NCBI GenBank assembly: GCA_032718475.1
Contig: JAUCBJ010004350.1
Coordinates: 62,001 to 126,000, forward strand
Direction of reading: 5' to 3'
Length of the DNA stretch: 64,000 bases
DNA from: Nemertoderma westbladi
Taxonomy: Eukaryota > Animalia > Xenacoelomorpha
Shown here: positions 1 to 64,000 of the stretch, piece after piece
Layout: every line of letters starts with the position of its first letter
Position numbering within the stretch: the first letter of the stretch is position 1
The notes under the pieces: model-generated
Told to the model about the DNA's origin: nothing
Database searches by the model: none
The model's input: the letters and a program-made list of their open reading frames with translations, nothing else
Program-made: the position numbers and the translations under genes

Positions 1-1162
1 GATGTCACTACGCAGTGCTCTTATAATTTCTTGTATTGGTTTCTATGGAGTGAGAATGATTTTAGATTCATTCATTTCACACGAGGCATATATCAATTGA
101 AAGCGGAGAGTCTCGCGTCTTTTGACACTACAATTAATTAAATACATGGTGATGAACATTGATAAAAAAAATTAATTCACAATTATAGATTGCTGCAGAG
201 TAGATTATAGATAGAGGGAATTATAGATTGGCAGATTGCCTGACCGGTATGCAAGTAGTACTGAACCACTCAGCCCTATCCACCTATTACATTGCAGTAC
301 CAGTATCTGAGTATTGCTGTATTGTGTCATTAAGTTGAGTAAACCTACCGCTGTTCCACTCTTACACTACCGGTCACCGGTAGGCCTACACATTTCAAAT
401 TAATGAACTTAAGTTCATTAATCCAAGCGACAATACAGCAATAGGCCTACTCCGATACTGCAATGCAATTGGTGGATAAGGCAGAGTTGGTGAGTACTTG
501 CATACGGGATCAGGCAATCTTAACCAAGTTTGCAAAATTGCAAACAGTATTTTATTAATGTTCATTAGGGATGTCCCGGAATTTCGTTCCGGCCGGAATA
601 GGGTAAATTCCGGCCGGAATTTTACCGGAATTACCAGGTTCCTAACTAGTGTGATAATTGCAATTAGTTTGTTAAATTATTATCAACATATATTTTTAAA
701 CATTATTCCAATTAGTTTAAGATACTTTTCAACACTTGTAAAAAGTATAGAAATAAAGTTTTCTCCGACCGTTAGAGCTAACATGCTCTAATGATAATGC
801 TATCTAACATGCTCTATTAAGGATACAAGGCAGAGATGCCTTCAAACCATTCGTGTCGAATCGAAAACTGCCTTGGCTGACATGCAGGGATCGAACCCAC
901 GACCTCCAAATAGTTTGGAAATCAATGAACCAATACACCAAGGTGGAACCTAACTAACCTATGTAACAAAGGAAAATTCACAGCCACCCTGTTTATTACT
1001 ATGAATGCAGTCTTTAAAAAATTTCACATTTCATGGTTCCACCATCTGTTACACCACCTACTATAAATAGTATTCATATACAATTCACAATAACCTTCTT
1101 AATTTACATTAATTAATTAAACCCTTTGTCCTTCTGAAGATATTTTATGAAATGCATCATTA

Positions 1163-1492
1163 GGCCCGTGCTACACTGGTCAGAATGTCAAAATGAATGC
1201 CTCATTGCTCCATAGGTAACACAAGTCATAAGTCATTTGATAAAAAATATAAGATACGTCTCACATTTACTGCATATTTATACCCAAAGTAACCAATCAC
1301 AGACCTCTTGCCGGATATAACACATGAGTCATATGTCAACAGATGGAACATGGAACATATAATCACTTTCGACTCATAGGTCGTAACTTACGATTTACCA
1401 GTGGAGACGCTCCCATTGAAACCAATGCGTTCCATAATTTATTTGACTTATGAATGACTTACGACATAGACTTACCAGTGGAGCACGGGCTT
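1163..1492. mobile_element. Small MITE, possibly PIF/Harbinger-like
   Basis: TIRs GCCCGTGCTACACTGGT / ACCAGTGGAGCACGGGC with TTA-like flanks; exact TSD ambiguous. Confidence 0.55.
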
Positions 1493-3126
1493 TTAATTAG
1501 TGGTTTTCCAATTTGCTTATTACAATTTGCTTATAAAATTACGTTTTTTATATTGATTTTACATTATTTTACATTGAATTTAAATTATTTTACATTTATT
1601 TTATATTATTTTACTTTGAATTAATTATTAAATAATATGATAAGATTATGATTGGTATTGCCCAACGTAACATACTGTATAAGATTACCCCTAAAGAATT
1701 GCAGCTATTTTCATGGGGGTCCTTTATGTTACTTGGTTACAAATACAGGGACAATTACAATTATTACTCTAACCTAAAACTAATATAAAACGTTATTACA
1801 ATTATTCGTACAGGTCCTGCAAGTGGTCGTTAGTTCAGTCCTGCGTCGTAGGTGCTGCATAATATAGTAGTTTAATTTATATTTACAGCAAACCTATTTC
1901 ATAGCATATATCTATTTTGTCCCAGCAATAATTAAACTGTAAAATGTACTATTTATTGGCCTCGTTTATTGTTTTGGTTCGAATAGAGTCATTCCATCCA
2001 AATTCAACAAATTTCAGAAATTCAGTGGCGCTCACCTCCTCAGATTTTGTTGAAATTAATTATACACAATGTTTATAGCGATATAAGAAAGGCCTGAAAT
2101 TTTTTAGCCAATCCGTACATCCAAACTTGAGATATTCCCCTGTGAAATACGATAAATTGTCAATTTTTGAAAGACTACATGTTATTAGTACCCCTGTGAA
2201 AATTTTCTGACAAATGGTTGATTGTCAAATTTTGTATATCTAGTGCCTAATATTTCAAACTTTCAGTCGTCAACAAAACAAATATCCAACCAATTTGCAG
2301 AGGCTCAAATGAAACGAGTAAAATTTCCCTATTTATGCATTTTTATTAATTTTGGAAGTTTTTGAGGTGCTATCATTCGCATCTGATTGCCAGTTGGTTG
2401 TTAGAAACATTTAAATCAATGTGATACAGTATTCAGGCAGCCATTTAAATATGTTCTTCACGGCAACAGCTTATCAGATTGAAGGTATTGATAATTTAAA
2501 TGGGCACTTTTTGAGTTTTTTGTTTAATTTTGTCAACTTTCACATGATACCAGTCAGCTCTGATAATATATTATAACTGGAAATTTTCGGAGATGTTACT
2601 TTAGCCTATGGCTAATATTCACACAAATTTATAGAAACCAACAGGACCTTGGTCTTGTGATATATGGAATAAGTTTAATTAAATTTTACCAAAAAATTAC
2701 TTTAATTTTTATCAATTATGACGCTCTGATAGGGTGTTGGCAATTAATAAATGTGCTATTATGTTCGTTGATGGATACTAATAATGACATTTAATGTTAG
2801 TTGGTCCAACAGATTATCAGAGCCGAGTTACAATTGGTGACTTTGTAAGGGTTGGTTTGCTTTATTAAGAGAGTTATAGTTACTCCCAAATAGAAAGCAA
2901 AATGCAATTCCCGTAAGTAACTGAGTAAACCAGTAATGGGTGTAGTAGTAATGAGTGTATACAAACTATAACCGATACCCTGCTAATTTAATATTGTAAT
3001 TAATAATAATAGGCCTAATTGTTACTAAGCTTTAATTGCATTATATAATTTTGTGTTTGGCAATATTAATCTTAATACATAATAATGAATTCTTCTTAAT
3101 CTTCTTGATAACAAATTGCTAATGTT

Positions 3127-5120
3127 ATGGAAAGTACACTTGCAGGTGAGGCTGATGCTGCTTCTACTAGTTCGCGGGAGAGTTTGTTTTTGTGTTCAAT
3201 TGGAAAGGAACTAAACTCTAAATGCAAAAATGATGCTTACATTACCACTGGCTCTACAGTTTGGAAAGTTTGGCCAATAAAAGTGGATGAAGTGGAACTA
3301 CTTTCAAAGAGAACAGATATAAAGAAGGAGCTGCTGAAGACCATTTGTACTCACCATAATATTGAGTTTGGCTCTCTTTATTCATCCTTACAACGCAAAT
3401 GTTGTGACCCATTTCAAAAGCACGTTAAACCAGTTAAGACAGGCCTTGCAATTATTACTGAAGATATGGCCAATAGTGATCAAGGTAAAACATTAAATGT
3501 AGTTGAAGGGAAGAAAGTTTGTCCACGTTGCTGTTCAGAATTAAAGTCCAGTATATCAAAAAAGCTGATTGTGCATCTCCCTAAGAAGAAGACACTTAAA
3601 AGGAAGTCTGCAGCCCCAGCTTTACTCATCCAGGAAGAGTGTGATTCTATGCCAGAAACCGTTGAGAGCAGTTCCCAATCTGAGTATGAACCAGATCCTA
3701 ACATTAACGAAGAACAACTGGAGCACTTAAATAAATCCTTTAAGCTTCTAGATCAGTCACCCCTGTGTATCAAAAAACGCACTTATTCTAGAATCAAAAG
3801 GAAAGTTAACAGAAAAGCAACCAAGGCTAAAGAGGCGATCATGGCTTGCGCATCTGCAGCGATTGGTTCTGAAATCACGGATAATATTGAGAGTGATAGT
3901 AGTGTTAACAGAGAGGATAAGTTAATGGCTGAAGCAATGTTCGATATAGTTACAGCAGTGAAGCATAAGATTTCCACAGCCACAAGTTATAATGAAAAGG
4001 TGGAATTATTGACATTGGCTCCCAAGCATTGGTCAATTAGCCATACAGCAGGTCAGTTTGGCACAACTATTTATCTTGCACAGGCGGCAAATAAATTAAG
4101 AAATGAGCGTGGAATTCTTGCTTCACGTGATCCCTACCTGCCACGAGGCTTAGTCATCAACGAGGAATTAAAGGGTACAGTGAAATTGTTTTACGAAAGA
4201 GATGATCTCAGTCGTTTGTGTCCGGGGAAAAAGGATTTTATAAGCGTGAAAACTGATCTTGGAAGAGTGCATTGCCAAAAGCGATTAGTACTATGTAATC
4301 TTCACGAAGCATATCAGCTATTTAAAGAGACAAATCCATTACTGAAGTTAGGATTCTCGACTTTCGCAACTTTAAGACCTACATACTGCATACTTGCTGG
4401 ATCTGCTGGTACACACAGTGTCTGTGTGTGTATCAAGCATCAGAACCCTAAACTGATGGTTGGCAGCTTAAGGATCCAAGGGCTTACATACAGGGACTTA
4501 CTGGAGAAAGCAGTCTGTTCCATGTCTGGCGATAAGTGTATGTTGGGAACATGTGAAATGTGCCCAGGTGAACTATCTGTACGTAGTTTCTTAGAAGAGT
4601 TAGTAACAGATTACCATGACAACGATATCACCTTCATGAAGTGGAGTTCAGGATCTGGTTCATCCGGTGATCGTGCAGTCCTTGGCAAACATAATAGTCC
4701 ATTAAGTGAATTCATTGATGAGTTGGTCAGCGACTTGATGAAACTTTTACCCCATCACTACATCGCCAAGTCTCAGTCAAGTTATTTGAAAGATTTGAAG
4801 GATGCTCTAAAGCCGAATGAAGCAATCATTTTGATGGATTTTGCTGAAAACTTCTCGTTTGTCATTCAAGATGAAATCCAATCTTATCATTGGTCTAATG
4901 ATCAAGCAACTCTGCATCCCATTGTAATATACTATCGAGAAGGTTCTAGCAATGAGCTAAAGGTTACAAGCTTCTGCATTATTTCGAATTCGATGGCTCA
5001 CTCTACATCTGCTGTGCATCTATTCGTAACAAAGATCACAGGCATAATCAAACAGGAATGGCCACAAGTTACACATTTGCACTACTTTACAGATGGCGCT
5101 GCAGGGCAATATAAAAACAG
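3127..5120 (+). CDS. Sola2-type transposase, exon 1
   Basis: Motifs MDFAENFSFVIQDEIQSYHW and YFTDGAAGQYKN; ends AACAG|GTAAAA (phase 2). Confidence 0.85.
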
Positions 5121-5304
5121 GTAAAATGTATATATTTTATATATTAACAATATAAAGCATTTAAATATGATTAATACCGGTAGTTATAAATATATAAATA
5201 TAATTATATAAGGGGCCTAATAAAATTAATAATAAAAATAGTAGGTACCTGTCTGGTTAGAGTAGAGATTAGGTCTGATTAGAGGTCTTATGTTATTATT
5301 TATT

Positions 5305-5705
5305 CGTGACAGGACAATTGCCCACAGACAATTGCCCCCCGGATAATTGCCCACAGACAATTGCCCCCCGGACAATTGCCCACAGACAATTGCCCCCAGA
5401 CAATTGCCCCCAGACAATTGCCCCCGGACAATTACCCCATGGACAATTGCCCCCCGGATAATTTCCACCGAGAAAAATTTCAAAATAAATAAACTAAACA
5501 TGAGTTAGCATATATAATTAGTTATGAAACAGGCATAGCCATATATAATTTGTTTTAAATTTGTAACAAGCTAGGAGCTTAATAGCTAGTAAGGAATGAC
5601 CTTATATATTGTGCAATTTTCCTCAGGGGAAATTTTCCTCGGGGCAATTGTCCGTGGGGCAATTTTCCTCACGGGGCAATTTTCCAGTGGGTAATTGTCA
5701 GTTCC
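5305..5705. mobile_element. MULE-type MITE in the transposase intron
   Basis: 9-bp TSD TTATTTATT (5296-5304, 5706-5714); ends made of inverted tandem GACAATTGCCCC / GGGGCAATT repeats. Confidence 0.75.
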
Positions 5706-5753
5706 TTATTTATTATACTTAATACAGTATATTTTTCATTATTTGATTTATAG

Positions 5754-6459
5754 GTTCAGCTTCTTAAACTTACATTACCACTTTCACGACTTCGGCCTAT
5801 ATGCTACCTGGCACTTCTTTGCCACCAGTCATGGCAAGAGCCCGTGTGATGGGATTGGCGGCACTGTGAAGCGAATAATCACTAGGATGAGTCTGCAGAG
5901 ACCTATAGAGGACCAAATAACTAATGCTGAGGAGATGTTTACTGCTGCTGATGTTAATATTACTGGGATAAGATTTATTTGGGTCGATGCCAAGGAAGTG
6001 GAGTCTGTGACCAAGGAGCAGGAAGTTCGGTTTGAGGATGCCTCAAAAATACCTGGGACAAGGTCGTATCACCGTTTTGATGTTCTTCCCAGTGGCAAAT
6101 TAGCTTGCCGAACAGTGTCAGATGGCGATGACAACCTTGCAACAGTGATAAACATTGTTCAAGGTATCACCAGGGAGTCCATCACGGATGAGGAACAGTC
6201 AACCTCAGGAAAGGAACCCAACTACAGCGTTGGTCAATGGGTACTTGTGTACTATGAGGAAGATCATTACCCAGGAGAGGTGCAGTACACGTCAAGTGAG
6301 GGGTACGTGTGTGTGAAAGTCATGGACAGGGCTGGTGGATACTACAGGTGGCCCGAGAAGGATGATATACATAGTTATCCCACTGATGACATCGTAAAAA
6401 CTCTCGAACCACCACTACCCGTTGGAACCAGAGGACAGTTCAAATTTTCGAACATTTAA
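5754..6459 (+). CDS. Sola2-type transposase, exon 2
   Basis: TTATAG|G acceptor restores YKNR-FSFLNL; motif WHFFATSHGKSPCDGIGG; joined ORF is 2700 nt (899 aa). Confidence 0.85.
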
Positions 6460-9318
6460 GAAGAATTATGTAATATATAAATTCGCTACTTATATATAAT
6501 AAATACAGTACCCTGGTTATTCAAGTTTAATAGATTGTAGTTTGTTTTTTCTCTGCAAAGCTGTTGGTCCGTTTAATTGCAATAAATATCTATATTATGT
6601 ACTATAAAACATATTATTTCCTTCCTAGGCAATAACGTACTTTCAGATTGAAATTACATTGAATGAAAATATTCTTTTTTTTCAATTACTTGTCACGTTA
6701 AAGAACATTTTTAGATAATAACTTGATCCTGTTGGTGATTGAAAATTATCATACAATTGAACAATAGGTTGAATAAACATATTATCTACTTTTTGGGGAG
6801 ATATTTTTAGTCAGAGCTGATTTCTGACACTTCAAAGTTAGCAAAAAATCAAAATCGTATGCACTTATTTTTTCGATAGCACACCTCTGATAAGTTGTTG
6901 GCCCTTAATTCATTATTAAAACGTGTCATGGATAATGCACAATATAGTTAAGAAACATTTGAATTTCCAACAGACATGCAGAGATTTCTAAATGGTGTCA
7001 CAAAAATCAACAAAATTTGTATTTTTGGTGTAATTTCAATCGCGTATGTTAAGGCTCTGACTATCGGTTGTATGTTTATTGACTTATAGGATACAGCCTT
7101 ATTATAAGAGGTATCATTTATTAAAAAAGTATCACCCAACAAGTTGTCAGAGTACAAAATATTCAGGTTTTAAATTTCCAATATTTTTACAATTCAGAAA
7201 CTTGAACACCATGTAACTTGAGAATAAAAGGACCAAATGAGCTGAAATTATGGCTACCAGTTTTTAACCACATCATCATAACATGATTAAATTTTCAATG
7301 AATTCTGAGAGGGTGTGCGCCACCCCATTTGTTGAATTTGGCTGGAATAACCCAATAACATGTCACTGTAACATGCTCCTTTTCATTAAAGACACCAGGA
7401 TATTGCACCAAATGACCTAATGACGCGAAACCATAGGTTTTTTAGGTGAGTCTAAATGCTAAAAACCTAACTTTTGGTCAAAGTTATAGATTTTAGAAAA
7501 AAAAATATATTGAATTCCTTGTAGTTCAATGCCGAAGTACCATCCCGTTCCCATAATAGGTCATAACGGCCCAGGCCAGTCTGAGTCTCCACTCTAACTA
7601 CCTTAATTTCCCCCAAGGTTCTGATTCATTTCATTAGCAACATTAGCTTTAGTAATTAAAAAAATTAAATTGTTTCACAAAAAATTATAAAGTTTCATGG
7701 GTTATTTAGTGTATTTCACTAATTATAGAAAATTCCGGTTCCGGCCGGAATATTCCGGCATGTTGAATTCCGGTTCCGGCCGGAATCAAAATATCGATTC
7801 CGGGACATCCCTAATGTTCATGATCATAAATTTAAGTAATTGTAGTGTTAAAGACGCGCAAGACTCTCCGCTTTCAATTGATATAAGCCACGTGTGAAAT
7901 GATCGAGATTAAATGGTATTTGAATGGATCTAAAATCACCCTCCATAGAAAACAATATAAGAAATTATCAGAGCACTGCTGATGTCAAATATGTAGCAGC
8001 CAATCACAGCCGATTTTCACAATTGGCTTCCCACGCTTACTTATACCCGCCATTTCAACCGTTTCCTCGTGTTTTTACAAAAAAAACACCCGCACCACTC
8101 GATTCAGGGCACATTGTTACTCTCTTAATCAAGTTTTGACCTAGAAACCTTAACTATCTATTTTATTTTTAACTTCTTTTAAACTCTTTAATTTTTTTTT
8201 TTATACAATTTTATTATTAATGGAACTTTTATTCTAATAAAATATCTTTCATCTTGAACTTTTATTCTAAGAAAATAGAAAAAATGCTTTCGTCTTTAAC
8301 GCTCACTTGTATTTTTTATACATTTTTTTTAATATGGAACTTGTATTCATTCAATCTACTGATGAGCTCCCTAACACATTTAAATACGAGATGCTTTAGG
8401 CAATCCAATTACTATTTACAACAGAAATTTATTTAATTACCGGTACAAAAAGTTGCCTAATTGACATCAAATTTGCGATAACTTTGTTTCTTCAAATTCA
8501 AAATTGAATTTTTTAAAGAAAGATTAAGTGGTAGCTACTGGTGTGCTCAATGTACCTGAAACTTCCTAAAAAGAGAGGATAAAAAAATGATTTATTCTCG
8601 TAGATGTTGTTTTCTTTTAAAAAAATTCACTTTTTTTCCCCAAAAATGCAAAAAACGACTTTTGCCCAAAATCAGAATTAGCATTTATTCCTCGAAAATA
8701 CGGAAAAAAGTCTGACAAAAAATTGTTTCTTTTTTGTAAAAGAAACAGTTATAATACCATGAAATTTAACAATTTTCATTTTTTCTTCTCTTAATATCTA
8801 ATTGTTATTTTTCAATGGTTTTTTAATTACCGCACCGCAGGGGGAAACAAAATATAATTTGGATAATGTAATACAATTTAATACGATTTAATTTATTCTT
8901 ATCCGATCAGACATTTCTGAGAAAATTCACCACCCTTCTTGGAGTTGACAAAAAGACCAACACTAACCAACACGTTACAATGAGATAGTGATTCTGACAA
9001 TTCCAATGAAAGGATCACATGAAAGTGACTCGGGTGAATACCCCAAATCATTAAAAACAATGAACACAAAATGGAAACGCGTGGGGAAATGTGACAAGTA
9101 TTAAATTAACATTGGGAGCAGGTGCTCTTGTATGGAAGCCCCCGGGGAGAATGTCAAAACCGACTGTGTACTGTGAAGTGGGTTTCAATAAAACACAAAA
9201 GATCAAGTTAAGATGTACAGTTGAAAGTACGCATTAGCATAAATGACAAGCAATGTGAAATTAGACAACCAAAAGACTGCTGCGGTTTAGTTCATTCATG
9301 TGGCTCCCATTAACTCAC

Positions 9319-9458
9319 CTCGTAAATTATAATTCGAATGTCATCAGTTTGCGTTTCTGTTATAAATTTCATGATTTCCCGACAATGGGGAGATTTCCTT
9401 GTATAAAGATTCAACAAATATTGATCGCCAAACGCAGAAGCCCGTAAATGGTGTAATC
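9319..9458 (-). CDS. Second exon of URB1/Npa1-like gene
   Basis: TTTCAG| acceptor and GAG|GTGAG donor; only the phase-matched frame is open: GLHHLRASAFGDQYLLNLYTRKSPHCREIMKFITETQTDDIRIIIYE, resembling the URB1 N-terminal Y..S..C.EI pattern (recognised from memory). Confidence 0.5.
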
Positions 9459-9603
9459 CTGAAATCCCAAAATACAATATTTATAGGACTAAGACATCGA
9501 CATTCCATAGCCTAACTGTAAGTAATGTAATTACAGGAAATTGCCATGAGTTGGTTGTTGGCGGGGGGGGGGGGGGTAAAAATGTGTAGGCCCTACCACA
9601 AAC

Positions 9604-9793
9604 CTTTTATGGCTTCCCCTGAGGAACTACGAAGTAATGTGCATAGGTCCTCAATATCAACATCAGTTGGTTTTATCTCAACCTCCACGGTTACGTCGTC
9701 GAGCGCAGAATGTATAGTAGTCCGTGTAGAAGGTTTAATAGCCTTTCTATCCACTGGGGAAGAATTACTATTGGTAATCCTTTTGCGTTTCAT
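9604..9793 (-). CDS. Probable first coding exon of a URB1/Npa1-like nucleolar protein
   Basis: ATG at 9793, basic MKRKR start, donor AAAG|GTTTGT (phase 1) compatible with the next exon. Confidence 0.45.
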
Positions 9794-10199
9794 TTTAACT
9801 TTTCAACATGCGGGAATTATTAATAAATAAAATAGTAGTTATGTTAAGTTACAGTGACACTGTCAGACTGTAGGGTACCGGAAGCCGTAGCCAGTAGGAC
9901 TCCCTCCCTACCGGTAAGTCTTATCAATAACGTTAAAAATCCGACAATAATAATTTTCCAATTTTATACAGAACACAGTCAGACAGAACTGGTCTCGTAC
10001 GCACTGTACAAGCTGAAAGGTACGCGGGTAGAATTTATTTGGGGATCATCCTTTATATATAGGCCTAGGCCTACTGGTATGGCAGCATGGTATAGTGGTA
10101 TAGGCCTACTACAGAACTATACATATATATAATATACGTACCGGAAGATATATACTATAGGCCTATACTGGTACTGGTATATATATACCGGTATATATA

Positions 10200-10345
10200 C
10201 CAATTGAGTGAAAGGAGCAGGTTACAGAGGCAGGCTTTTCTAACCAAAACAATAAACGGCCACTTTACCAATTGAGGAAAAGGAGAAGGTTACAGAGGCG
10301 GGCTTTTCTAACAAAAACAATAAACGATCACTTTACCAATTGAGG
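10200..10345. repeat. Short tandem duplication (about 69-bp unit, 2+ copies)
   Basis: CCAATTGAG..GGTTACAGAGGC..CTTTTCTAAC.AAAACAATAAACG..CACTTTA repeated. Confidence 0.7.
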
Positions 10346-10944
10346 GAAACCGGACACCATACGCATACCTATGTTAGTAGTCACTCTATAACCAAACAAA
10401 TCTGGCAGTCAAGCAATAGGTAGTGGTACGCAGCTGTAGAATGACAATTAGAAACGGTTGAAAAGGACGGTCAGACGGTCCCCAAAGTAACAAGACCCAG
10501 GTACGCACCCGTATCGTATGAAACATAGGTTAGGAAGGTTACTGTAGGCACTGTATGTATAGTATAGCTGTATAGGCCTACCATACCGGTAATGAATTAT
10601 CATACTGATGTACTGCGGTATCTTCCATAGCTGCATAGCCCTAGCCAATAGCAAATAACCGGCCACACAGAGTGCAGAGAGATGGAGAGATAGGCCTAGC
10701 CGACAATGAAGTGAATTCCGCTTTGAATTTCCCGCCATTCACCATTCAGCCATTAGGAATTCAGGAATTGTATAATATTCAATTTGGCATTATTCCAGGG
10801 TGGCTTATAAAATGGTCTAGATACGGTAACACTAAAACATTAATTAGATGATAAAATATTTGTTTCCCATCCCATACGAGTATATAAATAGTAATGTAAG
10901 CAAGGTATCCTACACTGTACGGTAGGACCTACACCCCTACTATT

Positions 10945-11137
10945 CAAGCAAACAAGCAAACAGTCGGCCGAAGCCGGAGGCTCCTCTTTCGATAGCTGCT
11001 ACCCGAGGGTAAGGGTGGGCGCTACTCCTATCCCAAGATTTGCGGATGAAAGGCTGCGTGGACCCTGGCGGGGCTGAACCTACAACCAATAGATTGCAGG
11101 CCCGGCGCTCAACCAACTGAGCTACCCCGCCTACTAC
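10945..11137 (-). mobile_element. tRNA-derived SINE
   Basis: Minus strand: A box TAGCTCAGTTGG, degenerate B box GGTTCAGCCCC, body, (TTTGCTTG)2 tail; 11-bp TSD CCCCTACTATT (10934-10944, 11138-11148). Confidence 0.8.
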
Positions 11138-12027
11138 CCCCTACTATTATCTATAGGCTAACTTTCCAAAAAGTCTTTAAAAAAGTACAGTACCGCAGCT
11201 TTCAATTTTTTTTTGCATTTTTCATATATCTTCCATATTTCACTAACACTTTTTAAGATTTTATCCAACTATGGGTGGGGGGGGGGGGGGGGGGGGGGGG
11301 GAGGGTGTTATGCTAACATTGGAATACGCCGTACACTATTCTATATTACCCTTACTAACTACTGCATGTCACTTTATTAGGCTATACTACCAGTTACAAA
11401 GAACTGTAAGTAAATAAAATGTTACATTACCAGCCAATAATTTGAATCCGGTTACCCCTTGGGTTTTAATTTAATTATTTCCTGGAATTTTGTTATCGTT
11501 TATAACATACATAATACACCGTAAGCCTACAGAAACTCTCCCACTAATATGGCCTTGGTTACACTAAGTATTGAACTACGTCAATCTTTTGTAAATTAGT
11601 GTAGGCCTGCCCGCCTGGCGTACTTGTTCCATATATTAAAACGAAGGCTTAATTGCATCACATGTAGGCCTACTGTACTGTAGTAGTAGCAGTAGGCTTA
11701 TCATATGAAGTTTTCCGTTCAGTTAACGGCCCGGCCATAAACAAGATGATCGGTAACATAAAATAACAAGTAGGCCTATTCTGCTATTCTATTGTATTTT
11801 TTGTCCAAATAACATATGTTTCAGATCTAATGTACATGTTGTAATGTATGAGTCATATTAATTTTTACTTTTAATTTGTTTAAGAGTTTAACTGAAGAAT
11901 ATACGGAATTATTTAATTAATATATTTTCAATATTATAACCTTTCAACTAGGCCTATTATTGATCTGCTAACCCGTATTCAACAATATGGTTCCTGAAGT
12001 TTAACTCGGACATAGAGTATTGCAATA

Positions 12028-12277
12028 ATGGTCCGAAGTTATATGCGTCCAACTATTGCGTTTACTTTGGTTCCGTTTATTTTGGTCTTTGTGAGAGCTG
12101 ATTGGTCACCGTTCGATTATCCCAACCCAATCACTGACCCGGTAGGGTGCGGAAACACCAGTAGTTCTTATTTATGCGACCCCGATGGCATTCTAGACAG
12201 AGACGAAGTGTTGGAGATAGTGAAAGTAATTGGAGATATTGGAACTGAGTACCGGTGTCTCTGTGCGGGCTGTAAAG
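12028..12277 (+). CDS. MOLO-1/TPM-domain single-pass membrane protein, exon 1
   Basis: Signal peptide, then W..YPNP..DP..CG..SYLCDPDGIL motif typical of the MOLO1 family; donor AAAG|GTATGT. Confidence 0.75.
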
Positions 12278-12882
12278 GTATGTGTTGTATAGTTAAATAG
12301 GTAAAGCTGAACAATTTCAATTTATTTACTATCATACAGATCTGTTTATAGATATTGGCACCCCATCCCATCACCATACTGTTTTACATTAATCTAACAA
12401 AGTGTTGAATGGGGTTAGTGTATGTGTATGATAATGTTGATCACCTGATTGGATGGATGCAAACATAATGTTGCTACCTGTAGTGCAACGTAGCCAACCA
12501 GTGAAATGTGTATGATGTAGGTATGATATGATATTGTATGTATTAGATAAAAGGTATGTAAGGGGTATGATAAGGGGGTGGGGGGGGGGGGGGTGGGAGG
12601 CGGACTGAGGGGGTTGGGGGTGGCGGAAGCGGAATGACGGGGGGTAGGCATGTTTAAGTGTTCATAAAGTCCGAATTAAGAATTGTAGTTTAAGTTTGAC
12701 TCGATGTCGACTTGCTCTAATCTGCGGCACAATCATGTGGGGATGTGATAGTGTTAATTACTGTATATAGTAGTATTTGCGCATTTAGTAGCCTAGTCTA
12801 TGTCTAGTTTGTGTCTAGTCTGTGTCTAGTCTGTTGTGATTAACTTATCAAATCATGTAAAATCTCTTGTAATGCTTCGAGG

Positions 12883-15403
12883 GTGGCGCGAATTTTGTTC
12901 CTATTGCCTTTTTGAGAATGTTGTTCCAACGGATAGCGAACTTTGTTCCTCTACTTGCGAACTACTGTATGTTCATATCGAATTTTCAAGGATAATTATG
13001 CTCCAATTATTGCGAACCTTGTTCCTATTATTGCGAACTTTGTTCCAATCTCTGTAAGTTACTTTCAGTTTGTGGATTGGATTATTTATTACTAAGTTAT
13101 AACGAACCTAGTAACCTAGTTATAATGAACTAAGTTATAATATAATCTTTAGACTGGGTAGTTTTTGTCTAAAGCTGAGCCCGGCAAAAACACGATGGAT
13201 GTATGTACAGTATGTATGTATGTTTAACCACCAAATGGCTTCAACCCACTTGCATGTATTGGAGATTTGTAAACGCAAACTATTTATCAAATATTATCTA
13301 GGCCTAGTTGTTGAATAAAAAAGTTTGGAACGATTCGATGTGCAATATTCGAAATATTAGCACATTATCAATATTTTGGAACTTGAAATGAAATACCTGG
13401 CCCATGTGAAGAATACCAGACTTGCTGCCGTTATATTTCACTTTGCAGTTATCCCATATGAAGAATACCAGGTTTTCACCAAAAACACAGGTTACAGAAG
13501 GGCTGAATCTAACCAAAACAATAAACGAATAAGTATCTATACAGGTTATAAGACAGAAATAAGCGCTATAAAAAACACTTAATAAAGATAAATTTAAAAA
13601 ATACAAAAATCTCCATATATAAAATGAAAAACGAAAAGTGAAATCCTGGTATTCTTTACATGTGCGAAATACCTACAACTACACATTGACAGATGAACAA
13701 CATTTCACTACACTACTTATTGTCAATTGGAGTTACGTACATTTTAATTATATCGGTAATTATTGTTCTATCTGTATTCAGTCAGTTAGTGTAATATCAT
13801 GCAGTACATCATTTATATATCGTATCTACAGGGCCTATTGTATTGTTACAATTATTTATTATCTATATATCTGATCAGTATAAGATCTATTATCCTATAT
13901 AAATGCATCCATCATCTTAGGCAGTGTAAGTATAGGCCTAATATAACGCTATAATATTTAATGTCAAAATTGATAAAATACCATTGGGGAGTTGTATAAC
14001 GTTACCCAGTTGAGGAGCCACGTTACCCAGTTGAGGAGCCACGTTACCCAGTTGAGGAGCCACGTTACCCAGTTGAGGAGCCACGTTACCCAGTTGAGGA
14101 GCCACGTTACCCAGTTGAGGAGCCACGTTACCCAGTTGAGGAGCCACGTTACCCAGTTGAGGAGCCACGTTACCCAGTTGAGGAGCCACGTTACCCAGTT
14201 GAGGAGCCACGTTACCCGGTTGAGGAGCCACGTTACCCGGTTGAGGAGCCACGTTACCCAGTTGAGGAGCCACGTTACCCAGTTGAGGAACCACGTTACC
14301 CAGTTGAGGAGCCACGTTACCCAGTTGAGGAGCCACGTTACCCGGTTGAGGAGCCACGTTACCCAGTTGAGGAGCCACGTTACCCAGTTGAGGAGCCACG
14401 TTACCCAGTTGAGGAGCCACGTTACCCAGTTGAGGAGCCACGTTACCCGGTTGAGGAGCCACGTTACCCAGTTGAGGAGCCACGTTACCCGGTTGAGGAG
14501 CCACGTTACCCAGTTGAGGAGCCACGTTACCCAGTTGAGGAGCCACGTTACCCAGTCGAGGAGCCACGTTACCCGGTTGAGGAGCCACGTTACCCAGTTG
14601 AGGAGCCACGTTACCCGGTTGAGGAGCCACGTTACCCAGTTGAGGAGCCACGTTACCCAGTTGAGGAGCCACGTTACCCAGTTGAGGAGCCACGTTTCCC
14701 AGTTGAGGAGCCACGTTACCCGGTTGAGGAGCCACGTTACCCAGTTGAGGAGCCACGTTACCCAGTTGAGGAGCCACGTTACCCAGTTGAGGAGCCACGT
14801 TACCCAGTTGAGGAGCCACGTTAATTAATTGTTTGACTGAGGTTTTATATTCTCATGAGATTGTGTTAACCTAAACAATCGTAAACTTACTACTAAAGAA
14901 ATCATGAGAAAGTTGACGGCATTAAAATTTATTAATTTCAGAATGCATGTTGTAATTCATCAACCGTACAGTAGGTCTATCTACTGTAGTAGGCCTACTG
15001 TAATTGTGAGTGGAACAAAATTCACAGTCATAGGAACAAAGTTCGCAGTCATAGGAACAAAGTTCGCAGTCATAGGAACAAAGTTCGCAATAGATTTCCG
15101 AGACAGGAAGACTAATTAAATTTCATAGGAACAAAATTCACTCAAATAGGAACAAAATTCGCAGTCATAGGAACAAAGTTCGCGATAGATTTCCGAGACA
15201 GACAGACTAATTAAATTTCATAGGAACAAAATTAACTCAGGAACAAAATTCGCAGTTATAGAAACAAAGTTCGCGATAGATTTCCGAGACAGAAAGACTA
15301 ATTAAATTTCATAGGAACAAAATTCGCAAAAATAGGAACAAAGTTCGCTGTGAATTGGAACAAATTCGCATTTTCCCATTTTAGGAGCAAAGTTCGCGAT
15401 CCG
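12883..15403. mobile_element. MULE-type non-autonomous element in the intron
   Basis: 9-bp TSD GCTTCGAGG (12874-12882, 15404-15412); inverted subterminal GCGAACTTTGTTCC / GGAACAAAGTTCGC repeats. Confidence 0.7.
13999..14823. repeat. 21-bp minisatellite (CACGTTACCCAGTTGAGGAGC), about 39 copies
   Basis: Directly visible; explains both 7-aa-repeat ORFs. Confidence 0.97.
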
Positions 15404-15954
15404 GCTTCGAGGAGCATTGCTTTGTTAAATACTGTCGTGCGGAGATGGTGGTATGGAATAATGTTCCAAATTATGGGGACTAGAAAACTCATTGTCGTGG
15501 CAGTGTGAGTCTACCTAATGGTGGATAAAATTTTATTTTGCGTAACTCACCGAGTTTATATTAGTGGATAGTTGCGGTTTTCTTAAACAATACACCGAGA
15601 TCAGCTGAAAGGTTGATATTGTGATTATGAATAATACATGAATTACAGCTTCAATGTCCAGCCAGCGGAAGAACATTAAATTTTTATTGTAATTATTGAA
15701 GTTTATGGCCAATCCAGTTTCATTCTTTTGTGATTTATTTAATATTAAACGCAATAATTACTGTATATGTTATACAGTATCATCAGTTTTTCTAATCATG
15801 TCAAATATATTTAGAGAAGAAAACCCTTTATAATTGGATATGTTTAATTTATCAAAATATATTCGGTTAGTAATTTTTGATACCTTAAAATTTACTCTTG
15901 AACCACCATTTAATCAGCAGCTTTCACTTCCCTCATTACTCACTTAGTCGTACT

Positions 15955-16492
15955 CAGTGGCGGATTTAGAAATTTCGAAAGGGCCATGGCATATTTAAGG
16001 GGGGGGGGGGGGGGGGGTCATCACACCCAATCCCCCCGCCGCCAAGTTGGAATACTTATCGAATACGCGCTGTACAAATTATAAATTGACGCCACGCCAG
16101 ACGAAAATTTGCCGCGCACATACTTAAAATTCGCGCTGCCTGCCCTCACTCCAAATTTGCATAGAACTTCCTCAAAATGTTCCAAATTTGCAACAAAATG
16201 CTAATTTAAAATAATTATACTGGTCTGTTGGTAAATATGTTGATGAAATGCAGACAAATGCTACGTAATTTGCAGATTCTAATCAGACAAAACTTCAATG
16301 AGTATACCTTTTAAAGCAAAGTAAGAAAACACGAGCCCAGCGAGCGGAAATTTTTAGGATTAGGGTTATGATGAATAGCTGGAATGTAGTGTTGCTGAAT
16401 AAATATATCAGGAGTAACAAAATAGATTTACCGTATTTTCCAAGGGGGTATATCATGACATGGTGACATCATACCCCCTAAATCCGCCACTG
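15955..16492. mobile_element. hAT-type MITE
   Basis: TIRs CAGTGGCGGATTTAG / CTAAATCCGCCACTG; 8-bp TSD GTCGTACT / GTCCTACT (1 mismatch). Confidence 0.8.
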
Positions 16493-16739
16493 GTCCTACT
16501 GTATTTTATCCTTTCTCCGTTTTCAATTCACAGCGCTCACGAAATATTTTAGCTCATATTATTGGCTATATTTTATTTAATTTTTGTAGTCTCTATGCAG
16601 AAGTAAAAAACATGAACATAAGAAGAGCATTTAGTATAAAATATAAATTATATTGGTTTGCATTGTACTCTTCAACTCCAATATATCAAAATATATCAAA
16701 TATATCTTAAAATAATATTGGTTTGCAACTGTTTTTCAG

Positions 16740-17341
16740 GTGACGATACTGTGATCCTTTCAGTTGCGCTCGCCGAGAATGTCACGTCTGACGATGATGA
16801 AGAGAGTTGGTTCGATGCTACCGCAAACTTCGCGGACATACTTAGGGAAACCTCTTGGAGGTTTTCCGATTGTGATGTGAACGCTATCATTGTTATCTCA
16901 GCCAATGAGGGAATCCTAAGACTATCCATCTCTTTGGATGATAATCTTCCATTTTTAGTTTGCTTAGTGGAAAAAATATTCCGTTCTAGAATAGACGACT
17001 TGGATGGCGGAGATGTATACTTAGCCTTATCGAATACTATCGACGACATTTATAAAATGTCTCACAAAGTTTTTAAACCCTGTGGAGGCTCAATCTCACA
17101 ATTAGCTATTGTAATAATGACGGTAATTGTCGCACTGGTGCTACTTTCGCTTTGTTTTGTTAAGATAATTAGTCGTAAAATATCTCCTAAAGAGGATAAA
17201 CCTAAGCGACAAGAGCCTGGACTACTTGTGCGATACTACAGGCGGAGGAGCACAGCGATTAGCCTGCACGCGGGAATGGAAATTAATTCATCGTTTCCAT
17301 TAAATTACAACGCACCTAATAGGCATCCAACAGAAGCATGA
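16740..17341 (+). CDS. MOLO-1/TPM-domain protein, exon 2
   Basis: TTTTCAG| acceptor in phase 1; TM helix LAIVIMTVIVALVLLSLCFV followed by basic tail; joined ORF 283 aa; AATAAA near 17464. Confidence 0.75.
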
Positions 17342-19723
17342 TTATTGGGAGAGGTGGGGGGTTGAATCGCAAGTCACTAATTACAGTAGTTCTAGAACGG
17401 GGATCGATAATGTGTGGGGGGTTTGGGTTTAATCTCTTTATCTTTATTTAATTATCTAAAGTAAATAAATAATATTTATTTGTGTTGCATATTTTTATAC
17501 TCCATTTCCTATGTGTCGCTATGCAAATGCAACAAACTCGATTTAAATTTATATATGTAAATATTATATCTAATAGGCCTAGTGTTCTATATATTTGCCG
17601 TAACTAATCAATTTTAATGATATCTATAGGCCTAATATTAGCATCCGAACATTGCATTTTGGTACCTGGTCGACCTGGTACCCGGCCACCAGGTGATAAA
17701 TCCACATCATCCGTTGCCACTTATGTGCTGGGTCAGAATGATTCCAGGCTCAAAGAATCCACTTTACGAAAAATAATACGGAACTCTGGAATTATCTAGA
17801 CCAAATATTTTTTGATCTAGAATGAATTTTATAAAAGCTTAAAAAAATAATTGTTTTTATTAATGAAGTTGCATTAGATGTCACGGGAATTATGTTTTCT
17901 AGAACAATTGAACAATGTGAAAGTTGATGTATTTCTAAAGCTACAATTTATAGCTAAGAATAGCTATCAAGCTTCTACACAAAGAAACACCATTTGCCGA
18001 TATCCTGTACTTGATTGGACGTTATTGCCAATAATTGTAATGCTTAATTGCCTGCAAAGAAACAAAAAATATTTGTTCTTGAACAATTTGTATTTGTTTT
18101 AATTCTGCTAACATGTTCTATAACATGTCCAAAAAAGATGTCCAAAAAGGAAAAGGGTCAAAATCACTAAAAAGTGGCCAAAATTAAGTCGTCAAACATT
18201 TTTGTTTCAAAACCTATAAACATATATATCTATTTACATCATTGTGTGCAAAGTAGCACTTTGCAGCGTTATGACCCGAGCTTATCCATGCACCGAGCGA
18301 GCGCAGCAAGGGAGGTTTACATAAATAAATAAGGGTCTTTAACGCTGAAAAGTGACCTTTGCAAGCAATGATGTATGTAATTTTGTTACATTATGTCACC
18401 TTATCAGCGTTCGGTATGTGAAGAAAGAATTTTATGGATGCTCATTTAAACATTTTAATCATGTACTATATCGAATATAATAAAATTCATTAACAGGTAC
18501 ACAGTATTAATTATACATTTAAATCTAATTAAGGTTTATTAGTGGGGTCGCTTAAGGCTGAAATATAGCAAAATCGTTAATTGCCGGACAAAAGCATGAA
18601 AATGTCACTATATAAGTAAAATTATGTGTAGATTAATCTGAGCCTGTGTACCAAAACAATTGACTACTTCCCTAGCAACAGGGTGACTTTTTCATAGCAA
18701 CCGTTGTATATTTAATGTAATTATGGTTGAAACTTAGGAAAAACAACCTGTCTAGCAATAGAAGATGGTTAATAGTGACATTTGCGCTGATACACATTTT
18801 CTTGGCAACAGGGTGACCTTTCCCTAGCAACCGCTGTATATTTATTGAAATTTTGATTGAAACTTGGGATAAACAACATGTCTAGCAATAGAAGATGGTT
18901 ATTAGTGACATCGGCGCTGATACACGTTTCCTTAGCAACAAGGTGACCTTTCCCTAGCAACTGCCTGCAATTCTGATTGAATCTTGGGATCATGTTGGGA
19001 TAATCAACCTGTATAGCAATATAAGGCCCATGTGAAGAATAGCAGACTTTCTGCTGTTATATTTCACTTTGCAGTTACTCCCTTGTGAAGTATACCAGGT
19101 TTTCACCAAAACCACAGGTTACAGAAGGGCTGGATCTAACCAAAACAATAAACGAATTAGTATATGTACAGTATATATACTTTATGGGAATAATGTGTGT
19201 TTATAAAACTACAGTGTAAAAGTACAGTTAAAAATCCAAAAATGTAGCCACGGGCGGAGCTGACCCCATAATAATAATAATATAATAATACAATATGGAT
19301 ATATTTCTCTAACAAATCTGTAAGAACTACTGTACTTCCAACTTCAAATTTTTTTTTACTATTTCACTTGCCAGGCCCAGATGTAATACGGATTTAGAAC
19401 ATCGTCATGCACTGAAAGGAGGCCAGTGGAACAAGATATCCTTGGCAATAACTTAAATCGTTCTAGAATGTTTCGCATATAATGAAAACAAACACAGATA
19501 AATATAATACCAATACTACCGGTAACTGTTGTTGTATTTTATTCGTGTAGGAAAATGGTCAATAATCAGAGTGGAATATAATAGTCAGTCATTTTGCGAT
19601 TCTAGAATTAGAATTATGATACAGAATAGTACATCATGGTACTAGTGAGCTGGTTATTGCTTATTCCCTCGAAATTCACATTATGTAACTTTTGTTTTGG
19701 TTTGTGGTTTGTATATATTTATT

Positions 19724-20317
19724 GGCACTACTTCGCCCTGTCGACAGCCTCTGTCAATTTTTTTAACCATTAATTTTTTTTGTGTTTTTCAATGTTTTTT
19801 TTTTGGTAATGGTGAAGGTTCTAGAATGTAGTAATGGTGAATGTTTTAATAGCAGCTATCTTTTTTTTACTAGCTAGCATTTTTTGAAAATAAAAAAAAT
19901 TTTTGTAAACATTATTAATTAGCTAGCGTTTTTATGAAGATAGTGGGTTTTTTTACTACAGTAGCTAGTAATAGTAAGTATTTAAAATCTTTCAAACTGA
20001 TTTTTTTAATGTTACGTTATTTATAGGTTGGTTGGTTGGTAAACAAGCCTATATTTTTTATGGGTTTTATTTTATTATTCTTTCCAGCGACACTGTGCTG
20101 AATTTAGACTCAGAAAACTGTACCGCCACACGATGTTCAAATAATCTCAAACGATGTTTAATATAAACTATAAACTGTTATAATATCATCAATATTGATA
20201 TCTACTAAATGTTCTAGAAATTCTTTTTTCACCAATACCAAAAAAGCATTAAAAAACTCTAAAAAGGACTGGTGAAAAAATCGCAGGGGGTGTCGAGAGG
20301 GCGATGTATGTAGTTCC
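19724..20317. mobile_element. MITE with GG..CC ends, Merlin-like
   Basis: Imperfect TIRs GGCACTAC..CGCCCTGTCGACA / TGTCGAGAGGGCG..GTAGTTCC; 8-bp flanks TATTTATT / AATTTATT. Confidence 0.55.
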
Positions 20318-20806
20318 AATTTATTAATGGGAATTAATTAACCTGTACAAAATTTATTCACACATTTGACTTTTATTTTTCATCTGTAGTTGACTATTAT
20401 TCAGGTAGGTACTGGTGTAGCCCGTGTCACCATTACGGATTGTGTTTTTCAATAGCTGTTTTTGCTCATTGATTTATGTTCTGGAATATAGTGTGAACTC
20501 ATTACACGTTAAATTTTTGTGGTAGCTAATGTTTTCGATGGTCGCTAGTCTGTTTTTCATTATAGCTATAAAATTATTGTTATATAGCCTATTATTATAA
20601 TAATCTATAAAATAAAATAAAATTTTTTATAATTTCAAAAAAGGCCACGTAATACCTCCAAAAGGTATTACCTTTAAAACAGCTTTTAAAAATAGCAGAA
20701 TAATATTGAAACGGGCTACACTACTACCAATGTGATGTCTTAACATTCATTACCATTTACCTACAAACATGATACTATAAATTTGATGAGAATAGTTTAC
20801 TAGTAG

Positions 20807-21620
20807 TTGAACCTAAAATCTCGAGTTTGTAAATCAATGGAGACCCTTCTAGACTTTAGTAAATGTATTATATGTCAGAAAACTTCCGCGGAAAAACTTA
20901 ATAACCCGTGCAATACACCAGCTTCTGAAGAAATCATCGGAATATATGAGCGTTTTCTTACAATGTCAATCAATTTAGAGACATTGGAATGTTACCAATC
21001 GAATTAAGTTTCAGTGCAGAAACCAAGGCATTTTATCTGCTCAGAAATGTTACCAAGTGGCACCATTCTTGTCGGTTGGTTTTTTGCAATAACAAACTGG
21101 AACGTAAATTAAACAAACGAAAGCAATTGCAGCGTCCTTCACGAAGTATAGCGAGTTCAAACGAAAATAATATATATGATGATGTTAAGCTACAGAAAAG
21201 AACCCAGTTACATAACAATAAAGCTTGTATCTTTTGTGAAGGTGACTCTGGCGACTTACATGACTATTCCACGCTAAATGCACAGCAAAATTTGACAAAC
21301 ATGGCAAATGATATGAATGATTTTCAAATGATACGTAAGGGTGGTGGCGACTTTGTAGCGAGTGGTGCAAAATATCATACAGAATGCCTTACAAAATACA
21401 GAAATACGCATAGATCATTTCTTCGCTCGCGACAGGACAAAGAATGGCAAATCAATAATGTAATAATGATGATCTTGTTAATCATATTGAAGAGTCAGTG
21501 GGGAGTGGAACAAGTGTGTTTAAGCTAGCAGAGCTACATAAAATATTGTCAGATCGATTAGAAGAACTGGGATACTATGTCTAAGTGAATAAAACTCACC
21601 TAATGGATGACATTATTCAA
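20807..21620 (+). pseudogene. Academ transposase N-terminal remnant
   Basis: CIICQ, KWHHSC, CIFC and GDFVASGAKYHTECL motifs spread over frameshifted ORFs. Confidence 0.7.
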
Positions 21621-21776
21621 CATTCTCTTGTTATTGATCACATATGATTCGTATAATTAAAAGAATTGGTATAACTATAATACTAAGTATAACTATAATA
21701 CTAAATAATTTAAATTTACAGCCTTGTGGCTGTGTATTTGATGCATAAACACATTATCCTCATAAAGCCAAAAGTG

Positions 21777-22455
21777 GGTATTAGTATGGCCTGTGACCCC
21801 ACTTTTTGATGAAAAAAAATAACTAGTAATTTATGATATACTAGCTACATATGTTGGTATTATGTTTGCCCCACTCAAGTTCTACATTCTGGAACATTTT
21901 TCTTGTGTTGCTATGGTAACCAAGTGTTGTAAATAATGATTTATTGAAGGTTAATCGAATATGTTATTTAATGAATATAACAATGTAAATTGATTAGTTT
22001 TTTGTTTTTGAACTGAATTAAACAGATTTCTATAATTCGCTATTGTTTATTAGTGTTATCAGTTTGCTGAATGGGGCCTCCCTGTTGTAATTTCGCCACC
22101 AAAATTCAGCGAGATGATTCTGTAACAGGTTCTTATTGGTTCCTCTCTTGTTCCTCGACTGAATATAATGTTCCAGAAACTCATAACTATGGTTTTTACA
22201 CGCAAAATTAAGCAATTTTATTGTACATAAATTTTCAAAACTAACATTCTTAAAACGCCTTTTTTCTCCAAAATGGTAACCATGGCAACTGTCAAATAAC
22301 ATTCTGGAACATCGCAATAGATCGTTCTATCAAGTTAGTTTTTTTCAAAAAGTCTCCAAAAAAAAAGAAAGAAAAGAAAGGAAAGTCTCTATCTAAATAG
22401 ACTATCTAGTTAGTTTTTTTCATCAAAAAGTGGGGTCACAGGCCATACTAATACC
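21777..22455 (-). mobile_element. Merlin (IS1595/ISXO2-like) deletion derivative
   Basis: Near-perfect TIRs of about 40 bp starting GGTATTAGTATGGCC; 8-bp TSD CAAAAGTG; transposase C-terminal remnant LQNHLAEFWWR..PF..LI at 22030-22170. Confidence 0.8.
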
Positions 22456-23206
22456 CAAAAGTGCAATATTTTTTAAATATAGATATCACCTTTTGTTTCT
22501 ATGAAAACGTGCATCACAGCTCCAATATAACTACTAACCATCTTATATTGCTATAAATGCTGTTTATCTCCAGTTTCAATATTAATTACACTAAATTTCA
22601 GGCAGTTCCTAGGGAAATGTCACCTTGTTGTTATGGACACGTGTATCAGCGCCAATGTTATTACTAACAATCTTCTATTGCTAGACAGGTTGATTACCCC
22701 AAGTTTCAATCATAATTTCATTAAATATACAGCCGTTGCTAGGGAAAGGTCACCCTGTTACTAAGGAAACGTGTATCAGCGCCTATGTCATTACTAACCA
22801 TCTTCTATTGCTAGTCAGATTGATTATCCCAAGTTTCAATCATGATTACATTAAATATAGAGCGGTTGCTAGGTAAAGGTCTCCTTGTTGCTATGGAAAC
22901 GTGTACAGACTTATATTATAAACTAAACCCAGTTATATAATCGTAATTGTTGTATATGGTGAGTTTCAATATCAGAAATGACCAATTTTACCCGGTTGCT
23001 ATGTAAAAGTCACTCTGTTGCTAGGGAAGTAGTCAATTTTTTTGGTACACAGGCTCAGATTAATCTACACATTTTTTTACGTATATAGTCACATTTTCAT
23101 GCTTTTGTCCGGCAATTAACGATTTTCACCTTAAGCGACCCCACTATATTGGAAGTTATCTTCTGCTTGGAATATGCAAACACGTGCTGCTTTAATGAAT
23201 AGAGAA

Positions 23207-24197
23207 CAAGCTGTACTAAATAACAGGTCATACAGCGAGCTGATTACTGAAATTAGCGTGGGCCGATATTTTCCCTATTTATGGCACTTTTTTCATAATA
23301 TTTCCTTAGTAACTTCTTATGTGCTTCTTTGGTTAGGTGGCTATGATGACTAGGATTCATAGCAATGTAATAAAATGTGTTTCTAGACGACAATGGATTC
23401 TTCCCTTGAAATTTGGTAGGTGATTGATGGAAATAAAAGTCTATCAAAATATTTTACATTTGAATTTGTTTACATTCCCGTTGCCATGGAAATAAGTAGA
23501 ATGAAAAATTTTAAAAATTGTCTACCAATTCTATAAAACACCATTTTTATTCGGTTTGTCAGTCTAAATAATAAGTTAAAATTGCAAACATTTTATTTTA
23601 TAATTCGTCAATTGTGAATCATATTTATAATAAAGGTCAATATTTGCAAATAAACTAAACTGTCCAATCAGAGGGCAAGATCTGTTATAGCATGATTTTG
23701 ACATTCCAGAATATTACATTTCGTTTAGCAATTATTAGAAATAAAGGACAGCTACCAGGCATGTTTGCTGAAAATTATATAAGTAGTAAATAGTAGCCCA
23801 ATTTCTATCTGGCGGTCAAAATGGGAAATTATCGTAATTCCCGTCACCATGGAAACGGGATTGAAAAAGAAATTGAATGTAAAATATTTTGATAGACTTT
23901 TATGCCCTTTACTCATATACCAAATCTCAAGAACAGAATCCCTTGTTGTCTTGAATTACATACGCTCGAAATTTGAACTTTGAACCCGGTTACCTTGGCA
24001 ACTACAAGATAAAAATTCCAGAAACACATTTTATTACATTTCTATGAACCCTAGTCATCATATCCACCTAACCAAAGTTGCATAAGAGAGGTTTCTAAGA
24101 AAATATTATGAAAATAGTGTCATAAATAGGGAAACGATCGGGCCACGCTAATTTCAGCAATCCGCTCGCTGCATGACCTGTTATTTAGTACACCTTG
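23207..24197. mobile_element. Long-TIR MITE, possibly P-element-like
   Basis: Inverted arms over 180 bp starting CAAG.TGTACTAAATAACAGGTCA; flanks ATAGAGAA / ATAGAAAG (degenerate TSD). Confidence 0.6.
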
Positions 24198-24850
24198 ATA
24201 GAAAGCACGCATTAATATAAATGGAAATAATACATTCTGGAATACGGTAATTGAAGTTGTTTCCATGTTATTGATTACTTTGCAGCGTTCCGTCCTATAG
24301 GCCGCAACGCTGCAAAGTACTACTTTGCAGCGTTATGAGTAATTCACCAGAAAGCTGTTAAGTTGACATAAATGCAACAAATAGTTATTTTGCCCCAATG
24401 CCCCAATGCAGCGTGCATTAAGAATGCTATGCCGGCTTACACGCGCCTAAGAAACATGATCCTCCAAACTGCTTCAATGTTTTCATGTAACCACAAATTA
24501 TTCACTATAGACCAACATACGAAACCATTTCTTTACTATATAATTTCACCTTTCTTTACTATAAAATATATTTTTTTAACAAATTAAATGCTCCTTTTCT
24601 CTTTATGTTTTCAAAATTATTAAAATGCTATTTGGTATGTATTTGGTATGGCGAAAATTTCCCGCTGGCGAAGGTTGGGGATCCCGACCGGTTAGTTTGT
24701 GTCGTGTTTAGTACGCGTCGCCGCATCCTAGTAACTGCAAAGGCTTCACTCCCTGTGATGAGTTATTAACTATCTCCAAGATAGCACCATATTGCCTCAT
24801 ATTCCTTCTCGGTATGCAATACCATATTATCACATTTTAGACAGTAAGGA

Positions 24851-27800
24851 ATGCCTTGCTGCGCCTGCAACGTTAAGGCGGGCACTAGGCGGTGTAAAAA
24901 CTGTTTGTGCGTGAAGGAGGGTCGCCGTTGCTTCAACTGCGCACCGGGTAAGAAGGGCTTATGCGAAAATGAGGGGGTTTCATCGTCACAGCCGTTGCCC
25001 ATACAGAACTTAGTCAGTTTGCTGAAGCCGGCGTTTCTTTCTCAACCAGCGGCTCCGAATACGGATGATGGGGATAATACGTTGATCGATGAGGACGACA
25101 CTCTGGTGGATACCCCTCCCTTTGTTTCTCCACTCACGTCACCGTGTGGGTCGCCATCCACAGTGTCGCTTATTTTCGCGACGCCCTCGTTTACAGTAGC
25201 CACGCTGTCTACCGGACCCCATACCGACGCCACGCTGTCTACCGAACCCCATACCGACGCCACGCTGTCTACCGGACCCCATACCGACGCCACGCTGTCT
25301 ACCGGACCCCATACCGACGCCACGCTGTCTACCGAACCCCATACCGACGCCACGCTGTCTACCGGACCCCATACCGACGCCACGCTGTCTACCGAACCAC
25401 ATACCGACGCCACGCTGTCTACCGGACCCCATACCGACGCCACGCTGTCTACCGGACCCCGTACTGACGCCACGCTGTCTACCGGACCCCGCACCGACGC
25501 CACGCTGTCTACCAGACCACGTACCGACGCCACGCTGTCTACCGGACCCCGTATCGACGCCACGCTGTCTACCGGACCCCTTACCGACGCCACATTGGCT
25601 ATCGGATCCCATACCGACTCCAATATGTCTACCGGATCCCAGACCGACGCCAATATGTCTACCGGACCCCAGACCGACGCCACGTTGTCTACCGGACCCC
25701 AGACCGGCGCTAAAGTGTCTACCGGACCCCAGACCGGCGCCACACCGTCTACCGGACCCCAGACCGGTGCCACATCGTCTACCGGACCCCAGACCGACGC
25801 CACGTTGTCTACCAGACCCCAGACAGGCACCAATATGTCTACCGGACCCCAGACCGGCGCCACACCGCCTACTGGACCTCGTACCGGCGCCACACCGTCT
25901 ACCGGATCCCAGACCGGCGCCACACCGTCTACCGGATCCCAGACCGGCGCCACACAGTCTACCGGATCCCAGACCGGCGCCACACCGTCTACCGGATCCC
26001 AGACCGGTGCCATACCGCCTACCGGACCTCGTACTGGCGCCATACCGCCTACCGGACCTCGTACTGGTGCCACACCGCTTACCGGATCCCAGAGCGGCGC
26101 CACACCGTCTACGGGATCCCAGACCGGCGCCACACCATTTACCGGACCCCAGAATGGTGCCATTTCGTCTACGAGACCCCGTACCGGCGCCACACCGCCT
26201 ACCGGACCACGTACTGGCGCCACACCGTCTACAGGGACCCACGTATGGTTTGAGCTAAAGCTTCCACTGGTGGATATTTTGACGCCTTTAGATCTCGTCT
26301 ATAAGAAAATAGTTCACTGGCGATCCAATTTGTTTCTGGTGCCTCAGGGGGCGGTTGGTAGACAACTAGTAGCGGAGATGACACGTCTTGTGAACTTGTT
26401 TACAACGGGGTCCCCTTTTACAGGAGGCTGCGTTAACAGCGTTGATGTGTCTGCCTGCGTTGCTCCTACAGAAACCTAGCCGATCGTCAAACACGGCAAC
26501 TCATCGAAAAGTTCTGGAACGCCGCTTAAATGATTGGAGAAATGCGCGTTTCACTGATTTGATGGCAGAAGCTAGCGCAATACAGGGACATCTCCCGAGA
26601 CCGCCTAGACAACCGGAATCCCAAACTGAAGCTACGAGAAAAGCTTTCGTTCGGCATATGTTGACTGGAAATGTGTCAGCCGCTACTCGATGCCTCAGTC
26701 AGATCAACCGAGGTACTCCAATGAAACTCGACGATTCATTCGTCGACAAGGATGGTACAACGAAGGTAGTTCGCGATGTTCTGTTAGAAAAACATCCCGT
26801 AGCTACTCTGGCAGATAGTTCCGTCCTGCTTACAGAATTCGATCGCGCACCAGAGCACCACAGGGTGGTGTTTGAACGTATCGACGGCCAGCTGATTCTT
26901 TCCTGTCTCCTCCGAATGAAAGGAAACGCGGCAGGCCCCTCGGGCCTTGACGTACAGGGGTGGAAACACCTGCTGACGAAGTTTAGAAACTACTCCGTGG
27001 ATCTCTCCAACAGCGTTGCAGACATGGCGAAGCGGAAGCACAGGAGATTGTACCGAGGGGGGTGTTGTCATCTTACCTTTCCGCACGTCTTCTCGCGTTG
27101 GATAAGTGTCCGGGGGTTCGGCCCATCGGCATTGGGGAGGTGTTACAGCGGGTAATCGGGAAGGCGGCGATGTTCAGCATTAGTGGGGACCTTCAGTCCG
27201 TAGGCGGATCCACCCAGCTCTGTATGGGACAGAAATCTGGTATTGAATTCGCCATACACAGCCTTAATGATGCATTCGCCGAGGAAGAATGTGAGGCGAT
27301 ACTCCAAATTGATGCAACTAATGCATTCAACGTTCTTAATCGGGAGGCCGCCACACACAACATTAGCCTTGTCTGCCCATCGCTGCACACAATCGTTGTA
27401 AATTGCTACGCGGAGCCATCGAACTTGTTCGTGGGAGGTGAGTCTATTTTCTCCTCGGAAGGTTCCACTCAAGGGGATCCGGTGGCGATGCCGATGTTCG
27501 CCTCCGGTTTAACTCCATTCGTAGACGAACTCGAGACGGCGTGTACTGTGAACCAGAAATGGTTTGCAGATGATGGAAATGCGGCGGGTTCTCTAGTTGA
27601 ATTGCGGAAGTTTTGGGATGTTGCTGTGAGGAGGGGTCCTCTATACGGATATTTCCCCTCGAAATGTCGGTTGACGGTGAAACCTGACAAGCTCGGTGAG
27701 GCTGAATTACTCTTTGCCGGCATGGACATCGTCATAGACTCGGTTGGCAGCAAGCTTCTTGGGGGGGTGATTGGTTCAAAGGAGTTCCAGGAGGAGTTTA

Positions 27801-29087
27801 TACTTTCCAAGGTAGATGAGTTCGCGGAGGAGGTGGATCGACTCGCTGATATCTCCATGATGGACCCTCATTGCGCGTACGCGGGTCTAGCCTTTCGGAC
27901 TGTCGTGCAGATGGCGGTTTCTCGCTCGGGTTATACCAGGCGCCGTCGAGCAGTTCGATAAACTCGAGAAATCGGTGACGGCCGCTCTCTGTCGGATAGT
28001 TGACCGGCCGGCGTTGACCACGGAGGAACGACAGCTGCTCTCCCTCCCAGTCCGTGCTGGGGGGATGGGAATCCCAGTTCCGTCCGATCTGGCCACTCAG
28101 TATGACCATTCCAGGTTGGTTTGTGAGCCACTGAATGGCGCTTCCTCTGGTGATATGGCAGACGTCAGGAAGGAACAGCTACTCGCCGCCAATCGTGTAA
28201 AGGTACAGGCTGGCCTGCAAACAAAAAATAAAATCGCAGTTTGTAACGGAGACCTGCCGCTAACCCAACAAAAGCTAAGGGAATTAGTTTCAGAAAAGGG
28301 GGCGTCAACCTGGCTGAATACTAAACCGGTTACTATACATAACACTCACCTGTCGAAAGAGGAATTCCGAGATGCATTGTGTCTGCGGTACTGTTGGCAG
28401 CCGAAGTCTCTCCCCGCTCGTTGTGTCTGTGGGTCGCGATTTTCACCCACCCACGTCCTGTCGTGTCCTACTGGAGGATTTCCCTCTATCAGACATAACG
28501 AGATTCGAGACTTCATTGCCAACGCGTTAACCGAGGTGGCTAACAACGTAGCCATAGAGCCAATGCTGCAGCCCTTGACAGGCGAGTCGTTCCGGCACCG
28601 GACCACGTCTACCGACCAACAGGCCAGGCTCGACGTCTCAGTCAGCGGTTTTTGGGGAAACCGGTACGAGAAAGTCTTCCTGGATGTCTCCGTGTTCAAC
28701 CCCTTATCGGAAACGAACGCGGCGATGTCGTTGGAAGCAGCGCACTCGCACCACGAGGCACGCAAACGCCTCAAGTACGAAGACCGGATTCGCGAGGTAG
28801 AACTGGCGACATTTGTGCCCCTCATCGTTTCTGCATTCGGTGGGATGGCTACGGCAATGCGCCAGTTTGTGAAACGGCTGGCATACAAGCTGTCGGACCG
28901 CCGTGAAATCCGGTACTCCGACTGTGTTTCCTGGATCCGGAGACAAATTAGTTTTGCGCTTCTGCGGTCCAGTCTGATGTGTCTTCGCGGCGCGCGTTCC
29001 GCATCCAAGCGGCCAGTTCACCACGCGATATTGGACACCTCCATACGGCTGGCGAACGCGGATACGGACTGCGGGGTTGCTGGGTAG
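24851..29087 (+). pseudogene. CRE-type RT-RLE polyprotein with three frameshifts
   Basis: N-terminal Cys cluster; RT motifs GVRPIGIGE, IDATNAFN, GSTQGDP, WFADD; CxC..H..C..RHN knuckle; RLD..FLDV endonuclease; breaks near 26430, 27050, 27890. Confidence 0.88.
25197..26240 (+). repeat. 30-bp in-frame minisatellite inside the CRE ORF, about 35 copies
   Basis: GACGCCACGCTGTCTACCGGACCCCATACC and variants, encoding (DATLSTGPHT)n. Confidence 0.95.
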
Positions 29088-29270
29088 TTCAGTTGGGTAG
29101 TTCAGTTACCACTGACAGACTGCTGCGACGGACAGGATTAATTAATAATATTAAAAATAGTTTGAATTTCCCCCGTAAATGCTAAATGTATCGTGTAGTA
29201 TATATTTGTTGGCATTTTGCTTTATTAAATTGACATATAAAAAAAAAAAAATAAAAAAAATAAAAAAAAA

Positions 29271-30580
29271 TTATGTAAGTCAGTCAGGTACTCGGTACCA
29301 GTATATACTATAATTATGTAAGTCAGTCAGGTACTCCGTACCAGTATATACTATAATTATGTAAGTCAGTCAGGTACTCGGTATCGGTACAGGTACTCGG
29401 TATCGGTACAGGTACTCGGTACCAGTATATAATATAATTATGTAAGTCAGTCAGGTACTCGGTACCGGTACAAGTACTCGGTACCAGTATATAATATAAT
29501 TATGTAAGTCAGTCAGGTACTCGGTACCGGTAGAGGTACTCGGTACCAGTATATAATATAATTATGTAAGTCAGTCAGGTACTTGGTACCAGTATATAAT
29601 ATAATTATGTAAGTCAGTCAGGTACTCGGTACCTGTACCCTGTACTGGTACCGGTACAGGTACTCGGTACCAGTATATAATATAATTATGTAAGTCAGTC
29701 AGGTACTCGGTACCAGTATATAATATAATTATGTAAGTCAGTCAGGTACTCGGTACCGGTACAGGTACTCGGTACCAGTATATAATATAATTATGTAAGT
29801 CAGTCAGGTACTTGGTACCAGTATATAATATAATTATGTAAGTCAGTCAGGTACTCGGTACCAGTATATAATATAATTATGTAAGTCAGTCAGGTACTCG
29901 GTACCAGTATATAATATAATTATGTAAGTCAGTCAGGTACTCCGAACCGGTACAGCTGCTCGGTACCAGTATATAATATAATTATGTAAGTCAGTCAGGT
30001 ACTTGGTACCAGTATATAATATAATTATGTAAGTCAGTCAGGTACTCGGTACCAGTATATAATATAATTATGTAAGTCAGTCAGGTACTCGGTACCGGTA
30101 CAGGTACTCGGTACCAGTATATAATATAATTATGTAAGTCAGTCAGGTACTCAGTACCGGTACAGGTACTCGGTACCAGTATATAATATAATTATGTAAG
30201 TCAGTCAGGTACTCGGTACCAGTATATAATATAATTATGTAAGTCAGTCAGGTACTCCGAACCGGTACAGCTGCTCGGTACCAGTATATAATATAATTAT
30301 GTAAGTCAGTCAGGTACTCGGTACCAGTATATAATATAATTATGTAAGTCAGTCAGGTACTCTGTACCGGTACCGGTACTCGGTACCAGTATATAATATA
30401 ATTATGTAAGTCAGTCAGGTACTCCGAACCGGTACAGCTGCTCGGTACCAGTATATAATATAATTATGTAAGTCAGTCAGGTACTTGGTACCAGTATATA
30501 CTATAATTATGTAAGTCAGTCAGGTACTCGGTACCAGTATATACTATAATTATGTAAGTCAGTCAGGTACTCGGTACCGC
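29271..30580. repeat. 43-bp tandem array (with longer variants) containing GTAAGT
   Basis: TTATGTAAGTCAGTCAGGTACTCGGTACCAGTATATAATATAA repeated about 25 times. Confidence 0.95.
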
Positions 30581-30708
30581 TATATAATATAATATGCAGA
30601 ACCTACAATCGTAAATAACTTATACACCATTAGCTCATATAGAAGCCAGACAGACCACCATACATATACCACCATACAGATTCTACTAACAGTAATTTTT
30701 TATTACAG

Positions 30709-30924
30709 AATAAAATTATCGAAGATTCTAGAACCAAATTTGATGAATCAATAAGTTCCATGGATGTTACCATAGCAACGTTACAAGCAACCAATGAACG
30801 GTTAGAAAGTGATTTAAGGAAACCCTGCGTGCAGTGTGAAGATTACGAATTTCAATTGGTTAAACTACAACATCAAGTGAAATCATTGTCCAATCAGATC
30901 AAAGAGAAAGTTCTTACAGTAGAG
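30709..30924 (+). CDS. EEA1: EEA1 coiled-coil exon (first seen in window)
   Basis: TTACAG| ... GAG|GTTAGT, phase 0/0, 72 codons of coiled coil. Confidence 0.75.
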
Positions 30925-30959
30925 GTTAGTTGTTCCGATCAGGATCAGCCAAGCCAATC

Positions 30960-32830
30960 AGATCAAAGATAAATATCGTACTGTAAAGTCCAGTAGTATA
31001 CCACCTACTGAATCATAGTAACGAAATAAATACCTTACTGTAGAATCCAGCAGTATATACGGGTTCGTACAGTATCTGACAAGAAATCCCAGTCCAGGGT
31101 GTCTAAATAAAAAGATAAAGTACACAAACGACTACTGGCGAGGAATGGAGCCTGATGTCTCTTCTAATACTTGGGCGAATCAAATGCCCGGGCTAACTAG
31201 ACAAACAGGATGCCCGGCCTTTAACCGGTGAGGCAGATGTACAGTCTACACATACAGACCAAACTCACCGGAAAACAATCCCCGCGTAGTGAATCATAAC
31301 TACCGCTAATGGACCTAAATACTATAAACTTGCCGCGGTGTGATTTATATGGGTATAATACGAGCTAGCGGGTCAACGACACTAGCGTAAGAAATAATAC
31401 TGCCGACAGGAAAAGACAGTCAAAAGGGGTGCCTGAGAACAAAACAATACTTCTACAAACTATCTTAAAGCGCGTGTGTGTGTGTGTGTGTGTGTTACGA
31501 TAAAACAATTTTGGTGTACCGCTGTTGTACTAGGTTTTGGTGATTTTAACAAAATAACAATACCGGGCGCTAGCTACTTGAATAAACTAGTCGCGCGCTG
31601 GTAGCGCAATACTTACAAACTGACGTCAAAAGGGCTCTCTCCTCCTATATTCACAACTCAGTCGGGAAATTACGGTGTTAGTAACTACACCCGCGATCGG
31701 CACTGATACCAGATTCTGATTGTGAGATAAGGAAATAGGGTGTTAATTTACTATCGTACGTATAGCTGATCTGGTATGTAATTGATTCTAGAATTTTGTT
31801 ACCGCGGTGGTCTGCAGTAAATACCTATCAGTGGGAGGGGAAGGGAATATGGGAAGGGCGTGGTAGATCGACCTCCCTTAGCCAAACATGTGCCGGTAGC
31901 AGAAAGCTGCCCCCTTGCTTGAGCAAATACTTTGGACTCAGACAGGTCAGTCAGACTGCAAGGCCTACAGAGCTAACCGGTACTGTACCGCTAGTAAGGC
32001 AAATCACCAAATTATAGAGCGTGCTGTTTGCACCTAGTGTACTTGCACGTACTAACAAACAGCTTCAGCTCGCACCTATAAGAGGTACAGGCTAACCGAG
32101 GGGTTCCTGTCTGAATCTGAGGTATTTGTTCCTATATTTTACGGCGTCCCAGGACGGCGTCACGCTTTCCCCTGATCTAAGCTCTTACGGCGGGCAAAGG
32201 CGTCGAACAAAGTCTTACTTCCTCTAACATGAGGTTCTCAGGCAATCGGGTCATACCTTCCAAATGGGTGTGGGTGAGATAGTCCGGGTTCCCTTATGTG
32301 TCGTGGACATCCCTTCCCCTTGCGTTGCTGTGGCCTAAAGGTCTAGGCAGCCATTCATTTGGCTGTTCAAGATAGATACGCTAAAGAACTACATGTTCAG
32401 AGTTTGCAGTACCCTATATTTTAACGTAAATAACAAAATGATTTATCAAACTAAACTAAACTAAACTTTACAATCAGAACAACAAGATAAGTGTAAGATT
32501 AGTGAAAACCGAAGGGCAAACGGCACCTTATATAGGAAATCCTAAGCATGGAATCACACTAGAACATTCTACCACATTCCATGGGCTCACATTGGACCAA
32601 TAAATTATTAAAATACTACTCAATTCACGTGTTGTACGCACTCCATTGGCTTATCGAGTTTGGCGAGACGGAAAATAAATTGCACAAAATATAAATATTT
32701 ACCGACCCAGATTCGAACTCTCTACCTATCTCATGCATAACCTGCGCACTAACCTTCTGGACCAATATGTGTGGTACTTAAATGAGTATAAGCTTCATTT
32801 GTGGGAGTATAATTCTGTTTTGACCGCACC
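30960..32830 (-). mobile_element. Solo LTR related to the BEL LTRs at 47460 and 62023
   Basis: Collinear shared blocks on the minus strand: AGAATTATA.TCCC, Pol III boxes, TATATAA, ATGGCTG.CTAGAC, GTTCGA.GCCTT, CATATAAATCACACCGCGGCAA, CTGCCTCACCGGTTA, ACTTTACAGTA.GATATT. Boundaries approximate; no TSD seen. Confidence 0.7.
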
Positions 32831-32917
32831 GGAAGTACGTCGCAAGACTTTGAACGTAATCCCTGAAATATGGCCGAAGAAACTTTGTTTTTTACTTTTT
32901 TTGGCAATAAATAATTC

Positions 32918-34721
32918 TTGTTTGTTCCGTTCTAGAAACTTGAGACAACTATCATTGGTTGTTTGTTCCGTTCTAGAAACTTGAGACAACTATCATTGGT
33001 TGTTTGTACCGTTCTAGAAACTTGAGACAACTATCATTGGTTGTTTGTTCCGTTCTAGAAACTTGAGACAGCTATCATTGGTTGTTTGTTCCGTTCTAGA
33101 AACTTGAGACAACTATCATTGGTTGTTTGTTCCGTTATAGAAACTTGAGACAACTATCATTGGTTGTTTGTTCCGTTCTAGAAACTTGAGACAGCTATCA
33201 TTGGTTGTTTGTTCCGTTCTAGAAACTTGAGACAACTATCATTGGTTGTTTGTTCCGTTCTAGAAACTTGAGACAACTATCATTAGTTGTTTGTTCCGTT
33301 CTAGAAACTTGAGACAACTATCATTGGTTGTTTGTTCCGTTCTAGAAACTTGAGACAACTATCATTGGTTGTTTGTTCCGTTCTAGAAACTTGAAACAAC
33401 TATCATTAGTTGTTTGTTCCGTTCTAGAAACTTGAGACAGCTATCATTGGTTGTTTGTTCCGTTCTAGAAACTTGAGACAACTATCATTGGTTGTTTGTT
33501 CCGTTATATAAACTTGAGACAACTATCATTGGTTGTTTGTTCCGTTCTAGAAACTTGAGACAACTATCATTGGTTGTTTGTTCCGTTCTAGAAACTTGAG
33601 ACAACTATCATTGGTTGTTTGTTCCGTTATAGAAACTTGAGACAACTATCATTGGTTGTTTGTTCCGTTCTAGAAACTTGAGACAACTATCATTGGTTGT
33701 TTGTTCCGTTCTAGAAACTTGAGACAACTATCATTGGTTGTTTGTTCCGTTATAGAAACTTGAGACAACTATCATTGGTTGTTTGTTCCGTTCTAGAAAC
33801 TTGAGACAACTATCATTGGTTGTTTGTTCCGTTCTAGAAACTTGAGACAACTATCATTGGTTGTTTGTTCCGTTCTAGAAACTTGAGACAACTATCATTG
33901 GTTGTTTGTTCCGTTCTAGAAACTTGAGACAACTATCATTGGTTGTTTGTTCCGTTATAGAAACTTGAGACAACTATCATTGGTTGTTTGTTCCGTTCTA
34001 GAAACTTGAGACAACCATCATTGGTTGTTTGTTCCGTTCTAGAAACTTGAGACAACTATCATTGGTTGTTTGTTCCGTTCTAGAAACTTGAGACAACTAT
34101 CATTGGTTGTTTGTTCCGTTCTAGAAACTTGAGACAACTATCATTGGTTGTTTGTTCCGTTCTAGAAACTTGAGACAACTATCATTGGTTGTTTGTTCCG
34201 TTCTAGAAACTTGAGACAACTATCATTGGTTGTTTGTTCCGTTATAGAAACTTGAGACAACTATCATTGGTTGTTTGTTCCGTTCTAGAAACTTGAGACA
34301 ACTATCATTGGTTGTTTGTTCCGTTCTAGAAACTTGAGACAACTATCATTGGTTGTTTGTTCCGTTATAGAAACTTGAGACAACTATCATTGGTTGTTTG
34401 TTCCGTTCTACAAACTTGAGACAACTATCATTGGTTGTTTGTTCCGTTCTAGAAACTTGAGACAACTATCATTGGTTGTTTGTTCCGTTATAGAAACTTG
34501 AGACAACTATCATTGGTTGTTTGTTCCGTTCTACAAACTTGAGACAACTATCATTGGTTGTTTGTTCCGTTCTACAAACTTGAGACAACTATCATTGGTT
34601 GTTTGTTCCGTTCTAGAAACTTGAGACAACTATCATTGGTTGTTTGTTCCGTTATAGAAACTTGAGACAACTATCATTGGTTGTTTGTTCCGTTCTAGAA
34701 ACTTGAGACAACTATCATTGG
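32918..34721 (+). repeat. 41-bp array of the EEA1 acceptor junction, 44 copies
   Basis: TTGTTTGTTCCGTTCTAG|AAACTTGAGACAACTATCATTGG; the last copy runs into the exon. Confidence 0.95.
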
Positions 34722-34884
34722 AGTGAATGAGGAGTCTGATAATATCAAGGCGCGGTACGAAACCACCCAGGCGGAGTTGCATCTACTGAAATCTAAAGAG
34801 AAAGAGTTACAGCAAGAATTGGCCATGGTAACGGATTCCAACGAAGAGCTGAAGATTACATTGGACAAGGCGACTAGTGAAAAG
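34699..34884 (+). CDS. EEA1: EEA1 coiled-coil exon
   Basis: TTCTAG|KLETTIIGVNEES...EK|GTTAGC, phase 0/0. Confidence 0.8.
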
Positions 34885-35101
34885 GTTAGCCGAGTGTTTC
34901 CGTTAACATTCAGACTGAGTAATAGATTACTGAAGCAGTGAGACCCGGAGTAAAGATTATATATGTTAAAGGCATTTATTTATTGTATTAGAAAATTAAA
35001 CACTTTCTGTTAAAAGCGAGTGATTTTGAAATACGTAGGATTTTGAAAATACAGTACATAATAGTAAGTTTGATCTGGCGAAATATCATTTTTTTATTTA
35101 G

Positions 35102-35233
35102 GATGAGTTAGAATTGGCGCGTAACGCGTTACAGTTGAGTAGTGAGCAGTTGGATTCCGTTAACAGAGATTTGGAGAAACGGTATACAACCTTACAGAAC
35201 GAACACGTTGAGTTAATGGATAGAAGCAACAAT
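35102..35233 (+). CDS. EEA1: EEA1 coiled-coil exon
   Basis: TTTAG|DELELARNAL...DRSNN|GTTAGT, phase 0/0, 44 codons. Confidence 0.8.
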
Positions 35234-35282
35234 GTTAGTCTGAGAGTCGTTTACGTTTAGTAAATTTATTGAAACCCAAGTT

Positions 35283-35437
35283 TCATAGATTTCTCCTCAG
35301 TTTCATACCACGTGTTCCGTCATCAAGTCTGCAGTTCAAATCTCCACCAATTAGAACCGGAAGTTGGAGGGGGTCTGTTTGATGGGGGAGATTGCGTTGT
35401 TGATTGATAGAATATACCTTGCAGACTGTAGTCGGGG
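35283..35437 (-). pseudogene. LINE AP-endonuclease fragment
   Basis: PVLIGGDLNCR resembles the APE GDFN motif. Confidence 0.45.
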
Positions 35438-35514
35438 TTAAATTAAAACATGTAATATTATGGGTTTGTTCAGAAGTGGAAAAAATGAGAAAGCGCGTCA
35501 CCGGGGGTTGAACC

Positions 35515-35560
35515 AGCGCTATACGTACGTTTCGGCCTAACAGGCCTCATCAGTAGCGCT
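35515..35560 (-). ncRNA. Minimal type I hammerhead ribozyme (minus copy)
   Basis: Exact reverse complement of 35688-35733. Confidence 0.85.
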
Positions 35561-35687
35561 AACCAGCTCAGCCACTAGCCCCTGACACGCACACTCCCAC
35601 CTAATCCACTTCTATTGAACGGGAATATGAACACTTCTATGAAATTGAATTAGGTGTGAGTGTCAGGGGCTAGTGGCTGAGCCGGTT

Positions 35688-35733
35688 AGCGCTACTGATG
35701 AGGCCTGTTAGGCCGAAACGTACGTATAGCGCT
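35688..35733 (+). ncRNA. Minimal type I hammerhead ribozyme (plus copy)
   Basis: Stem I AGCGCTA/TAGCGCT; core CTGATGA; stem II GGCCT-GTT-AGGCC; GAAA; stem III C-GTAC-G; GTA cleavage triplet at 35724-35726. Confidence 0.88.
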
Positions 35734-36411
35734 GGTTCAACCCCCGGTGACGCGCTTTCTCATTTTTTCCACTTTTGAATAAAACCATAATATTACACCT
35801 TTAATTACAGTTGCAACAGCTCATCTCCAATTTATTTAATTAAATTAAAACACGCTAAACAATGCAACACATAATATCATTAGAAATAACTAAGTTGGGT
35901 TTGGATGGGGAGTAATTGACGAAATAGTGAATAGTGAACGGCGGAGTCTTAAAATATTTAATCTTAGTTACCCGATGAATCTTAATATGTGGATTGGTGC
36001 TTAAGCGGGATCCCGATCCCGAAAAACAGGAATCCCGGTGGGTGCAATCCCTGTCCCGAACCCCATCTCGACTTTTTTGGAACGGGATCCCGAAGGGGGC
36101 CTATAATATAGTGAAGTAAATTTCTAGAATAACCGATGGATGTTTGCTAGTGAGTTGAAATCTGTTTATCATATCGAGTAGTCGGATTACTGGATTTCAT
36201 TAAACCATCTAGTAATCAACTGTAAATAAATTTTAATAAAATTTTATCTTACTAAAATCTTTCAGAAGTGTAAGATAAAGTGAGTGTTACCCAAAAACCG
36301 CCACATATACCTAGAACTTTAAGGGCATTTAATCCAAAATTGCATTCCCGATCCAGTAAATCGGGATCCCGTGATAATTCCGGTCCCGATCCCGGAAATC
36401 CCGAAAAGTCT

Positions 36412-36616
36412 GAGTTCATTGAATTGCCTGATCAACTTTTATGGCAACCAACACATGGAAAGCGTAGCCGTGGACGACCGGCTATGAGATATATTGACCA
36501 GCTCGAAAGGGATACTGAACTTGGGAGAAACGAAATTGCGACAACTATGGAGAATCGGGAAGCCTGGAAGGATCTCATTTCCACTGTCCGAGTTTGCTCG
36601 ACCTAGTAGTAGTAGT
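36412..36616 (+). mobile_element. 3' end of an RTE-like LINE
   Basis: LLWQPTHGKRSRGRP..YIDQL..MENREAW followed by stop and (TAG)n tail. Confidence 0.75.
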
Positions 36617-38765
36617 TGGAGAATCGGGAAGCCTGGAAGGATCTCATTTCCACTGTCCGAGTTTGCTCGACCTAGTAGTAGTTGGAGAATCGGGAAGCCT
36701 GGAAGGATCTCATTTCCACTGTCCGAGTTCGCTCGACCTAGTAGTAGTTGGAGAATCGGGAAGCCTGGAAGGATCTCATTTCCACTGTCCGAGTTCGCGG
36801 ATAATCGGGAAGCCTGGAAGGATCTCATTTCCACTGTCCGAGTTCGCGGAGAATCGGGAAGCCTGGAAGGATCTCAGTTCCACTGTCCGAGTTCGCGAAG
36901 AATCGGGAAGCCTGGAAGGATCTCATTTCCACTGTCCGAGTTCGCGGAGAATCGGGAAGCCTGGAAGGATCTCATTTCGACTGTCCGAGTTCGCTCGACC
37001 TAGTAGTAGTAGTTGGAGAATCGGGATGCCTGGAAGGATCTCATTTCCACTGTCCGAGTTCGCAGAGAATCGGGAAGCCTGGAAGGATCTCATTTCCACT
37101 GTCCGAGTTCGCGGAGAATCGGGAAGCCTGGAAGGATCTCAGTTCCACTGTCCGAGTTCGCGGAGAATCGGGAAGCCTGGAAGGATCTCATTTCCACTGT
37201 CCGAGTTCGCGGAGATTCGGGAAGCCTGGAAGGATCTCATTTCGACTGTCCGAGTTCGCACGTCCTAGTAGTAGTAGTTGGAGAATCGGGAAGCCTGGAA
37301 GGATCTCATTTCCACTGTCCGAGTTCGCTCGACCTAGTAGTAGTTGGAGAATTGGCAAGCCTGGGAGGATCTCAGTTCCACTGTCCGAGTTTGCTCGACC
37401 TAGTAGTAGTTGGAGAATCGGGAGGCCTGGAAGGATCTCATTTCCACTGTCCGAGTTCGCGGAGAATCGGGAAGCCTGGAAGGATCTCATTTCGACTGTC
37501 CGAGTTCGCACGTCCTAGTAGTAGTAGTTGGAGAATCGGGAAGCCTGGAAGGATCTCATTTCCACTGTCCGAGTTCGCTCGACCTAGTAGTAGTTGGAGA
37601 ATTGGCAAGCCTGGGAGGATCTCAGTTCCACTGTCCGAGTTTGCTCGACCTAGTAGTAGTTGGAGAATCGGGAGGCCTGGAAGGATCTCATTTCCACTGT
37701 CCGAGTTCGCGGAGAATCGGGAAGCCTGGAAGGATCTCATTTCGACTGTCCGAGTTCGCACGTCCTAGTAGTAGTAGTTGGAGAATCGGGAAGCCTGGAA
37801 GGATCTCATTTCCACTGTCCGAGTTCGCTCGACCTAGTAGTAGTTGGAGAATTGGCAAGCCTGGGAGGATCTCAGTTCCACTGTCCGAGTTTGCTCGACC
37901 TAGTAGTAGTTGGAGAATCGGGAAGCCTGGAAGGATCTCATTTCCACTGTCCGAGTTCGCGGAGAATCAGTGAAGCCTGGAAGGATCTCATTTCCAGTGT
38001 CCGAGCTCGCTCGACCTAGTAGTAGTAGTTGGAGAATCGGGAAGCCTGGAAGGATCTCATTTCCACTGTCCGAGTTCGCTCGACCTAGTAGTAGTTGGAG
38101 AATTGGCAAGCCTGGGAGGATCTCAGTTCCACTGTCCGAGTTTGCTCGACCTAGTAGTAGTTGGAGAATCGGGAAGCCTGGAAGGATCTCATTTCCACTG
38201 TCCGAGTTCGCGGAGAATCAGTGAAGCCTGGAAGGATCTCATTTCCAGTGTCCGAGCTCGCTCGACCTAGTAGTAGTAGTTGGAGAATCGGGAAGCCAGG
38301 AAGGATCTCATTTCTACTGTCCGAGTTCGCGGAGAATCGGGAAGCCTGGAAGGATCTCATTTCCAGTGTCCGAGCTCGCTCGACCTAGTAGTAGTAGTTG
38401 GAGAATCGGGAAGCCTGGAAGGATCTCATTTCCACTGTCCGAGTTCGCGGAGAATCGGGAAGCCTGGAAGGATCTCATTTCCAGTGTCCGAGCTCGCTCG
38501 ACCTAGTAGTAGTAGTTGGAGAATCGGGAAGCCTGGAAGGATCTCATTTCCACTGTCCGAGTTCGCGGAGAATCGGGAAGCCTGGAAGGATCTCATTTCC
38601 AGTGTCCTAGCTCGCTCGACCTAGTAGTAGTAGTTGGAGAATCGGGAAGCCTGGAAGGATCTCATTTCCACTGTCCGAGTTCGCGGAGAATCGGGAAGCC
38701 TGGAAGGATCTCAGTTCCACTGTCCGAGTTCGCGGAGAATCGGGAAGCCTGGAAGGATCTCATTA
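36549..38765 (+). repeat. Satellite of 49-, 66- and 69-bp units derived from the LINE 3' end
   Basis: GGAGAATCGGGAAGCCTGGAAGGATCTCATTTCCACTGTCCGAGTTCGC with or without TCGACC(TAG)nTT. Confidence 0.95.
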
Positions 38766-38885
38766 TAACACAAAACATATAACAATTATAAACCGCTTTT
38801 GGTCCCACCGACTAAAACAACAAAATAAAGCTAGGCCTATATATATATCTGTATATATATGACTAGGTAATTAATATTATTACAG

Positions 38886-39298
38886 ATGGTTAAAGATATG
38901 AATATTCTAGAACATGAGAAAGTTGATGTAGAGAAGCAACTGGCAGATACGAAGGTTGAATTAGTTGAATTGGAGAACGAGTTAGAAAATAGCAACGATA
39001 CCTCGTTGCGGAAACAGTTGGAATTCAATACTCAAATAACTAATCTAAGTAACCAATTAGAACGCGATAAATTCAACCACGAAAAAGAAACTAACTCGAC
39101 AAAGAAACTAGTTGAAAATCTCAATAATAAGGTTGGCGAGTTGGAGACTCATCGTTTTGAGTTAATAACGGAACTCACGGCGAAGAATAAAGTTATAGAA
39201 ACTCACGAAGTTAATTTCGATAACATTAAATCGGAAGTTGTTGTAATGGAAGCCAGATTGGAGAACATGTGTGAAGAGAAGAATGTTCTACTAGATAG
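38886..39298 (+). CDS. EEA1: EEA1 coiled-coil exon
   Basis: TTACAG|MVKDM...VLLD-AG|GTTGGT, phase 0/2. Confidence 0.85.
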
Positions 39299-41265
39299 GT
39301 TGGTATATATATAATACACCGTTACCGTTAGGTTGGTATATCTATAATACACAGTTAGGTTGGTATATCTATAATACACCGTTAGGTTGGTATATCTATA
39401 AACCGTTAGGTTGGTTAGGTTGGTATATCTATAATACACCGTTAGGTTGGTTAGGTTGGTATATCTATAATACACCGTTAGGTTGGTATATCTATAATAC
39501 ACCGTTAGGTTGGTATATCTATAATACACCGTTAGGTTGGTTAGGTTGGTATATCTATAATACACCGTTAGGTTGGTATATCTATAATACACCGTTAGGT
39601 TGGTATATCTATAATACACCGTTAGGTTGGTATATCTATAATACACCGTTAGGTTGGTATATCTATAATACACCGTTAGGTTGGTATATCTATAATACAC
39701 CGTTAGGTTGGTATATCTATAATACACCGTTAGGTTGATATATCTATAATACACCGTTAGGTTGGTATATCTATAATACACCGTTAGGTTGGTATATCTA
39801 TAATACACCGTTAGGTTGGTATATCTATAATACACCGTTAGGTTGGTATATCTATAATACACAGTTAGGTTGGTATATCTATAATACACCGTTAGGTTGG
39901 TTAGGTTGGTATATCTATAATACACAGTTAGGTTGGTATATCTATAATACACCGTTAGGTTGGTATATCTATAAACCGTTAGGTTGGTTAGGTTGGTGTA
40001 TCTATAATACACCGTTAGGTTGGTATATCTATAATACACCGTTAGGTTGGTATATCTATAATACACCGTTAGGTTGGTTAGGTTGGTATATCTATAATAC
40101 ACCGTTAGGTTGGTATATCTATAATACACCGTTAGGTTGGTATATCTATAATACACCGTTAGGTTGGTATATCTATAATACACCGTTAGGTTGGTATATC
40201 TATAAACCGTTAGGTTGGTTAGGTTGGTGTATCTATAATACACCGTTAGGTTGGTATATCTATAATACACCGTTAGGTTGGTATATCTATAATACACCGT
40301 TAGGTTGGTTAGGTTGTTATATCTATAATACACCGTTAGGTTGGTATATCTATAATACACCGTTAGGTTGGTATATCTATAATACACAGTTAGGTTGGTA
40401 TATCTATAATACACCGTTAGGTTGGTTAGGTTGGTATATCTATAATACACCGTTAGGTTGATATATCTATAATACACCGTTAGGTTGGTATATCTATAAT
40501 ACACCGTTAGGTTGGTTAGGTTGGTATATCTATAATACACCGTTAGGTTGGTATATCTATAATACACAGTTAGGTTGGTATATCTATAATACACCGTTAG
40601 GTTGGTATATCTATAATACACCGTTAGGTTGGTATATCTATAATACACCGTTAGGTTGGTATATCTATAATACACCGTTAGGTGGTATATCTATAATACA
40701 CCGTTAGGTTGGTATATCTATAATACACCGTTAGGTTGGTATATCTATAATACACCATTAGGTTGGTATATTTATAATACACCGTTAGGTTGGTATATCT
40801 ATAATACACCGTTAGGTTGGTATATCTATAATACACCGTTAGGTTGGTATATCTATAATACACCGTTAGGTTGGTATATCTATAATACACCGTTAGGTTG
40901 GTATATCTATAATACACCGTTAGGTTGGTATATCTATAATACACCGTTAGGTTGGTATATCTATAATACACCGTTAGGTTGATATATCTATAATACACCG
41001 TTAGGTTGGTATATCTATAATACACCGTTAGGTTGGTATATCTATAATACACCGTTAGGTTGGTATATCTATAATACACCGTTAGCTTGGTTAGGTTGGT
41101 ATATCTATAGTACACCGTTAGGTTGGTTAGGTTGGTATATCTATAATACACAGTTAGGTTGGTATATCTATAATACACAGTTAGGTTGGTATATCTATAA
41201 TACACAGTTAGGTTGGTATATCTATAATACACAGTTAGGTTGGTATATTTATAAACGTTAGGTTT
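39297..41265 (+). repeat. 27-bp array of the EEA1 donor junction, roughly 70 copies
   Basis: AG|GTTGGTATATCTATAATACACCGTT repeated from the exon end. Confidence 0.95.
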
Positions 41266-41266
41266 G

Positions 41267-42551
41267 TTTATCTGTACACCGTTATGTTAAGGTGTTATCT
41301 GCACACCGTTATGTTAAGGTGTTTATCTGTACACCGTTATGTTAAGGTGTTTATCTGTACACCGTTATGTTAAGGTGTTATCTGCACACCGTTATGTTAA
41401 GGTGTTTATCTGTACACCGTTATGTTAAGGTGTTTATCTGTACACCGTTATGTTAAGGTGTTTATCTGTACACCGTTATGTTAAGGTGTTTATCTGTACA
41501 CCGTTATGTTAAGGTGTTTATCTGTACACCGTTATGTTAAGGTGTTTATCTGTACACCGTTATATTAAGGTGTTTATCTGTACACCGTTATGTTAAGGTG
41601 TTTATCTGTACACCGTTATGTTAAGGTGTTTATCTGTACACCGTTATGTTAAGGTGTTTATCTGTACACCGTTATGTTAAGGTGTTTATCTGTACACCGT
41701 TATGTTAAGGTGTTTATCTATACACCGTTATGTTAAGGTGTTTATCTGTACACCGTTATGTTAAGGTGTTTATCTGTACACCGTTATGTTAAGGTGTTTA
41801 TCTGTACACCGTTATGTTAAGGTGTTTATCTGTACACCGTTATGTTAAGGTGTTTATCTGTACACCGTTATGTTAAGGTGTTTATCTGTACACCGTTATG
41901 TTAAGGTGTTTATCTGTACACCGTTATGTTAAGGTGTTTATCTGTACACCGTTATGTTAAGGTGTTTATCTGTACACCGTTATGTTAAGGTGTTTATCTG
42001 TACACCGTTATGTTAAGGTGTTTATCTGTACACCGTTATGTTAAGGTGTTTATCTGTACACCGTTATGTTAAGGTGTTTATCTATACACCGTTATGTTAA
42101 GGTGTTTATCTGTACACCGTTATGTTAAGGTGTTTATCTGTACACCGTTATGTTAAGGTGTTTATCTGTACACCGTTATGTTAAGGTGTTTATCTGTACA
42201 CCGTTATGTTAAGGTGTTTATCTGTACACCGTTATGTTAAGGTGTTTATCTGTACACCGTTATGTTAAGGTGTTTATCTGTACACCGTTATGTTAAGGTG
42301 TTTATCTGTACACCGTTATGTTAAGGTGTTTATCTGTACACCGTTATGTTAAGGTGTTTATCTGTACACCGTTATGTTAAGGTGTTTATCTGTACACCGT
42401 TATGTTAAGGTGTTTATCTGTACACCGTTATGTTAAGGTGTTTATCTGTACACCGTTATGTTAAGGTGTTTATCTGTACACCGTAGGTGTTTATCTGTAC
42501 ACCGTTATGTTAAGGTGTTTATCTGTACACCGTTATGTTAAGGTGTTTATC
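41267..42551 (+). repeat. 28-bp array of the EEA1 acceptor junction, about 46 copies
   Basis: TGTACACCGTTATGTTAAG|GTGTTTATC; the last copy continues as the exon. Confidence 0.95.
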
Positions 42552-42762
42552 CACCGATTCGGACAATAAGAAGCTGATAAATAAAGTCGCTTCCTGGAAG
42601 GGAAAGTTTGAAGAGGCGGAAATCGCGATGATTGAGTTGGGAAGAGAAAACCAGAGTTTATTAATCGAGAGAAATTCCTTACAGAACAGGAGATGGGTTA
42701 GGGATGATGATATTAATCAGTGTAGCAACTGCAGGAGAGAATTCGCTGCAATCATTAGAAAG
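42543..42762 (+). CDS. EEA1: EEA1 exon (end of coiled coil, start of FYVE)
   Basis: RCL...ELGRENQSL...NRRWVRDD..C..C..F..IRK|GTATTA; ELGRENQSL matches EEA1. Confidence 0.92.
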
Positions 42763-42937
42763 GTATTAATATTGGGTCGGGAACGTACCGTAATTGATTC
42801 CATTATGTAATATTTAGCTACTAAACAAAACTAACCGGTCCAGTGATAACAGCTGACTACTCCTTTACTGTTTGTATTTGTTTCATCAGGTTTAAACTAA
42901 TTTATCTCCTAATGAAATATAATAATTTATTTTCCAG

Positions 42938-43060
42938 CACCATTGTCGTAACTGCGGCAATATTTTCTGCCACGATTGTTCCTCAAAGGAGGAAAAAACT
43001 CCCCATAGCAGGAAGCCAGTGCGGGTCTGTGATCAGTGCTACATCGAGATAAACAGCTGA
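42938..43060 (+). CDS. EEA1: EEA1 last exon (FYVE domain)
   Basis: TTCCAG|[35 protein letters not shown]. Confidence 0.93.
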
Positions 43061-43463
43061 TAGACCTTTATGGTACAACAACCAATCGGTGCATTAGAGC
43101 GACGATAGATGGTGATGTGTTCCAATCCAATACCAAAAATAAGGTCACAGTTAGCTGACCAGACCAGACCAGACCATGCAATGATTGACGATTACCTACA
43201 ATATTACCCGCTTTCTAGAACTGCTAATATAATTAACGATACTTAGAAACGGACTGATTTAATATCAGTATTATTATTATTATAATTTATCAAACAGTGT
43301 GGATGTGCTTTATTATCATGTTAAATGTTTTATAGCTATTTATTTATTATATAATATTATTGTAAACATTTTGTGTTTGATTCAACCCGTTTTGGCGAGG
43401 TGGTATGGTAAATCCGGAATGGCGTGCTGTGGTCATTTAAGGCCATGATACACAAAAGGAACG

Positions 43464-46018
43464 GCGAGTGGTAGCGGCATACGGCCGCAGCAGGCGGAAT
43501 CGGCAGGCGGCCGTGGCGGGTGGTAGTAGCGTGTGGTAGCGGCATACGGCCGCAGCAGGCGGAATCGGCAGGCGGCTGTGGCGGGTGGTAGTAGCGAGTG
43601 GTAGCGGCATACGGCCGCAGCAGGCGGCCGTGGCGGGTGGTAGTAGCGAGTGGTAGCGGCATACGGCCGCAGCAGGCGGAATCGGCAGGCGGCCGTGGCG
43701 GGTGGTAGTAGCGAGTGGTAGCGGCATACGGCCGCAGCAGGCGGAATCGGCAGGCGGCCGTGGCGGGTGGTAGTAGCGAGTGGTAGCGGCATACGGCCGC
43801 AGCAGGCGGCCGTGGCGGGTGGTAGTAGCGAGTGGTAGCGGCATACGGCCGCAGCAGGCGGCCGTGGCGGGTGGTAGTAGCGAGTGGTAGCGGCATACGG
43901 CCGCAGCAGGCGGAATCGGCAGGCGGCCGTGGCGGGTGGTAGTAGCGAGTGGTAGCGGCATACGGCCTCAGCAGGCGGATTTGGCAGGCGGCCGTGGCGG
44001 GTGGTAGTAGCGAGTGGTTGCGGCATACGGCCGCAGCAGGCGGAATCGGCAGGCGGCCGTGGCGGGTGGTAGTAGCGAGTGGTAGCGGCATACGGCCGCA
44101 GCAGGCGGCCGTGGCGGGTGGTAGTAGCGAGTGGTTGCGGCATACGGCCGCAGCAGGTGGAATCGGCAGGCGGCCGTGGCGGGTGGTAGTAGCGAGTGGT
44201 AGCGGCATACGGCCGCAGCAGGCGGAATCGGCAGGCGGCCGTGGCGGGTGGTAGTAGCGAGTGGTAGCGACATACGGCCGCAGCAGGCGGCCGTGGCGGG
44301 TGGTAGTAGCGAGTGGTTGCGGCATGCGGCCGCAGCAGGCGGAATCGGCTGGCGAGTGGTAGTAGCGAGTGGTAGCGGCATACGGCCGCAGCAGGCGGCC
44401 GTGGCGGGTGGTAGTAGCGAGTGGTTGCGGCATACGGCCGCAGCAGGCGGAATCGGCAGGCGGCCGTGGCGGGTGGTAGTGGCGAGTGGTAGCGGCATAC
44501 GGCCGCAGCAGGCGGAATCGGCAGGCGGCCGTGGCGGGTGGTAGTAGCGAGTGGTAGCGGCATACGGCCGCAGCCGGCGGAATCGGCAGGCGGCCGTGGC
44601 GGGTGGTAGTAGCGAGTGGTAGCGGTATTCGGCCGCAGCAGGCGGAATCGGCAGGCGGCCGTGGCGGGTGGTAGTAGCGAGTGGTTGCGGCATACGGCCG
44701 CAGCAGGCGGAATCGGCAGGCGGCCGTGGCGGGTGGTAGTAGCGAGTGGTTGCGGCATACGGCCGCAGCAGGCGGAATTGGCAGGCGGCCGTGGCGGGTG
44801 GTAGTAGCGAGTGGTAGCGGCATACGGCCGCAGCAGGCGGAATCGGCAGGCGGCCGTGGCGGGTGGTAGTAGCGAGTGGTAGCGGCATACGGCCGCAGCA
44901 GGCGGAATCGGCAGGCGGCCGTGGCGTGTGGTAGTAGCGAGTGGTAGCGGCATACGGCCGCAGCAGGCGGCCGTGGCGGGTGGTAGTAGCGAGTGGTAGC
45001 GGCATACGGCCGCAGCAGGCGGCCGTGGCGGGTGGTAGTAGCGAGTGGTAGCGGCATACGGCCGCAGCAGGCGGAATCGGCAGGCGGCCGTGGCGGGTGG
45101 TAGTAGCGAGTGGTAGCGGCATACGGCCGCAGCAGGCGGCCGTGGCGGGTGGTAGTAGCGAGTGGTTGCGGCATACGGCCGCAGCAGGCGGAATCGGCAG
45201 GCGGCCGTGGCGGGTGGTAGTAGCGAGTGGTAGCGGCATACGGCCACAGCAGGCGGCCGTGGCGGGTGGTAGTAGCGAGTGGTTGCGGCATACGGCCGCA
45301 GCAGGCGGAATCGGCAGGCGGCCGTGGCGGGTGGTAGTAGCGAGTGGTAGCGGCATATGGCCGCAGCAGGCGGCCGTGGCGGGTGGTAGTAGCGAGTGGT
45401 TGCGGCATACGGCCACAGCAGGCGGAATCGGCAGGCGGCCGTGGCGGGTGGTAGTAGCGAGTGGTAGCGGCATACGGCCGCAGCAGGCGGCCGTGGCGGG
45501 GGGTAGTAGCGAGTGGTAGCGGCCTACGGCCGCAGCAGGCGGAATCGCCAGGCGGCCGTGGCGGGTGGTAGCGGCGAGTGGTAGCGGCATACGGCCGCAG
45601 CAGGCGGAATCGGCAGGCGGCCGTGGCGGGTGGTAGTAGCGAGTGGTAGCGGCATACGGCCGCAGCAGGCGGAATCGGTCGGCGGCCGTGGCGGGTGGTA
45701 GTAGCGAGTGGTAGCGGCATACGGCCGCAGCAGGCGGAATCGGCAGGCGGCCGTGGCGGGTGGTAGTAGCGAGTGGTAGCGGCATACGGCCGCAGCAGGC
45801 GGAATCGTCAGGCGGCCGTGGCGGGTGGTAGTAGCGAGTGGTAGCGGCATACGGCCGCAGCAGGCGGCCGTGGCGGGTGGTAGTAGCGAGTGGTTGCAGC
45901 ATACGGCCGCAACAGGCGGAATCGGCAGGCGGCCGTGGCGGGTGGTAGTAGCGAGTGGTAGCGGCATACGGCCGCAGCAGGCGGCCGTGGCGGGTGGTAG
46001 TAGCGAGTGGTAGCGGCT
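43464..46018. repeat. GC-rich 52/65-bp minisatellite
   Basis: GGCGGCCGTGGCGGGTGGTAGTAGCGAGTGGTAGCGGCATACGGCCGCAGCA with optional GGCGGAATCGGCA. Confidence 0.95.
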
Positions 46019-46440
46019 ACTTTTGGTATGCTACCGAGATCACCCTCACCCGCCCCAATATTTTTCCATAAATATTGTTTGAAAGTTGTAACACAAGCTG
46101 TTTTTAACTTTTTAATTTTACTCGATTATTTAATACGAATTATTTTGTCATCTTAGCTTTTACTAATCGAATTCTAATAAGTTATTTTAAATATTTAAAG
46201 GCAAAATCAGTCTAACATAGCCATTGTGTTGAACAAGACGTGTTTCAAAATTCAGGCTATATTTTAAAGAATGGCCTTAGAGGCCATAATTGACACTAAA
46301 TAGCCAACATTTCTTCCCTTCATGCAATCTGATCAAATCCTTTTTATTTGTGAAAAACTCATAGGCTGCTCGCTGACGGCGCTCGCCGCTCAATAACTAA
46401 AAGGGCTGCGATCTGCAGCGACGAGCGGCACCGGCTATTT

Positions 46441-47459
46441 GTGGTGTATCAACAACCAGAGAGAATAATGTGTTCTATCTTGTAAAAGTGGTCGCTCTCC
46501 ACTACTGTGGTGTATCAACAACCAGAGAGAATAATGTGTTCTATCTTGTAAAAGTGGCCGCTCTCCACTACTGTGGTGTATCAACAACCAGAGAGAATAA
46601 TGTGTTCTATCTTGTAAAAGTGGCCGCCCTCCACTACTGTGGTGTATCAACAACCAGAGAGAATAATGTGTTCTATCTTGTAAAAGTGGCAGCTCTCCAC
46701 TACTGTAGTGTATCAACAACCAGAGAGAATAATGTGTTCTATCTTGTAAAAGTGGCCGCCCTCCACTACTGTGGTGTATCAACAACCAGAGAGAATAATG
46801 TGTTCTATCTTGTAAAAGTGGCCGCTCTCCACTACTAACTGTGGTGTATCAACAACCAGAGAGAATAATGTGTTCTATCTTGTAAAAGTGGCCGCTCTCC
46901 ACTACTAACTGTGGTGTATCAACAACCAGAGAGAATAATGTGTTCTATCTTGTAAAAGTGGCCGCTCTCCACTACTAACTGTGGTGTATCAACAACCAGA
47001 GAGAATAATGTGTTCTATCTTGTAAAAGTGGCCGCTCTCCACTACTAACTGTGGTGTATCAACAACCAGAGAGAATAATGTGTTCTATCTTGTAAAAGTG
47101 GCCGCTCTCCACTACTGTGGTGTATCAACAACCAGAGAGAATAATGTGTTCTATCTTGTAAAAGTGGCCGCTCTCCACTACTGTGGTGTATCAACAACCA
47201 GAGAGAATAATGTGTTCTATCTTGTAAAAGTGGCCGCTCTCCACTACTAACTGTGGTGTATCAACAACCAGAGATAATAATGTGTTCTATCTTGTAAAAG
47301 TGGCCGCTCTCCACTACTGTGGTGTATCAACAACCAGAGAGAATAATGTGTTCTATCTTGTAAAAGTGGCCGCTCTCCACTACTAACTGTGGTGTATCAA
47401 CAACCAGAGAGAATAATGTGTTCTATCTTGTAAAAGTGGTCGCTCTCCACTACTGTGGT
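46441..47459. repeat. 66/70-bp tandem array (about 15 copies), interrupted by the BEL element
   Basis: GTGGTGTATCAACAACCAGAGAG...CTCCACTACT; resumes at 63933. Confidence 0.95.
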
Positions 47460-47588
47460 TATAGAATTATATTCCCTAAATGCCGTGGATTTTCAAAATT
47501 TTATTTTATTCGAATTAACTTTGCTAAAAGATTACATTGAGTCCTCATTTGTATTTGCTATTCCTATTTGAACGATGATTAGTCAAGT

Positions 47589-47673
47589 GGTTCAGTAGCT
47601 CAGTCGGTAGAGCGTTGGAAATTATATGTAGTGTGTATTGAGTTCGAATCCTAGTAGGTGCGAATTATTTTTT
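47589..47673 (+). promoter_or_regulatory. tRNA-like Pol III cassette in the LTR (second copy at 62152-62236)
   Basis: A box TAGCTCAGTCGG (47596), B box GAGTTCGAATCC (47640), T6 terminator (47668). Confidence 0.65.
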
Positions 47674-47739
47674 GTGCAGAATTTCAACTCATTTAAATTG
47701 ACCGCTACAAATTAATTGCATTTTGCTCGAAGTAAGATT

Positions 47740-48016
47740 AACCAATGAGACTGTAGTTATTAGATTGTAACCAATGTCGTACAAGTTATATATTTGCTGG
47801 ACCAATAGCTATCTTTAAAAACCTGTTAGAACCTATAGAACAATCGAGAATTTTCTCGATTGATTGCAGCACAAATTTGCTATATAAAGGTGCGATTTGT
47901 TCATTAGTTATCTTACACAATATATCTATCGTATCTATCTTTCATTCTTTCTCAGTTACATTATTTCAGATTACATTGTTTATTGTATAATAGTTATTGT
48001 TTGATTTTGTAATAAA
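47740..48016 (+). promoter_or_regulatory. LTR Pol II promoter and poly(A) signal
   Basis: Three ACCAAT boxes, TATATAAA at 47881, AATAAA at 48011. Confidence 0.55.
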
Positions 48017-50183
48017 AGTTAGAAATACTTGTCACATCTGCCCTTTTCTATCTGTTTTATCATGCTTCACCACGGTGAACTCAACTGAGGGACAGGATGG
48101 CTGGCTAGACATCGGGCCGCAGCAATGAACGGGAACATCTAGGGAATGTAGACAGGAGACAACCCGCAATATCATCTTAGTTATTCGCCCATCGCCTGAA
48201 AGGTTAGACAGCGTTCGATGCCTTGCTACCTAAGTGTAAGACCAAAGATCAAAGGTAGAGGTAGTGACACGCTGTACGCCTAAAAATTACATCTAGGGAT
48301 TGTACTGTTTTAATTCAGGAAAAAACCGCAGTAGACCTTCATATTCCTACGGGGGGAGAGCAGGCAGAGATACTAGTACGCAGATAGGACGTAGGCACAC
48401 CGGTACAAAGCATACACATTGGTAGGGTGCAGCAAACTGTATGCCTAACTCTTGCTAAGTACAGGTGCGTCTGCGACTATTTGTAGTACAACGGTGTCCA
48501 TTGCATTAGAACTTGTAGGCTAGGAGGGTTACTGTGTTTCACCTGAATTAGGATTGTACCGTTCAGGCGGTAGGGCAGTTTACGACTAGGCGCAAATAAA
48601 TTGAGGCTAATTAGGGATACTAACATCTACCGTGTCCCCGCCGACATCCTGATAGGAAGTTACCAAGCCCACCTAGGTAACCAAAATTCTAGATAGGACG
48701 CCAGGCTAGCTATTAGTAACCGTACGCCTACTGTAGTAAACTAACACATTTCTTCTTAGTATTAGGGACCTGGTAAATTAAAATTGCCGAATTCTGGGCG
48801 TAGCATTAACCTTATGCCTGAATTTGAGTCCTGGAAATACGCAAGAGGGGAAGGAACCTTATTATTCGTGAGTATTGGACCTACAAGTTACAAAATTAGA
48901 ATATTTGTAAAATGCACACCGTACCCAGTAATTATATATATGAAGGAGCAAAACTGATCTTGACGGTTCAGAATTAACACGCGCGCGTTAGAAATTATTT
49001 ACACCTCAAAATATATAAAATTAACTTTTGTCCGTACTGCACTTTGCCCGCTAGTTAGACATCTCCAAATCTCTGCACCTCTAGCTAGCGTCTCTTTCGC
49101 CCAACCATATAAATCACACCGCGGCAAAGTATACGAGCCCCTTAGTCCGTCAGTGAGTCAGCCTGATTTTAGAATTCGCTGCGCGGGATTTTGTTTTATC
49201 GAAGTTTGTCTGCTCGTAGACTGTTTTCTGCCTCACCGGTTATAAGGGACCAATACTGCAATATATTCGCTTACTTGGAGTTTACTGTTTTGGTGAGAAG
49301 GTCGGATTTATGATTTGATTCACAAACTTTACAGTAAGATATTGCAGGTATTGTTACTGTCTCTTCGAATTAGTAGGAATATGTTTTACTGAACTACGGT
49401 TCGGTAGGACTAAAGTTATTTGAAAATTTTGTATTTTGAGGTAAAAGTTTATATTTGATTAGCTAAGTGCTAATATTTTGAAATAAAATTTGATTTGAAC
49501 CGCGCGTAAAATATTTTTTGGAATTGAATACCGGTATTTTAAAAGGGTTTAAATACCATATTGTACCGGTACAACATTTTTCGTAAAAGTAAAACCTAAC
49601 TCTTTTGTTTTTCAGGATTCAGAGCTCATTTCTAGACTGTAACGAGAGCAAGACCGTGTTTAGCAAGTTTGGGAGATAGATAACTCAACAACTTTGGTTG
49701 GGAAAATCGCACTTCGTCCACAACGCTGGAAACGGAAAGGTTCACGTCCGGTTTGTATCTGGGAATCTGTTTTTCTGGAGAATTATTGGAGTGGGTGAGT
49801 TCGAAAAGTTGCATAAATAAGTTAGGCATTACCGTATTAGTTAAAATTATTGTGGGTTCCACTGTCTCAAGTATTTATGCATTCCGTACGATTTCTTTGT
49901 TTATTGCTGAATTAGTCCGTATTATTGTATTTAATTTATATTTTGATAACGCATATCGTTATCCGATTTATTTGTTATAAAATTGGCCGCTAGGCTATTT
50001 TTATTATATACTTATTCCGTGACATTTATTTGTTGTAAAATTGGCCGTTTAGGCTAATTTTATCCATCTGCTATAAAATCGGCCGGTAGGCTAATTTTAT
50101 ATGACCGTAATTAATACCGTTTTATACAAATACGGTAAGTTTGATACTTTGACACTCACTTTACTTGACTTACAACTACCGAA

Positions 50184-53100
50184 ATGAGTGACAAACAAGA
50201 CTATACGAAGAATACACCTACCGACTATGACTCATGTGACGGAGATAAGTCAGCAGCGGAAGAACTACAGGGGAAGACTCGCGAGCCTACCGAACCTACA
50301 CCGTGTGCGTCGCCAGTACATCCAACGGGAGTACCGGATGCCGTAGTACGAGGCGACGGCAGGACCGAGGACTTTCTAACTGTTCCGCAACCTAGATACA
50401 GGGAAACGGACATGGTAAGTTCAGTAGGAAGCCAGGAGAGTGTGGTTAGAAGCGTCGGAGGATACATGGCGCATATTACCAGGAGTATTGGGGAAGGCCA
50501 ACGCATATTAGACGAGTTAACCGCTCCGATGTCTCGATTCGAGTTCTACACCCTCCAGGTTAGAGTACAAAGTAGAGTACATAAGTCCGTAGATAACCTT
50601 ATCAGTCTACAAGATCTAGCTAGACAGAGACAGGATATGGACACTCAGCTTAGAATCCTCGAGAAGTTAACGATTGCCAGGGAGAAACTAATTCAGTTTA
50701 AGTCGACGATTAGGCAGATACAACAGGAACAAGCGGACCAGTTGTTAGGTGAGTCAGTTTCGGACGAATTATTGCAACCCGAGGAAGAACAGGAACTGTA
50801 TAGGCTAGATGGACAATTGAAACACCTGACGGATCACTTACGCATGTGCGGTGAGGACGTCGGAGATTGGGAAACCGTGCCGGAGGCTACGAGGGAAACT
50901 TCACTCGCACAAATCGAACTGGCACCGGGGACACTAGATCAATCACTGGTGAGTATTCGCAGCGAAATTGGCGAGGTGAGTATGGCTACGTCAGAAATTG
51001 CTCGACAACAGCAACTCTACAGACAACAACAGGAGATGGAGGAACAAACTCAACTGCTAATGGCACAAGCAGCAGTACAAGAAGAGAAACTACGGGTTGC
51101 GAATGTTGCAAGAATCTCTCATCTGCAAGAACAAGCCGAGTTGGAAGCAGCCGAGATGGAAAGGTTAGAGTTGGACATTGCACAACAAACGGCAGCAGCA
51201 GCAGCGGCTGAGTTAGAGCGGCGGTGGCAGCGGCAGCGGCTGAGTTAGAGCGACAAGCGGTAGCGGCTGAGTTAGAGCGACAAGCGGCGGCGGCAGCGGC
51301 AGCGGCTGAGTTAGAGCGACAAGCGGTAGTTTCAGAAGCGAGAGCCGAGATGAAAAAACGGCAAATAAAGGCTCAATCAGCTATACGACAAGCGGAGTTC
51401 GAGGCGCAACAACAACAGACGGAACAACGCGAGAAAGAAGTTAAACTTCATTTCGAACTCGGGAAGAAGGCGAGAGAATTAGCCAACGCCAAGGAAGATC
51501 TGGATCTACAAGCCCGCGATCGATCGATGAGATCTCGAGACGGACATGATTTAGACCAGATGGAGGTAAGGCACCGCCAAATCCAGGAACGAATGAAGGA
51601 AGGTTCGATAGGAGCACCTGGACGGGAACGACAATTAGTTAAAGACTTATGTCAAAGATTCCCTCAAGTAACTCCTATGTTTGCACCGATTACGACTAAG
51701 GAACCTGTTTCAATTGCTGGTGGTAGTAATATTTCTCCTATCCATGGTGCGACGGAACACAGGTTTGTTATTCCGGACAAGTTTACACCGCCAAGAGCAA
51801 CGTCATCGCCTATTCCGAAAGTCAAGGTAAGTAACCCGCCGATTACAGATCGTAGTAGTTTGTTGACCGCACCTGCACCACTGACGACTAAACACAAACA
51901 GGTGAGTCCACCTTCGACACCAAAACCCGCCAGAACATACACGTACCCAATGACTTTTAGGCCTACAAGGCCTTTAGATTCAAATGCTGTCATTCGACCA
52001 CCGAACCAGTTTACATCGCAATCTACAACTTCGAGGAAGACTTGTGAGCCTACCGAACAACGGAGACCAGTGGATACGCGACCGTTTAACCAGTTTACAT
52101 CGCAATCTACGACTTTGAGGAAGACTTGTGAGCCTACCGAACAACGGAGACCAGTGGATACGCGACCGTTTAATCAGTTTACATCGCAATCTACGACTTC
52201 GAGGAAGACTTGTGAGCCTACCGAACAACGGAGACCAGTGGATACGCGACCGTTTAATCAGTTTACATCGCAATCTACAACTTCGAGGAAGACTTGTGAG
52301 CCTACCGAACGACGGAAACCAGTAGACGATGTTCCGAAACGGAATGTTAGAATTCGAACGACGCAACGGACACGAGCACATCGACCACCGTATCCAGGTG
52401 ACAGTAGTACTTCAAGCGAGTCGGATTACCCGGAACGCGAGGTATTTAGAACAGGAGCGGCCGACGAATGTAAACGTGAGCGTTCAGACAATTCCTTTAT
52501 CGATAATCCTCCACAAAATACACCAACACAGAAAGCGTTACAACCAACGGACGCAATTAGTACGCAACAACTCGCCGAAATAATGCGCCCAGTTGTAGAC
52601 AAGTTGGCCCAGATAGAGGAACGTTTAGAAGAAACTCAAACTGATAGTTCGCGAGGTAACGAGTTCGAACACTCTAGACACCCGAAGCAGCAAAGAAAAC
52701 AACCCTCGAGAAACACCTCGTATCAAGGAAAAGCGCCAAGACGAGAGAACATCAACTCGCTTGCCAATCAAGGACGCGAACCTTTGAACGTGGCCGAGGA
52801 GATAGCGAAATTCGCAGCGAGACAAGGTTTGCCGGTACAACAACCACCGAAGTTTTCAGGTAACTCGAAACATTGGCACACCTTTGTGGACTACATCGAA
52901 ACACAAATAGCAGCGTGCGCCTTTACATCGAGGGAGAAATTCAACTACCTGCTACAAACGCTGACGGGAGAACCGAAACGTCTAGCGGAAACCTTTGTCG
53001 GTGTACCAGATGCCTTCGAACTAGCGTATGATCGCTTAACTTCGATTTACGGAGGCACGGTGAGTATGGCTAAGTCAGTGATAGAAGAACTCTGTAAGGG

Positions 53101-55212
53101 GGGGGGGGGGCTATAACAAAACCCGTTGACTTACTAAAATTAGCTGAAGAGATTAAGAACGCCATTACTACACTACGCTCGATTGGACAACTTGACTACG
53201 CGAACACTCCGACAGTTCTATTAAAAATAATAGGAAGATTACACCATCGACTTCGTCGGGAGTGGCGAAAGATAGAATATCAGCGAGAAGAGAGAGGCGG
53301 ATTCTTGAAGTTGGAAGACGTCTACTTACTGATATCCAGAGAGGCAGTCGTTGAGACGCGTTCGAACTACACGGACCAACATATCGTGGCGGAGGGGATA
53401 ACATTACCATCCTCGAACCGACAAAACCCCCAAACAACATCCACCAAGATGGTTACTTACGCCACATCGACCGACACCCCACAATTTTCGGACAATAATA
53501 AGGTATCTGCACCAATTGGAACCAAACAGATCCGACAGCAACTGACCACAGACTTTAGCGGGTGCCAATATTGCGAACGACTAGGTAAACGACATACTGG
53601 CCATAAACTGAGAGGTTGTCGACTATTCCGCGAATTGAACTCGGAGGAACCACGATTACAAATACAACCATTGGACTCTTGTTGGCGGTGTACGCTACAT
53701 GGACATGTCCGTAAGGACTGCCCAAATACGGACACCTGTCCTTCTTGTGGACGCAACCACGACGGCTTGCTACATACCGACAGTCATACGCCGACCAAAC
53801 GCTTCACCAGGGAACACCCGGAAGCTGCAGCAAGATGCAACACAGCATACAAGGGTCGAGAGTCGAAAACAACACCGACATTCGTGACGCACATTAGAGA
53901 TTGTTTCTCGGAACAATCAGGGTCGTCAGACGAAGAGTCGGAAGACGACGACGTTTACTTTGATACTGGAGATGAACAACCATCGATTGCGCTTCTGACG
54001 CCTGATCAATTAAAGGGGTTTAGTATAATTCCTGTCAAGATTACTGGCACAAAAGGGAGCAAGAGGATCTACGCTATCCTGGATTCAGCTTCATCTCATA
54101 GCTACGTGGATGAGAAAGTAGCTGATGTTGTGACTGATCTCCGACAAGGTAAGAACGTCAGTTACACCGTAAGTAGTATGCATGGACAACGTGCGATACC
54201 AGTGACAAGTTCTCCCAAAATCGCAACATAGCGAAAAGGAGAGGTCTTTGCTTCCTTTTAGGGATTTAACCTTTGCGGCCACAAAGGACTTTAGTAACCT
54301 ACTAGGTCCAGTGCCAGAACAATCCTTGGAGGACCGTAAGTACTTCAGACACCTTGGTGTACCTGAATGTCCTGTCAATTATAGATCGGTAGCAATGCTG
54401 ATCGGGACAGACCAATTCAACCTACATCAAGTGTGAGAAACCAGACCATCGGCAGTCGTAGCGGGAAACGCATACGCCTGTAGAACGCCGATAGGGTGGT
54501 ATACTCGAGCGCCTGTGCGCACACTGGATATAAGTGACGAGGAAGACGATATACAAAGTACATGTAGTTTATTAACTACAACTTCGACTCATTCCTTTTC
54601 ACACGACGTAGACTATACTACACTACAGTCAAGTTCGACAAAACATGACACGACGTGTGTAGCTAGTATGATAAGTCACAAGGAGCAGCTAATCCACCAG
54701 CGGAGTTTAGAACTTGAGGAGAAGACGAGTCAGCCAGAGATTCCATCGACGACAGATGATAACGCCGGAAGGCTTGCGAGTCTACCTACACCAATAACCT
54801 CAACAATGCCAGTCGATATCGATGATGACGCGTTAAGAAATCATCAAGTGGAACAAGCTGCATTGGACAAAGAATTAACGGAGAAGACTATCAGGTGGTT
54901 AGAACAAGATACAGCCGAACCTGGTAGCTACGAACCATGTATGTCGGAACAAGAGAAACAATCTTTGAAGATCATGGAAGATACTATCCGCCAGACGAAA
55001 GACGGACATTATGAGGTAGGGATGCTATGGCGTAACCAACGTCCTAAACTCATAAATAACTATCCGCTAGCCTTAAGACGTTTACACTCAATACGACAAC
55101 GTCTATTAAAGGACGAGAAAGCCCATCTGCAGTATAATACTCAGATGGAGACGTATTTAACGAAGGGATACGCTATCAGAATGACTAACCCAGAGATAGT
55201 GACTGACCAGAC
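50184..55212 (+). pseudogene. BEL gag and protease region, disrupted
   Basis: Coiled coil, PPKFSGN..W..F..KFNYL capsid-like block, three Cys/His knuckles (e.g. CWRCTLHGHVRKDC, CPSCGRNHDGLLH), protease YAILDSAS; several frameshifts or stops. Confidence 0.85.
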
Positions 55213-58200
55213 TTGCCACATCACTATGTGAGACATCCCGACAAACCAGACAAAGTACGTGTAGTCAATGACTGTGCGGCTCTGTTTGAGGGAATGTCCC
55301 TCAATAGCGAGTTGATGGATGGACCAAACATGAATAATTATCTTATGGGGGTGATTATGCGCTTCCGTCAGCGTCAAGTAGCCTTTACTTGTGACGTCGA
55401 AGCTATGTTTCACCAAGTGAGAGCGTTAGAGCAAGACAGAGACAGTTTGAGGTTCCTCTGGTATCCGGAAGGAGACTTAAGTCTACCACCGGCGACTTAC
55501 CAAATGCAAGTTCGCGTTTTCGGTGCCAGGGACAGCCCAAACTGTACGATGTATGCCCTAAAGCAAGCCGCTAGGGATCAGAAACATATATATGACCCAG
55601 AGATAATTAAGATCGTAGAACGTGACTTTTACGTGGACGATGGTTTACAGAGTTGTGACACAGCAGAACGTGCTATTACAGTAGCACATCAATTACGGGA
55701 CTGCTTAGCGGGCGGAGGTTTTAACCTCACCAAATTCGCCTCAAACAGTGCCGAATTGGTAGACTCATTCGGAACGACTGAGCGTGGAGGTGGTGACATT
55801 GACCTAGAGTTCGAACCACTACCGACGACCAAGGTGTTGGGGCTCTTTTGGGACCCAAACACGGACAACTTTCGAGTGAAGGTGAGACTGGACACTCAAG
55901 AAAACACTCTGACAAAGAGATCCTGCTTGTCAAAATTGAGTCGATTGTTCGATCCATTAGGATTCATCAGTCCAATAATACTGCAAGCCAGAATTTATAT
56001 GCGCAGTATTTGGAAGGATGGACTGACATGGGACGAGCCAATCTCATTAGAACAAGTGGACTTATGGAAAACCTGGGAGGCAGAATTATCTTCGCTAGAG
56101 GATTATTCCATACTCAGAGTGTACTTTCCATTACAAACGACGTTTCCTGACAACCTGGAATTACATTGTTTCTCCGACACCAGTGACAACGGCTTTGGTG
56201 TGGCAGCGTACTTGCGCAGACAAGTAGACTCAGAAGAGTTTGATGTTTCGCTCATTACTTCTAAGGCAAAAACAATGCCTACTAAGTATATGACGACACC
56301 ACGAGCTGAGCTACAAGCCGCAACCCTGTCAACCACAATCGTGAACCTTATACAGACGGAACTACAGTCAAGCTTACAGATATTTTATTGGACTGACGCG
56401 ACGTTGGTTTTATTTTACATAAACAACGACACACTTGAATTCAAGACATTCGTAGCTAACCGTCGCGCAGAAATTCTAGACCGTTCAATAAAGGAAGATT
56501 GGCGACATTGTCCCGGACCACAAAACCCAGCCAATATTGCGTCGCGAGGAATGATGCCTGAGGAATTCTGTAAACCGGAGAACAAAGAATTTTGGCAGCA
56601 CGGACCACAGTTCTTGCAAGGATCAACACTACATTGGCCGCCACTATACGACAACAAGTCTAACACTATCCCTAAAGACGCGGAAATTAAAAAACCAAAG
56701 AAAGGAAAAGCAAAGAAAAGGACGGCGGCTAAACTTAAGAAAAAACCGAAGGCGAAATGGAAGGCGATAACTTCAAAGGTCAAGAACGGAAGACTTGCGA
56801 GCCTTTCTACACCAGACGTATCGCCAGACGATCAACCAGACGCGTTACTAGACGGTCAACCAGACGTTTTGCCAGACATATCACAAAATGTTCTACCAGA
56901 CACTAGTAACATATTGACAAATAGTAAAGCCGCAGTTTCTCTATTGGAGCGGCCTTCTATTGACAAACAACCAGACGCGTTACTAGACGGTCAACCAGAC
57001 GTTTTGCCAGACACGTCACTAGATATTTCGCCGGATGTTCCGCGAAACATTTTACCAGACATGTCACAAAATGTTCTACCAGACACTAGTAACATATTGA
57101 CAAATAGTAAAGCCGCAGTTTCCCTATTGGAGCGGCCTTGTATTGACAAACTACCAAATTTGACACACTTGAGCAACAATAAGCACAGTGAAACCTCATG
57201 TATTACAGATGTGGGTAGTACCTACGCTAATGTAAATACAGGTGTTACTTTGCGCTCAAGAGACATACCAAACTTGCAACCTATGGTGAGACCCGGGATT
57301 AATATCGGCAGAAAAATAAGTTTACCGAAACCCAGTGACCCCATAGAGTTCAAACCACCATTAACGATCGACTTACAAAGTACTGACAACCAAGGTAAGA
57401 AAACAAAGAAGGACAAATTACTTGTGGACCCGGACGGATCAACAGTCAACAAGGGAATACCTACCGGCGGACCCGTGGGCCCTTCTAGTAAATCAAAACC
57501 TTCCAAATTCTCCATTGACTTACCTGATGACGTCACAAATACTTACGTCGACCGTATTGTAAACTTAACAGATTCTTGGACAAACGCTTGCCGAAAATTA
57601 GCGTGGATTGTACGTTTTGTACAATACGTTAAAGGCAAACGCGACTTTACACGTCGACTTACATTGACTGAGATTGACAGGTGTGAAATTAAATTAATTC
57701 GCCATTACCAACTGCGATATTTCGCACGCGAATTCACATCTATAAATCAAGGTCAACCAATCAAGTCGTCACCAATATTGAGTTGGAGTCCGATAATTTA
57801 TAATGGCTTAATTTGTCATAAATCTCGGCTTCAAAATATTGACTTTAATACTGACTTTAGGTACCCAATAATAATACCGCAACATCACGAATTACAGCGT
57901 GCAATGATACTGGACGCACATTTACATCTGAAACACGCTGGAAGACACCACTGTCTTTCCTACTTACGTACAAGATTTGTACTAATTAGACCCAGTAAAG
58001 CGTTAAGTTCAGTGACACGTACGTGTATTATTTGTAAAAAGGTACACTCTAGAATAGGTACCCAAGAAATGAGTGAACTTCCACAAGCACGACTTCAAGC
58101 ATTCAGACCACCTTTTACAGAGACTGGAATTGATTGCTTTGGTCCCATACATACGAAACGTGGACGTATACTAGTAAAACGCTGGGGACTGATTTTCACA

Positions 58201-59055
58201 TGTATGTCCAGTAGGGCAGTTCATATTGAACGTGTGATGGATCTTTCCACCAACGCGTTTATACTAGCATTGCGGCGATTTATCGCTAGACGCGGACTAG
58301 TGAAATGCTTGTACTCAGACCAAGGGACAAACTTTGTTGGTGCCCGAAATGAAATTGCTAGAGCCTTTAGGAAATTAGATCATGATCAAATCTCAAACGA
58401 ACTACGTCCTTACAAGATTGTTTGGAAGTTTAATCCTCCAGATAGTCCATGGAGAGGCGGAGTCTGGGAGAGATTGATTAGATCTATAAAAACAGCCATG
58501 GCAAAAGTAATTCCAGTAAACCACATTTTGACAGACGACCAACTGACAACACTGTTTGTTGAAATCGAGGCAATACTAAATACTAGACCAATAGTATTAG
58601 TACCCGATGACAAACAATCCCAGTTTGCTTTAACACCGGCACACCTGCTTATGCAGGCACCGACTACTTTGACGCCTATTTCTTTTCCAACAGAAGGCGA
58701 TAGCTACGGTAGAAAAGCGTGGAAAATCACGCAACTACTAGCTAACAAATTCTGGGAAATATGGCAAAACCATTATTTGCCCTCTATTTCTGCCAGAACA
58801 ACATGGTACAATAACACCCGCGCATTAAAGCCGGGAGATCACGTGCTGTTAGCGGAAGTGAATCTAAAAAGACGCTTCTGGATAACAGGTGTAATTTTAG
58901 CCACACATCCATCTATGGATGGAGTGACAAGAACTGTGACGGTACGGACAATTGACGGTCGTACAGTAGACGGACCGACTCAACGTCTCGTACTTCTTGA
59001 AGAGACTCGTAACGAGTCTGGAGACTACAAATCTCCAACAAATGTTAGTAAATAA
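55213..59055 (+). CDS. pol: BEL pol: reverse transcriptase, RNase H, integrase
   Basis: DVEAMFHQV, FYVDD, LHCFSD..GVAAYLR, H..HAG..C..C, GIDCFGP, SDQGTNF, PWRGGVWERL. Confidence 0.93.
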   Translation: MPHHYVRHPDKPDKVRVVNDCAALFEGMSLNSELMDGPNMNNYLMGVIMRFRQRQVAFTCDVEAMFHQVRALEQDRDSLRFLWYPEGDLSLPPATYQMQVRVFGARDSPNCTMYALKQAARDQKHIYDPEIIKIVERDFYVDDGLQSCDTAERAITVAHQLRDCLAGGGFNLTKFASNSAELVDSFGTTERGGGDIDLEFEPLPTTKVLGLFWDPNTDNFRVKVRLDTQENTLTKRSCLSKLSRLFDPLGFISPIILQARIYMRSIWKDGLTWDEPISLEQVDLWKTWEAELSSLEDYSILRVYFPLQTTFPDNLELHCFSDTSDNGFGVAAYLRRQVDSEEFDVSLITSKAKTMPTKYMTTPRAELQAATLSTTIVNLIQTELQSSLQIFYWTDATLVLFYINNDTLEFKTFVANRRAEILDRSIKEDWRHCPGPQNPANIASRGMMPEEFCKPENKEFWQHGPQFLQGSTLHWPPLYDNKSNTIPKDAEIKKPKKGKAKKRTAAKLKKKPKAKWKAITSKVKNGRLASLSTPDVSPDDQPDALLDGQPDVLPDISQNVLPDTSNILTNSKAAVSLLERPSIDKQPDALLDGQPDVLPDTSLDISPDVPRNILPDMSQNVLPDTSNILTNSKAAVSLLERPCIDKLPNLTHLSNNKHSETSCITDVGSTYANVNTGVTLRSRDIPNLQPMVRPGINIGRKISLPKPSDPIEFKPPLTIDLQSTDNQGKKTKKDKLLVDPDGSTVNKGIPTGGPVGPSSKSKPSKFSIDLPDDVTNTYVDRIVNLTDSWTNACRKLAWIVRFVQYVKGKRDFTRRLTLTEIDRCEIKLIRHYQLRYFAREFTSINQGQPIKSSPILSWSPIIYNGLICHKSRLQNIDFNTDFRYPIIIPQHHELQRAMILDAHLHLKHAGRHHCLSYLRTRFVLIRPSKALSSVTRTCIICKKVHSRIGTQEMSELPQARLQAFRPPFTETGIDCFGPIHTKRGRILVKRWGLIFTCMSSRAVHIERVMDLSTNAFILALRRFIARRGLVKCLYSDQGTNFVGARNEIARAFRKLDHDQISNELRPYKIVWKFNPPDSPWRGGVWERLIRSIKTAMAKVIPVNHILTDDQLTTLFVEIEAILNTRPIVLVPDDKQSQFALTPAHLLMQAPTTLTPISFPTEGDSYGRKAWKITQLLANKFWEIWQNHYLPSISARTTWYNNTRALKPGDHVLLAEVNLKRRFWITGVILATHPSMDGVTRTVTVRTIDGRTVDGPTQRLVLLEETRNESGDYKSPTNVSK

Positions 59056-59715
59056 TTAGGAGTTTACAAATAGATTTCCACATACCTGTACACCATAGTA
59101 AGGACAGCGGTAGAATTCCATTGTCTTTATATGTGAACATTGAGGGTAGTACCCTTATGTGTCACATAGGAGCGGGATTTGTAGGTATAAGAAATGGAAT
59201 TCTACTTGGAACTCACAATATTGAGACATTTTCGAAATTTTAGACAATCCATTTGGATTTGAAAATTTTTAAAATTTTCTCCAGTGAATAGATTTCAGGG
59301 TACAGTCGGGTGGAACTTAAAATTAGAGAAACAAGAGAGGAAGACTTGCGAGCCTTTCTTAAAATTTTAATTAAATTTTACACGGTCTTGTTTCAATAAG
59401 TTACGTCAATAAATAGACTTCCCTATATTTATTACTAATTCTTGACTGCTTATTTTCTGATAATAGTTTGGGATCAAAAGTGAGTATTTTAGACTCACAG
59501 CCAGTTTAGCCCAAATTCGTTTTTATTTCGGCAAAAATTTTAGATAAGAAGCAGCGTGTCATTAAAGAAACCCTAGATCTTAGGCTATGGGTAGGAGGTT
59601 AGAGCATTGTCGAGCCAAAAGGGCAGACGAAAACTCTCACGTCTCCTCACAACTAACAATAAACTCTGTTGTATTCCCTCTAGTAGCAATGATTATGTAA
59701 CCATTACTTCCAATA

Positions 59716-61227
59716 ATGGAGAAGGGGATACATGGAGAGCCGAGATGGGGATATGATATCCAAGAGGAAGCAGCAGCGCCATTCGAAAGATTTGGAGCCA
59801 AAGACTACACTATATTTGGTATAAAGGATTTATCAGAAAGTACAGCGAGACTCGCGAGAACTAAATATGACTCGAATGTATTAAAGAGAAGGCAAAACGC
59901 ATTAAATGAGAGAATCGAAAGTTTGCGCAAAACCTTCAATGAACTTTACCCGTACGACGCTTTGTGTGATACGGGAGACATTAGCGAAGACCCCGATACC
60001 GAAATTAGTCGTTTGTATCATACTATGCAATACCTGAAGGCACACGAACCTATGCCCGCGGTACGTGATGAATTCGATGGAATGCATCTTTACAGATGAA
60101 CTCGAGGGGACGATAGAGAAACAAAGGAAGCATTTTCAGTTTATAAACTTTATTATCAATGCGGTTCTTGTATGCGCGAACAACGAAATGCGATTCCGAT
60201 GCGTTTGAATAAGGAAAATCCCGAACCGATATTGGCGAGGTGTTCGAACCATCAACAACTACGCTACCAGGAAGGAGGGTATCCTTTATCAAATCCATAT
60301 CATTCGTTTGCTATGACTGGACCAAAGGCGGGAGAAACTGTCGTTTACCCACCTAAAGTTGTTGAACCCGATGCATTTGAACTTACGCTGGACGAGGCGA
60401 ATCAGTCAACCCGCAAAAGAAAGAAGCTCTTAGCCTATACAGAGCCTACAAGGCTTTCGAGAAAGGTGAGATGGAAGAATGGGGCGGAAGACTCGCGAGC
60501 CTACCTTACCATTGGACGTCACACGATCAAACTTCAGCTAAGGAGATGACACCGGAAATTTTCGAAAGTATAAACTTTGCCCAAAATGTTCAATCGTATC
60601 ACATATGGTGAATTTGACCGTTTTCGAACAGAAAAGCGAAATAAAGGAGCTTAGTTAACCGTCGCATGGGTGTACCGAGCCGCGTTCTATCATAGGCGTA
60701 TACGAGCGAGCGTATTCGAGGAAGAGGAGATCCTAGAGGCGACCGACATACCAGCCACTCCGGTTGCACCGTCTGCACGTCACCCTCGGGAGGACGGACA
60801 GGGTAGGATCATAAGGGTCCAGAAAGTGAGCCAACAATTAAAGAAGTCTATTAATATAGAAGAACGCAAGGGAGTTGAGCCGACCATTCGAATTACTCGG
60901 GATACGGTATCGCTTCCTAGAGAATCAACAGGAGGATCGGGACATACACCAGCTGATCAAAAGGGGGCGCAAGCTACTCTTGGGTCTGCGTCGTCCGCTT
61001 CCCGCGCGTTCCCAGACGTTTTACCAACTGTAGTGACAACTGATCGGTCACGAGGAATCGGTCGAGGTTTTGGGATGCCAAATAGACGAATTTGTGAGGA
61101 AATGGTCGCACCGTCTCTCAACGTCCAAACGAAACCAGTGACTCGCCCCACGAGTCCCATATCGCGAGCAAAGTCACCTGTGCGCAGTTTTCGAGGACGC
61201 GGCAGGGCTCGATCAACTAAGCGATAA
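59716..61227 (+). CDS. Unassigned ORFs 3' of pol (59716-60099, 60172-60549, 60670-61227)
   Basis: Coding-like composition between AT-rich spacers; no recognised domain. Confidence 0.4.
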
Positions 61228-62022
61228 AAGGGAGGGCAAGGGTGGACGGAAGACTCGTGAGCCTTTCTTGTGAATTTGTGATTTATTTGAATTATATGTT
61301 TTATATTTAATTAGTAAGTTTTGTATTCTGGAAGAACTCATATTTAGTAAGATTTATATTTAGAAGGAAGTTATATTTTGCAAGATTTATATTTTATATT
61401 TGTGATTATTCCGAACTTATGCAATTTATATTGTTCCGAATACTATGCAATTTATATCTTATAAGCAGTATTTGTATTTACAGTGAAATAGAAAGTAAGA
61501 GTAGATGGAAGACTCGTGGGCCTTTCTTATAGTTTCATTTGTAAAGTGTTATATTTTGTATTTAGAAGGTTTTATAGTTAGAAAGTTTTGTACTTAGAAA
61601 GACTCATATTTGTAATTATTCCGAACTTATGCAATCTACATTTAGGCACGAAAGTATTTGTAATTATTTGAATTTATGCAATATTTGAGATGCAATAGTA
61701 GATGGAAGACTCGCGAGCCTTTCTTATGATTTTCATTTATTTGTATTTGTAATTGTTTGAATTTATGCAATATTGAGATGCAATAGATTTATATTGGTGA
61801 ATTTAATTTAGATTTATATTGTACTTACTTAGTAAAGCCTTAAATATGTAAAGTTTGAATTTGTAATTATTTTGTATCGAATCATTATGTAGAAAGGAAG
61901 TATTATTGCTTGAAATTTAATTTGTAAATATGTAAGTACGCCCTAAGTATTCTATAATTTGATTGATTATTGGTGAAAACCGTATATTTTATGCACAATA
62001 ATATCCTGTTTTCATGGAGCGG

Positions 62023-63932
62023 TATAGAATTATATTCCCTAAATGCCGTGGATTTTCAAAATTTTATTTTATTCGAATTAACTTTGCTAAAAGATTACAT
62101 TGAGTCCTCATTTGTATTTGCTATTCCTATTTGAACGATGATTAGTCAAGTGGTTCAGTAGCTCAGTCGGTAGAGCGTTGGAAATTATATGTAGTGTGTA
62201 TTGAGTTCGAATCCTAGTAGGTGCGAATTATTTTTTGTGCAGAATTTCAACTCATTTAAATTGACCGCTACAAATTAATTGCATTTGCTCGAAGTAAGAT
62301 TAACCAATGAGACTGTAGTTATTAGATTGTAACCAATGTCATACAAGTTATATATTTGCTGGACCAATAGCTATCTTTAAAAACCTGTTAGAACCTATAG
62401 AACAATCGAGAATTTTCTCGATTGATTGCAGCACAAATTTGCTATATAAAGGTGCGATTTGTTCATTAGTTATCTTACACAATATATCTATCGTATCTAT
62501 CTTTCATTCTTTCTCAGTTACATTATTTCAGATTACATTGTTTATTGTATAATAGTTATTGTTTGATTTTGTAATAAAAGTTAGAAATACTTGTCACATC
62601 TGCCCTTTTCTATCTGTTTTATCATGCTTCACCACGGTGAACTCAACTGAGGGACAGGATGGCTGGCTAGACATCGGGCCGCAGCAATGAACGGGAACAT
62701 CTAGGGAATGTAGACAGGAGACAACCCGCAATATCATCTTAGTTATTCGCCCATCGCCTGAAAGGTTAGACAGCGTTCGATGCCTTGCTACCTAAGTGTA
62801 AGACCAAAGATCAAAGGTAGAGGTAGTGACACGCTGTACGCCTAAAAATTACATCTAGGGATTGTACTGTTTTAATTCAGGAAAAAACCGCAGTAGACCT
62901 TCATATTCCTACGGGGGGAGAGCAGGCAGAGATACTAGTACGCAGATAGGACGTAGGCACACCGGTACAAAGCATACACATTGGTAGGGTGCAGCAAACT
63001 GTACGCCTAACTCTTGCTAAGTACAGGTGCGTCTGCGACTATTTGTAGTACAACGGTGTCCATTGCATTAGAACTTGTAGGCTAGGAGGGTTACTGTGTT
63101 TCACCTGAATTAGGATTGTACCGTTCAGGCGGTAGGGCAGTTTACGACTAGGCGCAAATAAATTGAGGCTAATTAGGGATACTAACATCTACCGTGTCCC
63201 CGCCGACATCCTGATAGGAAGTTACCAAGCCCACCTAGGTAACCAAAATTCTAGATAGGACGCCAGGCTAGCTATTAGTAACCGTACGCCTACTGTAGTA
63301 AACTAACACATTTCTTCTTAGTATTAGGGACCTGGTAAATTAAAATTGCCGAATTCTGGGCGTAGCATTAACCTTATGCCTGAATTTGAGTCCTGGAAAT
63401 ACGCAAGAGGGGAAGGAACCTTATTATTCGTGAGTATTGGACCTACAAGTTACAAAATTAGAATATTTGTAAAATGCACACCATACCCAGTAATTATATA
63501 TATGAAGGAGCAAAACTGATCTTGACGGTTCAGAATTAACACGCGCGCGTTAGAAATTATTTACACCTCAAAATATATAAAATTAACTTTTGTCCGTACT
63601 GCACTTTGCCCGCTAGTTAGACATCTCCAAATCTCTGCACCTAGCTAGCGTCTCTTTCGCCCAACCATATAAATCACACCGCGGCAAAGTATACGAGCCC
63701 CTTAGTCCGTCAGTGAGTCAGCCTGATTTTAGGATTCGCTGCGCGGGATTTTGTTTTATCGAAGTTTGTCCGTTCGTAGACTGTTTTCTGCCTCACCAGT
63801 TATAAGGGACCAATACTGCAATATATTCGCTTACTTGGAGTTTACTGTTTTGGTGAGAAGGTCGGATTTATGATTTGATTCACAAACTTTACAGTAAGAT
63901 ATTGCAGGTATTGTTACTGTCTCTTCGAATTA
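62023..63932 (+). repeat. 3' LTR
   Basis: About 7 substitutions and 2 small indels versus the 5' LTR by eye; preceded by short purine-rich GGAGCGG. Confidence 0.95.
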
Positions 63933-64000
63933 GTGGTGTATCAACAACCAGAGAGAATAATGTGTTCTATCTTGTAAAAGTGGTCGCTCTCCACTACTGT
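63933..64000. repeat. Continuation of the 66-bp array
   Basis: Same unit as 46441-47459. Confidence 0.9.

Follow-up and report, generated by a model that had tools for sequence, protein, structure and literature searches.

Tandem repeats that lie across exon-intron boundaries and leave splicing undisturbed have been described in amphioxus as mirages. Two reports name Adh3, troponin C, the globins BflGb6 and BflGb9, and PGBD5 as cases (PMC3087553, PMC3902484), and cite Canestro et al. 2002 as the original account of the Adh mirage. A human CBS variant, c.844_845ins68, duplicates the junction of intron 7 and exon 8, and its splicing uses the more distal of the two sites (PMC2630376). In human F7, the 37-bp VNTR of intron 7 has an end unit that spans the boundary, and its pseudo-sites, although identical and functional, stay silent; the exon-proximal site wins, which has been explained by 5'-to-3' scanning (PMC1557585). 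The Rogers model derives new introns from AG|GT proto-splice sites that are duplicated in tandem (PMC2891723).

Here, we describe a 41-bp array at a splice acceptor in a stretch of 64,000 nucleotides from Nemertoderma westbladi (the window). The window is eukaryotic, intron-bearing and repeat-rich, with 113 TRF rows, and tandem repeats with a period of at least 10 make up 26% of its length. Like the mirages, the array consists of tandem units, arranged head to tail, that span an authentic exon-intron boundary, and many, not all, of these units retain the splice signal, here an AG. It resembles BflGb6 in particular in repeating the 3' end of an intron together with the start of the following exon (PMC3087553).

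Gene structure and the 41-bp array

A search of public sequencing runs returned eight, none recorded as RNA, of which four contained the query; these were compared over 34681-35420, a stretch holding the last unit only. Three are DNA-like and cover the intron: X1, possibly the window's own source, and X2 and X3, which together represent one second sample (S2). The fourth, X4, comes from a third sample (S3) and yields a single contig, 2123 nt long and at depth 706, which lies on exons alone and skips 217 nt at GT..AG. Although the tool labels this run 'DNA?', its spliced joints indicate that X4 is probably RNA.

Six exons on the + strand join into an unbroken open frame of 429 codons, which encodes coiled-coil-like sequence ending in a full FYVE domain. 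The exon at 42543 has human EEA1 (1JOC) as its best PDB match (E 6.8e-11, 73/73 residues), with RUFY1 far behind (E 0.038), and an EEA1-type coiled-coil segment precedes the FYVE domain at the C-terminus of the frame. Judged from sequence, the gene thus appears to be EEA1-like, in keeping with the name first given to it. Protein searches found no homologues, and a metagenome scan found no related locus. The features to which we refer are as follows.

30709-30924, + strand: upstream coding exon, 72 codons, donor 30924|30925; 5' boundary predicted, end at a loose end of the X4 contig (window 30893-30922)
30925-34698, + strand: intron of 3774 nt, holding the 43 upstream copies
32866-32935, + strand: native U-rich intron end with the AG of copy 1 (32934-32935); the exon body now lies 1763 nt downstream of this AG, whose use leads to a stop after 29 codons
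34697-34698, + strand: AG of copy 44, the sole array acceptor that keeps the frame; this form of junction is seen in the X4 contig
34699-34884, + strand: coding exon, 186 nt, phase 0-0, then a 217-nt intron (X4 joint 34882-35100, GT..AG)
35102-35233, + strand: coding exon, 132 nt, joined to 38886 (X4 loose end)
38886-39298, + strand: coding exon, 413 nt, coiled-coil-like; start from the RNA contig, end predicted
39299-42542, + strand: putative intron, 3244 nt, consisting entirely of 126 units, each bounded by GT and AG; junction predicted from the frame
42543-42762, + strand: coding exon, with a match to the C-terminal coiled coil of EEA1 and to the first part of FYVE
42938-43060, + strand: last coding exon, with the remainder of FYVE and the stop (FYVE E 8.6e-13, Pfam)

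The array occupies 32918-34721 on the + strand (period 41, 44.0 copies, 97% matches by TRF). Each unit comprises the last 18 bases of the intron and the first 23 of the next exon, a boundary fixed by the X4 contig; unit comparison and TRF both bear out the preliminary description on this point. Copy 1 alone is preceded by the native U-rich end of the intron, as had been noted, and the array's AGs run from 32934-32935 to 34697-34698. Twenty-five of the 44 units are identical to the consensus, and eight carry a C-to-A change at -4. The AG is kept in 40 of the 44 units and lost in copies 15, 37, 40 and 41; the AG-bearing decoys therefore number 39, and the 43 proposed earlier was too high. Three of these four copies lie among the seven decoys nearest the exon (34394-34598; naive p 0.010, a comparison chosen after looking). 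The three AG-to-AC copies likely represent one change duplicated locally, which inflates that p value. Exact microhomology at the ends of the unit was looked for and none was found, nor does any 14-mer of the unit occur elsewhere within the 64-kb window.

In all three DNA-like runs, the unit assembles as a short looped or broken contig. Its depth relative to the flank is 57 in X1, 23.5 in X2 and 45-60 in X3, and from the assembly, each consensus 31-mer of the unit should occur 28.5 times on average. Because contig depth is not copy number and the two S2 runs disagree, these ratios amount to tens of copies in two samples. Against the suspicion of an assembly artefact, raised when the array was first noticed, stand these unit contigs at roughly 23-60 times flank depth in 3/3 DNA-like runs from two samples, and the array at 32918-34721 is confirmed as real as far as contigs can tell. 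The figure of 44 is that given by the assembly.

The X4 contig joins 30924 to 34699, with a single 23-nt exon head running into unique exon sequence (1/1 spliced contig), which supports the proposed donor at 30924; in sample S3, the array may be absent or short. The intronic 18 nt of the unit occur in no X4 contig, a weak observation given that contigs drop rare forms. Over 318 exon bases, X4 differs from the window at three positions, two of which change a residue.

Among the acceptors of the array, only the AG of copy 44 keeps the frame, as originally claimed. Splicing from donor 30924 to any of the 43 upstream unit positions brings a stop 22-29 codons past the junction. Among 212 AGs tested over 30925-34800, eight permit an open frame up to the true stop, namely 34697 and seven inside the exon, and none upstream of 34697 does so. 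In-frame use of each third copy was considered and rejected, as all reach a stop. Skipping of exon 34699-34884 would preserve the frame; it is not seen in the sole X4 contig.

Several further repeats and genes surround these exons. A 43-bp array at 29269-30593, whose unit contains a perfect donor-like GTAAGT, follows directly on the poly(A) tail of a retroelement and leaves 116 nt between its end and acceptor 30709, with no exon seen ahead of it. The retroelement (24700-29268), which from its sequence appears to be of the non-LTR retrotransposon kind, contains broken reverse-transcriptase-like frames and a 30-bp tandem array at 25199-26240. Farther upstream, on the same strand as the EEA1-like gene, lies a two-exon gene with a MOLO1 domain (12016-17340; Pfam E 1.9e-09), in which a 21-bp array (13999-14823) and the neighboring repeats sit mid-intron, each more than 1.3 kb away from both splice sites. 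A long inverted repeat seen by eye at 35474-35790, possibly a small fold-back element, and an array (36274-38764) of 49- and 66-bp units derived from the end of a reading frame are both intronic, the latter 153 nt from the next acceptor; the reading frame may be a LINE 3' end, which it resembles. Just past the predicted 3' end of the gene, 43464-47459 holds two arrays, one GC-rich with 52/65-bp units and the other with 66-bp units. Beyond them, long gag/pol-like frames, including one of 1282 codons, lie between near-identical short frames (about 48340-48950 and 62900-63520), and 48342-63516 is probably an LTR retrotransposon. An enrichment of arrays at splice sites of the EEA1-like gene (two of three repeat families, rough p 0.02, post hoc) is too small to count.

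Choice among the acceptor copies

The reading that we prefer, and regard as probable, is that one local duplication was followed by ordinary minisatellite expansion, and that splicing discards the 43 upstream copies together with the intron, since the whole exon, with its downstream donor, is joined to the last copy only. Expansion would have proceeded by slippage or unequal crossing-over, as suggested by established minisatellite behavior and the local clustering of unit variants. Copy 44 would be selected by pairing across the exon with donor 34884; the distance to this donor is 186 nt for copy 44 and 227, 268 and 391 nt for the next copies that retain an AG. Exon sequence beyond +23, which the decoys lack, may assist. 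The 18 intronic bases of the unit contain no A before the AG (the nearest As fall at -23 to -34), so that the branch point for copy 44 would be supplied by the portion of copy 43 that derives from the exon. Transcripts leaking to upstream copies would be lost to NMD, and the array may be near neutral.

Two observations bear on what distinguishes copy 44. Its context from -41 to +23 is common to 19 of the 44 copies, and its predicted accessibility (0.31) is not above that of decoys 2-43 (mean 0.39). Local signal and folding therefore cannot single it out; what is unique to it is the downstream part, consisting of the exon remainder and donor 34884. Given 19 copies in identical context, exon definition from downstream is the most likely basis for the choice. 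In a study of human splicing, exons with a long upstream and a short downstream intron are exon-defined and favor the acceptor nearest across the exon, whereas the upstream 3' site is preferred overall, a preference reduced or reversed only in exon-defined classes (PMC9225289). Exon 34699-34884 shares the layout of that class, with 3774 nt of intron before it and 217 nt after it; the rules applied here are human ones, and the spliceosome of this animal may differ.

Two other routes to copy 44 were rejected. RNA structure as a selector seemed attractive when six units gave a z of -6.8 against dinucleotide shuffles, but a fair control, in which one unit is shuffled and the shuffled unit is then repeated, matches the array in 24/300 trials. 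A micro-exon route, from the AG of copy 1 to a donor inside the unit, founders on the four GT contexts, all poor donors, and on the plain junction in the contig.

Among the alternatives, we regard as improbable that the decoys are often used and their products destroyed by NMD, such that array length sets the EEA1 mRNA output of an allele. Each upstream copy does lead to an early stop with several junctions downstream, the native U-rich tract remains at copy 1, and AG-less copies gather near the exon (three among the seven nearest decoys) as if silenced. This clustering was noticed post hoc, and its p of 0.010 is inflated by local copying of one change. Moreover, X4 holds no decoy-type contig beside its main contig at depth 706, itself a weak point, and the mirage reports describe no aberrant mRNA (PMC3087553, PMC3902484).

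Quite improbable, too, is a different origin of the mRNA, in which the window's copy is a 5'-truncated or disabled allele or duplicate, its arrays grew unconstrained and the transcript comes from an array-free locus. EEA1 bears an N-terminal C2H2 zinc finger, and neither strand of positions 1-31000 contains a C2H2-like motif. Contig arithmetic assigns roughly the first 505 nt of the X4 contig to sequence 5' of exon 30709; the 30 kb upstream (window 1-30708) contains no evident exons from which they could derive. Scans for upstream coiled-coil-like exons on both strands returned none outside mobile-element frames and the MOLO1-domain gene; the leave-one-out control of one scan recovers 4/4 known exons at scores of 8.8 or more, and the positive control of another is circular. 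These absences, and the retroelement and same-strand MOLO1-domain gene lying upstream, would suit a truncated copy. However, insertions have enlarged the introns, and the 5' exons may therefore sit outside the window; the six exons preserve an unbroken 429-codon frame with a full FYVE domain. The flank in each DNA run comprises one version or single-base alleles only, and all three X4 differences are seen as alleles in S2 DNA, which holds the array.

Stepwise removal of the intron, by recursive splicing or re-splicing from the native first acceptor, is highly improbable. It would start from a native pyrimidine tract and a branch-like motif before copy 1 and yield an identical mature junction, which taken alone fits either one-step use of the last AG or a multi-step route. 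However, a ratchet point has GT immediately after the AG, and the 41-bp unit has AG|AA: a junction at any copy rebuilds no donor. All four GTs in the unit match a donor poorly, and a unit-internal donor joined to a later AG would double the exon head, not remove it, whereas the X4 contig carries one head. Of the mechanisms put forward in the preliminary description, exon definition fits best, stepwise re-splicing is not supported, given the AG|AA junction and the poor GTs, and products of heavy NMD may have escaped the contigs, which drop rare forms. Equally improbable is an array that is much shorter in the genome itself and was lengthened during assembly: the depth ratios do differ between runs (57, 23.5, 45-60), but those of both samples are of order 28.5 or higher, and the units fall into eight distinct variant types in patterned order. 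Downstream exon definition of a harmless repeat of the mirage kind is, in our view, the likely explanation.

A putative intron composed of splice-site repeats

The interval 39299-42542 is stranger than the 41-bp array. Splitting it at AG|GT produces 126 pieces with zero remainder, each running from GT to AG, so that joints of the ratchet type occur throughout. Units of mostly 27 bp that repeat the donor come first, followed by 28-bp units that repeat the acceptor, with transitional units at 41262 and 42466. The donor 9-mer (the word from -3 to +6) occurs in 75 copies and the acceptor 15-mer (-6 to +9) in 42. The two unit types appear related, as only 6/2000 shuffles score as well; the 27-bp unit by itself shows no significant likeness to the exon start (1448/5000 shuffles). 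No pyrimidine tract is present in the interval.

The junction 39298/42543 is predicted from the frame, from an EEA1 match that starts at the first codon of the exon, and from the length of the X4 contig, which would place the transcript end near 43388. Only the outermost pair of sites keeps the frame: one of 141 AGs does so with the true donor, and one of 126 AG|GT donors with the true acceptor.

Both ends of the interval are AG|GT, and its donor-side sequence is related to its acceptor-side sequence, as expected of an intron born by tandem duplication. The Rogers model fits this interval, in which related units are bounded by AG|GT throughout; it is inapplicable to the 41-bp array with its AG|AA (PMC2891723). 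We offer only tentatively, as an unlikely reading, that 39299-42542 is a newborn intron from tandem duplication of an exonic AG|GT and that exon identity alone fixes splice sites in this animal. If true, the gene would hold a natural experiment on splice-site choice and 126 units resembling mini-introns, splice junctions may expand freely and seed introns, and the 41-bp array, with a branch point borrowed from copied exon sequence, would join the all-repeat intron as evidence. The case would matter more if recent gain or stepwise removal were proved. A literature search covering few subscription papers found no report of an intron that consists entirely of repeated donors and acceptors. Zhuo et al. 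2007 reportedly describe human introns arising from tandem arrays, which may cover this case.

Comparison with described systems

The 41-bp array is probably a mirage minisatellite, a member of an already described class; its single-copy X4 junction comes from a third sample, which may lack the array. The novelty implied by the preliminary description was accordingly overstated: human cases with a single duplicate or on the donor side have been tested experimentally. In the amphioxus reports, mRNAs of mirage genes are spliced normally, and either the donor or the acceptor side can be struck. Copy number and identity differ, with 44 copies at 97% here and three to six at 81-100% in BflGb6 (PMC3087553). 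Length instability between haplotypes or cells is a mark of mirages; what we have here are depth ratios of 57, 23.5 and 45-60, the last two from one sample, which are not copy numbers. The same literature search, with few subscription papers covered, found no report on this EEA1-like gene.

Of the human cases, CBS has one extra copy of 68 bp, and the present locus has 43 extra copies of 41 bp (PMC2630376). The F7 VNTR lies on the donor side, whereas the 41-bp array lies on the acceptor side (PMC1557585). Scanning from 5' to 3' would pick the first, wrong copy of an acceptor array, and a different rule is therefore needed here. The 19 copies with identical context make exon definition versus scanning directly testable in a minigene. 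The array also serves as a warning that exons of this kind can end up misplaced in gene prediction and short-read mapping. To the known mirages, it adds a clean, high-copy example with 39 near-identical decoy acceptors and transcript support.

Follow-up and report, generated by a model that had tools for sequence, protein, structure and literature searches.

The components of the repeat described here are already known one by one: minimal hammerheads and an insertion signature in Penelope-like elements (PLEs), retrozymes, schistosome SINEs that carry a hammerhead, and Pol III boxes in terminal repeats. In the portions of the cited papers covered here, PLE insertions are described with an inverted, 5'-truncated copy and a tail of 30-40 bp (PMC8557442), and with an inverted pLTR, usually head to head, duplications of 8-10 bp and a 31-bp tail (PMC3846280). 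Two internal starts of reverse transcription define the tail, the first of them located 111-118 nt after stem II begins, and targets are AT-rich (PMC11167929). The minimal hammerheads of PLEs are inactive as monomers and weakly active as dimers, in the part of the report covered (PMC4209133). Retrozyme RNAs have a length of 170-400 nt (PMC7229834) and, in the consulted part of a review, seem to contain neither a promoter nor a motif naming their partner (PMC7761336), while a preprint, in the part available, argues that they derive from PLE terminal repeats (bioRxiv 10.64898/2026.07.22.740005). Two questions about animal retrozymes remain open in the field: their mode of transcription, and the enzyme responsible for moving them.

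We analysed a stretch of 64,000 nucleotides, the whole of which is called the window below, with a repeat inserted at 35438-35852. We propose that it is a non-coding, high-copy repeat copied by a PLE, with head-to-head arms and a tail, and with a dimer-cleaving hammerhead placed between tRNA-derived Pol III boxes; for this chain taken whole, we lean by a little towards its being correct. The family combines a candidate Pol III promoter with a complete PLE insertion signature. A previous reading, made from the sequence only, had considered a cassette of about 100 nt as the element, a view that the insertion does not bear out, the mobile unit being longer, the T6 run internal and paired, and the insertion of PLE type. 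That reading contained neither the second copy on the minus strand, nor the target-site duplication with its one-sided tail, nor the extension of the family past both ends of the cassette. The cassette is present twice, head to head, within one 13-bp target-site duplication and with a tail on one arm only, as follows.

35438..35450, no strand: left copy of the target-site duplication, 13 bp, AT-rich, exact repeat of 35840-35852; family coverage and loose ends stop at 35450-35451.
35451..35623, minus strand: inverted arm, without the tail and with 41 nt upstream of the G-rich head (self-comparison; coverage to 35620-35623).
35468..35620, minus strand: 150-nt rod of the inverted arm, with the hammerhead at its tip (predicted fold).
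35480..35485, minus strand: T6 run of the inverted arm (sequence).
35504..35514, minus strand: B box of the inverted arm (sequence, matrix score).
35514..35561, minus strand: inverted-arm hammerhead (48 nt without a difference from the direct arm).
35563..35574, minus strand: A box of the inverted arm (sequence, matrix score).
35624..35653, no strand: head-to-head junction (alignment of both upstream zones).
35654..35797, plus strand: part of the direct arm in common with the inverted arm (5 differences in 144 nt).
35798..35839, plus strand: one-sided 42-nt tail, a second 3' end of PLE type (direct arm only).
35840..35852, no strand: right copy of the target-site duplication (exact repeat; depth drops to single-copy level at 35852).

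None of the five differences between the arms falls in the ribozyme or in the B box, and 0 of 20,000 shuffles of both end zones reached a repeat of 13 nt. The inverted arm terminates at the equivalent of 35797 and the direct arm extends 42 nt beyond, which places the arm ends 96 and 138 nt from the point where stem II of the hammerhead begins, and 29 and 71 nt beyond T6. In both arms, the element begins upstream of where Pol III is proposed to start. The 5' boundary of the direct arm is not sharp, because 35640-35653 bears a loose resemblance to the upstream sequence of the family. Family data, here and below, come from contigs only: 5 of the 7 sequencing runs listed contain the stretch or part of it, and the direct arm was compared with runs X1, X2, X4 and X5, the inverted arm with X1, X3, X4 and X5. 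The tail is multicopy in X1, X2 and X4 and also present in X5. A MITE or DNA transposon was ruled out by the unequal ends and variable junctions of the arms, and two independent SINE insertions by the single duplication that frames both arms.

The insertion would lie within an apparent intron of a plus-strand coiled-coil gene, whose exon-like frames are spread over 30643-39314 (for instance 35102-35233, between AG and GT, and 38871-39314). In a protein search, no homologue was found for the frame 38871-39314 among longer proteins, nor for the frame 16739-17338. In a plus-strand transcript spanning both arms, the predicted fold-back abolishes stem I (P 0.00) and, therefore, the copy at 35438-35852 should not cut the host pre-mRNA. 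Downstream of the insertion, the segment 36003-36400, which may be a small mobile element of its own, contains short repeats of GGGATCCCG type and an inverted pair of 20 nt (36006-36025 and 36073-36092). A minisatellite with units of 49, 66 and 69 nt occupies 36274-38764 and apparently grows from the end of a reading frame, which we take to resemble the 3' end of a LINE.

Every motif named by the sequence-only reading is present where it had been located, as checked on the sequence. Its assignment of a minimal type I hammerhead of the PLE kind, likely to cleave as a dimer by prediction, agrees with the core, the stems, the palindrome and the co-fold. The features of the direct-arm cassette are the following.

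35666-35673, plus strand: G-rich head (sequence).
35674-35685, plus strand: A box (sequence; matrix score).
35666..35692, plus strand: G-rich head, A box and D-arm-like block together (sequence; A-box score).
35687..35734, plus strand: minimal type I hammerhead (sequence, stem pairing, co-fold).
35687-35694 with 35727-35734, plus strand: stem I of the hammerhead (8 bp; 11 counting G-U pairs).
35695-35701, plus strand: hammerhead core CUGAUGA (sequence).
35702-35714, plus strand: stem II (5 bp, 3-nt loop).
35715-35718, plus strand: GAAA box (sequence).
35718-35725, plus strand: perfect 8-nt palindrome, which stands for stem III (sequence).
After 35726, plus strand: predicted cut of the hammerhead.
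35734-35744, plus strand: B box (sequence, score; no variant among those listed, four runs).
35763-35768, plus strand: T6 run within the element, perhaps a Pol III terminator (sequence; listed family variants at or below 6%).

A pattern joining the core to the B box gave 2 matches in the window and 0 in 100 shuffles, and so did a pattern joining the A box to the core. With respect to minimal type I hammerheads of PLEs, the catalytic boxes CUGANGA, GAAA and U16.1-H17 are all present, together with a helix I of 8 bp and a helix II of 5 bp bearing the G10.1-C11.1 pair (G-U at 10.1-11.1 in 11-32% of the family depth), and the perfect 8-nt palindrome supplies the palindromic 15.2-16.2 pair and loop 3. 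The extra base between core positions 9 and 10.1 is absent, A9 directly adjoining a paired G. The hammerhead model search that had been proposed as a check gave no Rfam match reaching the gathering score, the best being a partial Hammerhead_3 match (19.2 bits, E 0.18); we infer that such a miss is expected for a minimal variant. No tRNA was found in the cassette, either by the Rfam search or by ARAGORN at default settings, and the miRNA matches returned by Rfam were set aside as a by-product of the inverted repeat. Two copies of the 48-nt motif co-fold unaided into a dimeric hammerhead (-44.4 vs 2 x -16.7 kcal/mol), and the ribozyme is predicted to cleave as a dimer and little as a monomer. 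A variant seen in runs X1 and X4 joins 35731 to 35686 and thereby forms a tandem of two hammerheads, with a 65-nt period and 19 joining letters that include a piece of the A box; this variant, of depth 241 in X4 and 27 in X1, is a ready-made cis dimer.

We examined the two boxes with matrices built from 122 of 158 unique tRNAs that adjoin pattern matches without lying inside them, 36 without an anchor being dropped; these tRNAs are prokaryotic and viral, not those of the host. The A box scores 11.5 bits (10th and 50th percentiles of real tRNAs, 7.2 and 12.7) and the B box 13.2 bits, at the 10th percentile of real tRNAs (13.1; 50th, 19.7). With the ribozyme fixed, only 1 of 100,000 flank shuffles reaches the summed score, so that the tRNA-type boxes reported on both sides of the tract are found beyond chance. 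Their spacing of 60 nt, compared with 42-57 in the matrix tRNAs, is workable. The boxes are not independent: in the RNA as predicted, a portion of the A box is paired to the B box (P 0.96-0.99 in the direct arm and 0.74-0.76 in the inverted arm); with this pairing granted free, the joint chance, calculated with a consensus of the boxes, is still about 1e-6 to 6e-6, and the box letters beyond the paired stretch match too. The pattern made of the head block and the B box lies within an ARAGORN tRNA at 236 of 239 fetched loci, a result that shows compatibility only, as the pattern was designed from the element itself. We gave no weight to the relaxed ARAGORN call of the cassette as a tRNA-Asn pseudogene, since this setting makes 92 calls in the window, and a tRNA cloverleaf in the RNA was rejected, the T-stem having a probability of 0.01 and the D-stem strand being used by stem I. 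Considering these data together, we are confident that the boxes are of tRNA origin.

The window has further A/B-box sites, none of them similar to the hammerhead repeat. The segment 47460-63934 is a young BEL/Pao LTR retrotransposon with Pao peptidase, DUF5641 and integrase zinc domains, and its LTRs (47460-49374 and 62023-63934) are 99.5% identical. Of all A/B-box pairs in the window, the strongest is that of these LTRs (47596/47641 and 62159/62204; 31.5 bits), which is followed by a T6 run; the LTRs resemble the tRNA-like LTRs of the Helenus type, yet in a coding element. A second pair (32764/32719, 26.2 bits) is found on the minus strand at 32400-32830, a segment weakly similar to the BEL/Pao LTR (75% over 40 and 55 nt) and perhaps a solo LTR of a related family. 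On the minus strand at 897-940, what may be a decayed SINE head combines a weak A box (6.0 bits) with a strong B box (18.8 bits). The segment 24848-29087 holds a non-LTR retroelement with a frameshift (RVT_1, E 1.4e-4), the first frame of which contains a 30-nt tandem array; this element is not similar to the hammerhead repeat, and from its motifs we presume it to be CRE-like.

The copies form a young, homogeneous family. The direct arm is matched by 1163 contigs in X1, 2165 in X2 and 92 in X4, and we estimate the number of copies at about 100 at least. The summed depth in X1, about 90,000 vs 27 in the flanks, is not a copy number: taken at face value it gives about 3,300 copies, and about 100 if each word has a contig to itself, and summed contig depth varies twofold within the cassette. 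One contig with a minor deletion reaches, alone, 76 times the single-copy depth. Different flanks join at 35450-35451 in 34 + 23 contigs of X1. Beyond the cassette, the repeat extends by at least 40 nt on the upstream side and 70 nt on the downstream side; coverage of the inverted arm continues to 35620-35623, and the next letters are common to 15 contigs of X3 and 2 of X4. A 371-nt contig of X5 runs from 35723 to 35752 by way of the tail, 124 unseen letters and the upstream part, with a self-overlap of 30 nt that implies a cycle of about 341 nt. This contig is a single record of depth 5.5 under another organism label (organism B), its status as RNA being guessed, and may represent a tandem repeat or a circular RNA, DNA being possible. 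The full unit is probably about 341 nt, a retrozyme size; no tandem arrangement of 341-nt units is present at the 35438-35852 locus.

The common variants spare the fold. In X1, X2 and X4, respectively, 35681 G>A (39, 22 and 84%) keeps the A-box purine and changes G-U to A-U, 35708 T>A (50, 40 and 82%) lies in loop II, 35714 C>T (32, 27 and 11%) turns the conserved first pair of stem II from G-C into the weaker G-U, and 35722 A>G (2, 14 and 10%) retains the dimer helix. The core-breaking change 35701 A>G is below 0.1% in X1 and X2 and reaches 8% in X4. This pattern agrees weakly with selection; the sparing of the boxes is itself weak evidence, because the family is young and the variant tables seem incomplete (the arm difference at 35683 is not listed). 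A step of depth at the cut site was dropped, as the rise at 35720-35743 returns by 35780, and only 1 of the 10 direct-arm joints listed falls exactly at 35727, as chance allows.

Among the opposite-strand joints listed, 13 are distinct, and in 7 of these the end lying furthest 5' is at 35660-35673 (P 0.003 if truncation is uniform, for an interval chosen post hoc). In 3 of 3 runs, the region upstream of the head has a summed depth 0.25-0.35 times that of the cassette; no pile-up of loose ends at 35660-35670 appears among the ends listed. At 35438-35852 the 5' end of the element does not coincide with the tRNA-like head, and other family copies run far upstream. The tRNA-like scores of the boxes and the junctions clustering just upstream of the A box make the use of Pol III plausible, and we judge present Pol III activity, on such sequence features, to be reasonably probable. 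As a rule, the body of a SINE2 is devoid of an internal Pol III terminator; here T6 is internal and retained in the family, 29-71 nt before the 3' ends. Likewise, a SINE-like 3' tail (LINE-like or simple repeat, on a single direct copy) is not present, the ends being of PLE type. An RNA ending at T6 cannot be the template, because it would not contain the 3' ends seen in the genomic copies, and the retention of T6 is also explained by its pairing in the rod. The rod of the inverted arm has a predicted energy of -68.7 kcal/mol (z -4.09, 0 of 200 shuffles), and its purine-rich 5' strand, which starts 38 nt upstream of the head, would pair with the T6 region. The segment 35660-35768 alone is not unusually stable (z -0.76), and the direct arm has lost the outer rod (z 0.20), its upstream part being degraded, with private changes at 35775 and 35780. 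Our reading is that two kinds of template exist, a Pol III read-through RNA starting at the head and a longer RNA from tandems or circles.

The element is likely a non-autonomous, PLE-mobilised chimera of retrozyme and SINE. Mobilisation of PLE type is very probable, and the chimera suggested by the sequence-only reading is supported. From the observed insertion anatomy, abundance and extent beyond the cassette, we infer the steps of transcription and copying as follows, the cutting being predicted. Pol III would initiate near 35660-35673. A fraction of the polymerase would halt at T6 and give a transcript about 100 nt long from which no copy could arise, and another fraction, reading past T6, would give the template that accounts for copies beginning at the head. 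Longer templates, i.e. tandem units of about 341 nt or circles, would yield copies with upstream sequence such as 35438-35852. As a lone hammerhead is nearly inactive, most of the RNA is predicted to stay uncut; in tandem or paired RNAs, the cut after 35726 would free a monomer with the B box at its 5' side and the A box at its 3' side, which could regain the promoter only after ligation into a circle. The reverse transcriptase-endonuclease of a PLE would nick AT-rich DNA and begin to copy at two internal sites, 35797 and 35839, leading to the short arm and the tailed arm. Copying of a linear monomer from these sites would yield merely 71 or 113 nt without the A box, and uncut RNA or a ligated circle would yield a copy with the whole promoter. 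Ribozyme mutants of an anole PLE still insert in vitro, in the part of the study covered (PMC11167929), and cutting may therefore be dispensable. An autonomous PLE partner (RT and GIY-YIG, related terminal region) was not found within the 64-kb window, and a relic of a PLE ORF after stem II was discarded, the 32-aa frame there giving 0 protein matches.

It is fairly unlikely, in our view, that the repeat is a PLE terminal repeat or a non-LTR retrozyme of the ordinary kind that owes its transcription to Pol II or to read-through, with the boxes either a silent tRNA-derived relic, kept since they pair together in the rod, or a TFIIIC chromatin mark. The fold fits this explanation, as the structured unit begins 38 nt upstream of the head whereas the Pol III segment alone is unremarkable (z -4.09 vs -0.76), and so do the A-box letters that pair with B-box letters in both arms and the internal position of T6. 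The BEL/Pao LTRs of the window likewise bear A/B boxes and a T run, and retrozymes are described as promoter-less in the consulted part of the review (PMC7761336). However, the match of the boxes continues outside the paired stretch, the junction ends cluster at the head, and depth steps down upstream of it.

A Pol III gene complete in itself, about 100 nt long and giving an RNA that self-cleaves or serves in trans as the dimer partner with which longer transcripts of the element or of the host are cut, would agree with the retention of the A box, B box, T6 and ribozyme in the family, and two 109-nt RNAs indeed co-fold into a strand-swapped dimeric hammerhead (-87.2 vs -76.2 kcal/mol). Such an RNA, however, is devoid of both genomic 3' ends and hence cannot spread the family, and a nested co-fold of the short RNA with the long rod gives no intermolecular pairs (kissing dimers are not drawable in it); this gene is improbable. 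A chance resemblance of the boxes within a GC-rich ribozyme stem is more improbable still: neither Rfam nor default ARAGORN calls a tRNA, the T-stem probability is 0.01, the best tRNA match of the segment between the boxes lies within its null, and many hammerhead families were read within a large scan, but just 1 of 100,000 shuffles reaches the box score, and a tRNA fits the order, the 60-nt spacing, the G-rich head and the block that follows the A box.

Within the preferred chimera of PLE-mobilised retrozyme and SINE, the ribozyme might have been built inside a tRNA-Asn gene, the anticodon arm becoming stem II with a GUU loop and the 3' side of the arm the GAAA box, which would make the element a PLE-borne Pol III retrozyme; we consider this origin unlikely and treat the resemblance to tRNA-Asn as a lead, not a result. 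The 41-nt middle segment did not enter into any search pattern; it aligns colinearly with the anticodon arm of giant-virus tRNA-Asn(GTT) (L036, L042, L062 and L072), with 14 of 17 aligned letters identical in L072. Among 20 isotype groups, Asn ranks first by mean score (282 of 289 unique tRNAs; the eight Asn are not independent). The best score of the segment lies within the all-tRNA null (153 of 300 shuffles), and is equalled by 119 of 5,000 shuffles against six giant-virus tRNAs; against four Asn tRNAs, a set picked after seeing the score, it is equalled by 44 of 5,000 shuffles and by 73 of 5,000 random stems with the core fixed. The loop of stem II reads GAU in 40-82% of the family depth, which counts against a GUU anticodon. 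If this origin were true, a hammerhead would have been assembled out of a tRNA arm with the A and B boxes left in place, the promoter would straddle its own cut site, and new active copies would be founded only by uncut multimers or re-ligated circles.

The nested layout was new to the author of the sequence-only reading, and no ribozyme between A and B boxes was found in the literature searched, Repbase and Dfam being outside its scope. The search covered main texts, and the supplements of PMC4209133, which list many PLE hammerheads, could contain one; the portions covered of PMC2770079, PMC6309819 and PMC6685494 contain nothing further on this layout. The same layout had 0 matches in viral contigs and 0 in prokaryote genomes, and 27 pattern matches in metagenomes, with stems I and II in 0 of 27; these collections contain little animal DNA, and the result is therefore uninformative on distribution. 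Nor did the literature searched show a promoter straddling the cut site. As the cut falls between the promoter boxes, the family directly tests circular RNA as a transposition intermediate: copies made from cut linear RNA must be without the A box, and those made from circles or uncut RNA must have it.

The following comparisons refer to the portions of the cited works that were covered. The minimal type I hammerhead with a palindromic helix III is like that of hammerhead-bearing EN+ PLEs (PMC4209133), and the head-to-head inverted copy, the target-site duplication and the AT-rich target are those of EN+ PLE insertions (PMC8557442, PMC3846280, PMC11167929). The one-sided tail is also PLE-like, its 42 nt being slightly above the range of 30-40 bp (PMC8557442), as are the 3' ends about 100-140 nt after stem II (PMC11167929). 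In contrast with PLEs, the repeat has no ORF and no partner was found in the window; its ribozyme is flanked by tRNA-type A and B boxes, unlike the pLTRs of PLEs with their TATA/initiator-type promoter-like motifs, and it does not have the extra base between core positions 9 and 10.1 of metazoan PLE hammerheads.

With metazoan non-LTR retrozymes the repeat shares its non-coding nature, a type I hammerhead, the unit of about 341 nt, a rod-like fold and the proposed dependence on PLEs. It differs from retrozymes, said to be promoter-less (PMC7761336), by its candidate Pol III boxes; the hammerheads of invertebrate retrozymes are mostly canonical and active as monomers, whereas that of the repeat is of the minimal type. 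Retrozymes form tandem repeats of 150-450 bp, each bearing a type I hammerhead, and give abundant monomer RNA in linear and circular form; here tandem arrays and circular RNA are hinted at by one contig.

A small-RNA-derived Pol III promoter within the terminal repeat of a non-autonomous retroelement is also found in the TRIMp3 elements Helenus, Ajax and Cassandra, and the Helenus box letters TRGCY, YGG and GGTTC all occur in the repeat; TRIMp3 are, however, LTR elements with a primer-binding site, a polypurine tract and no ribozyme in the promoter (PMC10886601). The schistosome Sm-alpha and Sj-alpha repeats likewise unite tRNA-derived Pol III boxes and a hammerhead in one repeat (PMC6765202, PMC2576457, PMC2770079), boxes A and B of Sm-alpha being given in PMC2576457 too, and there, as here, the position of the promoter relative to the cut decides which copies propagate (PMC6765202). 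In Sm-alpha, the promoter precedes a canonical hammerhead and both boxes lie on one side of the cut (PMC6765202), whereas in the present repeat the ribozyme is of the minimal PLE type and the predicted cut falls between them.
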